Positions 1 to 64,000 of a stretch of DNA of 64,000 nt are shown here, in pieces (position 1 is the stretch's first letter; every line of letters starts with the position of its first letter). The stretch comes from Flectonema sp. DT1601 (taxonomy: Eukaryota). The notes below the pieces were generated by a model. It saw only the letters and a list, made by a program, of their open reading frames with translations. It searched no databases and was not told the DNA's origin. Location: contig OZ025800.1 of the NCBI GenBank assembly GCA_964019425.1, forward strand, positions 1-64,000. The letters are read 5' to 3'. A program made the position numbers and the translations under genes.

Positions 1-3000
1 CGGGTTTGCGGTTTTGCGGGTTTGCGGTGTTTGCGGGTTTGCGGGTTTGCGGTCTTTCGGTTTGCGGGTTTGCGGGTTTGCGTTTGCGGGTTTGCGGGTT
101 TGCGGGTTTGCGGGTTTGCGGGTTTGCGGGTTTGCGGGTTTGCGGGTTTGCGGGTTTGGTTTGCGGGTTTGCGGGGTTTGGCGGGGTTTTGCGGGTTTGC
201 GGGTTTGCGGGTTTGCGGGTTTGCGGGTTTGCGGTTTGCGGTTGCGGTTTTGCGGGTTTGCGGGTTTGCGGGTTTGCGGGTTTGCGGGTTTGCGGGTTTG
301 CGGGTTTGCGGGTTTGCGGGTTTGCGGGTTTGCGGGTTTGCGGGTTTGCGGGTTTGCGGGTTTGCGGGTTTGCGGGTTTGCGGGTTTGCGGGTTTTGCGG
401 GTTTGCGGGTTTGCGGGTTTGCGGGTTTGCGGGTTTGCGGGTTGCGGTTTGCGGTTTGCGGGTTTGCGGGTTTGCGGGTTTTGCGGTTGCGGTTTGCGGG
501 TTTGCGGGTTTGCGGGTTGCGGTTTGCGGGTTTGCGGGTTTGCGGGTTGCGGGTTTGCGGGTTTGCGGTTTGCGGGTTTGCGGGTTTGCGGCGGTTTGCG
601 GGTTTGCGGGTTTGCGGGGTTTGCGGGTTTGCGGGTTTGCGGGTTTGCGGGTTTGCGGTTTGCGGGTTTGCGGTTTGCGGGTTTGCGGGTTTGCGGTTTG
701 CGGGTTTGCGGGTTTGCGGGTTTGCGGGTTTGCGGTTTGCGGTTTGCGGGTTTGCGGGTTTGCGGATTGCGGTTTGCGGGTTTGCGGGTTTGCGGGTTTG
801 CGGGTTTGCGGGTTTGCGGGTTTGCGGTTGCGGTTTGCGGTTTGCGGGTTTGCGGGTTTGCGGGTTTGCGGTTTGCGGTTTGCGGGTTTGCGGGTTTGCG
901 GGTTTGCGGGTTTGCGGGTTTGCGGGTTTGCGGGTTGCGGTTTGCGGGTTTGCGGTTCGGTTTGCGGTTTGCGGGTTTGCGGGTTTGCGGGTTTGCGGGT
1001 TTGCGGGTTTGCGGGTTTGCGGGTTTGCGTTTTGCGGGTTTGCGGGTTGCGGGTTTGCGGGTTTGCGGGTTTGCGGGTTTGCGGGTTTGCGGTTTGCGGT
1101 TGTTTGCGGGTTTGCGGGTTTGCGGTCGGTTTGCGGGTTTGCGGGTTTGCGGGTTTGCGGGTTTGCGGTTTGCGGGTTTGCGGGTTTGCGGGTTTGCGGG
1201 TTTGCGGGTTTGCGGGTTTGCGGGTTTGCGGGTTTGCGGTTTGCGGGTTTGCGGGTTTGCGGGTTTGCGGTTTGCGGGTTTGCGGGTTTGCGGGTTGCGG
1301 GTTTGCGGGTTTGCGGGTTTGCGGGTTTGCGGGTTTGCGGGTTTGCGGGCGGTTTGCGGGTGTTTGCGGGTTTGCGGGTTGCGGGTTTGCGGGTTTGCGG
1401 GTTTTGCGGGTTTGCGGGTTTGCGGGTTTGCGGGTTTTGCGGGTTTGCGGCGTTTGCGGGTTTGCGGGTTTGCGGTTTGCGGGTTTGCGGGTTTGCGGGT
1501 TTGCGGGTTTGCGGGTTTGCGGGTTTGCGGGTTTGCGGTTTGCGGGTTTGCGGGTTTGCGGGTTTGCGGTTTGCGGGTTTGCGGGTTTGCGGGTTTGCGG
1601 GTTTGCGGGTTTGCGGGTTTGCGGGTTTGCGGGTTTGCGGGTTTAGCGGGTTTGCGGGTTTGCGGGTTTGCGGGTTTGCGGGGTTGCGGGTTTGCGGGTT
1701 TGCGGGTTTGCGGGTTTGCGGGTTTGCGGGTTTGCGGGTTTGCGGGTTTGCGGGTTTGCGCGGGTTGCGGGTTTGCGGGTTTGCGGGTTTGCGGGTTTGC
1801 GGGTTTGCGGGTTGCGGTTTGCGGGTTTGCGGTTTGCGGGTTTGCGGGTTTGCGGTTTTGCGGGTTTGCGGGTTTGCGGGTTTGCGGGTTTGCGGGTTTG
1901 CGGGTTTGCGGGTTTGCGGGTTTGCGGGTTTGCGGGTTTGCGGGTTTGCGGGTTTGCGGGTTTGCGGGTTTGCGGGTTTGCGGGTTTGCGGGTTTGCGGG
2001 TTTGCGGGTTTGCGGGTTTGCGGGTTTGCGGGTTTGCGGGTTTGCGGTTGCGGTTTGCGGGTTTGCGGGTTTGCGGGTTTGCGGGTTTGCGGGTTTGCGG
2101 GTTTGCGGGTTTGCGGGTTGCGGGTTTGCGGGTTTGCGGGTTTGCGGGTTTGCGGGTTTGCGGGTTTGCGGTTTGCGGGTTTGCGGGTTTTGCGGGTTTG
2201 CGGGTTTGCGGGTTTGCGGGTTTGCGGGTTTGCGGGTTTGCGGGTTTGCGGGTTTGCGGGTTTGCGGGTTGCGGTTTGCGGTTTGCGGTTTGCGGGTTTG
2301 CGGGTTTGCGGTTCTTGCGGGTTTGCGGGTTGCGGGTTTGCGGGTTTGCGGGTTTGCGGGTTTGCGGGTTTGCGGTTTGCGGGTTTGCGGGTTTGCGGGT
2401 TTGCGGGTTTGCGGGTTTGCGGGTTTGCGGGTTTGCGGTTTCGGTTTGCGGGTTTGCGGGTTTGCGGTTTGCGGGTTTGCGGGTTTGCGGTTGCGGTTTG
2501 CGGGTTTGCGGGTTTGCGTTGCGGTTTGCGGGTTGCGGTTTGCGGGTTTGCGGGTTTGCGGGTTTGCGGTTTGCGGGTTTGCGGGTTTGCGGGTTTGCGG
2601 TTGCGGTTTGCGGGTTTGCGGGTTTGCGGGTTTGCGGGTTGCGGGTTTGCGGGTTTGCGGGTTTGCGGGTTTGCGGGTTTGCGGTTTGCGGTTTGCGGTC
2701 GTTTGCGGGTTGCGGTTTGCGGGTTTGCGGGTTTGCGGTTTGCGGTTTGCGGGTTTGCGGGTTTGCGGGTTTGCGGGTTTGCGTGCGTTTGCGGGTTTGC
2801 GGGTTGCGGGTTGCGGGTTTGCGGGTTTGCGGGTTTGCGGGTTTGCGGGTTTGCGGGTTGCGGGTTTGCGGGTTTGCGGTTTGCGGTTTGCGGGTTTGCG
2901 GGTTTGCGGGTTTGCGGGTTTGCGGTTTGCGGGTTGCGGGTTTGCGGTTTGCGGGTTTGCGGGTTTGCGGGTTTGCGGGTTTGCGGGTTTGCGGGTTTGC

Positions 3001-5390
3001 GGGTTTGCGGGTTTGCGGGTTTGCGGGTTGCGGGTTGCGGTTTGCGGTTTGCGGGTTTGCGGGTTTGCGGGTTTGCGGGTTTGCGGTTGCGGGTTTGCGG
3101 GTTTGCGGGTTTGCGGGTTTGCGGGTTTGCGGGTTGCGGGTTTGCGGGTTTGCGGGTTTGCGGTTTGCGGGTTGCGGGTTTGCGGGTTTGGCGGGTTTGC
3201 GGTTTGCGGGTTTGCGGTTTGCGGGTTTGCGGGTTTGCGGGTTTGCGGGTTTGCGGGTTTGCGGGTTTGCGGGTTTGCGGGTTTGCGGGTTTGCGGGTTT
3301 GCGGGTTTGCGGGTTTGCGGGTTTGCGGGTTTGCGGGTTTGCGGGTTTGCGGGTTTGCGGGTTTGCGGGTTTGCGGGTTTTGCGGGTTTGCGGGTTTGCG
3401 GGTTTGCGGGTTTGCGGGTTTGCGGGTTTGCGGGTTTGCGGGTTTGCGGGTTTGCGGGTTTGCGGGTTTGCGGGGTTTGCGGGTTTGCGGGTTTGCGGGT
3501 TGCGGGTTTGCGGGTTTGCGGGTTTGCGGGTTTGCGGGTTTGCGGGTTTGCGGGTTTGCGGGTTTGCGGGTTTGCGGGTTTGCGGGTTTGCGGGTTTGCG
3601 GGGTTTGCGGGTTTGCGGGTTTGCGGGTTTGCGGGTTTGCGGGTTTGCGGGTTTGCGGGTTTGCGGGTTGCGGGTTTGCGGGTTTGCGGGTTTGCGGGTT
3701 TGCGGGTTTGCGGGTTTGCGGGTTTGCGGGTTTGCGGGTTTGCGGGTTTGCGGGTTTGCGGGTTTGCGGGTTTGCGGGTTTGCGGGTTTGCGGGTTTGCG
3801 GGTTTGCGGGTTTGCGGGTTTGCGGGTTTGCGGGTTTGCGGGTTTGCGGGTTTGCGGGTTTGCGGGTTTGCGGGTTTGCGGGTTTGCGGGTTTGCGGGTT
3901 TGCGGGTTTGCGGGTTTGCGGGTTTGCGGGTTTGCGGGTTTGCGGGTTTGCGGGTTTGCGGGTTTGCGGGTTTGCGGGTTTGCGGGTTTGCGGGTTTGCG
4001 GGTTTGCGGGTTTGCGGGTTTGCGGGTTTGCGGGTTTGCGGGTTTGCGGGTTTGCGGGTTTGCGGGTTTGCGGGTTTGCGGGTTTGCGGGTTTGCGGGTT
4101 TGCGGGTTTGCGGGTTTGCGGGTTTGCGGGTTTGCGGGTTTGCGGGTTTGCGGGTTTGCGGGTTTGCGGGTTTGCGGGTTTGCGGGTTTGCGGGTTTGCG
4201 GGTTTGCGGGTTTGCGGGTTTGCGGGTTTGCGGGTTTGCGGGTTTGCGGGTTTGCGGGTTTGCGGGTTTGCGGGTTTGCGGGTTTGCGGGTTTGCGGGTT
4301 TGCGGGTTTGCGGGTTTGCGGGTTTGCGGGTTTGCGGGTTTGCGGGTTTGCGGGTTTGCGGGTTTGCGGGTTTGCGGGTTTGCGGGTTTGCGGGTTTGCG
4401 GGTTTGCGGGTTTGCGGGTTTGCGGGTTTGCGGGTTTGCGGGTTTGCGGGTTTGCGGGTTTGCGGGTTTGCGGGTTTGCGGGTTTGCGGGTTTGCGGGTT
4501 TGCGGGTTTGCGGGTTTGCGGGTTTGCGGGTTTGCGGGTTTGCGGGTTTGCGGGTTTGCGGGTTTGCGGGTTTGCGGGTTTGCGGGTTTGCGGGTTTGCG
4601 GGTTTGCGGGTTTGCGGGTTTGCGGGTTTGCGGGTTTGCGGGTTTGCGGGTTTGCGGGTTTGCGGGTTTGCGGGTTTGCGGGTTTGCGGGTTTGCGGGTT
4701 TGCGGGTTTGCGGGTTTGCGGGTTTGCGGGTTTGCGGGTTTGCGGGTTTGCGGGTTTGCGGGTTTGCGGGTTTGCGGGTTTGCGGGTTTGCGGGTTTGCG
4801 GGTTTGCGGGTTTGCGGGTTTGCGGGTTTGCGGGTTTGCGGGTTTGCGGGTTTGCGGGTTTGCGGGTTTGCGGGTTTGCGGGTTTGCGGGTTTGCGGGTT
4901 TGCGGGTTTGCGGGTTTGCGGGTTTGCGGGTTTGCGGGTTTGCGGGTTTGCGGGTTTGCGGGTTTGCGGGTTTGCGGGTTTGCGGGTTTGCGGGTTTGCG
5001 GGTTTGCGGGTTTGCGGGTTTGCGGGTTTGCGGGTTTGCGGGTTTGCGGGTTTGCGGGTTTGCGGGTTTGCGGGTTTGCGGGTTTGCGGGTTTGCGGGTT
5101 TGCGGGTTTGCGGGTTTGCGGGTTTGCGGGTTTGCGGGTTTGCGGGTTTGCGGGTTTGCGGGTTTGCGGGTTTGCGGGTTTGCGGGTTTGCGGGTTTGCG
5201 GGTTTGCGGGTTTGCGGGTTTGCGGGTTTGCGGGTTTGCGGGTTTGCGGGTTTGCGGGTTTGCGGGTTTGCGGGTTTGCGGGTTTGCGGGTTTGCGGGTT
5301 TGCGGGTTTGCGGGTTTGCGGGTTTGCGGGTTTGCGGGTTTGCGGGTTTGCGGGTTTGCGGGTTTGCGGGTTTGCGGGTTTGCGGGTTTG
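1..5390 (+). repeat. (TTTGCGGG)n octamer tandem array, telomere-like
   Basis: Direct reading. Frequent 1-nt indel variants up to ~3670, essentially perfect from ~3670 to 5390. Confidence 0.98.
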
Positions 5391-7734
5391 AGAAAGACAA
5401 AGGAGAACCAAGTTAACACGAAGCAACTCATTCACGAAGGGGTAATGGGAAAACGGCACCGCATGCTTGTACAATTGCATGTTCGACCACGGCCTAAAAT
5501 CGGCCGGGGGAAAGGTTGGCACCGTCACAGGGGTAGGGCGGGTGGGAAAACGCTTTGCGTTAAGACCCTTCCTAGCCTGAATAAATGAGTACAATGAAAT
5601 AATGATAAGAGAACAGTAAAATGATAAATCTGAAATAATAACAAGAGAACAAAAATGATACTTAAACAACATTTAATGTTGATCAATGAAAAGGAAAATA
5701 TTATAAGAGTATATCGTACTTCACTTGCCTTTTGTGCAGTTCCCAGTCTGAGTGTTGGGAACCGCTCGGCATTCTCAGTGAAGTACTGTTGAAAAGGAAA
5801 AGTCATAAAGGAGAGTCTGATAAAAACAATCACACGAATTAACCACATAACAAGATACTAGCATCATAAGCCTCATGTCGTCTTAGCTTTCCCATTTTCT
5901 CAGCTGAATAAAATGATGATGAGAAAGACAAAGGAGAACCAAGTTAACACGAAGCAACTCATTCACGAAGGGGTAATGGGAAAACGGCACCGCATGCTTG
6001 TACAATTGCATGTTCGACCACGGCCTAAAATCGGCCGGGGGAAAGGTTGGCACCGTAACACCACCACCACATCGCGAGTCAGAAAGGCCCTCACCGCAAG
6101 TTCAACTTCCCGCTGATGCTCCGATGAGCCTATAACTCCTGGATCCACCCTCGATGGCAAGTCTGCTGGGTTCAGCGCTGACTTCACATAAGCAATACAG
6201 AAACTAACCTTTCTGTCTGCCAGCACATCGATGGCCTGCACGACCGCATCGTTCAGCCGTTGCGATCGGACTGACATCTTCTTCCGTGCTACGCCAATGA
6301 CTGACGTGTTGTCGATCCAGATGGACATTCGTTTGCCATCACAGCAAACCGGCATCCCCGAGACCGTGTTCCTGAACGCCATCCCCTCGAGAACATTGAT
6401 GTGGAGCGACTGTTCCGAAGGACCCCACGCATCCCCCAAGACAGTAACCTCGGCCGTCCTGTCGTTCACAACCACTCCACCCCAACCTCTCAACGACGCA
6501 TCCACGAACGTCGTGAACTCATCCTGATCTGGCTCCCGCGCAACCACCCTCCTCGTCACAGCGGCAGCCGACCAACTGCGCAACTCCATCGCGACCGAAA
6601 CAGGGACCGACACTACATCATGCACCTGCCTCACCCCGCGGTTCAAACCGTTCGACAACCTCCGCAAGAACTTCAAGGCATACCAGTATTTCCCCGGAGA
6701 CGCCGCAGCGATCGCCGACGCATGCATCAGCCTCCCAGCCATCGACTCCAACTGACTCGCCGTCACAGACGACAAGTCCACCGCCGCCAACTTCCGCCGG
6801 ATCTTCGCTGACGGCATGACCGACGACGCCTCGTGGTCAAAGTCCACACCCAAAAATGTGTACTTGCTCACCGCCGTATTCGAGTCAGACGGCTTCCATG
6901 TAAGACGGAAGTCCGCCGCCGCAGCATCGAGATTCACCGTCGCCGCCAACACCGCGCCTTCCGTCCCCGTGTACCGAATGTTGTCGATGAACACGTCAAC
7001 GCCAACATCCCTGGCAGCCCACTGACGTCGCACGTAAGCTGGATCCCCCGCAGCCGCCGCTGCCAAAGAGTGCATCAGCTCCGGCGCGCAGACATGCCCC
7101 ATCGGCAAACGGCACAGCTCGAACCATTCACCCTCCGTCGTCTTGAATCGGAAGAGATCTCTCGCTTCCTCCGGGATTTCAATAGCATAAAAACCTGTCT
7201 TGAAATCCCGTGTCGAGCCAACCTCGGTCAGAACCCGATCCAAATATTTTGAGATGTGGAACAGCGGGACGTGAGCTTCGTAAGCTTCTTCGGCCCAACC
7301 ATTCGCATCCCTCGTCCAAAGGATGAACCGCTGCCGCAGTCCCTCCGGCTTCTCCTCCACCACGGTGAATGGAACGTTCACCGCTCTCCCCGGTCCACTC
7401 GCAGCTCGCGCGATCCCGTTCCTCAGCAACTCCGCAGCGTGCCTCCCAGCGAAAGATGAAGTAGACGACGAGCGACTCAACTTCCCCACCTCCGGGTAAA
7501 AGGTCAAGTTCCACACCTGATCGAACCTATCCCTCGCAACATCAGTCATCCTACTTCTGAGTCCGTCAACATCCATCGTCTCAACGCCACTCACATGCAA
7601 AGGCGACGAACGTTCCTCCGCCGTCGACGGCAGTCTTGTCCGCTTGCCCCTCCTGATGATGCTGTGCGTCGTGCACGGAGACAGCCGCGCCACCGCTTCC
7701 ATCGCCTCACCTTCGTCGTCAACGTCCTCCGCAA

Positions 7735-8871
7735 CTACAGCAGGATGGTGACCTTCCACGTTTGCAGCGCTCGGGCGGTGTCCACGAAATCCGACGAATA
7801 CCTGATCGTTGTTGCAGAGATGTTGGTTCCGTCTTCGGCGTGCTTCAACAGTCGTGATACCAGGTACCCTTCTGTGAGCCTTCCCTCGGCCATCGCTCGC
7901 ATCAAAGCCGCGGCGGCGCCTCGTTTTATCGAGTGGCCCGTAAAACCCCGCATTCCCGGAGTCCCCCGCCACAACTCTGCCAACCGCTCGGTGGTGACAT
8001 CCGTCAGCCGATCGAAAGGAGCCAGCTCCCGAAACAAGCTTGCGATCTCCCCGACCAGATCCCCCCGCAAGACCGCCCAACGGGACGGCACGAACGGGTT
8101 TGCTCTCCGGTGTTTTGGCGACGTCCCCCAGTCCACGATCACTTCCGCGTCCTCCACCAGAACGAAATGCGCCGACGTCAGCACGTGCACTTCTCCCCAC
8201 CGGGAAGCCGACTTCCAACACACCAGCGCCGCGAGCCTCAAACGTCCCGTTAGACTTCTCGCCCAACCCAACAGCTGCTCCTTTGACATGGGAACTGCTT
8301 GCGAACGCGGAACGGCCGCCCCTTTTGCCCTCAGCGCGCTTGCCAGGCTGAGGAGCGGTTGGTTTTCCAGACCAAGGTGTCGGTAGATCCCGGACAGCGC
8401 CTTTGCGTATTGCAGCTGTCCCTGCGGTCTCACGTCTGTGGCCAGCACGAACAACGCAGCTGTTTCGGCAGACATTGGCAGACGCTGAGCCAACGCCCAT
8501 TGTTCCAACCGACCCCAGAGGTTTCTGCGTTTCGACGAGGTTTCGTCCGCCCACATCGACGCGACGACCACCCCCAGGCGCTCCAACGCTGTGTCGTGGT
8601 CCACCCTTACTTCCATCGTGTCTCCACGGTGTCGATCGTCCCTCCGGATGTGTTCGAGGACCACCTTCCCGAAAACCGACGGAACTTCCACCTGCGCAGC
8701 GCATCTTCGTTTTCGGAATCCCTCTCGCGTACTCGCGCAAGGTCCCGGTGCGGCGACACTCGTTGACCCACGCTGCACTCCAGCTGGCACCGCGCCGACC
8801 AGGAGAGGCCGCGGTCCACTTGCCGCCCCTCCTCCCGCGACGCCCTCTACGGGTTCGTTTACGGCCAGGAT
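7735..8871 (-). CDS. Tyrosine recombinase of family 1 (same frame as gag, after one TGA)
   Basis: Catalytic residues R (SASRWGEV), K (SPKH), HxxR (GHSIKRG), H (LKH), Y (TIRY). The frame is open from the gag stop onward; true start unknown. Confidence 0.9.
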   Translation of the reverse strand: MLAVNEPVEGVAGGGAASGPRPLLVGAVPAGVQRGSTSVAAPGPCASTREGFRKRRCAAQVEVPSVFGKVVLEHIRRDDRHRGDTMEVRVDHDTALERLGVVVASMWADETSSKRRNLWGRLEQWALAQRLPMSAETAALFVLATDVRPQGQLQYAKALSGIYRHLGLENQPLLSLASALRAKGAAVPRSQAVPMSKEQLLGWARSLTGRLRLAALVCWKSASRWGEVHVLTSAHFVLVEDAEVIVDWGTSPKHRRANPFVPSRWAVLRGDLVGEIASLFRELAPFDRLTDVTTERLAELWRGTPGMRGFTGHSIKRGAAAALMRAMAEGRLTEGYLVSRLLKHAEDGTNISATTIRYSSDFVDTARALQTWKVTILL

Positions 8872-11058
<2,187 letters not shown>

Positions 11059-11279
11059 ATTAATTCTTAAAAACGCTTTGCGTTAAGACCCTTCCTAGCC
11101 TGAATAAATGAGTACAATGAAATAATGATAAGAGAACAGTAAAATGATAAATCTGAAATAATAACAAGAGAACAAAAATGATACTTAAACAACATTTAAT
11201 GTTGATCAATGAAAAGGAAAATATTATAAGAGTATATCGTACTTCACTTGCCTTTTGTGCAGTTCCCAGTCTGAGTGTT

Positions 11280-11815
11280 GGTTTGCGGGTTTGCGGGTTT
11301 GCGGGTTTGCGGGTTTGCGGGTTTGCGGGTTTGCGGGTTTGCGGGTTTGCGGGTTTGCGGGTTTGCGGGTTTGCGGGTTTGCGGGTTTGCGGGTTTGCGG
11401 GTTTGCGGGTTTGCGGGTTTGCGGGTTTGCGGGTTTGCGGGTTTGCGGGTTTTGCGGGTTTGCGGGTTTTGCGGGTTTGCGGGTTTTGCGGGTTTGCGGG
11501 TTTGCGGGTTTGCGGGTTTGCGGGTTTGCGGGTTTGCGGGTTTGCGGGTTTGCGGGTTTGCGGGTTTGCGGGTTTGCGGGTTTGCGGGTTTGCGGGTTTG
11601 CGGGTTTGCGGGTTTGCGGGTTTGCGGGTTTGCGGGTTTGCGGGTTTGCGGGTTTGCGGGTTTGCGGGTTTTGCGGGTTTGCGGGTTTTGCGGGTTTGCG
11701 GGTTTTGCGGGTTTGCGGGTTTGCGGGTTTGCGGGTTTGCGGGTTTGCGGGTTTGCGGGTTTGCGGGTTTGCGGGTTTGCGGGTTTGCGGGTTTGCGGGT
11801 TTGCGGGTTTGCGGG
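11280..11815 (+). repeat. (TTTGCGGG)n array between elements
   Basis: Direct reading; contains TTTT variants. Confidence 0.97.
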
Positions 11816-12639
11816 GAATCACTTTTTTAGGATCAGCCATAGTTCTGGTATGGAACTTTTGGGAGTAGAAAGTAAGATGAAGCAAGTTATAAAGATATAA
11901 CCTTGCAAAACTGGAATGTATACATGTACTAAAAGGAAAAGACTTGATAACTCATTCTTTCAATTTTATCTGCAGATGCTTTCTTTATTCTTACCCATTA
12001 AGACAAAGAATAAATAACTAAGAATGGAATATTGATGAGATACTACTACTTACGAAGGGGTGAAGGTGTGACCAAGTAATGGCGGTCGGCCATGGCCCGG
12101 CCGGGGGTTTAGGGAGGGTGGGAATTTTAAATTATTAAATTAATTTAAAGATGCAAGAATGCCTGGAAAGGCAGATAGGCATAAACGAATCAATCGTAAT
12201 GCACTATAAAAAAGATGGAAGAAACAAGTGGTCGTATTATACTATAGGCTCGACGAATCAATCATGTTGCACTATAATAAAATAAATGGTAAGACTGCTC
12301 ACATTAAGAACTGATAAGACAATGGATTGCTACATAGAAATTTGTATCATAAGAATAAAGTGGTGAACTACAGCGCTGATCCTGAGAGATTCCCATATTG
12401 GTGTTAGGGGAATCACTTTTTTAGGATCAGCCATAGTTCTGGTATGGAACTTTTGGGAGTAGAAAGTAAGATGAAGCAAGTTATAAAGATATAACCTTGC
12501 AAAACTGGAATGTATACATGTACTAAAAGGAAAAGACTTGATAACTCATTCTTTCAATTTTATCTGCAGATGCTTTCTTTATTCTTACCCATTAAGACAA
12601 AGAATAAATAACTAAGAATGGAATATTGATGAGATACTA

Positions 12640-15441
12640 CTACTTACGAAGGGGTGAAGGTGTGACCAAGTAATGGCGGTCGGCCATGGCCCGGCTACCA
12701 CCACCCCCACGCAAGTCAAAGAAACGCCCCAACGCAAGTGCTGCCTCGGAACGTTGTTGTTTGATATTAGCGCCGTCAGGACAAATGCGAGACGGAAAAT
12801 CTGCTGGATTGCATTTTGTAGAAACCCAGTTGAGCCTATAAGTGCATTGTAGTCTATTAAGATGATTCATAATGTAATTTACTTGTCTGTTGAGTGCCAT
12901 GGAACGGACTGACATGCCCTTCTTTGTTGAGTATAAGACGGTTGTATTATCCACGTAAATATCCAAATGTGATGCTTTCGAGATCGATCGAAGCGTAGAA
13001 GTAAGAGCAGTGGCCTCAAGGACGTTGATATGCTCACTACTTTCCTTCTCAGTCCATCGTGCCCCCAGGATGTCCATCTCATAATTATGATCAAAGATCA
13101 CAGCTCCCCAGCCCTTCATGGAAGCGTCGACGAAGATCATCCTAGAATCATCATCATCATCATCTCTCTTCGTTTCCCCTACATGTACGTTCCGTGTTGT
13201 TAGTACCTCCTTAGACCAGTTTGAAATTTCCTTCCTAACTGAGCTGGGGATGGGCACCACGTGTTCAGTCTGAACGACCCCACGGTTTAATGAATTCGTG
13301 ACCCTGCGAAAAAACTTTAGCGCAAACCAGTATTTACCAGGATGTATGTGAGTAATTGCCGAAGCATGTAGGAGGCGACCAGCTAAGCTTTCGATCTTCT
13401 CCGCGGTGATGTTATCGAGGCAAGTATTAAGTATCCTCCTGCGTAGCTTTTCGGCGACGGCAACAGTACACCTAGTATGGTCAAACCTTACACCAAGAAA
13501 GTCGTATTCTTTAGCGAGTTCCTGAGTTTCTTCTTGCTTCCAAGTCACGTTACAACGTCTCGCCACCTCATTTATTCTTGCTGTTGCCTCATTTACACAC
13601 CCGAATGAGCCAGTTATCCTGATATTGTCAATCCAAATATCGGTAACTACCCCCCGATATGTGAAAGCAGGCTTGGCAAATGTAGGATCGCCTGCAACAG
13701 TTGCTGTTAGAGAATGCATAATCTCAGGTGCCGCCATATGTCCCATCGGCAACCTGGTTAGCTCAAACCACTCCCCTCGCTCATCCTGGAATCTGAAATA
13801 TTTCCTAGAGCGCTCAGGTATGGAAACCTGGTAAAACCCCGTCTTCAAGTCCCATTGGGATGATGTCTCCCTCGTCACTTGAGAGAGGTACTGAGCAATG
13901 TGCTCCAAGGGAACCTTCGGCTTGTACCCGAGTTCGTGCATCATCAAGTTGGCCTCCTTCGTCCACAAGATGAATCGCTGCCGAGTTCCAGTTATCCGTT
14001 CTTCAAGTATTGTAAAGGGTATTGATTCCAATATCCCGGGGCTGCTTGTTTGGGTTGCAACCCCTGCCTCTACTAGCCGGCGTGCATGCTGAGACTGCAG
14101 ACAAGACTCCCTATGACTCTTTTTATACTGATGGCTTTGGTGAGTACCTTGCCGACACGGGTTGAACGTAAGGTCCCATACCTCTTCAAACCTCCTGCGT
14201 GTCCCATCAGTCATCATCCGTTTTACCTCTTGAACGTCAATGGTCCCCACTTCCTTTACGTGTAGAGGCGTCGCCCTCTCTTCCTCGGTTGAAGGGAGGC
14301 GAGTGGTCTTCGACTTCCGAGTGAAGTTCTGCATAAGTCTCCGCGCAGTTCTTGGAATTACAAATGTTGGGTTATGCGGCTTGTGTTCAGGGAGAGAGCC
14401 AGCGACCTGTCCGACCCTGCATATCTTAACGTCGTTTCTGATATCTGCTGGTTTGCCGTTTCGTGTTTGGCTAGTCGACTTATGAGCATCAGCGGAATAA
14501 CTAATCCTGTCTGTTTCTTCTCGAAAATGAACTTTATTGCACCGCGTTTTATGCTGTGAGCACTGTAATTTTCCATGCGAGAATCCTTCTTCCAAAGTCC
14601 TGTGAGCTTTGCAGTGTCGACTTTTGTTAAACGATCGAAGAATCCCAACCTCATGATGGCTCTGTATATCTCCTCCGTCCATCTTCCGGTGATTACCGCG
14701 AACCTTGAAGCCGTGTACGGATTCTCCCTCTTTCCCTTCGGAATCTGGTTCCAGTCCACAATTACTGTTAAAGGGTCGCATTGAATGAAGCTGCCCGAGG
14801 ACAGCGCCGCGACCTCCCCCCAGCGAGACATTGTTTTCCAGGCAATCATTGCGGCGGTTGAAACCCCTAGCTCCTGTGTTTGACACCATTCTTCCAGGAT
14901 TCCCCTTGGGATCGGAGTTGCTTGTGACTCGGGCACCGTAGCACCGTCTGCCCTTAGGGCCACCTGAAGGCTCCTGAGGGGTTGGTTTTCCATCCCGAGG
15001 TGTTTCATAATACCCGACAATGCCTTTGCGTAGTTTAGTAAACTTTGTGACTTCGCCCCTGTAGCGGTTACGAATAAGACCGCAGAATTTGCATCCATGG
15101 GTAGGCTCCTGTCGGTGACCCACTTCACATACCTCGACCATAATCGTTTTCTCTGGTCGATGGTAGACACCGCCCACATCTTTCTTACGATGGCGCGTAC
15201 CCGCTTCTCTGCTGCCTTTATGGTGACTTCGTCTTCTGATTGAGTCCTTCTTGTTGGTCTGCGTTGCAAGATCTGTAAAGTTGCTTGCTCCATTATTCCT
15301 TTTCCTTTGACCAACTCGTCTTGCCGCATTTTGGCGATCATGCTCCCGGTTTTTTTGCTTAATAAAGTTATACTTGGCCGGGTCCAAGTAAACTTCCTTT
15401 CCCGTACTGCGATTCAATTTTTCCGCACCTGCTGGGGCCAA
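12640..15441 (-). CDS. Reverse transcriptase + RNase H of family 2
   Basis: DLKTGFYQV, LPMG, IWIDNI, FLGV, FVDAS, HINVLE, VDNT, NPADFPSR. Confidence 0.92.
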   Translation of the reverse strand: MAPAGAEKLNRSTGKEVYLDPAKYNFIKQKNREHDRQNAARRVGQRKRNNGASNFTDLATQTNKKDSIRRRSHHKGSREAGTRHRKKDVGGVYHRPEKTIMVEVCEVGHRQEPTHGCKFCGLIRNRYRGEVTKFTKLRKGIVGYYETPRDGKPTPQEPSGGPKGRRCYGARVTSNSDPKGNPGRMVSNTGARGFNRRNDCLENNVSLGGGRGAVLGQLHSMRPFNSNCGLEPDSEGKEGESVHGFKVRGNHRKMDGGDIQSHHEVGILRSFNKSRHCKAHRTLEEGFSHGKLQCSQHKTRCNKVHFREETDRISYSADAHKSTSQTRNGKPADIRNDVKICRVGQVAGSLPEHKPHNPTFVIPRTARRLMQNFTRKSKTTRLPSTEEERATPLHVKEVGTIDVQEVKRMMTDGTRRRFEEVWDLTFNPCRQGTHQSHQYKKSHRESCLQSQHARRLVEAGVATQTSSPGILESIPFTILEERITGTRQRFILWTKEANLMMHELGYKPKVPLEHIAQYLSQVTRETSSQWDLKTGFYQVSIPERSRKYFRFQDERGEWFELTRLPMGHMAAPEIMHSLTATVAGDPTFAKPAFTYRGVVTDIWIDNIRITGSFGCVNEATARINEVARRCNVTWKQEETQELAKEYDFLGVRFDHTRCTVAVAEKLRRRILNTCLDNITAEKIESLAGRLLHASAITHIHPGKYWFALKFFRRVTNSLNRGVVQTEHVVPIPSSVRKEISNWSKEVLTTRNVHVGETKRDDDDDDSRMIFVDASMKGWGAVIFDHNYEMDILGARWTEKESSEHINVLEATALTSTLRSISKASHLDIYVDNTTVLYSTKKGMSVRSMALNRQVNYIMNHLNRLQCTYRLNWVSTKCNPADFPSRICPDGANIKQQRSEAALALGRFFDLRGGGGSRAMADRHYLVTPSPLRK
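14358..15341 (-). CDS. Tyrosine recombinase of family 2
   Basis: TMSRWGEV, IPKG, AHSIKRG, LAKH, TLRY; in frame with gag. Confidence 0.9.
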   Translation of the reverse strand: MIAKMRQDELVKGKGIMEQATLQILQRRPTRRTQSEDEVTIKAAEKRVRAIVRKMWAVSTIDQRKRLWSRYVKWVTDRSLPMDANSAVLFVTATGAKSQSLLNYAKALSGIMKHLGMENQPLRSLQVALRADGATVPESQATPIPRGILEEWCQTQELGVSTAAMIAWKTMSRWGEVAALSSGSFIQCDPLTVIVDWNQIPKGKRENPYTASRFAVITGRWTEEIYRAIMRLGFFDRLTKVDTAKLTGLWKKDSRMENYSAHSIKRGAIKFIFEKKQTGLVIPLMLISRLAKHETANQQISETTLRYAGSDRSLALSLNTSRITQHL

Positions 15442-16760
15442 CGGCCTGGACCTAAAAAAGCCTTCGTTGGCTTTGGTTTCGGGGTCCAGGTGTTCTTATT
15501 TTTCTTCGAAGCTTTTTGAATTGACCTGTCGATGTAGTCGTGTTGATTGGCTTCCATTTCCGTCAATACATCGCTGAGCCTGGCCCCCCGTACAACATAT
15601 CCTTGTTGTACACGAAGCAGCGATAGACTCCTATTTCCCAAGCTAACCATTTCAGGCATCCCCTCCCAGGAGTTTACCTGTTCTGCCACCCTAATCCAGT
15701 CTACAAGCATTTCGAAATATGCGAGTAGTACTCGGTCACCTGGTTTGACGGTGGTACAACCGTTGGTGTATTTAAAACGCAAGTCTCTAATGAGACCGGT
15801 CGCGTCCTCCTCAATGGCATCTTTCCATTGTAAGACATCCTTCGAGTCCTCGATTCTCTTAGTTGTAAAGAAAACCTTCGTTTGTGTTGGGGACGTCTGT
15901 AATGTGGGAGCATCCTCCGGAACATTTCTGTTTGCAATTGCCGTCAGCCTGTCCACTCGTTCGTCCGAAGCGGCAGATTGTTCGAGCCCCGTCACCGATT
16001 GAGAGGTAGACCTCTTCGCGGCATTCTCCAAACTCTTCAAGATCCTGTCGATCTTTTTATCCTGGGCTACAGCCATTTCACGATTTTCGGTAATGGCCCC
16101 CCGCATCTTCGCCATCTCCGAATGTTGATCCCTGATCGCTGAATCAGTCATCCCAGCCAAATTGCTTGTATTCTGGCCTTGGCGAGATAATTCGTCGGCA
16201 ATAATGGCGTGTCCCTGCTCCAATGCCTGTTGACGGTTTCTCACGTTAACAGTTTCATGCTCCAATACAGTCTGTCTCTGCCCCGCTGAATTCAAAGCTT
16301 GCGAGGTAACTTGTTCAAGAACCGCTTGCCTCTGCACGGTGTTTGATACCACTTGGCTCGCACCCTCCATAACATGGTGAAACTCCGTACGGGAGACGGG
16401 TAAACCCTCCGTCACCCCACATGCTCGTAGCATTTCATCGAATCTCTGCACATTCCTGTTTCGCAGATGTGAGAGCATAACTTCCTTTGGCCTCATCGCT
16501 ATTCCTTGCAACGAGTCTCTCGAAACACCCAGGAAGGCCATCAACATATCATTAATGATGCTCTCAGCTTGATGCTGTACACACCATCCCCCTAAGTTCA
16601 TTCTTACGTCATCCATTTTGTATGTACCTCGTTTTAACTCCTCTTCGCCGAAAGTGCTTTTCCAAGCATCTTCCAAACTTGAAGGAAATCTAAAATCGTA
16701 CGTACTTATTACAGTCGAGGGGGATGGTTGGTCGATTATCATAGGCGTTTGTTGATCCAT
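15414..16760 (-). CDS. Gag-like ORF1 of family 2
   Basis: 448-aa ORF whose ATG abuts the end of A1. Coiled-coil-like middle. Assignment is positional. Confidence 0.75.
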   Translation of the reverse strand: MDQQTPMIIDQPSPSTVISTYDFRFPSSLEDAWKSTFGEEELKRGTYKMDDVRMNLGGWCVQHQAESIINDMLMAFLGVSRDSLQGIAMRPKEVMLSHLRNRNVQRFDEMLRACGVTEGLPVSRTEFHHVMEGASQVVSNTVQRQAVLEQVTSQALNSAGQRQTVLEHETVNVRNRQQALEQGHAIIADELSRQGQNTSNLAGMTDSAIRDQHSEMAKMRGAITENREMAVAQDKKIDRILKSLENAAKRSTSQSVTGLEQSAASDERVDRLTAIANRNVPEDAPTLQTSPTQTKVFFTTKRIEDSKDVLQWKDAIEEDATGLIRDLRFKYTNGCTTVKPGDRVLLAYFEMLVDWIRVAEQVNSWEGMPEMVSLGNRSLSLLRVQQGYVVRGARLSDVLTEMEANQHDYIDRSIQKASKKNKNTWTPKPKPTKAFLGPGRWPQQVRKN

Positions 16761-17041
16761 TTTAAATTATTAAATTAATTTAAAGATGCAAGAATGCCTG
16801 GAAAGGCAGATAGGCATAAACGAATCAATCGTAATGCACTATAAAAAAGATGGAAGAAACAAGTGGTCGTATTATACTATAGGCTCGACGAATCAATCAT
16901 GTTGCACTATAATAAAATAAATGGTAAGACTGCTCACATTAAGAACTGATAAGACAATGGATTGCTACATAGAAATTTGTATCATAAGAATAAAGTGGTG
17001 AACTACAGCGCTGATCCTGAGAGATTCCCATATTGGTGTTA

Positions 17042-17164
17042 GGGTTTGCGGGTTTGCGGGTTTGCGGGTTTGCGGGTTTGCGGGTTTGCGGGTTTGCGGG
17101 TTTGCGGGTTTGCGGGTTTGCGGGTTTGCGGGTTTGCGGGTTTGCGGGTTTGCGGGTTTGCGGG
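17042..17164 (+). repeat. (TTTGCGGG)n short array
   Basis: Direct reading. Confidence 0.97.
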
Positions 17165-17695
17165 GAACCGCTCGGCATTCTCAGTGAAGTACTGTTGAAA
17201 AGGAAAAGTCATAAAGGAGAGTCTGATAAAAACAATCACACGAATTAACCACATAACAAGATACTAGCATCATAAGCCTCATGTCGTCTTAGCTTTCCCA
17301 TTTTCTCAGCTGAATAAAATGATGATGAGAAAGACAAAGGAGAACCAAGTTAACACGAAGCAACTCATTCACGAAGGGGTAATGGGAAAACGGCACCGCA
17401 TGCTTGTACAATTGCATGTTCGACCACGGCCTAAAATCGGCCGGGGGAAAGGTTGGCACCGTCACAGGGGTAGGGCGGGTGGGAAAACGCTTTGCGTTAA
17501 GACCCTTCCTAGCCTGAATAAATGAGTACAATGAAATATTGATAAGAGAACAGTAAAATGATAAATCTGAAATAATAACAAGAGAACAAAAATGATACTT
17601 AAACAACATTTAATGTTGATTAATGAAAAGGAAAATATTATAAGAGTATATCGTACTTCACTTGCCTTTTGTGCAGTTCCCAGTCTGAGTGTTGG
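17163..17695 (-). mobile_element. Solo A-spacer-B remnant of family 1 (solo-LTR analogue)
   Basis: Full B (17163-17462) + G-rich spacer + A (17484-17695). Near-identical to the family-1 repeats, no ORFs, both ends at the octamer GGG. Confidence 0.9.
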
Positions 17696-17943
17696 TTTGC
17701 GGGTTTGCGGGTTTGCGGGTTTGCGGGTTTGCGGGTTTGCGGGTTTGCGGGTTTGCGGGTTTGCGGGTTTGCGGGTTTGCGGGTTTGCGGGTTTGCGGGT
17801 TTGCGGGTTTGCGGGTTTGCGGGTTTGCGGGTTTGCGGGTTTGCGGGTTTGCGGGTTTGCGGGTTTGCGGGTTTGCGGGTTTGCGGGTTTGCGGGTTTGC
17901 GGGTTTGCGGGTTTGCGGGTTTGCGGGTTTGCGGGTTTGCGGG
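17694..17943 (+). repeat. (TTTGCGGG)n short array
   Basis: Direct reading. Confidence 0.97.
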
Positions 17944-20574
17944 GAATCACCTTTTAGGATCTGCCATAGTTCTTTTGATGGAAATTAAGGGAGTAGAAAA
18001 TAAGATAAAGCAAGTTATAAAAACCATAACCTTGCAATGGAGACGTTGACACGTACTAAGTTTACTTGATTGACAATTCTTTCACAATCTGCAGATGCTT
18101 TCTTTATTAAGACAAAGAAATAACAACTAAGAAAGGAATAATAATACTTACGAAGGGGTGAGGGTGACCAAGTAATGGCGGTCGGCGACGGCCCGGCCGG
18201 GGGTTAAGGGAGGGCGGGAATTTAAAAGAAATTTAATTTATTTAAAGGATGCAAAATTGCCTGGATAAAGGCAGATAGGCATAACGAATCAATCGCATAG
18301 CACTATATAAAATGATAAGACGGTAAAACATGATAAGATAGTAAACTACGGCCGATCCCGGGAGATTCCCATATTGGTGTTAGGGGAATCACCTTTTAGG
18401 ATCTGCCATAGTTCTTTTGATGGAACTTAAGGGAGTAGAAAATAAGATAAAGCAAGTTATAAAAACCATAACCTTGCAATGGAGACGTTGACACGTACTA
18501 AGTTTACTTGATTGACAATTCTTTCACAATCTGCAGATGCTTTCTTTATTAAGACAAAGAAATAACAACTAAGAAAGGAATAATAATACTTACGAAGGGG
18601 TGAGGGTGACCAAGTAATGGCGGTCGGCGACGGCCCGGCTACCACCACCCCCACGCAAGTCGAAGAAACGCCCCAGCGCAAGTACTGCTTCGGAGCGTTG
18701 TTGTTTAATGTTGTTGCTGTTAGGGCAAATACGAGACGGAAAATCTGCTGGGTTGCATTTTGTAGATACCCAGTTTAGTTTATAAGTGCATTGCAGTCTA
18801 TTAAGATGATTAATAATGTAATTAACTTGTCTGTTGAGAGCCATTGAACGAACAGACATACCCTTCTTTGTTGAGTATAGAACAGTCGTGTTATCTACGT
18901 AGATATCTAAGTGTGATATCTTCGAAATCGTTCGGAGTGTAGATGAAAGGGCAGTAGCCTCCAGCACGTTGATATGTTCACTACTTTCCTTTTTAGTCCA
19001 CTGTTCTCCCAGTATAGTCATCTCATAATTTTGATCAAAGATTACGGCTCCCCAGCCCTTCATAGATGCATCGACAAAGATCATCTTAGAATCATCTCGC
19101 CGGCTGTCCCCGGCGCGTATGCTCCGTGTCGTCAGCACCTCCTTCGACCAGTTGGATATGTCGCTCCTTACTGATCTGGGAATGGGCACTTCTTGTTCTG
19201 TCTGAACGACACCACGATTCAACGAGTTAGTGACCCTTCGGAAGAATTTTAGTGCAAACCAGTACTTACCTGGATGTACGCGAGTAATCGCCGAAGCGTG
19301 TAAAAGGCGACCTGCTAAGCTTTCGATTTTCTCGGATGTAATGTTATCAAGGCAAGTATTCAGTATCCTCTTGCGAAGCTTCTCAGCAACAGCAACAGTA
19401 CACTCATTATGATTAAACCTTACACCGAGAAAATCATACTCCTTAGCAAGCTCCTGAGTTTCTTCCTGCTTCCATGTCACGTTGCAGCGTTTTGCCACTT
19501 CGTTAATTCTAGTTGTTGCATCGGATACATGCCTGCATGAACCAGTAACCCTAATGTTGTCGATCCACACGTCAGTAACGATCCCTCGGTGCGTGAAACA
19601 GGGCTTGGTAAAAGTAGGTTCGCCTGCGACAGTTGCTGTCAGCGAGTGCATAATCTCAGGTGCTGCCATATGTCCCATCGGCAACCTGGTAAGCTCAAAC
19701 CACTCCCCTCGCTCATCTTGAAATCTAAAATATTTCCTCGAGCGCTCAGGTATTGATACCTGGTAAAACCCAGTCTTCAAGTCCCATTGAGACGATGTCT
19801 CCCTTGTAACTTGAGAAAGGTATTGGGATACATGCCCCAAAGGAACCCGCGGCTTGTACCCAAGATCGTGCATCATCCTGTTGGCCTCTTTCGTCCACAA
19901 GATGAACCGTTGTCGAATCCCAGCCTGCCGTTCTTCGAGGATAGTGAAGGGTATCGACTCGAGTATCCCGGGGCCGTCGGCTAGGGTTGCAACCCCTGCC
20001 TCCACCAGTCGTCGCGCATGTTCCGACTGCAGACTAGACTCCTTATGGCTCTTCTTGTACCCAATGGTCCCTTGTCCCTTCGGATTAAAGGTTTGGTCCC
20101 AGACCTCTTCGAACCTCCTGCGGGTACCTTCAGTCATCATCTTCTTCACTTCTTCAACATCGATGGTCCCCACTTCCTTGACATGAAGAGGTGCCGCCTT
20201 CTCCTCGTCAGTTGTAGGGAGTCGTGTGGTCTTCGACTTCCGAGTGAAATTCTGCATAAGTCTCCGGGCAGTCCTTGGAGCTACAGATGTTGTGTTACTC
20301 GGGCTGTACGTAGTGAAAGAGCCAGCCCCCTGGTCGATCCTGCGTATCTTAGCGTTGTCTCTGATATCTGTTGGTTTGCCGTCTCGTGTTTCGCTAATCG
20401 ACTTATCAATTTAAAAGAAATTTAATTTATTTAAAGGATGCAAAATTGCCTGGATAAAGGCAGATAGGCATAACGAATCAATCGCATAGCACTATATAAA
20501 ATGATAAGACGGTAAAACATGATAAGATAGTAAACTACGGCCGATCCCGGGAGATTCCCATATTGGTGTTAGGG
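17941..20574 (-). mobile_element. Internally deleted family-2 variant (2b) YR retrotransposon
   Basis: B2 17941-18197, spacer, A2 18219-18386, B1 18383-18639, RT/RH, then the 3' end of YR to ~20407 joined directly to A1 20408-20574. gag and most of YR are missing. Confidence 0.9.
18590..20257 (-). CDS. RT/RNase H core ORF of the deleted family-2b copy
   Basis: 555 aa, highly similar to the C-terminal part of 12640-15441; VWIDNI, FVDAS, NPADFPSR. Confidence 0.85.
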   Translation of the reverse strand: MQNFTRKSKTTRLPTTDEEKAAPLHVKEVGTIDVEEVKKMMTEGTRRRFEEVWDQTFNPKGQGTIGYKKSHKESSLQSEHARRLVEAGVATLADGPGILESIPFTILEERQAGIRQRFILWTKEANRMMHDLGYKPRVPLGHVSQYLSQVTRETSSQWDLKTGFYQVSIPERSRKYFRFQDERGEWFELTRLPMGHMAAPEIMHSLTATVAGEPTFTKPCFTHRGIVTDVWIDNIRVTGSCRHVSDATTRINEVAKRCNVTWKQEETQELAKEYDFLGVRFNHNECTVAVAEKLRKRILNTCLDNITSEKIESLAGRLLHASAITRVHPGKYWFALKFFRRVTNSLNRGVVQTEQEVPIPRSVRSDISNWSKEVLTTRSIRAGDSRRDDSKMIFVDASMKGWGAVIFDQNYEMTILGEQWTKKESSEHINVLEATALSSTLRTISKISHLDIYVDNTTVLYSTKKGMSVRSMALNRQVNYIINHLNRLQCTYKLNWVSTKCNPADFPSRICPNSNNIKQQRSEAVLALGRFFDLRGGGGSRAVADRHYLVTLTPS

Positions 20575-20739
20575 TTTGCGGGTTTGCGGGTTTGCGGGTT
20601 TGCGGGTTTGCGGGTTTGCGGGTTTGCGGGTTTGCGGGTTTGCGGGTTTGCGGGTTTGCGGGTTTGCGGGTTTGCGGGTTTGCGGGTTTGCGGGTTTGCG
20701 GGTTTGCGGGTTTGCGGGTTTGCGGGTTTGCGGGTTTGC
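20572..20739 (+). repeat. (TTTGCGGG)n innermost array
   Basis: Direct reading. Confidence 0.97.
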
Positions 20740-20895
20740 AGGTCGGCATCCAGACTGTCTACACCGGACAGCCCCATCGCTTCCTGGAACCTTCTGTTCC
20801 TTGCCTCCAGGGACACCTTCATCCGTCCCACTTCACCAAGTATCGCCTTGGCTTTTCCGGCGATACTTGCTGGTACCGAAAAATCATAATAAGAA
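20738..20895 (-). pseudogene. Relic of a family-1-related gag 5' region
   Basis: Translates YYDFSVPASIAGKAKAILGEVGRMKVSLEARNRRFQEAMGLSGVDS, versus family-1 YFYFSVPSSVMEKVRPLLGDVSRMKVSLTARNRRFQAAMGLSGSDS. Frameshift before WMPTC, in-frame stop upstream, cut off by the array. Confidence 0.85.
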
Positions 20896-22126
20896 CTTCA
20901 GTTTCTTCATGTCCGCATATTGATATTCCAGTTTCTACCAGTGTCACCAGATGCGAGCAGACCGTGCACCTCTCTATTCAGATCCTCTAACGTAAGATCA
21001 ACTATTGGTTTGGTTTTCTGTGTTGGTGATTCATGTAGAAGGTTGGGAAATGTATGTCAAAACGTTCGATTCTCACCTGTGAGGTGTTTGGCCTCATTTC
21101 GAATCGACCAGATTTTTATAAAACTTATGAGTACCTAATATTGTCTCGAAAATTAACCATAGAAAAAGACGAACACCAGGAAGGGTGTCTTTTTGATTTA
21201 CTTCTAGTGGTGTCGTGGGGTATTTGATTGGAATTTTCCTTTGACTTTTTATGTTGTGGTGATGCGGGGTCAGCCGCTGTAATTTCAACAGTATCCTCTG
21301 TATCATCGGTAGTGGTATTTTCCTCCGACACTTGGCTTTTACCTCTCTTAGTAACTCTACCAGTTGGTTTAGACCTTAGATTTGGTATTACCATCATCAA
21401 TGTGAGAGCTAATGAAGCGGAGGCATGCTGCTCTGATATTGTCAGATTTATAGCCCCGGTTGAGTAATCTATATGTTAGTTCTTGTAAAAAATCTGCTTA
21501 AACGAATCCATCGTTTATTTGTGTTAGTGATCTCTATTCGGATACGAATTCCTATATAAGAGACATTATTTGAAGTATCAGTGTGATCCATTGAGTACAG
21601 GCTTGCTAGTGGAGGGTCGCAACTCCAGGTGAGGAAGTCGTTGATGTATCTACACGAGTGGTCATGTTGCCGAGCTAAGTCTAAATTTTTTGCAATCGAT
21701 AAATGCGGATTCAACCCTGTAGCAGTAGAGATTTGCTATATCGCTACTGGCGTTGCCACCCATTGGAATGCCTATTGTTTGACTCCAAATATAACCCCTT
21801 AATGCAATAAAGCGAATGCAAACAACTCTTAGTTAGAGAGTCCGACATACAATTGAGTACCGGTTAGAAAGACACGACAGGGTGGAACGGTTAACCACTT
21901 GTATGTCCCCAATACTACAACATTATGTCAAACCTAATGAGAGGATCACTTTTTTAGCTCTAGCGAGGAATTCTAATGTTCGAGAGACCCGAATACCTCA
22001 ATGTTTCGGCCTTAACCGGTTATAATCAATTTATAAACGTCCCATAGGTGCACGCAAAGAGCTGTGAATGAATGATAGTTAATTCCATTTCTCTATCGCC
22101 GTAAAAAGAGCAGAACATTTCGAAGC

Positions 22127-23812
22127 TTAATACTCAAAGATGACAGAAGCAGAAGTCTTAATATTTAAGACGGTATGCCCCCAATTTCTAGGAACGAATA
22201 GAACTTCTCCAGAACTCTGAAAGCATGTAAAATCGGATTTCTTAAATCCATTTTTTATTGATGATCGAATGAATGACAGTCCAGTTTCGCGGCTGAAAGT
22301 TGCGAAAGCAGGAGGCGAAAGTGTCCATCGCTTACGCCCATAAACAAGAGAAGAGAAGACTTCTCCATGAAAATGAGGGTTTGCTCCAGAAAGGGGAGGT
22401 CCAAGAGACCATTCTGTGAGAACAGGTGAACTGAAAGAAGACTGCAAAAATGGAAATTCCTCAGTATCTGAGAGTGCAAACTTATCAAATACTCGGCTGT
22501 CAAACACAAACGGGGCTGAAGTAGCAGCTTGCTTTCCACTTTTAATCTTATCAAAAGAATCATCTAACATGGCTATGAATTCCTTTATAGTAACTCTCCT
22601 TGCTTGCTCACCATAAACTGCAGGATACGCGATCTCTCCAACGTCCACTTCTTCATTTTTGTAGTTGGTGAGAAGACCCGACTTGCTCCAGCGCTCTTTT
22701 GCTTCCCAGCCGTCTAAGCAGTCAGTCAGAATTGCTGGTTGGTTTGGCACAAGATGCTTTCGGATGAATTCCTCCTTGCTGATTGTGCTACAACTTATCT
22801 TAGCGATAGATGAGCAACCATGACCGTCGTATTCTTCGGCAGTTTTCATGTCTTCCCAACCAGAATTTATTGAGTACTGGTTTACTTGTGTGTGCTGTTC
22901 TTCTGTTCCCTTTGTGGCTAATTCGAAATCATAATCAGGAAATGTTTCTTGAAGAACCTTTATGATATTTCTGTGACCATTAAGCTGAGCGAGTTGGGCA
23001 GTAGTCCACCCGTAGACAGGAGCATTGACTGCAGCAAGTGAAGTAGATTCACAGTTAGCAAGAAGATATTTAAAGGTCTGCAAAGTACCATCGACAGCTG
23101 ATGTATGAAAACTATTGCGACCATAATTATCTACAGCAGAACACAGAAAGCCAAGTTTTAGCATTGCTGCGACATCCTTACTTCCTTGTGCTGCTGTCAG
23201 TGTAGCGTATGTCATTGGGTTGGAAACACGACTGGCCTGTAAATCCAATTGAGTCAAAATATTTGATGGGATCGGTTGATTGCGTAAAGCAAATGCGTTG
23301 TAAATACGCGCCGTGCCTGCTGCTTTACTGGTAACAGCGTGGTGTAAAGCAGTTCTACCATTGTCATCAGTTTCGCTAATACAGTACTGCCAGTCAGACT
23401 GATCACCGTACTTTCCCATTAGAGAAATGGCCTTCCAATTTCGATACCTGACCGCGTGGAATACAGGACAAAGTATTTCTCCCCTTTTCGAATACAACAG
23501 CGTGTTGTCATGTTTAGTTAGTAAGGTTTTTATTACCGTCAATTCACTATTCCCTGGCATCGTTGCCTGATCAAACTTTCCTTGCAATACAACGTGCAGA
23601 CACCCTTCGTTGTCTAAAGTATAACGAATCAATTCGGGTTCATTGTATAACATGATTTCAATTTTCTTCAAGTCTCCATAATAGCATGCTGACAGTAGCT
23701 CTTCTCCTTGTTTATTGAATTGCTTTGGTTGTATAAATTCTGTTTCGGAAAATCCGAATATAATGGCAGTCAACAAAGCAAATATTCCTGCAACATAAAA
23801 CCACATAGACAT
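22127..23812 (-). CDS. Ankyrin-repeat + JmjC/cupin domain protein with N-terminal hydrophobic segment
   Basis: Ankyrin motifs GRTALHHAV, GRNSFHTSA, GWTTAQLA. JmjC motifs NPHFHG...VYGRKRW and FVPRNWGHTVLN. Likely ATG at 23812. Confidence 0.8.
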   Translation of the reverse strand: MSMWFYVAGIFALLTAIIFGFSETEFIQPKQFNKQGEELLSACYYGDLKKIEIMLYNEPELIRYTLDNEGCLHVVLQGKFDQATMPGNSELTVIKTLLTKHDNTLLYSKRGEILCPVFHAVRYRNWKAISLMGKYGDQSDWQYCISETDDNGRTALHHAVTSKAAGTARIYNAFALRNQPIPSNILTQLDLQASRVSNPMTYATLTAAQGSKDVAAMLKLGFLCSAVDNYGRNSFHTSAVDGTLQTFKYLLANCESTSLAAVNAPVYGWTTAQLAQLNGHRNIIKVLQETFPDYDFELATKGTEEQHTQVNQYSINSGWEDMKTAEEYDGHGCSSIAKISCSTISKEEFIRKHLVPNQPAILTDCLDGWEAKERWSKSGLLTNYKNEEVDVGEIAYPAVYGEQARRVTIKEFIAMLDDSFDKIKSGKQAATSAPFVFDSRVFDKFALSDTEEFPFLQSSFSSPVLTEWSLGPPLSGANPHFHGEVFSSLVYGRKRWTLSPPAFATFSRETGLSFIRSSIKNGFKKSDFTCFQSSGEVLFVPRNWGHTVLNIKTSASVIFEY

Positions 23813-24159
23813 TACAACAACGCGAGTTCCCTGCTTTGAAGAAATGGAATAAAAAACAAGTAGATATATATCGTTCAAAAAAAAAGGACGGATCGCTACT
23901 TGGCTGTAACTACCAGAATTGGAAATTAATCTCAAATTGTCGTGTGAATCACAAACAGAAATGCAAGGGCCAGTTTAACATCGCAACCATTGCTCCCCCT
24001 TTCCATCTTTGATTTTATCACGTGTATGAAGTCAGAAAGATAATATTGTTAAGTTAATTAAAAAAAAACTTCTCAGAATCTATCAAACTTCCAAATGAAG
24101 TGACGACTGGTACCTGTCGTTGAGGTAAATAGAACATCCGAAGGTCGATAGCGACCTCC

Positions 24160-24934
24160 CTAATCTTGTGAGTTGCTTTGCTCCAGCTGTCGCTGTTCCC
24201 TGAGTTGCTCGTAATCAGGGTCATCTGTCATTAACTCATGTCTGCAATATGGACACGTATTGTGAGAAGAAATCCATGGCATTAAACAATCTTCATGAAA
24301 GTAGTGTCCGCAGGGCATCTGAAGACAGATATCATCTGACTTCCATTCTTCCTGACACACAGAACACAGTTCGGGTTTTCTGTTTATTTAGTTTATCAAT
24401 GCCAGCAGGTTTTTAAACAGAAAAGTAAACAAAATAATCATACGAATCACAAAAAGCCTGATCGACTTCGAACCGATTTAAGGCTTCGATTGCCTCAGCC
24501 GCGGCAGGTGGAGGACCAGTTGGCCCCTCGTGAAGTAGCTGATGAAGTATGTCTGCCATTGTTCTGTTTCCAGCTCCTTCAAATTGTGGTGCGAATCCAT
24601 AGTTGCCCAGCAACGTGTCGAAGTCAGCGGAGTTACCTGCCCCTGCAGGAGTGGCTAAATTATCCATTAAGGTTCTTAGCATATTGTCATCTCCATCCCC
24701 TCCAACAAATACACGAACATAATTTTGTTGCCATCTTTGCATAGGTGATGCTTGCTGTGTCTGTGGTTGTGGCTCTTCCCTTCTTCTCGAAAATTCCTCT
24801 ACTTCTCTCTGCTCCTCTCCATTCTCTATAACTTCTACAAACGATCCATTGCACACCTGACAAGAGATATCGCCATCGCTCCCAACTGTTGCTGATGCTT
24901 CAGCATTGCAGTCGTGACACCAGTAACGCGACAT
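24160..24934 (-). CDS. RING-H2 E3 ubiquitin ligase (RNF115/RNF126-like), one intron 24380-24443
   Basis: N-terminal YWCHDC..CQVC zinc ribbon and GPPPAA motif. Splicing the GT-AG intron restores CSVCQE...PCGHYFHEDC...WI...CPYCR. Confidence 0.88.
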
Positions 24935-25310
24935 TTCTCTTGCAATCCTGGAGGTTCAAAATAATTAGAATGTTGTGTTAGTCTAAATAATTAAATCAAA
25001 TCAAATAATAAGAAGCTCATCAAAAGATATCACAAACGATTACCTGAAAAGGAATCATTAATTTAGGGGAAATTATCAGTTTGTTATCAACACTGCCGCA
25101 CTGTATAAATAATCATAACAGCATGCAAGCGCCGTCTGTGGGGGGTATAAGCCACGGAATCAAGGCATGTCAGTAGATAATATTCAGCCTCACAAACTTA
25201 CAAAAAGAAAATAGCGCATTGGAGTCAAGACAACTGCTCAACGCGTAGAAGAGGAAACTGAGCCAAGCTAAGGCAGAACATGAATGGTGTAAGATTGAAA
25301 TACTGTTTCT

Positions 25311-26468
25311 TTATTTTGTTAACCGATTAAGAATAAGTGTGGTAAAAGTATTTAACGTTTCAAGTAGCAACAGCAACAGAAGAGAGAAGCAAATCCCGAC
25401 CATAAAACCTGTCTCCGCATCCTCAATGTACATACTAGCTGCGTAGCCATAACCGAGTACAAAACCGTGAGGGATTCGATGACCAATACCACAACAACCG
25501 ATGAAGAATGCAATGATTAAACCAACTGAGAGCGAATACGGAATTGCCTTCAGCTGGTCGTTGTCGGGGTCCACACCAGGAGTGAACCCACCTGCGACGC
25601 AGGCACCTATTGCAATACCGACCCCGATGCAGTTGTGGATTTGAGACATAAATAAATGAGTCGCTGCGATCGTAGTAGCTGTTGAGGAAATAGCAGATAT
25701 TCCCAACAGTAGGTTGATAACTATTAAATTCTTTTTGACAGGCCTGCGAGTATCATTTGGATGTAATGCATTTAATGTGTACTCAGTAGTTGTCACCAGA
25801 GACAAAAAAAGCATCACACAACCAGCTGACATTAAAACAGAAGCGAAGCTCGTCTGGAAATGGTTTCTCGAAGTGCAGAGAACAACTAATGCCGCGTGAG
25901 TGACAGCAAACAGCGACAAGATCAGGAGTAATGCCCAGCCAACTGAGACGGATTCTTTAATTTCCGCTCTGTCTACCGCTGCTGATGTCATGAAGTAAAT
26001 AATACAAATACCTCCCGAATATAATAGTGTTGATACTGCGACAACATGTTGCTTTAAGTTTCTTAGCTTTTCTAAGAATGGCCTTTCCTTCCCTTGATGA
26101 AGACCGTTAGCCACTTGCTCTAAAGCTTCCCTGTCAGCTGCCCGTATCAAGTTGTATGCGGCTGCTCCAAATGCTGCTGTTGAGATGAGTGATGCAATAA
26201 GAAGCTCAGCCCTCACTTCTCCCCAACTGTTCTCTACCTTCATACAGAAGTGTAATATCGAGTAGCTGCATAAGATACCAACAGCAGAGCAAAATGATTG
26301 CAATGCAATCAATATAAAAGGGTTACTTGGTGGTTCGGCGAACACAGAATTCGTTGCAATACGCTTACTCTCCTCCCACAACAGTGAGGACGCCTGCCAC
26401 CCAACTCCTAGAGGAATTAGCGAAAGACCAACGATTGACAGATTATGATCAGCAGATTCCGACGACAT
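25311..26468 (-). CDS. Multi-pass membrane protein, function unknown
   Basis: 385-aa ORF with many hydrophobic segments. Confidence 0.65.
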   Translation of the reverse strand: MSSESADHNLSIVGLSLIPLGVGWQASSLLWEESKRIATNSVFAEPPSNPFILIALQSFCSAVGILCSYSILHFCMKVENSWGEVRAELLIASLISTAAFGAAAYNLIRAADREALEQVANGLHQGKERPFLEKLRNLKQHVVAVSTLLYSGGICIIYFMTSAAVDRAEIKESVSVGWALLLILSLFAVTHAALVVLCTSRNHFQTSFASVLMSAGCVMLFLSLVTTTEYTLNALHPNDTRRPVKKNLIVINLLLGISAISSTATTIAATHLFMSQIHNCIGVGIAIGACVAGGFTPGVDPDNDQLKAIPYSLSVGLIIAFFIGCCGIGHRIPHGFVLGYGYAASMYIEDAETGFMVGICFSLLLLLLLETLNTFTTLILNRLTK

Positions 26469-27249
26469 TTTCTATTGCAATTTTACCAACAAATATTTTT
26501 CCTGTTTCATGTGAACTAATCGTTCCGTAAAGTAATTCGAGCGAACAAATACTACTTCAGAATGAATCTGTGACTGACGAAGAAGAAGTTCTTCTCATCA
26601 GAGTAAACCTGACTAGGAAAGGAATTGTTAACTGAAGGTCTCTATTTGATAATATAATTTGAGTACAAACTTAAGGGACACTACTACACGCGGGAAAGAA
26701 TAGTTCTATTTGACAACTACTATTAGGACAATACTCAAAGTTACCAACAACACCGCACACGACCATCAGTGATAAGATGAACCAAAATAGGAAACAGTGA
26801 CTTTATTATCCTCCGCTCTTGTAGCGTCAAGACGAGAGTAGAATAACTCGCAGCGCATGTGATTTCTACCAAAAATATTTCATACGTGGATAAGCTTAAA
26901 GATAAAAACCATAAAATCAACCAAACGAATGAACACAAAAACAAATTTTCAGCGGGTTCCATAACACCACTAACCGATAAAGTAAACATTCCTTTAGAGC
27001 TTTCAAACAACGGAGGCTTCATCAGAAAAATATCACACGGGGAAGGTAAAAAGAAAATAAACATCTTGAGGAAGTATAATACAGAAAGGATGCGTGACTT
27101 GTCTCTCAAGTCACAAGCACTACAGAACATTGAAGTTAGCGAGTAACATCATTGCAGGGGCTCAGTTGACGACGAATACTTTTAACACCAGTTCGGTGGA
27201 TGGCTGCGCGGGAAAATGACGCCAAGTGATAACGGGAGTTACGCTATCT

Positions 27250-28521
27250 TCAAACTCGACAGAGAGCCTTTCTGATAAAAGTTCCATCTTTTGCCGCCTT
27301 TCTTAGAAACGGATGTTTCATTAGGTCGTTGGCTGTAGGACGCTGTCGGGAATCTTTTTGCAGTGTGCACTCCATGAAATCAACACATTCACGGGACCAT
27401 TTGTGACGAGTTTTCATACGGGGTGCACGTTGAGTAACGATAACATAAAGAGCACGCATAGGGGGGAGAGACATCAGAGGAGGTTCACCGTCGCACAGTT
27501 CCAGACCCATTATACCAATTGACCACATATCTGCTTTGAAATCGTATGGATCCCCTTTTATGACTTCTGGTGCCATCCAGTAAGGAGTTCCAACAACAGT
27601 TCTTCTCTTTGTAGCCTTTCCTTCAGAGAGCATTGTACAGAACCCGAAGTCTCCCAGTTTTACACGCCCACTAGTACTCAGTAAAACGTTGTCGGACTTG
27701 ATGTCGCGATGCATTCTTCCAGTCATGTGGAGGTACTGAATCCCTTTAAGAGATTCCTTCATTATGTAGGAAACTTGATCCTCAGAGAATCTGTGACCGT
27801 CTTCTATTAAATCAGTTAGCTTCCCACCGTTCATAAGTTCCATTGATATCCAAAGAGTGTTATCCTTTCTGTGGCATGCGTAGTAATCAACAATATTTGA
27901 ATGCCTGCAGGAGTACAACATCGATATTTCGTTCTCAAGAGCGGGAAGCTCTCTTGCCTCGTCCTTGATAAATATCTTTTTCAAAGCAACGAGTTTCCCC
28001 TTCGAGTTCATGGCCCGATACACTTCCCCCTGAGAACCGCCATCCAGCTTCTTGAGTTTCGAATATAACTTCGTAACGTCACCTTTGACAAGGAGCTCAG
28101 TAAGCTTATAGCGTTTGATTGGAACTTCCGATTTTGGAAACTTACTAAAAGAGTGAGCGAGATCAGAAGGATTAACATCCGCGTGCATAGTTCTGTAACA
28201 GCTGCAGATGTCATCGAAAGCATCAACAATCTCATCTCTTGTAAATCCATTTGATAACAGCATTGCTTCAAAATGAGGTGTCAAACCATTCAAACGAGGT
28301 TTTGTTCCTGTTGTGTCAATCGTAACGTGGACGTCATGCTCCAGGGGAGCTGGTTCTCCAACATCCGTATCACATAGTTTATCCGAGACTTCAGCTTCTA
28401 AAAGATCCAGATTCAATCCCCCGCCCCCTTCATTTGTAACTATGACACCAGGTTCGAATCCATCAGGTTCTCCAATCGTATACTCCTCCACCTCATCTAA
28501 CTTACTCTGTGCTTTACCCAC
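27250..28521 (-). CDS. STE20/PAK-family Ser/Thr kinase with degenerate CRIB motif
   Basis: GGSQGEV, VALKK, HRDIKSDN, DFG, GTPYWMAPE; VGEPAPLEHDVHV is CRIB-like. Start codon uncertain (GTG). Confidence 0.9.
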   Translation of the reverse strand: MGKAQSKLDEVEEYTIGEPDGFEPGVIVTNEGGGGLNLDLLEAEVSDKLCDTDVGEPAPLEHDVHVTIDTTGTKPRLNGLTPHFEAMLLSNGFTRDEIVDAFDDICSCYRTMHADVNPSDLAHSFSKFPKSEVPIKRYKLTELLVKGDVTKLYSKLKKLDGGSQGEVYRAMNSKGKLVALKKIFIKDEARELPALENEISMLYSCRHSNIVDYYACHRKDNTLWISMELMNGGKLTDLIEDGHRFSEDQVSYIMKESLKGIQYLHMTGRMHRDIKSDNVLLSTSGRVKLGDFGFCTMLSEGKATKRRTVVGTPYWMAPEVIKGDPYDFKADMWSIGIMGLELCDGEPPLMSLPPMRALYVIVTQRAPRMKTRHKWSRECVDFMECTLQKDSRQRPTANDLMKHPFLRKAAKDGTFIRKALCRV

Positions 28522-29087
28522 TTTGAATCAGCAACGCTGAAGGGTGCAAAGAAATTGCAGTTCCACAATCTTAAAATATCTGTAAGAAGTAATCGTAAAT
28601 ATATATAAATGAAAGATACTCTAAACGCTACTTCGCATCATCGAATGACTTGAGTACCAACACCTGTGGGAGATGTTAGAGTTTTGAAGTTATCACAACA
28701 ACACTAATGTAGATATCAATCTGAAACCGGGTAAATGAAAGGATGCAAATAAAAATAATATTTCTTACTACTGTTTCCCAAAGTGGGTGTTAGAATTGAA
28801 GGCATTCAATGAACAGACGAGACAGATCCGAAGTTAAGGAGCGGTGTTATCAGCAGAAGCCGCAGAGGGTTCTATCGCTTCAGTTGCGTCACAAAAAGAT
28901 GGCTCATGGTGTAGGGGAGTTCAACTCCACCGCAAACTATTAAAAAAGAATCGGCAAACTTCACTTTTTTACTAACTCACACTGTTTTATTTTATTTGTG
29001 CGCAACCGGTACAAAATCCTAATAAAGGAATAGGTTAGTTACGCTACAGTTCTCTTTTATCGAACAATGGGTTTGTAGGTACAAAAA

Positions 29088-30137
29088 TTAAATTCGATAA
29101 TCCCTCGTTGAAGAATGAGTACTAACAGCCATATCAGAACTTTCATCATCCAGAATGTCGAGAGGGATTCGAGTCAAAGTATCGAGAAGTGGAGTGAAGT
29201 CTGCAGAGGGTTCCAAAACTGGAGTTGTTTGTTTTTCGGGTGTCATTGAGAGTGAGCAGCGAAGAGACAAATTAAAGGGTGAAGCCCTCCGACCACTTTC
29301 AGCATTTCCTTGAATTCTGCGGCCCTTGAAGCCTTTTCGCTTCGCTGCCGAGCTTTTTAATTTCGAAGCCGAACGCTTTCTGATTTTAGCAGTGCCGGTT
29401 GTTAATTTCGAACTATCTAACGGTTGTGAACTTCTGTTTTTATGTGTATGAGGCCTCAAGTCGATGACATCTGAGGGAACAGCTGACAGACGACGGTCGC
29501 TGAGTGGCGCCACGTCAGTGTTGAGGAAACTCTGTTTCGTTTGAATTATGTTTTTGTCAGTTGATTCAGAGATCGGATCACAACTTGGCCACGTTGCTGG
29601 TTGGTCAGGATTGATAGTCATGCCTCCATAGTCATCTGAAAGTGAATAAATATATCGATCTGCAAGTTCTTGAAATTGTGAACTAACTACAGCCGCCTGA
29701 GACGTTGTTGGGGATCCACACTGTTCGCTCTGAAAAAGAGGATCCGCCTCAGTAAGACCTTTTACGTATCTCCTAATTATGGGAATTGAAGGGTTTTGAG
29801 TAAATGGTTTGACTTCGCGAAATGATTTCCTAGCACGTGAGTGCGCACTGTGCATGACTCGCTTTCTGTATTTCTGATGGGATGTCAAATCAGTAAAAGC
29901 AGCTGACTCAATCTGAAGGGATGATTGACCAATGCCTGGTGTGTAAACTTTCTTCCTCATATCACTTCCTCTAAATCGATCCATCAGAAATGATGTCGAC
30001 AGCGGCATCGTCTTTTGAATGAAGTCTTGCTCTCTTTGTAAAGTGATTCCTCCATACTCAACTCGTAATCCAATCGCCTGTTTCCTTTTCCCTGGAAATG
30101 CAGGCACAGGCCAAGGTGATATTTCATACTTGTGCAT
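29088..30137 (-). CDS. Hypothetical protein
   Basis: 349-aa ORF on the gene-bearing strand; no recognised domain. Confidence 0.55.
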   Translation of the reverse strand: MHKYEISPWPVPAFPGKRKQAIGLRVEYGGITLQREQDFIQKTMPLSTSFLMDRFRGSDMRKKVYTPGIGQSSLQIESAAFTDLTSHQKYRKRVMHSAHSRARKSFREVKPFTQNPSIPIIRRYVKGLTEADPLFQSEQCGSPTTSQAAVVSSQFQELADRYIYSLSDDYGGMTINPDQPATWPSCDPISESTDKNIIQTKQSFLNTDVAPLSDRRLSAVPSDVIDLRPHTHKNRSSQPLDSSKLTTGTAKIRKRSASKLKSSAAKRKGFKGRRIQGNAESGRRASPFNLSLRCSLSMTPEKQTTPVLEPSADFTPLLDTLTRIPLDILDDESSDMAVSTHSSTRDYRI

Positions 30138-30523
30138 GTGGAGCTGTTTCTTTGAAAGCGATAATACCTTTCAACTCGCCTAACATTAATACCAAAATAA
30201 TTCACATGTCCTCTTTTTAACGGACACTTTGTGCTTTTCATGTTGTATAGGGATAACATGCTTTCCGTTGAGATTCCGCCGCGGCCATCTTATAACGGCA
30301 GTGCAGCAGATTGTGAGATTATTAATAGGAAAGAGAAAGAGAAAGAGAGCGGAGCAATAATTAATATCGGGAATGTAAACGAAAGCATAGATTAGATACA
30401 TTTTGTTCAAAAATAAAAGCTTTTTAAGCATTTCAGGAAACAATGAAAAAGATAGGCAGCAGTACGCACTACATCAACATCAACTATTGATGTGATAAAT
30501 AAAACAGGGCAATGATATTAAAA

Positions 30524-31561
30524 TTATCGTAAAAGAAATCCTTCCTTGAGTGGATCCTTCGGATCGATTAGAAAAGTATTTGTAGAAATGATGTTCGCTG
30601 TTCCGGCAACTTCAGGAATAACTGATTCGTGTGGTCCGAAAGTAGTGGTCTCGTGAACTTTGACACTAAATGTGCTCCCTGTGATGCTTTCGATTACAAT
30701 TGGTACATCAGTTGGCATACCTCTCTTGTGATTGAGAGCAATTCGACCAGACACACCCGAACCTGTGGGTGAACGATCAACTTCACCATCTGCAAATATA
30801 CAAACATTTCTACTGTGAACTTTCTCAGTATTCGATTTTCCGATAAAAATAGTTCCGTAAAGAAAACTCAAATCACTTTCGAATGGATGTTTAATATCAT
30901 CAGAAGCAGACATCACAGCTTTCTTTATCTTCGATCCGGCTTCACTTAATTTTGAGACTGAAGCCGGCGTGAGGTCGAAATCAAATTTATTTTTTTCCAT
31001 ATCAACGTAAGCATAAAACGCACCACCATACGCCAAGTCGTATGTTACTTTTCCAAGCCCGTCAACATCAACAACTCTGTCCAGTCCAATAACGAAAGAA
31101 GGGACACAATGAAATCTGACCTTCACGTCCCCATCGTCACTGCGAGAGATATATGACCTAATCCTCCCACATGGAGCATCAATCTCTAGCTTTGATTTAC
31201 AATCGGGGGTCTGAGCAGCGAGAGTAGAAACAGCGATTATAGCGTGACCACACATGGTACTGTATCCCTCGTTGTGCATAAATAAAACACCGAAATCAGC
31301 GGAGTCATCATTCGGAGGAAGCATCAAACAGCCGTACATGTCAGCGTGTCCTCTTGGCTCGAACATAAGAGCTCTTCTCAAATGATCATGTTTGTCTTTT
31401 AGAAATCTTCTGTTTTCCAGTACACTTGCACCCTCTAACTCAGGATACCCTTCCATGATAACACGCAGAGGTTCACCACCAGTGTGAGTGTCAATTGTTC
31501 TTATTTTAACCCACTCCGGTGGTGGAGTGAAGTCTTTCAGTGATTTCATCTGAGCGAGCAT
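30524..31561 (-). CDS. L3HYPDH: Proline racemase family, probable trans-3-hydroxy-L-proline dehydratase
   Basis: DTHTGGEP, EPRGHADMYG, MCGH and DRSPTGSG; the Cys/Thr active-site pair is typical of the dehydratase subgroup. Confidence 0.85.
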   Translation of the reverse strand: MLAQMKSLKDFTPPPEWVKIRTIDTHTGGEPLRVIMEGYPELEGASVLENRRFLKDKHDHLRRALMFEPRGHADMYGCLMLPPNDDSADFGVLFMHNEGYSTMCGHAIIAVSTLAAQTPDCKSKLEIDAPCGRIRSYISRSDDGDVKVRFHCVPSFVIGLDRVVDVDGLGKVTYDLAYGGAFYAYVDMEKNKFDFDLTPASVSKLSEAGSKIKKAVMSASDDIKHPFESDLSFLYGTIFIGKSNTEKVHSRNVCIFADGEVDRSPTGSGVSGRIALNHKRGMPTDVPIVIESITGSTFSVKVHETTTFGPHESVIPEVAGTANIISTNTFLIDPKDPLKEGFLLR

Positions 31562-32394
31562 TTTGCTTTTAAGATGCTGCGTAAAAAGAAAGGTAATCCC
31601 TAGTAATGATACTTACAAGAAAAGTGTAAGAAATGATCTCAATAAGATCAAGGTAGTATCTGCGTCCCATGCGGTCTTTTGTGACTTAATGGCATTTCTC
31701 CTGCATTTGCTAATGTTGAGGGCAGATAGGGCTGAACGAAGGTGACAGGTGCAACAGTTTCTTTTCAACTGACATCAACTGTACCAGAAGTACTAAAAGC
31801 TAAGTAAGACCTTCCCTGCAAACACTGTTATAATGATTGCAGACATGTTTGTCATTGCTGTGAAAATATCCTTAACAGGGCACTTGGTTTCAACAAGGAA
31901 TAATAAGCAGTACTTTTATCGTCAGTATTTATGGATAACAGTCAATACTTTAATTGTTAGTTCTTTAGCAAGTCCAAATTATTGTCAACAGAAGAAGAAT
32001 TAAAAAAGAAAAAAGAAAACTGTGCTGCATCACCAGCTGAGGCAAAAAAGCGATTTAGAGATACCTGCTTTCGTTTTGTACTTTTTGTGGATTTTCTGAA
32101 TTAGTAACCGTATCCACCAGTCTTCTTAAATCAGGATACCCAAAATAAGAACATGTCATATGTATAGTAAAAGAGGAAGAAACAAGGGAAACTTGGATAA
32201 CAATAAGGCTAACGGGAGGGAAATGGAATAAAATCAAAAACGAAGAGTAGTTCTCTTGAACATAAGAGTGTGGTAAGTTGTTTAAATAAGTTTCTTTCAA
32301 ATAGTTCACCAAAACAAAGATCTCGCACTACTTCAACTAACCAGAATTGATCTGTGTGTATAATAACAGAATATTTAATTCCGATTTTATGTTT

Positions 32395-35380
32395 TCAAAA
32401 TTCAAACACTTCGCAGTGAAAGTCAAGCCCTCTCTTATAGGCAGCTATTTCAACAGAACGGACCATAGGTGGTGGTCCACAAGCAAATACAGCAGTTCGA
32501 CTACCAGCTAAGTCGAAAATGGATTCAAAATCAGGTCTTCCAACTTTGACAGGAAGGATGTAGTTTCCTTCTTCCTTGTCATTCAAGGGAACGCTGATTT
32601 CCTTTGAACATCCTGCAGCAGTGTTGTGAAGAGTGAGCATGACGTTCTCCAAATCTAACTTGTGAATAGCCGCCAGTTCCTCTCCGAATGTAGCAAATGC
32701 AGAATCGCCTCTTCCTGACCACACGAGTTGGACTTGCATTGATTCATCAGGATTTGTTGTTGTATTTTTGGAACAAACAAACTGCGCAAGCGACAGCGCT
32801 GGAGTGATACCAACACCACCAGTACAAAGAATAATATCTTTATATTTATTCACAGGAATCGATGGGTTTCCAAATGGACCTTGAACCATTATCTCCGCCC
32901 CACTTAAGTCTCCTTTTGAAACAGCTTCTGTCCAAGAGTCTTTTAAATTTGATTTTATATGAACAGAAAACTCTGTGTAGTCGCCATCAGTCTCTGCCCT
33001 CGAACTGATGGAAAAGGGATGCCACTCCAAACTGCTAATGGAAGGAATCTTTATCAAAACATATTGCAATGGTTCAAAATGGAAATCTTTCTTTCGGATA
33101 ATGAGTTTTGTAACACCTCCGTATCTCTTGTGACAGGAAACAATCCTACTGCTGATAGCACAAGTAGACATGATGTACCTCGATAGTAAGTCAGCAACGT
33201 ACAGTGCTACAGGAACACTACTATAAACCATCACACTCGGGTAATGAATCCATGAGAAAACGTACACAACGAGGTACAAGCAGTGCGTCAATACGAATAC
33301 GTTCCAATAGTTTCTTCTGAAGTACGGGAGAGCAAATAACGTCATGATGGACATCGCACAAAATGCGATAAATCCTGCAGCAGGGGGTCCATGAGGGTAT
33401 CCTATTTCCCAACGAAACAAACGCTCAAAAGCTAGTTTTGCAGCTCTGTTAGCTGAATCTCTATTATCGTACGATTCTGTTCGGTAGTTTGGACTTCCCA
33501 GACGGTAGTACCTCATGTGATCCGCGAAAATAGCTATGAAGTGAGCAAGAGTACACATCCATATCCAACCTCCGATTCTACGGTGAAAAGCGAGCGCCCT
33601 TTCAAAAGGGATGCCAAACACCCACAACAACAGCGAGTGTCTCGAAACTGGAAACAACTGCAAGATAAGCAACGCTGCCACTACCCCACCGATTCCCCTG
33701 CTCACTTTACCGACTAAGTTATTGATAGTCGCGTGATTCCAAACATAAAAGAAGCAAAGTAAACACCACCCAATAATCCAAATATTAATAACTAACTGAC
33801 CCCAATAAAGTCTAAACTGAATGGGAAAGAACGGCTGCAGAAATTCTGCCACTGGCGAGATGGGCCCGTTTAGTGGTCGCTGGTAATTGTTTTTGAGAAG
33901 GAATCCAACAATCATAATAATAAATAACAACAATACCCATCCGAGGATAAAACCGGCAATGACGTCTCCATTATTCCCACGCCACTCAAAGTATATCATC
34001 CCACCTCGATTGTGTTTGTCTCCTCTAATTAGTCGAGTCCATACGTAATACGGCTGCTTATATTTTAAGCAACCATCCTCAATACATCCTTGCCCGTCAA
34101 TTACTCCTCTCTTTGGTTCCCATCGTGCTGGCTCTCCCGCATCGTCACCGTCGGCTAGCGTCGTGACATCTCTCGTTGCTGTGATAGCTGTCGGGGTCTT
34201 CAGAACCTTTAGAGCTTTTGGTCCAATTGTTGTAGCAACCCAGGTACTGATTGCTGTTATTGAAGCCGAGTTGGCATCTGCATCTGACACACCAGTGAAA
34301 GTAATCTCAACTCTCATCACTGACATTGCCAGCGTCCTGAATCGAATTCCGTTCCCATCTGCATCGCCTGTCTCGTCAACAGCTCCGGTCGGTATTCCCT
34401 TCTTGAGATCAATCGCAGTCTTCGTCTGGCACGACGTCACATTGCCATTTGGTTCCACATTGCAGACAGCGCTGCTGGCTACGGTTGTGTAAGTAATAGT
34501 TTCAGCCTCGCTTGCAGCTGTAGTTCCATCTCCACCGTCAGCTGCAGTTTTGTGATTTCCAGTTTTGTTACCATCTTCTAGCGGTAAATTTAACCTGTTT
34601 GGTGTTTTTCTTCAAGTTATCATCTAATTTAAAGAACAAAAGAAGAATTCAATACCTGACTCTCAACTCATTTTCAACAGCAACGAGAGTGGGAACCAAG
34701 TCTGCGGAATCCCAAAAGGTGGAGAAGTCGGTCGGTGTTTCGACCTCAAGAAATATGGTTCTCGTTGGAGCGCCTTCTTTGGGGGAAGAAATGACTCGCG
34801 GACGAGCAGACTCGAGGATAGTGTAGCTGCCAAATGTTGTAATCGCACGTCTAGCGTCTACTGCTGCTGTGGAGCTTTCTGCCGCTGCACGAGATGCGGC
34901 GGCACTTGTTGCAATGAAACCAATTCGAACAATCAGATCTCCATCAGCGAGAGTTGAAAGATCACGACCGTCAGTGTCACCACTTGGAGAGGAACCGATT
35001 ATATTTAATAGCTCTGAGCGATTAATACAAACCGGTGGGCTAGCAGCAGAACTGCAAAGTTCCGATACTTCAACAGTTGTAGACACACCACCATCACCAT
35101 CTTCGAGAATAGCAACATCTTTTTGACGAACAGATGTTCCAAACTCTCTTTCAATATCTCCATTCACAGCAATCAATAATGTCTTGTCTTCTACCACTGT
35201 AGAATAAGGAACACTCAGTGTCATCTCAACAGTTGATCGAAAACTATTCGTAGTGATGCCGTCTCCATCATTAGAACTGTGCTCTACAAGAGCTACTCCT
35301 CCAATAAAGAAACCAATCCAAATTACCAACAGACAGACACCAGTCAGTAATTTTAACATGTTCGGTGTATTTGTTGCCAC
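32395..35380 (-). CDS. Ferric reductase / NADPH-oxidase-like flavocytochrome with long N-terminal extension, intron 34595-34655
   Basis: Heme His pairs (FHRRIG..LAH, THCL..IH), EWHPFSISS, QGPFG, GGVGITP, FACGP, HCEVFEF. The GT-AG intron joins ORFs 34649-35380 and 32395-34458 in frame. Confidence 0.85.
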
Positions 35381-35586
35381 CTGTTACAATAAACGACAAT
35401 ATCATATAACCCGTCTCATAGACACAATAAAATAAAGCGCAGCTTCTGATAAGAAGGACTTTAATACTAAAAGAAGTGTAATTGAAATATCTGCCTCACA
35501 GCTGGTGAAGTACAACTCCACGTTGAATTGCTAATGTGAAAGTAACAAAAATAATCACTAAACAGCATCTGACCACACCTGACTAC

Positions 35587-36594
35587 TCACTCACTTTCAG
35601 GTATTCGTTCTGGTGAGTTGAGCTCTCCCTGTTCTGAATTGATATTTTGACATGTCCAAGGATTTTGTTTAAGCAAAGTAGCCATCTTTGGACAGGACTC
35701 CCCAATGAAAGATTCAATCATCTCCCACCCAACACCATGTCGAGTACAAGACATCAAACAAAACTCAACTAATTTCTCCATGTCGAAAACAAACTCTTTG
35801 TACTCAGGAGGGTATAACATGTGGTCGAAGTCCCTCAAGTGACTTAGTGATGCGAGTTGCAAGTAACTTGTGAAGCGTCGATTAATTAAATAAATATCAA
35901 TTTGATGAAGAATTGGTCCGTAACGAGAGAGGGCAAACAAGATAAAGCTAACGAAACACTGAGGGGCGAACATAGGGTCATCGAGATGTAAGTAAAGTGC
36001 AGCCAAAAGAACTCTTTTAGTAATCATGTTGTCGGGCTCAAGCTCTAAAGGACTTAACAAACATGACCAGCTTTCTCGTATTCGTTTCTTATGAATTGTT
36101 TCACACGGAATAGAACTCAGTGCAGACTTTAGTGATGCGAAGTGTATGTTATTCCCTACAACTGAGTAAGTTTCAATCTTTTTAACTACACTGTATAAGG
36201 TGGCTCTCGGGAATAACGCGCAGCATTCCAAAAACTTACTGAGAGAAGACAACATCAGAACACCAAAAGACACGTCGCCGTTCTTTTTAAACCCCACCTG
36301 GGGGATACCCGATAACCGCCTTTCTGAATTTCCCGTTAGTTTTTTTTCGAAATCTTCGATCACCACAATTTCTCTCCCGTTTGGTTTCTGCCTCAGTCGA
36401 GGGGTGGCTGCCTTACTCCCCTTTGCTGCTGGAACTGCAGATAAATGCAAAACCTGACGCAGTTTCATAGCCTTTATTGTTGCTCGAGGATCATGCTTGA
36501 AGATGATATGCGGCCGCACATCATCCAGTAAGCTGCGCGTTCTAGGTTGCTTTCTTTCGGATTTGAGGAAACAGGTCCCCATTCCGACATACAT
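35587..36594 (-). CDS. Hypothetical protein
   Basis: 335-aa ORF. Confidence 0.55.
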   Translation of the reverse strand: MYVGMGTCFLKSERKQPRTRSLLDDVRPHIIFKHDPRATIKAMKLRQVLHLSAVPAAKGSKAATPRLRQKPNGREIVVIEDFEKKLTGNSERRLSGIPQVGFKKNGDVSFGVLMLSSLSKFLECCALFPRATLYSVVKKIETYSVVGNNIHFASLKSALSSIPCETIHKKRIRESWSCLLSPLELEPDNMITKRVLLAALYLHLDDPMFAPQCFVSFILFALSRYGPILHQIDIYLINRRFTSYLQLASLSHLRDFDHMLYPPEYKEFVFDMEKLVEFCLMSCTRHGVGWEMIESFIGESCPKMATLLKQNPWTCQNINSEQGELNSPERIPESE

Positions 36595-38198
36595 TAATCT
36601 GTTTAAGGGGACTGAAGTAATGTTATTAGTATAAATTATTTCATCTAATTTAGTTTTCCTTACGAGTTGCTATTAGGAATCAATTCATTTGACTTAACAA
36701 CTAACTGAAACAAGTAAATAAAAAACTCACACAGAACGACATCAACTGTCAGTAAATCAAATCAGAAACAAATCCAAAGTAGTAGAAAGTACCCTCTGCA
36801 AATAAACTCTATCACAGTATATATCAAGATAAATAAAGATAAGAGAAGAGATTATTAATTAGCATAACAAAATATCAAGTCATCGTAATACCATGAAATA
36901 GAGTTAGGTGAATTTTATTGTTGTCATAAATATGTTTGATTCAAATCCATTTGTCTCTAGCCTTGCAAGATAAGCTGAATAGCAAAGTTTGAACCGATTT
37001 CAGTTCTAACTGAGATTTGACGAAATGGAAATTAACAAACTGAACTGTGCGTTGAAAAAGAAACAATTTTAAAGTAACGAAAACGAACTCGCAAAATACG
37101 CATCTTTCAAAAATCGAATGAAAAAGTAGCAAATGAAAAGCTTGTCACTGAGAATGAATTTACTCATCCGACTTGGGTGGGTTGAGTTGGCTCAGAACGA
37201 TTACTTATCAGCTACCAACTCGTTGGCCAAGAGCCGATAAGTTGTGGCCGATATTAAAAAAACAAATAAAGCTTATTTTCGCGAAGGGTTGGTAAGAAGG
37301 ACGGAATCCTTATTCCGCATAAAACAGCGTCCTACGACTGTGAAAGAGGGAGACGAAAACCATTCGAAGGGGATAGTCGTATTACTCACCAACAGTTTAT
37401 TTGAAGGAAGTCGCTGTGTTGATGTAAGTGGATCGACGCAAGTTTGTTAGCCCAGAAGAAGAGACAATCACAATCATGTTTGCCAACCTTCTTTCCAAAT
37501 GGAACAAATACTTCTTTTTGTTATATTAGATTTCTGTGTTTACCTAATCACAGGGAGTTCAGTTCTGTTTATTCGGATTAAATTAATACGGTCGTCTCTC
37601 AACATTTTCAAAAACAGTTTTGAGAGATGCATAACAAGAGTTCTACTTGCTCAGCAAACCTATAAAAACAATAAAACGGGTGCAAGTTAATTACGCGGGC
37701 CAAGGAAAAAAAAGAAATAAAAAGCAAATAAGGAAAGACCAAATATTCTTTCACATCTGAAGACACTGCGAGGATTAACTAAACAGAACAGTTTGTAGTT
37801 GCTGACGTAAAAAGGTTTGCTGAAAGTGTGGGGTCCTGCACCCTGTAGCCCGTAATAGTAAATGATAAAATAAAATAACCTTGGGAGAGAACATTGAAGT
37901 GTCTTTAAAAAGTACCTAAAATACCTCATCACCTCTACCAAAGGGGCACCTTACAAGAAGGACTGTAGGGAAAATAATTTGGAACAAAAATATCTGAAAA
38001 GCACTCAAATAAATTAGTGCCAAAAAAAGTATCTGCAGTTACTGTACCTAATCAGGTGATCACTTTAGATTACTTCTACAAAGTGTTTCATACGCTGCAA
38101 TCGTTAACAATATTCGAGTGCATGAGATGTCCATCTCTGACCTTAAAAGGTTTTATTAATATTATGATTGTAAGTATGAAGTGATTCAGAATATTAAA

Positions 38199-40150
38199 TT
38201 ATATCTGAGGGGTGTCGTCATTGTCGTCATCTAAACTTCTCATCGAAGTCGTTTCCTCTCGTTGCTCAATTTCAATCTGAAGACTCGATAGCGATGCGCG
38301 CCTTGGAATTTCTTGACTAGTTTCGACTCCCGGAGTGGGACAAGCATCAACTGCTTCTTCAATAGTAGGAAGAGTATAAAACGATTCGATGCCCCAAAGA
38401 GATGTCAACATTGGATTCGCAACTCCGCTCTTTGGTGCATTCGAAGAGAGTAAACGATCTCGTATATGCGGATCGATAACTAAATTCTCGCGAGACATTA
38501 TCGAGTGCTCACACGCCATTCGAGCGATGTGTATAACTGGACCTGCAACACAAAAGGCCAGCTTGCCTTCGCTTCCGAAATTTCCGACTACGTTTGCCCC
38601 GCATGCTAAACCAATTCCTACCAGCGGTCGATCTCTCTGTTTGAATTTGTTGTACAGCGAAACTGCGCATCGATACGCGTCATGTGCTCGACTTCTCACA
38701 TTGGTCAAAGGATAGTCATCATCTTTTACAGCTCCGAATGTGATAGCAACTTCAAAGCCAGTGTCAAAAGCGTGCAGCACTCCGTTAAACGCTGCTGCCT
38801 CGACAAAGACTGTATCTAAGAATGCAGAAACAATACGCTGAGTGCTCATAATGTCGGGAACTCCTGTGTCATGACAACTAACGTGACGAACTACGAGAGC
38901 CTGCGATTGTTTTGTTTTGGTACTCACAGAGAAGTATAAAGTTATAATAAATAAATGAAAACAGAACACACCGTAATATCACAGTCTTCGAGTACTGGAG
39001 GTAATGTGGGTGGCGTCGTGTACTGAGCGGTTTGCTGAGCTGGAGGAATTAGAGGAGTTGGAAGCACACGCTTGGGATACGCAACAGTAGTGGTGCGCGT
39101 TTGAATAGATGCAGATCGGAAGTTCAACGGCAGGGGAGCAGCGCGATTGCTCTGAAACATCGCATCCGGAAGGTACGGGCGATACATTTTTAGATTCGAA
39201 ACCAAAATCTTGAAAGCTTCCAACAGCTCTGCGTTCATTTGTGGCATCGCATCTCCATCTGGTTCGAGTAAAGTCTCAGCTGAAGAGATGTCAAACTTTG
39301 CCAAAGCTGTTGCTATTCCCTGAGCGATCGTAATCGTCTCCTTCATTCTCGCATGTTGTTTGTTAACTTCTCGAAAAGTTAGCGCTGCTTTGATACTGGC
39401 AATGGACTCTAATAGACTACTCAAAGCAGAAACAATAATAACTGCCTGCTCTTCACTAGTTCGATCCCCCTGCATTAGAACATAAATATCGAGTGCCAAC
39501 ATCGGAATATCTAAAGTAAGTGCTTTGATCATATTTAATACGATTCTTGCTAAGCTGTCTTCTCCGAGTTCGGTATACAGGCTGCCGACGTACATCAACA
39601 AATTCGTAATGGAAAGCGCTATGTAGATTCTGCCAGTCGTATCAATCGAGCCGAGGATGACAGCGGTTGCGAAGTCAGTTACGATATCCCACGTGTGGAG
39701 GAAACGAAAGAACATATTTATCATAAACTTTCGAGTGAGTATATCCTTTCCCCTGACAGCTATTATAATCCCTGGTCCCAACACGTAGCAAGCTGCTCCT
39801 ATGAATCCCCACCAAACTCCAACAGAACCCATCGTAACTCCACATCCCGCAAACACGAAAGCAGCAGTCAAAGGAGCCAGAATATTACTAATAAACGACT
39901 GCTGTTGTTGATTACAATACACATTGTGAATTGAACACATGAACATCAATAAAACCAAAGCGTCAATTGACAGCACCCAAATCCAACACAAAAGCGGTTT
40001 CCGCAGACTCTCGTGCATTGTACACTTTGTTATCATTCCTCCAATGTGAGATTGATCGTCACAGAATGCGACTAACGACACAATTGCACCCCAACACAAG
40101 GTTCTCATGGCAGCTGTCCCCAGGTACCCCCTGACAGAGGAGTACCCCAT
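38199..40150 (-). CDS. Membrane-anchored adenylate/guanylate-cyclase-like protein, intron 38901-38971
   Basis: Multiple TM helices, NLKMYRPYLPDAMF linker, degenerate class III cyclase motifs (IGLACG..VVGNFGS...VAGPVI). The intron restores the frame. Confidence 0.72.
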
Positions 40151-43100
40151 CGTTGCTTTTGTGGAGCTGATGGGAAGATATACTTGTTAAACGCAAAAAA
40201 GAATGTACTCTGTGTGCTCATAACTATTTCAACTTCCATACGACCTTTGTTGCGGATCATCTCAGATTCCTGTCGAAGCGCACATTGAAGTGCAAATAAA
40301 AGATAATAAACTCTTTCAGATTACACACTTGAATTCAAATAAAGCATCGTGTAAAAGAGATCACCATGCGTGTACGCAGGCGAGTTAGTTGAGAGAATAA
40401 CTGGAAATGAGGTCTTGGGTGTGATAGTAGGACAAAAGAAAAGAATAAGGTCGAAGGGGTCAACAGAAAACTGTTGGTGGAGGTCTTGTGACCCCCACCA
40501 CATAAAAGAGGGATACAAGTCACCCGGGTAATCGAGATGTGTGTGAGACTCGCAGACTCCACCAAGTCTGATCCAACAGCCAAGTTTTCTGATAATTACT
40601 TTGCCTGATTGCTGACTAGTTTGTATTGTTAGTCAGCTATTATAAAGTTCTATTATCTGATTAGTGTAATGACCCGCTCTCAGGGAGGCCCTGTAAATAA
40701 CCATACGGTCGGGTGGTAGGCAATGTCAATATGAAAATGAAAGAAAAGGTGTCCGAAGCGAGCAAGCATCGTACTGTTTCGGGTTACGATGTTAGTAAGT
40801 TAATGTCGATGGTAAGAAGGGATATTTTAAGATGATTGAAAAAGAAAAATCAAAAGAACTGGTCCTAAACTGTCAGAGGCAGCTTAGTACACCGCAAGTG
40901 AATAGAAGACCTGCCCAACTGGTCAGACTGACGTCGGGAATCTGTAGGGAAGGAAAGGAAAGAAGACATTGAAGAGGTTTAAAAGAAAATTTCCTCAACA
41001 TGAGCAGACAGTGATAGACAATAAAATAATAGCCAATCAGTTTAAAGTAAGGCCAACGACTTCACTTCAACCTTATTTCTTGAGATAAAAAATAATGGAA
41101 TTAATAAGAGAGGCAAGCAGACTTAAAAAGTCAGCTCAGTGTAAATAATTCACAAATGGGGTTGGAGGGTGTAAAGTACTCTCAGTCGAGAAGAGACGTC
41201 AACTGACCAAAGTGAAAGACCAGTAACATTTCATACTACGAGACTCTACATTGTAATCACCAGATCTCCAGATGAAGAAAGGTGTTTGCTAGCAGGTGGT
41301 TGCAAATTGAAATCGAAAAAAAAAGGAAAATATCTAACCTACGAGCCAAAGTAGCAGTTGAAACACCGCATTGGAATAAAGACGTAGTAAGCAGTTAAAC
41401 AGTCTGTGATAACAAGAAAATAATTGTACGAGGACCAGCAGCTATTACATAAACAATTAGGTAGTTAGAATATTAGTTTAAATCAAATTCAATGTAAAAA
41501 AAAGATACATAAAAACACAATTACTCCGCTGTTCCATATAATACTGTGGTAGGTCTTAATCCTCCCTCTTAGGCCTTCATCAGCAAGTTCTGGGGACCAC
41601 TTTTCAGTTGGTATTAATGGTTATCAGTCATTTAAAAAAAACAACAAAATTTCAATCAAATGCAAAAATTCATAGGACAACAACCACTTTTCAGTTAGTT
41701 AGCAAAGTCCAGAACTGGGGTCTGCGGGACCCGCGCCCAATCGGGGATCCTGTTTTTATAGGCTAGATTCAGCTGACTAATTAGAACTTTTAACAAGTTC
41801 ACAAACGCGTTGATACGAACACCCAACAAGTAGAAAATTAACAACCGGTTTCAACAAGTACAATTATTGATTCCCAGAGATAGATGAATATATCCATTAC
41901 ATTACATATTGTGCATCACGATACGAGGCATCTATCTGTTAGGATTGTTATAACTTAGGCTGACGGGCCCTGAACACAGAATGCCATTATTAGGTTTCAG
42001 GAAACCTCCAAACAGGACTGTTCACTCCCCTAATTGTCTTGAGTATTAATATTATAAGATTACCAAAAGAAAAAATACCACAAAATTGGGCAACACAAAT
42101 AGAACCAAAAGGAAGCTACAGTCAGTTTCAGTCTTAACTGCACCATTTTAATAAAAAGGAAGGAAGAAGATAAAAGACAGTAAAAGGTTAATAAAGGTCC
42201 GCGAAAGGTAATTCGGAATGAAAAAGCGCAACAAAAGTATCGAAGCGAAAGTCAGTGCAAAGAGAAAAAGATGAGAGTTTGTTCTGCGAGAACTCGAAAT
42301 CAAATCCTAACGTTGGTTAAGAACCTGAGTAGCATCAAATAACAGAACACGCGTTTATCATGTTTCGCGCAGTCATACACCGTACGCATTCAATACCATC
42401 TCGCACAAACCTATTAGAGTTGAAAACAACAACGGCTAGGTGCTGTAGTCAACATTACTTATCGATCAGAAATGAAACCCTTTTTGACTTTTTCATTACG
42501 AATTACAACAAGCGGTGACTGGAGTCAGGGTGGTTATTGGTATTTTTCTTTTATAGTGCGAGTGACTTGTAAGTAATATTCTTTCTTATTTATGCCAAGA
42601 TCTTCTTTTGGTGCTGACATCTAGAGTTGTCAGAAAAAAAGAAAATCTTAATTTCGTTTCTTTCATTTGTTTGTTAGAAAAGAACTAATGAACGGGAATC
42701 GAACAGCACAACACTTTTGAAACAAAAAAAGCGAGACTGGGTACTAGATAGAAAAAAAAGGAAAAAAGTAGGAAAAAAAAATAACAATAACAATGAAAAA
42801 AAGGAGCAGAAAATAGTTGTCACAAATAATAGGTATTTCCAATCGTCTCTCAGCAGAAAACAAGTGACTGCACTCAGTCTCTGCAGATTCGTTGTTTGAA
42901 TCTATTCCTTAGTTGTCGCGTAGAATCGGTTTGAATGCCACTGATGCTATTGTGTTGTTTTCACTTAGGAGGGCACTCCAAAGACTTAAGAAGAAGAAGA
43001 AAAATAAAGCCGTGGTACAGAAACCGACTGGTATGATGTCACTGAATAATAAGTGAGAAATAATATTCAGCTAGAAAGGAATTAAAGAATGATAAAAAAA

Positions 43101-43935
43101 ATTAAAAAAAAAACCGAAACGGGTACATCTATTCCGGAATTCCCTATTGAAGAACCCGAGAGGGCTATAAAAAAGAATACAACACCCTCGCCAAAACTAA
43201 ATTGAGTGGGGGGGTAAACAAGAGAAATTGTTTCTGATTAAAAGAAACAGAAAAAGGAGCAGCAGATGTTATTTTGAAATGATTCGACTGTTTGTACTCA
43301 ATTTCATTTCCCGAAACACACTCACGTGTAGCAGAGTAATAAGATTACTGTAGTTGTACAAAGTGTTGTGTAAAACTATTAATGTGACTGACGTGTGTGT
43401 ACCACCGATAGTAACAAATCCAAAAGTGATATCAAAACAAAGTGAGAGATGTCAATCATCTCACAAAGTTGTGTCACCACGAGAGTGACAGATGACAATT
43501 CAAAGAGACATAAAGTCAAAACACCTGCAGTATTTACCTGACTGCTAATCAACACCAAACACTCGAATATAATAATTCGATGAAAACAATTAAAAAGAAC
43601 ATTTACTTGAGCGTTAAGTGGATAGTTTCATGAGGAAGTTCGCTCACCTTATTTTTTTCAAAATCCCTTAATCTTTGTATTCAAGAACCAGAAAAAAAAC
43701 TCCACAAATGCCAAGAATAAAGCGTCTGCTGTCAGTAAAAACAGAACAACACAAAAACCAAATGACAGTTATGCCCCAATTTTACATCAACACGGGGGTC
43801 TCCATGGGAGTGGATTTGAAAGAAGTTTATTTTGAAGTGAAATACGTCTTTGACATTCGAAAGAATAGATCAAATCAGTAAGAGAGTAAGGTGGTGTTCT
43901 AAGTGTTTACAAAGGTGGTGGGAAGGGGATTAATT

Positions 43936-44706
43936 TTAACTAACACTACAGCACGTATCCTTTGCCGCAGCAGATCGCATTTTCTTCCTGTAGCGATGAG
44001 CTTTTTCCATCTGTTTACGTTTGTTGTTGAATCGAATAATTTGATACTTCTCTTCATAGCTGAGGTAGAAATCTGTTGATTCTGTGATTTGGATCAACAC
44101 ATCATCAACATCACTTGAGTGTTTCTCTTCAAAGAATTGCATAAAAGGTTGACTCTTGCGACGACAGATCTCAGCGAAACAAAATAAGACGCCGCTGTTA
44201 CTTCTTCCTCTGATTTCTTCTTTCACTGGAGTAGTGCAGGCTGTCAATAACTTTTGAAAAGTATCAGGAGAAGGACTTTTATCTTCAAAGTAATGATCAA
44301 CACTAATCCTTCTCAAAACAGTTGAGTAAGTCTCTTGAATCTCACTTGCTTTCCGTGGATGATATCTCTTCGCAGATTCATTTACTTCTTCTGGCGATAC
44401 TCTCCTTCCTTCCTTTGCAATCACCTTCGCTGATTCCAAGTCTTCAGCTGCAATGTACTCAACTAATGCTCTTGCTTTACCGATAGTTGTGACTAAATCA
44501 CGTGGTGTTAGTTCCTTAATCAAACGATTGATTTCAGCAGACTCAGCAGCATTCTTACTTGTGGAATCAAGTGATCTGTCCAACAAACTGTCTGAATAGA
44601 CAGATGAAATCATCGGAAATGGAAACAACGATCTCCCTGACGTTGGACTGAGAGGAGACTGAATTGTCCCAAACAGAACTCCCGACATCTCTTCATCGGT
44701 TCCCAT
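43936..44706 (-). CDS. Hypothetical protein ending in CCSVS (CaaX-like)
   Basis: 256-aa ORF. Confidence 0.55.
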   Translation of the reverse strand: MGTDEEMSGVLFGTIQSPLSPTSGRSLFPFPMISSVYSDSLLDRSLDSTSKNAAESAEINRLIKELTPRDLVTTIGKARALVEYIAAEDLESAKVIAKEGRRVSPEEVNESAKRYHPRKASEIQETYSTVLRRISVDHYFEDKSPSPDTFQKLLTACTTPVKEEIRGRSNSGVLFCFAEICRRKSQPFMQFFEEKHSSDVDDVLIQITESTDFYLSYEEKYQIIRFNNKRKQMEKAHRYRKKMRSAAAKDTCCSVS

Positions 44707-46864
44707 ATCGTTATCCCTGAGGTGGAATTATTAAAAATAAATACAAAAACTTGCGGCACGAGACATTATTTTAGTAGAAAGATTTCTGCACCAACTCCTC
44801 CCTTTGCCTCCCCGTAGATGACCTCACATGGATACCTCCGATACGATTGGACACATTCGTCGAAATTCCCCCTTTGTTGTTTTCCGATGTGCTGAAGTCA
44901 AGAAAAGTGTCAGGAAATGTAAACTACTCGGAAAAGACAAACTCCTCCTTATCAAATAATAAACAGAACTTCAGAATAACGAGTAGGAAGGGGCGAGGGA
45001 AGGGGGCAGTTTTATAAAGAAGACGAACCGAAAAGAAGTACTCGAACTCCCGTTCGTTTCCACCAAAAAGAACGAAGGTGCTGGATAGTTTTTTTTTTTT
45101 TTTTTTTTTTTGGACCTCTAGAAACCTAGGGATCTGTTTATAAAATCTTGTTTTAGATTGTTTACGTTAAATAAAATTACCACAGCGATTCATTGCAAGC
45201 GAAACGTCCATCAGATCTCTTCCTTACATTGTGATCACGTGACTGTTAGATGCTTCTCATTGAGCAGCCTAAAGCACATGCCGCTGCGTAATCGAGAAAG
45301 ATTTTACTACAGCATTGCTGCAGTACGCGAAGGTACTACAGTAATGGGTCAGAATAGATAAAAAGACTATCGTGTTGGGGAAAAGATTCACACAGAGGGA
45401 TAAGTATAGACAAAGGGAAGGAATTCTAGAAAGCGGATACTGCTGCGGGAAGAAGTAGTCATTTCCAGTTACGGGGGTATAGAATAAAAATTTGAGATTT
45501 CAAAACCCAAAACGTGAGTCTGGAGTCGATTGCAACCCAACAAATGTAATCGAAAGGAAGGCGAAGGTACGTAGCTCGCCCAACGTGGCTCCCTATTCGA
45601 ATGAGCTGAATGTCGACTCGATAACACCGCAACTCTCGCAATTATTTATTTCCCTTCTCATCAACAGAAGTCTCAATTACAACGACAAGTGTCCTCAGTA
45701 CGATGTGACATAAAAAATATTTTATATCTCAGATCTAATCAATCTCATTACAATCAGTCGAGGACAGCTAAAGTACAGAAGACTTTATCCTTACACCAAC
45801 TACGGTAGTAACACAGCCTTGGAGTAACACAGCCTTGGAGTAGGGAAGGTGATACATGAGATTGTCAATTATTCAAACGATAATAAAAAGAGAATCAATC
45901 CTCCCAAAACATGAATAAGATGCTCTCAGTGATTGGAAGGTGGGAGGGCTATTACTAGCCATCGGAGATGGGAATCTTGAAAAAAAAAAAAATAATTTTT
46001 CCACTTATTATTATTAAAATTATATCAGAAAAATAAATCACATAAAATGTCAACTCAAGGTTTTTGATAGACGACAATATCTAAACTGAAAAGAGTGAAA
46101 ACAGAATTTCAAAATAATATTTCTTATCGTCGCACTACGACTACCATCGAGGAAAGGGGGAGAAAGGAAAGAATGGGTAAGTTAATAATTCCTAATAGTA
46201 CAGTCAAACTAATAATTAAAAAGAAGACAATAACTTCATAAACTCAATGGATAAATTCAATGGTTTAGAAATACAAAACTAATTAAAATAAACTCTAACA
46301 TCGTAGTTATCAATCACTACATTGAAACTAAACTGAGAAAACAATCCTAATTAAAAGATTTGATATAATAATGTTCTTAACCAGATCAGCCAATTATGTT
46401 CTAAAAACAGAAAGGCTCCACAAGATTGAACACTTTCATGTGAGAAAGGGGAATATGTAACACATATTTAGGGTTCGGGTTTTTTTAAAAGGGAAGGAAA
46501 AAATAAAATGAAGAATAAATTAATGGCCAGCAGTAGGGAAAATTAGAACCAAAAGTTTTTCACACAATAACTACAACTATAAAAAGAACATAAAATAAAA
46601 ATATACAAAATAATAAAAACAAAACCAGAATTTTCTAGCTGCATAAACGTTGTTATAATTTGGTTGACACAAAACCAAAAACACGCTCACCTCCCAACTA
46701 CTCACTGTGCCTGTGATGATAGCAAGAAGAAAGGGTAGACTAACCGTGTGTCGGAATCACCGCCACTCGGATATGGAGCTGCACTCTTGTGAGACACTAG
46801 AAAACTACTCTATCAGAATTACCAGGTGTTTACTTTGCACGTCGTGGTTTGTAATTTGGTCACA

Positions 46865-47761
46865 TTAACCAGCCAAGTCCTTATTTAAACATGACGTCGT
46901 CTCTGGTAAGCGAACAGCACCCAGTGAAACCTGTTTTGTGTTTAGTGTCAGTAAAACAACAACAAAGACTTCACAAATAAAAATAATAAAACAAACCTCA
47001 TAAGTAGCGCCACGCATCTCTACGCTGCAGCGATCACCAACATGGTGGATGACTGCTGGCTGCCAGTAGCCGTCTTGGCGAACTTCAACTTCATCACCCG
47101 GCATGAGGACAGCACGTCTTCCAAACACTCCGGCATTCGTTGGCGTCGTCGGATCTGCTTCCGGAAAATATGTTTGCGGACGGAGAGAAGTTGCCGGCAA
47201 GTTAATGGAATGCGAACCATCAGACCAGGTGACATCAAGAGATGTTCCCAACTGTTTTATAATAGCCGGGTACCAATCACTTCCCCACCTGCAATTCACT
47301 GCAGTCCCAACAGAGATTGGATAAACATAATCCTTCTCCATCCCAATAGTGTAGCTGCCATCATCCCAACAGAGATCAATCTTTCCGTCGGGAGACTTTT
47401 TTATTATATTCGCTCCGTACCAAATGTCGCCGTGCCGAGCGATAACCGCAGGACCAGATGGTTTTGTTGGACTTGCTTCGTATTCTCGGACTTGTCTCAT
47501 TGGAGTAACTGGTGCTGGTGTTCCTTCTCGTTGTGGTCGTGGAGCGTTCCTCCTATCCCCTCCCTCAGGACGAAAGTTCACTCTTTGAGCTCCTCCCCCT
47601 CCGTTTGCTTGTTGTGGTTGATTATGGTCAGGGTGAGGGTGATACCTCCCTGGATTTCCAGGTGGCAACCCAACGCCTCTCTGCTTCTCCGCGTGTCTCA
47701 TTCTCTGTTGCAAATCATCCGACGCTGTTGGTCGATCATTCTTCCCCTGACTGCACCCCAT
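46865..47761 (-). CDS. N-acylated (MGCSQGK) protein with three Tudor/Agenet-like repeats; probable intron ~46931-46996
   Basis: Repeated W(Y/Q)(G/P)A.I....(W.DG) units; AT-rich GT..AG segment. Confidence 0.65.
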   Translation of the reverse strand: MGCSQGKNDRPTASDDLQQRMRHAEKQRGVGLPPGNPGRYHPHPDHNQPQQANGGGGAQRVNFRPEGGDRRNAPRPQREGTPAPVTPMRQVREYEASPTKPSGPAVIARHGDIWYGANIIKKSPDGKIDLCWDDGSYTIGMEKDYVYPISVGTAVNCRWGSDWYPAIIKQLGTSLDVTWSDGSHSINLPATSLRPQTYFPEADPTTPTNAGVFGRRAVLMPGDEVEVRQDGYWQPAVIHHVGDRCSVEMRGATYEVCFIIFICEVFVVVLLTLNTKQVSLGAVRLPETTSCLNKDLAG

Positions 47762-48418
47762 GTTGTGGTATTATGTTCTGATATTTGAAATAAAGTAAAC
47801 ATCTTACAACGGGAGGTTCTGAAATCAATGACGTCTATTTCCAGATGGTAACGATACCCGGCTGGTCAGGTTCCATTTCCTTTGCTGATGATGAGAAGAT
47901 GTGTTTTGAGTAAGGCTGAACAACATATTATTAATTAAACATTTTTCTTCATTCTCACGGATGCTCTGTCTTCATCCGATCGGGTCGGGTTTGTGTACGT
48001 AACTTAACTTCGGTAGTTAAATCCTCTGGCAGCGAGACAAAGGGTAAGGAGGGATGTCGGCAACCAGATTACGTGACAGGCACTCTTCAGTTTTCAGATT
48101 ACACAGAGTCTGTCGAGGACTCAATTAGAGGACTTCCCCACTACAGTGGAACAACAGGCTAGGTTATTAGTTTTTTATTTTCCTTTTCAATTCGTGCGCT
48201 TTGGGTTTTTGAACGCACTGGGTTAGAAGTAAAAGAAAAAAAGAAACGAAAAGGAACACTAATTACTTTCGAATTCACTGCTCCGATACCACAAATGTTG
48301 TTTTTGTGATATAGTATTGCCTGACTAGTTCACTGTGGGCTACTTTGCTGCGTCGTATCCATCGTTTGTAGCAGCCGTACTACAATAATCAAGTCTGTTG
48401 TTTAATACGTGAAATTAA

Positions 48419-49679
48419 TTATCTGACATTAAACACGGTATCCTTTATTACAGCTCCTAACATTCCTTGTAATACTTCACCTGCTAGGGAATCAGAGGCT
48501 GAAGTAGCCTGCTGTAGGAGATTGTCTTCATTCTTATTAGTTCCCTGAGAACTTACTTTAGACGTTTGAATTGCGAGCTCACTTTCAGATCTGTCGAGCA
48601 TCTTCTCAACAGTTGAAATCTGTCTGTTGATAAAAAAACGATTCGTCGTCAGCGGTGATGCCGCCAATGTGCTGGACCAAAACTTTCCCCACAGCAGCTG
48701 CAATGCTGCCTCGTCGCTGGAACTTTTGAAGACTTCAATTGGTAGTTCGTAGTACCAGTGAGCGTACACTCCGAGTTCCTCAATTTTATCGCCCTCACCA
48801 GATATCTCTCCTGGCAATGCGTCATCTACTACACTACTTTCTGGAAGGGTACGAAATGCTTTGATTTCTACTTTACCTGTTGGTGTGTTTCTTATATCAT
48901 AATCAGATCTAGTATAAAATTCAATAAAATAACATAACAAACCTGTACTAATAGTTCTCACAGGATCAATAACTACAGCTAAGAATGGATCAGAGTATTG
49001 TTGATATCTTCTTTGTGAAGTACAATCAGTCTTTGACATAAAACATTGATAACCAGGATGACTGTGGTACCATCCAATAACTGGTTCTCCTTTACCAACT
49101 TTTTCAGCTCTTTCAATGTAAGTAACGAGATATTCAGTTGCTGCTTGTGTCATATTACATTCGACTTCGTGAGCTTCTACAGGAAGAGCGAAACTGTCTA
49201 ACACAATAAGTGTATTCTCAAGGACGTACCCCTGCATGACTCCCATCACTTCAATCCAATTCCCACTATCAGAACTGATCCGCCCAGCTTTTCCCTTTCC
49301 AGTCTTTGCGTGCATTACAATTTTGACCAAAGCTAATGCAGACATCTTTACTTTATTAAAGTAAGTCGCAGATTGACTGTTTTATTTTATTGTGCTATTC
49401 TTCTTTTCAAATGATTATAAACAATAAACAACATACGTCCAAGGTTTACTTCTATGGAGTGCCTTAGTCTGCGCAGGGTCGTAATGATAGTACTCGTCTG
49501 TAGCAGTTACCTGTTTGTTATTTAATTTTATCTTCGGAATAAACAATAAATGGATACTCAGCTGTTGATGTAAATAACCAAACCTTGTTCTCAGCTTCCC
49601 ACTGCTTCATAGAATCAGTACGGCCTCCCGTCTTTGGAGATCCACTCGGACTGTCTGCTGCACCACCTCCTGAAGACAT
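48419..49679 (-). CDS. COPS5: COP9 signalosome subunit 5 (JAMM metalloprotease), several short introns
   Basis: SALALVKIVMHA, EVMGVMQG, GWYHSHPGY...S..D, DPFLAVVIDPVRT, GKVEIKAFRT, ELGVYAHWYYEL. Upstream exon ...KQWEAENK. Exon boundaries approximate. Confidence 0.9.
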
Positions 49680-49946
49680 TTTTTTGTGTTTTACTGATCG
49701 AGAGATTAGATGACTTCACAAAGAAGGACTTCATCACTTCGTACTTTTGTATCAAATAATACAACACGATTGGGAGAGATGTGTAAATAATATTTTTGTT
49801 CTTTCTTTTTTGAAAGGTGGAGTCTGAGACCCGAACAACACGGAAATGTTGCAGACATTCAAAACCGACTATTTGGAACACTTGCTGCGCTCAACTAAAA
49901 TACGAACCATAAATAATCAGATAAGAGAAGTGTAACGATAACACCG

Positions 49947-52900
49947 TCATATGCCAAACAAAATAATTAAAAACATCCACAGCATTAAATTAAAACACCA
50001 TTTGACATAATTAGCAGCACTGTGAGAGAGCGCTTCTGTAGGAAGAGGTGAGTCGGTGTAGTTAGCACCCGACAAACTGAATTCCTGAAGAACAACAGAA
50101 AGATGATTATTAACGAATATCTGCTGAGGTGCGTAACGAGCAAACAGAGTTCTGAAATGATGAAAAGGAAACCCAGCGAGTAGGTACCCCTGAAAGTCTC
50201 TCATTAAAGTAATAACTTCAGAGTTATAATCACCACGAATGATGAGTTCAGCCTGAAGCTGCTGCTGGACTGCAGAAAGGGGAGAGAACTGCCTCTCCAA
50301 AGAAACTGAAATATTAACTGCCGACAACTCGATAGCAACAATATTGTGTTCCCAGATCCCGAGGGTTTCGATGACGTCCTTTTTGATAGCGTTTTCGAAC
50401 ACCGTCGGGTGGTCCAGAAACAGATTGGCGTCGAGTACAAATACCACTCTGGCTGCGAATGCCAAGTCACTTTCACTGTGAGCACACTTTGTCTCAAAAC
50501 GTAAGTTGCAAGCGGCTTCAACATTCTTTAAAGAAATACGATTCCTACTAATGGATTCCAAGTATTGATTATAAGTTCCAGCACAACAACCCCATCTCTC
50601 AATATGTGTTTGAAATAATGAGTGACACTTAACACTGCAGGGTATGTTTTTATTCCACAACATCTGTCTGCAAGATGAGTCTTCAAGTACAGGAGGAGTA
50701 CAATAAGTAGAATACTCAACAAAGTAATCAGAATTAATACATCGATCATAATCAGGGTTGAGAAGACAAAGTGTAATAGGAGCTACTTCTGAATTCTGTA
50801 AACAAACTCTCGAAGGTGCTGACTTTAATAAAAGAGAGAGGCACTCGCAGTTATTACGAAGACCAGAGCGACGACAGTCAGTAAACTGAGAAATACCATC
50901 AGAACAACTCCTCACTGGATACGATGCGTCATTAAATGGAACACCTGTCACAGCAACGTCTTGAATTATTGACATACAAGTCTTCCCTTTTTGTGAATTG
51001 AGAAGTTTCTCCTGAGGTGGCTCATTACAAATAGAGTTCAATCCGATAAGCCTTCTCATTCCTTCAACAGGTGTTACAGTTGATTGAAGCTCTTTCATAG
51101 CCATCTTTCTATAACAGCGAGTAGCACACACGTTTTCAACACCTGTTGATGTCCAGTCCCAGTCAGGTGTGTATTCGTTACACCAAACTTGAGTTTGAAA
51201 ACCCGGTTTTGGATTTATCTGTCCTGTGCAAACCTTTTGTAGCCCTCTAATGGAGTAGTGACCTTTTAATATTTCAAGTAGCTGTAGAACTGGTTGAGTA
51301 CATAATCTGTTCATATCCCAACTGTTTGGTTTCCTTCTAAATATGTTAATCAGATTCTCAATATTACCACCAATTGGCCAGAGTCCTAATGTTGTTTCAC
51401 GAGATTGGACACCAGCCCAGTACTGACCGCCGTCTTTATAAGTTCGTTGGTGGTCGTAAATGAGTGTGGCCTCAGTAAATTCTCGCAGGTATTCACCAGC
51501 ATACTTACCAATACTGCTACTGACTGTAGTGTCACGAATACAACGAGATTGTATCCATTTACTAAACCAACTGTCTGTCTCTGAACAAGTTCCGGTTAGA
51601 ACTGATCGGCTATTTGTCCAAAATAAGAAACATTCTCCTTCACATCCTTCTTCATAATCCTGTCTTGTTGTTTCACTAATTGGTTTTAATAACATGTGAC
51701 ACACCTTCCCCAGCTGCATAGCCACCTGTCTGCAATTCCGTTCCATTAAAGTGTGGATTCTATTTTCTGAAAGGACTGCACGGCAGTTAATATTTGGGTA
51801 CTCTGGTGGTGGTGGTGAACACTTCTTTTGAATAGATTCACAAAGACTAATTTGGTAATCTATTCGAGTAGGAGAAATAGTCTTACAAACAGAAGGTAAC
51901 AATAATTGATAACGAGCAAGGTTATCACAAGTATTATTAAAACCATTTAACTGAGGACTGAATAATGAATTCCTTGAAACGCACTCCCTGTGATACGGAG
52001 ATTCAATACTTTCAGAAGCTGCTATTTCATTACAAAGAGTTCTCGGCGTATCAATTAGATTCCCAACAGCAGGACACTCCCACGTGACGGCCTTGCAGGA
52101 GATTATTTCCAAAACAAGAGGCTGATGTAGGTCACAAGATTTATATCTTTTATAAGTCAATTCAAGGCAACGACATGAACCGTGATGAGACAAGTCATAC
52201 TGCGATGTTGCTTCTGCTAGACAGCTACGTAAGAAATCAATCGCGTGATGTGAAGACACGCAATGAGGTGGAACAGACTCGATGGTGTCGATAAGACGAG
52301 TTGTAATCGAAGACTCAATTGTGTGGACTTCTGACTTTGATTGAAAAGCGTAAAAGTAATCACATGTATTAGCGTGAAGTGTTGGTATTGAAGTACATTT
52401 CATATCTGAAGCAACACATCGAATGTGAGTCCAGACAGCAGTTGGTTGATTTCGACAAGTTATTGGAATGGACCATCCGAATTGAGAAAGACATTTACAT
52501 CTTTCTATCTGAACAACATGTCCTTTCGTAACATCACTTTCTAATATCAATTGAAAACAATTCTGAAGAATCACAAATTGTTCAGCCATCTGAGACAAGT
52601 CACAAACTGGGATCCGTTCGATATCCTGTGTGACGATTGCAGGCAGATCAAATCTTCCTTCGTAGTCAACATTTGGATTGTAGAGGGATTCCTGACAGGT
52701 AGCCTTGTTATTTGGAATTACAAAATACGACTGTCGGGGACATCTCCAGGCAGCAATGCATTTAATTGTCTCCCACTCTGGACTGTAACGTGTACAAGGT
52801 GATAGAAGATGTAGTGACGAGTGAACAGTTTTCAGACAGTCACACTCTGATAAGATTAAGTTATCAAAACACTCTTCCCAAAACTTAACGAATTCGGTAG

Positions 52901-55900
52901 TTAGTTTCCGCATTCCAGAAGTGCATTCCAACATTGAGATTCGAATTCCATCCACAACGTTGTTTGTTGTTTCACTTTCCTTCTTCAAAAGTGAGTCGCA
53001 TTCTGTTTCAGAAGTTGGTAACATTTCCGGATTCATACAAGTCGGTTTTATTAAACATTTTATTCGGGTCAATTCTTCTTTCAGACTATCCCAAGTACAC
53101 TGAACCGAAACAGAATTTAAAATAACAGCAGTGCAATTACAACTATTGACTGTAATTGGAAGGCACTCGTCAGCAACTTTTTGAAAAAGAGAACTGATTT
53201 CAGCTTTTGAACAAGTCGCATACTTTGTCTCCAAAAGAGTCGCATCCCATGAGATGAATGGAAGTTGTTGTTGACATTCAGACTGAGATATTAATGGATA
53301 TTGTACTCCATGGCATGCTTGATTTCTAACTCTACAGAGCCACATTGAAACAACTGGATGACTAAAACATGATTTCGGTATTTGTTTAAATATTTGAATA
53401 GCGCAGTCACACTGTCGCTCACCTTCATTTCTTGAGAGACAACGAGACCAGTCGAGTCCGAGGTGTTGTAGTTTCTGTTGATCGGCGTCACTGCAGCTTT
53501 GATTGAAATCTATTTGATGATCACAAAACTCTGAATTGAAGTCACAAATATTAATAAATTGATCACACTGAGTAGCCATGGAGTCTAAACTCCAAATACG
53601 TGGGTTGCAGTTCATCAGTTCTGAAACATCTTTTTGAAATCCTTCTGACGTAGTCGATGATTCAATCGCTGCCACAATCGGTCCCATGCAGTCGCTGCAA
53701 ACTAATTTAACGGCGGATTCATTCGATGCATAGTTTGGTATCGCAGTTACTAAAGAACATCCTTTTACGTGTTGCTCAACTTTACAAAGTGATATCCTAC
53801 AATCGGATTCTGGCTGCAGACTTGTTAATGAAATCCCAGAAGTCACACAAGCAGTCGTTTCATGAGCAGCACTTCCATATCCTTGTGGTCCTTGATATGG
53901 TTGACTACAGACTGCAGCTACATTACCTCTTAGATCTGTTGTGAAGTATTCTCCTCTTCCTGTGCAATCTCCGTAGTCCTTTAGAAGCCTTTCGTTAACT
54001 AACAAGTCTGGGTAGCACTTCAAACAAAGTCGATCGAATTCCATCGCATCCTTCTTCCATCCCTCGTTGACCAAAACACTGCAGTGTTTCGCTGCGTCGA
54101 AAAACTTAGTCCTCAGCTGCCAACATTGACAAACATGATGATGATCTGCGATATGAATTCCGCAGGTTGCTAAATCAATTCTCCGCTGCGCGTATTCCAT
54201 CATCAGACCTGAGCAGAGAGTTCCATTTGTGCAAAGTAAGTCACGAAAGTCATCGGAGGTGACGCGATTACCTCGAAGAGATAGATCGATAACAGTTGTA
54301 AACGTCCCCTCACAATTCTGAAGTGATGCTCCGAATTTTAGAGCTGCTGGACAGACACCAGTTCCGATCCCTTCAGGTTCACAAACTACTTGTAGCCCGT
54401 GAACTCTACTGATTCCGTCAGTACTACCAAAACATTCATCGTAAGCCTCAACGTAATGCATGAATTCATTAATGTGTGGTAAACATAATCTACAGACTGA
54501 TATAATATCTGGTGAGTCAAGTAAACCATTACAGCCAGGTATTGATTCATAGAATTCATCTTTTATTACCTGACACGCGCACTGCTTCCTTTTTTGAGTG
54601 ACGTCTAATCCACAAATAGGAAGCTGATATCTCCAAGTGAATGAAAAGGAAGGTTTCATTAACTGAACACAAAGACATGTGTGAGGTTCATTACAGGGTC
54701 CAGGGATAATAGTGTCAGTCACAGTGAAGGATTCAGTGATCTCGTTTGATTGAGAAATGGATATTGATAATGATTGAGTTGCTGTTATTTGATTTCCATT
54801 TTGAGTTTGAAAAGATCTCGAAGACGCGTTACCAGACGGTGTTGGTGTTGGTGGTGATGTTGGTGGTGGTGGTGGCGGAATTGGCGGAAACTCAGCACTC
54901 GTATGGTTGCTATCCAACCATCTCATTAGAGAAGAACACTTTATGGAACTGAAGGCATTCGCATTACATCGATCAACTAATGAAGTTAGCGTGTTATTTA
55001 AGTGTGAGCAAGTACCTTGTCCTTGAGATGGTTGCATTCGTAGTGCGTACACGGCATTATTCAAACATATTGTACACTCTGAGATACTTACCTGAACTGA
55101 CTCTCCTAGTAGTGAAGAAATTACTCCACCGCAATCAGATACTAAACTAAGTAATTCCATAACACAAGGATCACCTGATGACCCGGTACATATAACTCTG
55201 TAATCATTAACAACTAATGATACTGAGCCAGGACATGATGGACTCTCCCAACTGTTTCCAATGTCTTGTAAGAACGGAAGACAGATACCACAAATATTAG
55301 ATACCTGTGACTGTGTTGGTTGAAGTCCATATTGTTGAAGAATTCCCATCGCTTCAGCGCACTCGCGATTTCCAGGAAACTGTTTCTCAAATGCGGGGAC
55401 TACACAGGCTGATTGGGTTACGCGAATGCAAGCAGCTCGCATTGCTCTGTTAAAAGATCTTTCAGAAGGACAATGAGATAAATCAACGTCCATTATTTTC
55501 AAACACTCACTACAGAGAGGATTAAGTGTTTGAAGTAGAATTGGGTTCGATGGCTTACCGCCGGCCCAATTTTCAATGCCAAGCACACCGAGCTCACCGC
55601 ATTGACCTGCCGCCACGTCAGGGCAGGGTGTCGCATTTAACTCGATAGAAGCACAGTCTTCTCGCAATGCTGACGCCCATACTAAAAATTCTTGACAAAC
55701 ACCCAAATCGTCAATCGATAAGTAATGATTGACTGTCGTGAAACATTCTCCACACATTATCTTAACCTGATCAAGAGTCAGTGGCGTTGTTTGTGTTTGA
55801 ACTTCTTTAACGATAGCGCACTCAGGGTATTTATCCATGTTTGTCCACACACATGGATGAACAAGTGGAGAAATTGATCTTCTCATAACATTAGATACTG

Positions 55901-55937
55901 CAGTTGAAAATATCAACAAAATAACAGCAACAGTCAT
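49947..55937 (-). CDS. Giant cysteine-rich secreted/surface protein (1996 aa), possibly GPI-anchored
   Basis: Signal-peptide-like N-terminus, dense Cys, Pro/Ser/Thr linker, hydrophobic C-terminal tail. Confidence 0.8.
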   Translation of the reverse strand: MTVAVILLIFSTAVSNVMRRSISPLVHPCVWTNMDKYPECAIVKEVQTQTTPLTLDQVKIMCGECFTTVNHYLSIDDLGVCQEFLVWASALREDCASIELNATPCPDVAAGQCGELGVLGIENWAGGKPSNPILLQTLNPLCSECLKIMDVDLSHCPSERSFNRAMRAACIRVTQSACVVPAFEKQFPGNRECAEAMGILQQYGLQPTQSQVSNICGICLPFLQDIGNSWESPSCPGSVSLVVNDYRVICTGSSGDPCVMELLSLVSDCGGVISSLLGESVQVSISECTICLNNAVYALRMQPSQGQGTCSHLNNTLTSLVDRCNANAFSSIKCSSLMRWLDSNHTSAEFPPIPPPPPPTSPPTPTPSGNASSRSFQTQNGNQITATQSLSISISQSNEITESFTVTDTIIPGPCNEPHTCLCVQLMKPSFSFTWRYQLPICGLDVTQKRKQCACQVIKDEFYESIPGCNGLLDSPDIISVCRLCLPHINEFMHYVEAYDECFGSTDGISRVHGLQVVCEPEGIGTGVCPAALKFGASLQNCEGTFTTVIDLSLRGNRVTSDDFRDLLCTNGTLCSGLMMEYAQRRIDLATCGIHIADHHHVCQCWQLRTKFFDAAKHCSVLVNEGWKKDAMEFDRLCLKCYPDLLVNERLLKDYGDCTGRGEYFTTDLRGNVAAVCSQPYQGPQGYGSAAHETTACVTSGISLTSLQPESDCRISLCKVEQHVKGCSLVTAIPNYASNESAVKLVCSDCMGPIVAAIESSTTSEGFQKDVSELMNCNPRIWSLDSMATQCDQFINICDFNSEFCDHQIDFNQSCSDADQQKLQHLGLDWSRCLSRNEGERQCDCAIQIFKQIPKSCFSHPVVSMWLCRVRNQACHGVQYPLISQSECQQQLPFISWDATLLETKYATCSKAEISSLFQKVADECLPITVNSCNCTAVILNSVSVQCTWDSLKEELTRIKCLIKPTCMNPEMLPTSETECDSLLKKESETTNNVVDGIRISMLECTSGMRKLTTEFVKFWEECFDNLILSECDCLKTVHSSLHLLSPCTRYSPEWETIKCIAAWRCPRQSYFVIPNNKATCQESLYNPNVDYEGRFDLPAIVTQDIERIPVCDLSQMAEQFVILQNCFQLILESDVTKGHVVQIERCKCLSQFGWSIPITCRNQPTAVWTHIRCVASDMKCTSIPTLHANTCDYFYAFQSKSEVHTIESSITTRLIDTIESVPPHCVSSHHAIDFLRSCLAEATSQYDLSHHGSCRCLELTYKRYKSCDLHQPLVLEIISCKAVTWECPAVGNLIDTPRTLCNEIAASESIESPYHRECVSRNSLFSPQLNGFNNTCDNLARYQLLLPSVCKTISPTRIDYQISLCESIQKKCSPPPPEYPNINCRAVLSENRIHTLMERNCRQVAMQLGKVCHMLLKPISETTRQDYEEGCEGECFLFWTNSRSVLTGTCSETDSWFSKWIQSRCIRDTTVSSSIGKYAGEYLREFTEATLIYDHQRTYKDGGQYWAGVQSRETTLGLWPIGGNIENLINIFRRKPNSWDMNRLCTQPVLQLLEILKGHYSIRGLQKVCTGQINPKPGFQTQVWCNEYTPDWDWTSTGVENVCATRCYRKMAMKELQSTVTPVEGMRRLIGLNSICNEPPQEKLLNSQKGKTCMSIIQDVAVTGVPFNDASYPVRSCSDGISQFTDCRRSGLRNNCECLSLLLKSAPSRVCLQNSEVAPITLCLLNPDYDRCINSDYFVEYSTYCTPPVLEDSSCRQMLWNKNIPCSVKCHSLFQTHIERWGCCAGTYNQYLESISRNRISLKNVEAACNLRFETKCAHSESDLAFAARVVFVLDANLFLDHPTVFENAIKKDVIETLGIWEHNIVAIELSAVNISVSLERQFSPLSAVQQQLQAELIIRGDYNSEVITLMRDFQGYLLAGFPFHHFRTLFARYAPQQIFVNNHLSVVLQEFSLSGANYTDSPLPTEALSHSAANYVKWCFNLMLWMFLIILFGI

Positions 55938-58176
55938 ATTCTTACCCTCCCTTCCTACGCTAAAAGAGATTTTATTAAAAACTATGAAAAAACATCAAAT
56001 ACAAACATCAACAACACATTACCAACAGCAGTTTACCGAAAAACCAAGTACATCAAATTTGTTAAGAAGATTACCAACTATGAAATGGTAATCTTTAGAA
56101 CTGCTGAAAGGGTTTTTTTTTTAAACTTTTTTACTTTCTTTTTACGTGTCAAGGGACTGAATTGGAAGAGATTTAAAGGGGCAAGAAGGGAGGAGAGGGT
56201 AGAGAGAAAACGGCAGCGTAGGAAAATCAACGAGAGATCAGATGGGAGGAAGAAGGAAATGGAGGAAGGCAGGAAAAGATGGCAAATTACGGGGGCAACT
56301 CACTCGATCTGTCTCAAAAAATAGAACACCGCGCTAAATTAAGACTTCTCAGGTTGCGCCCCACCAGTCAATTAATTATAGAAAAGAGGATCTCACTGAC
56401 ATTCCGACGGCCCGAAATGCTAAATAGGTTTCCCAGCAGAGAGCCACGTGCTGTTAACAACAGTTCTTAGGAATTGAAACAAGAATTAACGTGCGCTACA
56501 CCTGCCTATTGTGCTAACACAATATTAAAAGAAAAATGTTTTTGAGCCACACACTTTTAGATCTCACTTGGAAGGTTTGGACCAGCCAGTTAGCGAACCC
56601 TTCAGGTCCACCCGTCACCAAATAATGTGTCGGACAAAAATCAGAAAACAAAATGAATAATAAAAAAAACAGCAGCGCTTCTAAATTAATTTTATTAGCT
56701 TCTCACCTTCTCAAAGGGGAAGCCCATTTTTCAAAATCTAAATTAGAGCGAAAGATGGAGGCAAGCCCTGTCCTTACAGCGTATGTACCTTTTCCACAGA
56801 CAACACATTAACGCGCCGCAACAGAAGACAAGGAACAAGACTGGGATAGAGTATAGCACATCCGTAAGGACCTGTTCACTAATCGAAAAGCAAATGGAGG
56901 AACAGAATGGATCCATTCGCTTGCACGTCGAATACAATACGATACTTGCATATAATTAACATCGGTTTTAAGAACAGCGCCAAGAACGCCGTTTTGATGA
57001 TCGAAAGTCAAAGAACTACTGGATGAAATTAAAATGATATTCCAACCGGATCTCAGAAAGGTCTCCAAGTTGAATTAGGCTCTTTAAAGGACTAAAAGTA
57101 AACACCAAAATAGAAATGTAGAAATGAGTACGTCTAACGTAAAACCATTCTACGTCACAAACTCCATAACACTCGCTCCTTTGCGAAGAACATGTTTGAA
57201 CAAAGTCAGTCATACTCGCAAACCCCGCACTCAATATTACAATCGTACCACGCAAAGCAATTACGAACAACTAACAAATTGTATCAAATAAATCGAATGG
57301 GATGGGAAGTTCCCTCCACTGGGAGGGAGAAGGAACACATCAAAACACGAAGTACTAGGCAGTTGGATCTACGAACTGGGTGCGGGATAAGACATGGCAA
57401 GCAAACCAAAATTATTAACAAAACAGATCGAATGTCCAAAAGAAAAAGCTGCAGTGTACTGCACAACTACTCCACTGATTGTTGTGTCACAAACAACACA
57501 GAAATGAGTTCTCAGACAGCAACAAGACAACTACACAACGGTCTCAAGTGGCGATCAACTACTTCACTTCAATCAGAATAAATAACAACCGTACGCAATC
57601 ATCACAGAAAGCAGGAAACAACTCCCGTCTTTCATTTGTTATCTTATCTTTATCAGGAAACTAAGGTTTCCTCTGTACAGCAGTGCAGCGCTCACAGATA
57701 AAAAATCGACAGCTAAAAGAATCTTTCGGTCTGTTGAAAAAACAACAAAACTAATTTACGAACAATAAAAGTATCGGCACAGGGAGTGCTAGTATCGGTA
57801 CTGCGGGCAGTGTCAGAGTTACTGAAGAAGCAGCAATTCTCTTTTGTTGGTTTAGAAAATGATGAGAGAGGGAGATATGAAGTGAGGAAGAAGGAAAGAG
57901 AGGTAGAATAAGATAATTCAGAAGAATGTTTTGTAAATAATGCGGTAACAACAATAACAACAATCATTGCCGCGAGAGTTTAAAGTGCTGCATACTCAAC
58001 ACAACTGTAAGAAGATTCACTAGACGAAGCAATAAGAGAGAAGATTGTTCCAACCACTCACACTAACTAAATAAGAAAATAGTGTGTTGGGAACTGTCAC
58101 AGAAAGTCTTGGCGGGAAAAACTTAAAAAAGAACAAAAAGAATAAATCACACAAGGAAAGTAAAAGTGTTGGATGA

Positions 58177-59091
58177 CTAGAACTTGGAAGCACCAGTCAA
58201 CTGAATGCAAAGCTTCTCATAGAAAGTAAGCCACATGACCTGCCAAGGTCCGAGTCTCGCGAGAGTTGGTACAAATCCTTTGAATAGCGCGGTAGCTCCC
58301 TCTGTTTTGATAGTTTTTGCAGCTACTTGAAGTGGTGTGATGGCACCTTCTTCGATGACGTTGTGATTCATAACTCTCGTCTTAATTACATCAAATGGAC
58401 ATCCAACAGCACTCGCAACGAATCCAGAAAGAGCAGAAGCAACGATGTGTGTTGAGGAACTCTCTGCGTCCATTTTACCGTAGCTTACGATGAAATACTT
58501 AAATGAGTCGTAACTCGCTAAACCAGCTCCATGAATTGAAGCACTTCTACAACAGGAAGGTGTTGCTCCTCTCCAAAGACCGAGTAGTCCAGTTTCACTG
58601 TAAATACTTTTAAAGGCGTGAGCTGTTCCATTATATCTCGGCTTTCCTCCATTTAAAGTATTTTTATTATCAGCTTGCATCTGTACTTTCACGATGTCTG
58701 CTGGAATGGCGCAGAACTGACCGAAGGAACCTGACATCGCTCCTGCGATACCTTTCTTAATTACTGAATGGTCTTCATCAGCTCCTAATGCACTTCTAAT
58801 TGGATGATAGGCTGCTAAGTTAATACCGCATTGAATGAATTGTCTAATCATCGCTGGTGGAATCCCGCGATAGAATCCTTTCATTCCCTGCTGACGAAGG
58901 ATGTCAACACCTGTCGCAACCATTCCAACCTTCTGTCTGTCAGTTGCTGTTTTTGCCACTTGCATTCTTACTCTGGTCGTATCTATTGGATACGTAAATA
59001 TCTCTGCCGCACACGCTGCTGTGCTGCTGCATACGAATCGAGCTCCCATCTCTTGCTTTCCGTTCATACGTCTGTTTGAGGCGCGGGACAT
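58177..59091 (-). CDS. Mitochondrial carrier family protein (UCP/dicarboxylate-like)
   Basis: Three Px(D/E)xx(K/R)x(R/Q) signatures: PIDTTRVR, PADIVKVQ, PFDVIKTR. Confidence 0.9.
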   Translation of the reverse strand: MSRASNRRMNGKQEMGARFVCSSTAACAAEIFTYPIDTTRVRMQVAKTATDRQKVGMVATGVDILRQQGMKGFYRGIPPAMIRQFIQCGINLAAYHPIRSALGADEDHSVIKKGIAGAMSGSFGQFCAIPADIVKVQMQADNKNTLNGGKPRYNGTAHAFKSIYSETGLLGLWRGATPSCCRSASIHGAGLASYDSFKYFIVSYGKMDAESSSTHIVASALSGFVASAVGCPFDVIKTRVMNHNVIEEGAITPLQVAAKTIKTEGATALFKGFVPTLARLGPWQVMWLTFYEKLCIQLTGASKF

Positions 59092-59440
59092 TTTCTTACT
59101 TTTGTTTTTGTTGTTGTTTTGGCCGAAAGGGCTGATTGAAAAAGACAAAATAAATAAAAGTACTCATCTCTTTACACATAATAATTACTCACAAGAATCA
59201 CTCGCTCTGCTGACGAAGACGAACGAAAACATAAAAGTAATTTCTGAGAAGAGGAAAATAATTAAATCGAAAACCAGCTGATTTCCACAAGCGGCTCCAT
59301 TACGGCCTCGCAGTACTATCGATCCCAATTGTTGGGAAGATATCAGCAGATGACATGTCAGAGTCCATGAGCTCTGTTTGTTTTATAAGAAATCATTTGA
59401 TGGGATCTCAATTGTGTCTACAGAGGTGCTAGTTTGGGTT

Positions 59441-60233
59441 TTAGGCGTCGATACGCTTCGTTTGATTATCTCCTTCAGACTCCTCAGAAGATGAGCGTCT
59501 TCGCTTCTCCTTTGGTGGAGGGAGGGCAACAGGTTCTTCCTCATCACTCTCATCGTCATCATCATCATCATCATTATTAACTTCATTAGTTGTGACGGTT
59601 GAGATTCGTGGTTGGAGGTCGTAATTCTGTTTTTGTTATGTTGAGTTGATTGAGTTGATCACTTTATTAATTTCATCACTCAGGTCTTTAACATCAAAGA
59701 AAGAAGTTACATACTATTTCCAAAATACGTCTCGGAGGGATACGAGGTATAGTGCAATCAAAGATATCGCTTTCATTAAGAAAACGATCAACCAACTCAT
59801 CAACGTAAGTAATTGTGTAGCTGCTGTCGATATTGCGAAGTCGAATCTTACGATAGTCGTTGAGAAGCGGTTCTAAATATTCATAAATTTGAAGAGGAGA
59901 ACCGACTAAACGCAAGTAAAAAGCCCCCAGTACTCGAGCGTACTTATAATCACCTTGTTCAATGAACTCTATTACGGTATCTAAACTAGGCTGTAGCTGT
60001 AATAATTTCAAAACAAGACATAAAAATCTCGTCGGTTTTCGGTAAGGTCCGTATGTTCCTCCGACTGCTTCTAATTCAACTGCCTTTTCAACAACACCGT
60101 CTTCAGCTAATCCAAAACAATGTTCTTTCCAATACATATTTGATTGGATTCTACCTCTTACAATCTTTTCGACTAAATGTTGTGGATCAGTTCCGTGAAC
60201 ATTCCGTGCTGAAGTGTGGGTTCGATTCGCCAT
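59441..60233 (-). CDS. PRPF38A: Pre-mRNA splicing factor Prp38A, intron 59627-59714
   Basis: MANRT...HGTDPQHLVEKIVRGRI, YWKEHCFGL, LEPLLNDYRKIR. Exon 2 reads NYDLQPRIS... to TAA at 59441. Confidence 0.9.
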
Positions 60234-61008
60234 CTTTTTTTGTTATAAAGTCCACCCAACACCAATCTGGTAAATAGAATATTGAAATCTGTAATAAGTA
60301 CCTCCAACTTCGTATTATCGATACGAACACTCCTCCACTCTATTCCCTGATACCTGTTGTAAAGTTAGTAATGTGAAGTTTAAGTACATTTGATGACTTC
60401 TTTCAGAGGTCGAATAATTGCTACGAAAAATAGTAAAATTGAGTAGCAGAAACGTGTTTGTCGGTTTGTCTTTTTTCTCCCTTCCTTTCTTCCTGATCAT
60501 AGCACGCAAGAGTTGACGTCTCTCAATTGTGGAGTTCTTGTCCTTACAACTTCCACAGACTTGTTCCCAGAAGAGAGGATAAGACTTCCTTAGTTAGGTG
60601 ATAAAAAAGATCGTTACTCACAACTTCACGCACTAATCAAGATTACTTTGTCTCAAAAGTATGTTTGAAAAGATTAAATAGTCCTCCTTGATGCAGTAAA
60701 ATAAAAGAAATATCAAAAATATGAACCACAACGTAGAGGAGTGAAGGGGGATAAGTGTTTGACCATTTCATATAGATGTATTGTATCAAAGTTAACTCAC
60801 AAAAACAATAGTAACGATACAGTTAATTAACGGTAATGTTAGTATTGTAAGCACTCCGAAGGTCGTAAAAGAAACATATGAACCACAGGGGGAATGGAAA
60901 TAATTACTCTAAATAAAGTACATCTATTGAAAACGATTTATTAGGAAGAAAATAAAATAAAATAAAAAAACGATGACAAGTTGATAATCTAAAATAGCAA
61001 TCCCCCAA

Positions 61009-64000
61009 TTAAAGAAGAGGGTTACTGAAGTCTTGTTGTTGTTGTTGTCGAGTAGAATCCCACGGCCATTTCTGAGAGTTATTTGATTCGACTGACTGGT
61101 AGCTGCTGACGGGTTTGGCTGCGAATAACCAATTTGTAAATCCCATAGTCGGGTGTGTCGCAACAGGTTTCTCTTTATGTGAAGTATGAAAAGTTGATAA
61201 TAAATTATGTCCGTCAAGTGGATTAGTTGCTGGATTGTGAGTACAGACTTCTGGTCTTTCTGGTCTCAGTCGCAACTGTTCTAAAATTCGGTGCTGCGCC
61301 TCATCAGGGAGGGTTGCCATCATAGCGTGAGTGTCCTTCCATCCAAATCCACGTTTTGGATCAATTCCTCTATTAATACAAATATCTAAGTAGGCTCCGT
61401 ATGTTGTAGGACCTGCTATTCCTAAATCTCTACACATAGTGTGAAGGTCATTGTAAGATATAAAAGATCCATTTCTTGAATACTTCTCGATGACTAACTC
61501 AGTTGGATCAGCAGTCTCAATATCGATGATTGCTGACCATCCATTTCTGGTAGCTTCTTGAATTAGTTTTGTGGCGACATCTGAATTTCGTTCTACAGCG
61601 ACGTGATCAACAGATCTGATTAACATGCCAGGTTTGAATCCAGCGCGTTCAGCAGCTGTGTTATGAGAGACTCGAGTAATCCGACAGAGTTCAGGATCTA
61701 ATCCAAACCCGAGAGGGACTCCTGGAGCGATTGGTTGCATCTCAAGAGAATATTGAACTTTATCGAGTGGTGGCCAGATATGAGTTGAAACTCCAGCATA
61801 AGGTTCTCTCTCTGCGAGTCTTTTCCTTTGAGCTTCCTTTCTCAGAGCTACTGATTTCCAACATCTAAAACTTTGTTGAATACGAACAGCGGCAGCAATC
61901 GACTTGTCGCTGACGGTTTCAATATCTGGTGCGTCAACTTCTCGTTCCTTTTCGTGCATCTGCTTGTGGAGAGAAGGCGGTAAATCTTTTTCAAATCTCG
62001 CCTTGAACAACTTCGCCATAAACTCTTCTTGAGGAATTAAATTACTTTTTGGATCAACGTGAAGATCCATTCGACGAATGGCAGCTTCAATCTTATGTTC
62101 AGATCCTTTCATCCCGAGAGGTTTATCAATACTAGTTAAGAAACTTGGGACATCAGATCTACGGATTCCGAAAGCACCTCTGTGACCAGGAACTGCCTGC
62201 ACAACTGAACTCCAAACAGCTTTTACTTTATCCATATACTCTTCAGTGCACACATTTGCATTTGCCTCTCCAAGTTGTGTAAAAGCATCCAAAATGATTG
62301 CAATAAAAAGATTCAACAAAACATACATCCCAGCCAATGTGAATGAACAGAAGTACAACACCGCTGTTAACTTCTGACCACATTCCCCAAGATGGTTGTC
62401 ACAGTCAGGAGGTTGAACAGCAACGTTATTCAGAATAGCTTGCCAAGCCTCACCAGTAGTCATTCTCAGCAGCAGTAGTAGAGCCACAAAGAATGTTTCA
62501 AAATTAACAAGTGGACCCATGTCAGGTCCCCTTTTTACTTTTGCGAATAGTTTAACACCCAACACAGCGTAGATAAAAAACATCAACGACAATATCCCAG
62601 CTACGTTTACTAAACTTGGAATCGACAGATAAAGAGTTCGTAAAATAATTAAAATATCCTTCGCTTTCTTAATCATTCGAAGAAGACGAGCTAATCGGAG
62701 AACTCGAAACATTGAAACTGCTGGACCAGCTGAAAGCACAGCCTGAATGATTAGACCAACAGAGGATAAAGTAACGATGAAGAAATCAAATCGATTCCAA
62801 ATATCTGTAAAGTATCCTTTGAATCCTAAATCCATTACTTTTAATAGGAACTCAACTAAAAATATTAAATAGAAGACGAGATTCAATGTGTCGAACGTAA
62901 CCGTTCTAGCATCACTCGGAGGGTAAAACTCTGCAGCCATTACTAACACGTTCAGAACAATACAAGCTGTTATCACTATTTCAAACCAATGACTTCCAAC
63001 AACCTGATGCAGTAGAGTCCCTTTACCAATCACTACTTTCACAGGTCTGTGTTTGTATGTTATCATCGTCATCATCTTTGAGTGATGCTCAACCCACTTC
63101 TTCTGATCTTCATTGAGGTAGATACCTGTTCGTTTATGTTCTGCTTTCTCTTTCTCAGTGTAGTAAGTATCAATCAGCACTGATATGAACATATTTATAA
63201 TAAAAAAAGCACCACAAATAACGAAAACGATAAAGTAAAGTGCCATCGCTGGGTTACTATTCTTTCTAGGAGGTTCATCAATAGAGACGGCATCCATCCC
63301 GAGGTTCATGACGGTGACCCATCCCTCTAAAGAAGCCATCTCAAAAAGATTAAGAAACGCTGCAGGTAGATTGTCGAAGTGAGAAACGTTGTTCAGCCAT
63401 CTGCATTTCACACCATCGACGTCTATTGTTTCACATAAATCTCTTGTGTAGTTAGAACAGGGAGTGTCATCTGCGTACTCTTCTAGGCTGCATTGATAAA
63501 ACTTTCCTTGAAAAATCTGAACACCCAAAATCGCAAATATAATCCAAGTCAACAACGAAATCAACAAAACATTCAAAAGTGGTTTTATACTCATCACTAA
63601 TGCTCCAACAACAACTTTCATTCCTTCACTTTTGTTAATAAATCGAAGAGGTCTCATTGCTCTCATTATTTTCATTATTTGAAATCTTTCAGCTCCAGGT
63701 ATGATTAACGACATAATAGAGCTGACGACAATAATAAAGTCAAGAACGTTCCAACTCTCACTTCTAAGATATGAGGTAGGATGCATCACGAATCCCATCG
63801 CAATTATTTTTGATAAACATTCAGCGAGAAAGACCCAAATCATAACATAATTTATTACTCCCAAAGTTACTTCAGTTGGATGGTCAGGTGGTCGCAATGG
63901 GGATTCAATCGCCAAAGTGATTGTTGACATTGCGATTGCGAGAAGTACGAGGAGCTCAAATCTATTCGATTCGGTAACCTTAGTCATCGCCTTCCGTAAT
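61009..64000 (-). CDS. Four-domain voltage-gated Ca2+-channel-like protein (domains III-IV and tail; 5' end outside window)
   Basis: S4 segments KIMRAMRPLR and FRVLRLARLLR; pore loops SLEGW and TGEAW; IQ-like IQQSFR; PDZ-like tail domain. Confidence 0.9.
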   Translation of the reverse strand, partial: LRKAMTKVTESNRFELLVLLAIAMSTITLAIESPLRPPDHPTEVTLGVINYVMIWVFLAECLSKIIAMGFVMHPTSYLRSESWNVLDFIIVVSSIMSLIIPGAERFQIMKIMRAMRPLRFINKSEGMKVVVGALVMSIKPLLNVLLISLLTWIIFAILGVQIFQGKFYQCSLEEYADDTPCSNYTRDLCETIDVDGVKCRWLNNVSHFDNLPAAFLNLFEMASLEGWVTVMNLGMDAVSIDEPPRKNSNPAMALYFIVFVICGAFFIINMFISVLIDTYYTEKEKAEHKRTGIYLNEDQKKWVEHHSKMMTMITYKHRPVKVVIGKGTLLHQVVGSHWFEIVITACIVLNVLVMAAEFYPPSDARTVTFDTLNLVFYLIFLVEFLLKVMDLGFKGYFTDIWNRFDFFIVTLSSVGLIIQAVLSAGPAVSMFRVLRLARLLRMIKKAKDILIILRTLYLSIPSLVNVAGILSLMFFIYAVLGVKLFAKVKRGPDMGPLVNFETFFVALLLLLRMTTGEAWQAILNNVAVQPPDCDNHLGECGQKLTAVLYFCSFTLAGMYVLLNLFIAIILDAFTQLGEANANVCTEEYMDKVKAVWSSVVQAVPGHRGAFGIRRSDVPSFLTSIDKPLGMKGSEHKIEAAIRRMDLHVDPKSNLIPQEEFMAKLFKARFEKDLPPSLHKQMHEKEREVDAPDIETVSDKSIAAAVRIQQSFRCWKSVALRKEAQRKRLAEREPYAGVSTHIWPPLDKVQYSLEMQPIAPGVPLGFGLDPELCRITRVSHNTAAERAGFKPGMLIRSVDHVAVERNSDVATKLIQEATRNGWSAIIDIETADPTELVIEKYSRNGSFISYNDLHTMCRDLGIAGPTTYGAYLDICINRGIDPKRGFGWKDTHAMMATLPDEAQHRILEQLRLRPERPEVCTHNPATNPLDGHNLLSTFHTSHKEKPVATHPTMGFTNWLFAAKPVSSYQSVESNNSQKWPWDSTRQQQQQDFSNPLL

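Follow-up and report, generated by a model that had tools for sequence, protein, structure and literature searches.

Probable −1 frameshifting, and possible stop-codon readthrough, where gag ends in a VIPER-type retrotransposon

Introduction

The kinetoplastid VIPER elements, in the parts of the description by Ribeiro et al. (2019, PMC6681497) drawn on here, carry their genes in the order gag, tyrosine recombinase (YR) and reverse transcriptase/RNase H (RT/RH), with an RT ORF of ~950 aa that overlaps the entire YR (~340-380 aa), A1..B1-A2-B2 repeats and a SIRE-like solo A-B unit. The same order, overlap and repeats, and likewise a solo A-B unit of this kind, are found in the window analysed here, a 64,000-nt stretch of DNA that harbors elements of two divergent families. 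The literature searched offers no explanation of how overlapping ORFs are expressed in tyrosine-recombinase retrotransposons and no description of the junction signals reported below. The main text of PMC6681497 does not mention readthrough, slippery sites or stop codons and uses "frameshift" for mutations only, and Hackl 2021 (PMC8547959) holds no relevant passage.

Element identity and layout

By its layout, which includes A..B-A-B split repeats, the family 2 element belongs to the VIPER-type tyrosine-recombinase retrotransposons and is intact; this class of element is itself already known. The features of the two window elements are as follows.

11285..11810, (+) strand: (GGGTTTGC)n target array flanking family 2 at its 3' end
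11806..12695, (-) strand: family 2 3' repeats (B1 12400-12695, A2 12124-12409, B2 11806-12101)
12640..15495, (-) strand: −1 frame of 951 codons, a ~370-codon extension overprinted on YR followed by RT/RNase H
14358..15413, (-) strand: YR frame, 351 codons in frame with gag, its earliest AUGs being 15341 and 15329
15414..16760, (-) strand: family 2 gag-like ORF, 448 aa, TGA stop
16759..17044, (-) strand: 5' repeat A1 of family 2 (split direct repeat), 100% identical to 12124-12409
5389..11281, (-) strand: family 1 element (A1 11070-11281, then B1-A2-truncated B2 at the 3' end)
Family 1 ORFs, (-) strand: gag 8872-11058, YR 7735-8871, RT frame 5963-8965

The ORFs run from gag-like through YR to RT/RH, as in VIPER-like YR retrotransposons, and the split direct repeats are present as A1 at the 5' end and B1-A2-B2 at the 3' end. 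A short YR (~340 aa) overlapped by a ~950-aa RT ORF is the VIPER pattern, not that of TATE. In an alignment, R197, K226, H286, R290, H317 and Y331 of the family 2 YR fall at conserved columns, which we take to be those of the catalytic R, K, HxxR, H and Y; a Pfam search returned no YR match, and these assignments come from the alignment. The protein P0118, judged by eye to be close to a Crithidia VIPER YR, matches the family 2 YR at E 3e-19. The family 2 Gag resembles (E 7e-16) the Gag portion of a gene model from Diplonema papillatum. Repeat A1 of family 2 contains 18/20 pyrimidines followed by AG ahead of the gag ATG, a possible trans-splice acceptor. Unlike the kinetoplastid VIPERs, both window families are inserted in an 8-nt repeat array (with a second (GGGTTTGC)n array at 17042-17161 on the 5' side of family 2), and the host is likely a diplonemid-like protist. 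Neither window Gag has a CCHC knuckle, which several published VIPERs also lack.

The gag-end junction

Three sequence features mark the ends of the two gag ORFs.

15453..15459, (-) strand: slippery heptamer U_UUU_UUA, in gag phase
15411..15419, (-) strand: AAT-TGA-ATC stop context, of which only UGA-A is common among relatives
8896..8902, (-) strand: family 1 heptamer A_AAA_AAC, 21 nt ahead of its TGA

The family 2 gag frame reads AAG GCT TTT TTA GGT, placing the heptamer in phase, as had been claimed, 36 nt ahead of the TGA (15416-15414). The −1 frame reads EGFFRSRPLAPAGAEKLNR and opens 82 nt upstream of the gag stop; its predicted continuation into the RT ORF holds for 925 codons past the stop, across the whole of YR and on into RT/RH. 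The 0 frame beyond the stop is likewise open into YR, for 351 codons. The two Gag proteins indeed do not align (best E 13), and AATTGAATC, the 9 nt said to be identical at both gag stops, occurs just twice in the window on both strands together, once per gag stop.

In-phase XXX-WWW-H heptamers occur at 5/2570 gag-body codons and 16/6926 host codons. The chance of one per 20-codon gene end is ~4% (host genes, 1/15), so that heptamers in both window families (2/2) have a chance probability of ~0.002. The −1 frame over YR contains no stops, whereas synonymous shuffling gives 10.9 on average (0/2000 shuffles open). Both the phased heptamers, as the earlier argument held, and the open −1 frame exceed chance.

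Comparison of junctions across elements

Eleven divergent elements were compared: the two window families, four metagenome loci and five published kinetoplastid VIPERs. The first six were analysed by script and the VIPERs were read by eye from sequences in Additional file 10 of PMC6681497. Thirteen loci had been retrieved, and nine without a gag/YR junction were dropped (L001, L006-L013; L013 begins inside YR).

A canonical in-phase heptamer lies 21-42 nt upstream of the gag stop in 9/11 elements (A_AAA_AAC in four, G_GGA_AAC in three, A_AAA_AAA and U_UUU_UUA in one each), comprising four of the six scripted elements (P 3-6e-5) and all five VIPERs; L002 and L004 have none. Across YR, the −1 frame is free of stops in 5/5 tested elements (0/2000 shuffles each), and the RT frame of L003 is interrupted by a stop at 1287. 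The gag stop is UGA followed by A in 10/11 elements, compared with UGA in 5/15 and UGA-A in 3/15 host genes. AAT precedes the stop in only 2/11, so the 9-nt context highlighted earlier fails as a cue and UGA-A alone is conserved. The 0 frame is open from the gag stop to the YR core in 11/11, an openness unremarkable in families 1, 2 and L002 (P 0.11-0.20). Binomial P values overstate independence here because the elements share descent. Searches of viral contigs with RT and YR alignments gave no match, nor did a search among longer YR proteins (792-2260 aa), which is weak evidence. The fused D. papillatum gene models P0174, P0314 and P0315 and a lone Gag-RT entry, P0162, known as protein entries only, were excluded as probably arising from annotation or indels.

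These data strongly support −1 frameshifting to Gag-RT, in a wider set of elements than the original prediction knew, and RT is very probably made in this way. An improbable alternative is that the heptamers are incidental and RT begins at its own start, either the internal MQNF methionine or a −1-frame xUG that overlaps the UGA. L002 and L004, the two elements without a canonical heptamer, do have an overlapping AUG and CUG, respectively, in the RT frame at the UGA, and at the protein level the −1 extension shows little conservation from one family to the other (33% over 64 aa). However, an internal RT start would not explain 350-600 overprinted codons free of stops, a start at the stop would not explain phased heptamers in 9/11 elements and their hairpins, and the base preceding UGA shows no preference for A (3/10).

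RNA structure near the junction

Three candidate structures were considered in the window.

15364..15396, (-) strand: originally predicted family 2 stem-loop, 13 bp with one bulge, neither significant nor shared
15436..15446, (-) strand: family 2 GGCC/GGCC hairpin, 4 bp, 6 nt past the heptamer, in a region with z about 0
8863..8889, (-) strand: family 1 hairpin, starting 6 nt past the heptamer; its loop contains the UGA (8874-8872)

The structure that recurs among several elements is a hairpin ~6 nt past the heptamer, a candidate stimulator that is weak in family 2 itself. It has z -2.4 to -2.5 in family 1 (3/200 shuffles) and z -3.9 in L005 (5-6 nt past the heptamer), and is seen by eye 5-6 nt past the heptamer in the T. 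cruzi and two Crithidia copies of the VIPER set. Nested, pseudoknot-free structure downstream of the heptamer is not significant in L003 or in family 2 (z -0.04 to +1.6), where the GGCC/GGCC hairpin is a weak stimulator candidate. The stem proposed ~16 nt after the family 2 stop is present as the minimum free energy fold (15396-15364, -13.6 kcal/mol) but begins 17-18 nt past the stop and does not exceed chance, as stable a fold arising in 47/500 and 20/200 shuffles; five other elements folded have no counterpart 3' of the stop (z -1.25 to +1.2). A pseudoknot with the loop of this stem was dropped by eye, having 4 bp only and not being kept in P0002.

Routes to the recombinase

Readthrough of the gag UGA into YR is plausible, at roughly even odds, but is not singled out over other routes. 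Both conserved stop identity (UGA in 10/11 of the junctions) and an open, conserved in-frame downstream ORF are present. Because a −1 shift together with the fixed YR/RT overlap places YR in the gag frame, that frame is not independent evidence for readthrough. In L002, no in-frame AUG occurs past the stop until codon 203, which is already ~150 codons into the YR core. In two TATE copies of B. saltans, gag, YR and RT form a single ORF (PMC6681497). In yeast, UGA-A favours Trp-tRNA, but the leakiest context is UGA-C, not UGA-A (PMC4748822); neither a leaky UGA-C-type context nor a shared 3' readthrough stimulator was found at these UGA-A junctions. Similarity upstream of the first YR AUG of family 1 is suggestive by BLASTP and not significant against a profile (90/959 shuffles as good). 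The Tca2 local context directed no readthrough in S. cerevisiae (PMC2194720), a warning against inferring mechanism from context.

With Gag-RT still made by frameshift, free YR may instead arise by SART1-like termination-reinitiation at the UGA, restarting at the next codon (AUG, AUC or ACG) or a nearby AUG, a route we regard as possible though doubtful. SART1 and near-cognate restarts are precedents (PMC10275272). In 7/11 junctions the stop is followed directly by AUG or a near-AUG codon (AUG in T. cruzi, L004 and L005; AUC in both window families and one Crithidia copy; ACG in L002), and in the other 4/11 by ACC, AGU, AGC or GGA. N-termini of related RT-frame proteins imply UGA-AYG (P0002, inferred from protein only), and the published coordinate table, whose offsets are unreliable, places the ORF2 start inside ORF1 in 6/17 listed copies, including 4 nt before the gag end in both L. 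pyrrhocoris copies, which fits an AUGA overlap. In family 2, the first AUGs past the stop all belong to the YR frame and lie (at codons 25 and 29) ahead of all detectable YR-family similarity, so a YR started there would be complete; in the B. saltans copy of the VIPER set, by eye, the first in-frame AUG lies ~120 codons downstream. Moreover, reinitiation leaves the bias for UGA over UAA/UAG unexplained, and past long ORFs it usually requires special RNA elements, none of which was identified.

It is unlikely that YR is translated from a separate trans-spliced or cis-spliced mRNA starting at internal AUG 15341 or 15329, with frameshifting again supplying Gag-RT. The host looks euglenozoan (its named matches are D. 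papillatum and its long ORFs are co-oriented), and a pyrimidine tract plus AG lies 40-80 nt past the stop in L004 and L002 (18/20, 17/20), as do pyrimidine-rich stretches, by eye, in the T. cruzi and B. saltans copies. However, L002 and L004 are rich in pyrimidines throughout, the first AUG past the AG in L002 is out of frame, and neither window family has such a tract between stop and YR core (12/20, 13/20 vs 18, 16 before gag). Gag, YR and RT are fused at the same positions in three gene models of D. papillatum, but these omit the catalytic Tyr region of YR, which looks like a predicted-intron artefact.

Proposed expression scheme

Our main reading, with a probability of about 0.5, is that one mRNA would yield three proteins at the gag end of this VIPER-type element. 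The majority of ribosomes would terminate at the UGA to give Gag; some would slip −1 on U_UUU_UUA into the frame overprinted on YR and then RT/RNase H, giving Gag-RT, stimulated in most members by the hairpin ~6 nt past the heptamer; and some might read through UGA-A into the recombinase, perhaps with UGA as Trp, giving Gag-YR. The Gag fusion would package both enzymes. Predicted sizes are 448 aa for Gag, 800 aa for Gag-YR and ~1373 aa for Gag-RT, and the predicted family 2 junction peptides are KAF(L/F)RSRPLAPAGAEK and VRKN-x-IAVR. Tentatively, VIPERs across euglenozoans, including that of T. cruzi, may share such a three-way switch, in which heptamer and hairpin lead into the −1 frame, a loop-held UGA-A is read as Trp, and the proportions of Gag, Gag-RT and Gag-YR are set by two recoding events spaced 21-42 nt. 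If true, nuclear −1 frameshifting and perhaps readthrough would be added to euglenozoan translation, and VIPER copies would be predicted to encode Gag fusions instead of three separate ORFs. The 100-nt junction comes with natural variants in 11 elements.

Comparison with known systems

TATE elements share the gene order, split repeats and insertion into a short G-rich tandem repeat, but their YR ORFs span ~620-1090 codons and RT overlaps only the end of these or not at all. The −1 signals of retroviral and LTR-element gag-pol junctions include U_UUU_UUA of HIV-1 and the A_AAA_AAC and G_GGA_AAC types. The present junctions likewise have an in-phase X_XXY_YYZ near the gag end with a candidate hairpin ~6 nt downstream; unlike in gag-pol, the shifted frame is overprinted for 350-600 codons on the gene of another enzyme, and that gene in turn follows the gag stop, which is often placed in the loop of the hairpin. 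The gag-UGA-pol of Tca2 (PMC2194720) and the stop-restart of SART1 (PMC10275272) also involve, on a single RNA, an enzyme ORF directly downstream of the ORF1 stop, with one bypass event in place of the three-way junction proposed here. Among the closest known systems is VIPER itself, for which our own reading of Additional file 10 of PMC6681497 gives the same heptamer and UGA-A junction.

Candidate recoding signals at the gag junction

Both VIPER-like families of the window carry a gag gene with a slippery heptamer in gag phase near its end, followed by the tyrosine recombinase (YR) frame in phase with gag and, overprinted on it in -1, the reverse transcriptase/RNase H (RT/RH) frame. The junction of family 2 lies at the end of this gene:

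16760-15414, minus strand: family 2 gag, 448 aa, end reading GCT TTT TTA GGT ... AAT TGA ATC

Frame reading of the sequence places U_UUU_UUA in gag phase 36 nt upstream of the family 2 stop; in -1, the sequence is open from 82 nt upstream of this stop to 925 codons past it, and the 0 frame after the stop holds 351 open codons, so that the heptamer phase and the frames into RT and YR agree with the original prediction. Family 1 follows the same frame logic, with A_AAA_AAC 21 nt upstream of its TGA. As had been supposed, pairwise protein comparison gave no alignment of the two Gags; identity is 41% between the YRs and 42% between the RT domains. The shared stop context AAT-TGA-ATC does occur in the window at the two gag stops and nowhere else, but AAT precedes the stop in 2 of the 11 elements compared (the two families, four related loci and five published kinetoplastid VIPERs) and is not the conserved cue. 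Nor is the stem-loop proposed 3' of the family 2 stop (15396-15364), which folds but is equalled by 47/500 and 20/200 shuffles.

Junctions in related elements

Scans of metagenomes and of genomes supplied 12 loci and one locus, respectively, and the junction is present in 4 of these 13; L002 and L003 are cut off on the 5' side, and the L003 RT frame has one internal stop. In L004 and L005 (RT identity 28-29%), gag ends at a single TGA with YR then in frame; just upstream of this stop the -1 frame becomes open, and it remains so. The published VIPERs were read by eye, not by script, with the frame set from the CCHC knuckle or an ORF table. Over the 11 elements, a canonical heptamer is found in nine and UGA-A in ten.

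Heptamer, distance to the gag stop, and stop context in relatives
L005: G_GGA_AAC, 21 nt; UGA AUG
L003: A_AAA_AAC, 39 nt; UAG GGA
L004: canonical heptamer absent; UGA AUG
L002: no heptamer within the 99 nt present; UGA ACG
B. saltans VIPER (by eye): G_GGA_AAC, 24 nt; UGA AGU
C. fasciculata VIPER copy (by eye; gag frameshifted farther upstream): A_AAA_AAA, 21 nt; UGA AUC
C. fasciculata VIPER, another copy (by eye): A_AAA_AAC, 33 nt; UGA ACC
C. fasciculata VIPER, further copy (by eye): G_GGA_AAC, 42 nt; UGA AGC
T. cruzi VIPER, two copies, alike (by eye): A_AAA_AAC, 27 nt; UGA AUG

Between gag stop and YR core, L004 (2113-3030) and L005 (2473-3400) contain about 300 low-complexity codons with two frames open. 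Three Diplonema papillatum gene models (P0174, P0314, P0315) fuse Gag, YR and RT at the same positions, and at the protein level their Gag ends in KN plus seven residues ending RGN, approximately the family 1 heptamer-to-stop spacing. L013 (JAURVW010000340.1), a VIPER-like YR/RT contig filed under a bacterial MAG, is probably eukaryotic contamination.

Frameshifting into RT

Background heptamers number 5 among 2570 gag-body codons and 16 among 6926 host codons, or about 4% for each 20-codon end, giving a probability of 3-6e-5 for at least four of six elements, a value qualified by the choice of the 20-codon window after the data were seen and by the relatedness of the elements by descent. That gag ends which otherwise diverge carry four types of heptamer points to selection, as argued earlier from the differing heptamers of the two families. 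The -1 frame is stop-free over YR in all five tested elements, against means of 8-28 stops under synonymous shuffling, and many database RT proteins also have the long RT-frame extension. Shuffle comparison supports hairpins starting 5-6 nt past the heptamer for family 1 (z -2.5) and L005 (z -3.9); T. cruzi (10-bp stem) and two Crithidia copies show one by eye, and in several elements UGA falls in or at the loop. Folding and shuffles gave only a 4-bp hairpin past the family 2 heptamer (z about 0) and a non-significant hairpin region in L003; U6A is slippery even where stimulators are weak. Judged from sequence, RT is very probably reached by -1 frameshifting (roughly 0.9), and this half of the reading is strong; translation with no frameshift at all is very unlikely.

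Translation of YR

YR lies in the gag frame because of the -1 shift and the fixed YR/RT overlap, and its phase is therefore not independent evidence. UGA readthrough could produce YR, with chances that we consider evenly balanced. In its favour, the gag stop is UGA in 10 of 11 elements versus 5 of 15 host genes; L002 lacks a usable AUG (first at codon 203), and the first AUG of B. saltans is distant. In yeast, Trp-tRNA is favoured at UGA-A, which speaks for readthrough, but the leakiest context is UGA-C, which counts against it here (PMC4748822). Fusion of Gag to YR seems to be tolerated, to judge by the TATE copies that consist of a single ORF. Against readthrough, folding found no 3' stimulator common to the elements, and in Tca2 the local context around the stop did not suffice to direct readthrough in S. 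cerevisiae (PMC2194720).

Termination followed by restart is a less probable source of YR, to which an AUG or one-mismatch codon directly after the stop in 7 of 11 elements and the family 2 AUGs at codons 25 and 29, upstream of all YR similarity, would lend themselves. A coordinate table with unreliable offsets and incomplete sequences also places the start of ORF2 within ORF1 for 6 of its 17 copies; all of these points count against readthrough. Synthesis of YR from a separate mRNA is improbable: acceptor-like tracts occur in L004 and L002, but neither window family has a pyrimidine tract after the stop, which also speaks for readthrough.

Genomic context and host

Both families are inserted in (GGGTTTGC)n arrays via a short CCC core that recurs at the internal B-A junction, as expected if a circular intermediate recombines. 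The named RT and YR matches are Diplonema papillatum hypothetical proteins (92 RT, 28 YR), which makes a diplonemid-like euglenozoan the likely host. The window further contains:

11285-11810, 17042-17161, 17699-17938, 20572-20739: (GGGTTTGC)n arrays holding all elements, in a single orientation with CCC-core joints; one target site common to two divergent families
1-5389: (GGGTTTGC)n array abutting a truncated B2 repeat, noisy near position 1; should position 1 be a chromosome end, the C/A-rich strand would point towards it 5'->3', opposite to ordinary telomeres; alternatively, the array may be an internal satellite where the contig breaks
9563-10255: long poly-Q tract (CAG/CAA repeats) in family 1 gag
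17163-17695: family 1 solo A-B unit flanked by two arrays, resembling SIRE of T. cruzi
17941-20574: third-subfamily copy, about 81% to family 2, with an internal deletion after which A directly meets the end of YR and RT; B-A-B repeats complete
20739-20900: piece resembling family 1 gag in its 5' part, ended by a repeat array
22127-59163: host genes, all of them long ORFs on the minus strand (ankyrin/JmjC, kinase, proline racemase, ferric reductase, CSN5, mitochondrial carrier)
49947-55994, minus strand: 2015-codon host ORF without Pfam match

Comparison with known elements

Relevant passages of PMC6681497, PMC12278014, PMC12440569, PMC5814959, PMC10161547 and PMC5009743 mention overlap at most and no recoding in VIPER. 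Searches found no paper on frameshifting in trypanosome VIPER retrotransposons (Lorenzi 2006, Poulter and Goodwin 2005, Repbase and supplements may bear on the point), and for slippery sequences at gag of tyrosine recombinase retrotransposons matched only unrelated literature. The YR profile matched 1435 cluster representatives. The element belongs to a known kind, and its junction signal is real and family-wide. Families 1 and 2 share with VIPER the gag-YR-RT/RH order, the split direct repeats A1..B1-A2-B2, a pattern given for VIPER in PMC6681497, and the ORF sizes, whereas those of TATE differ.
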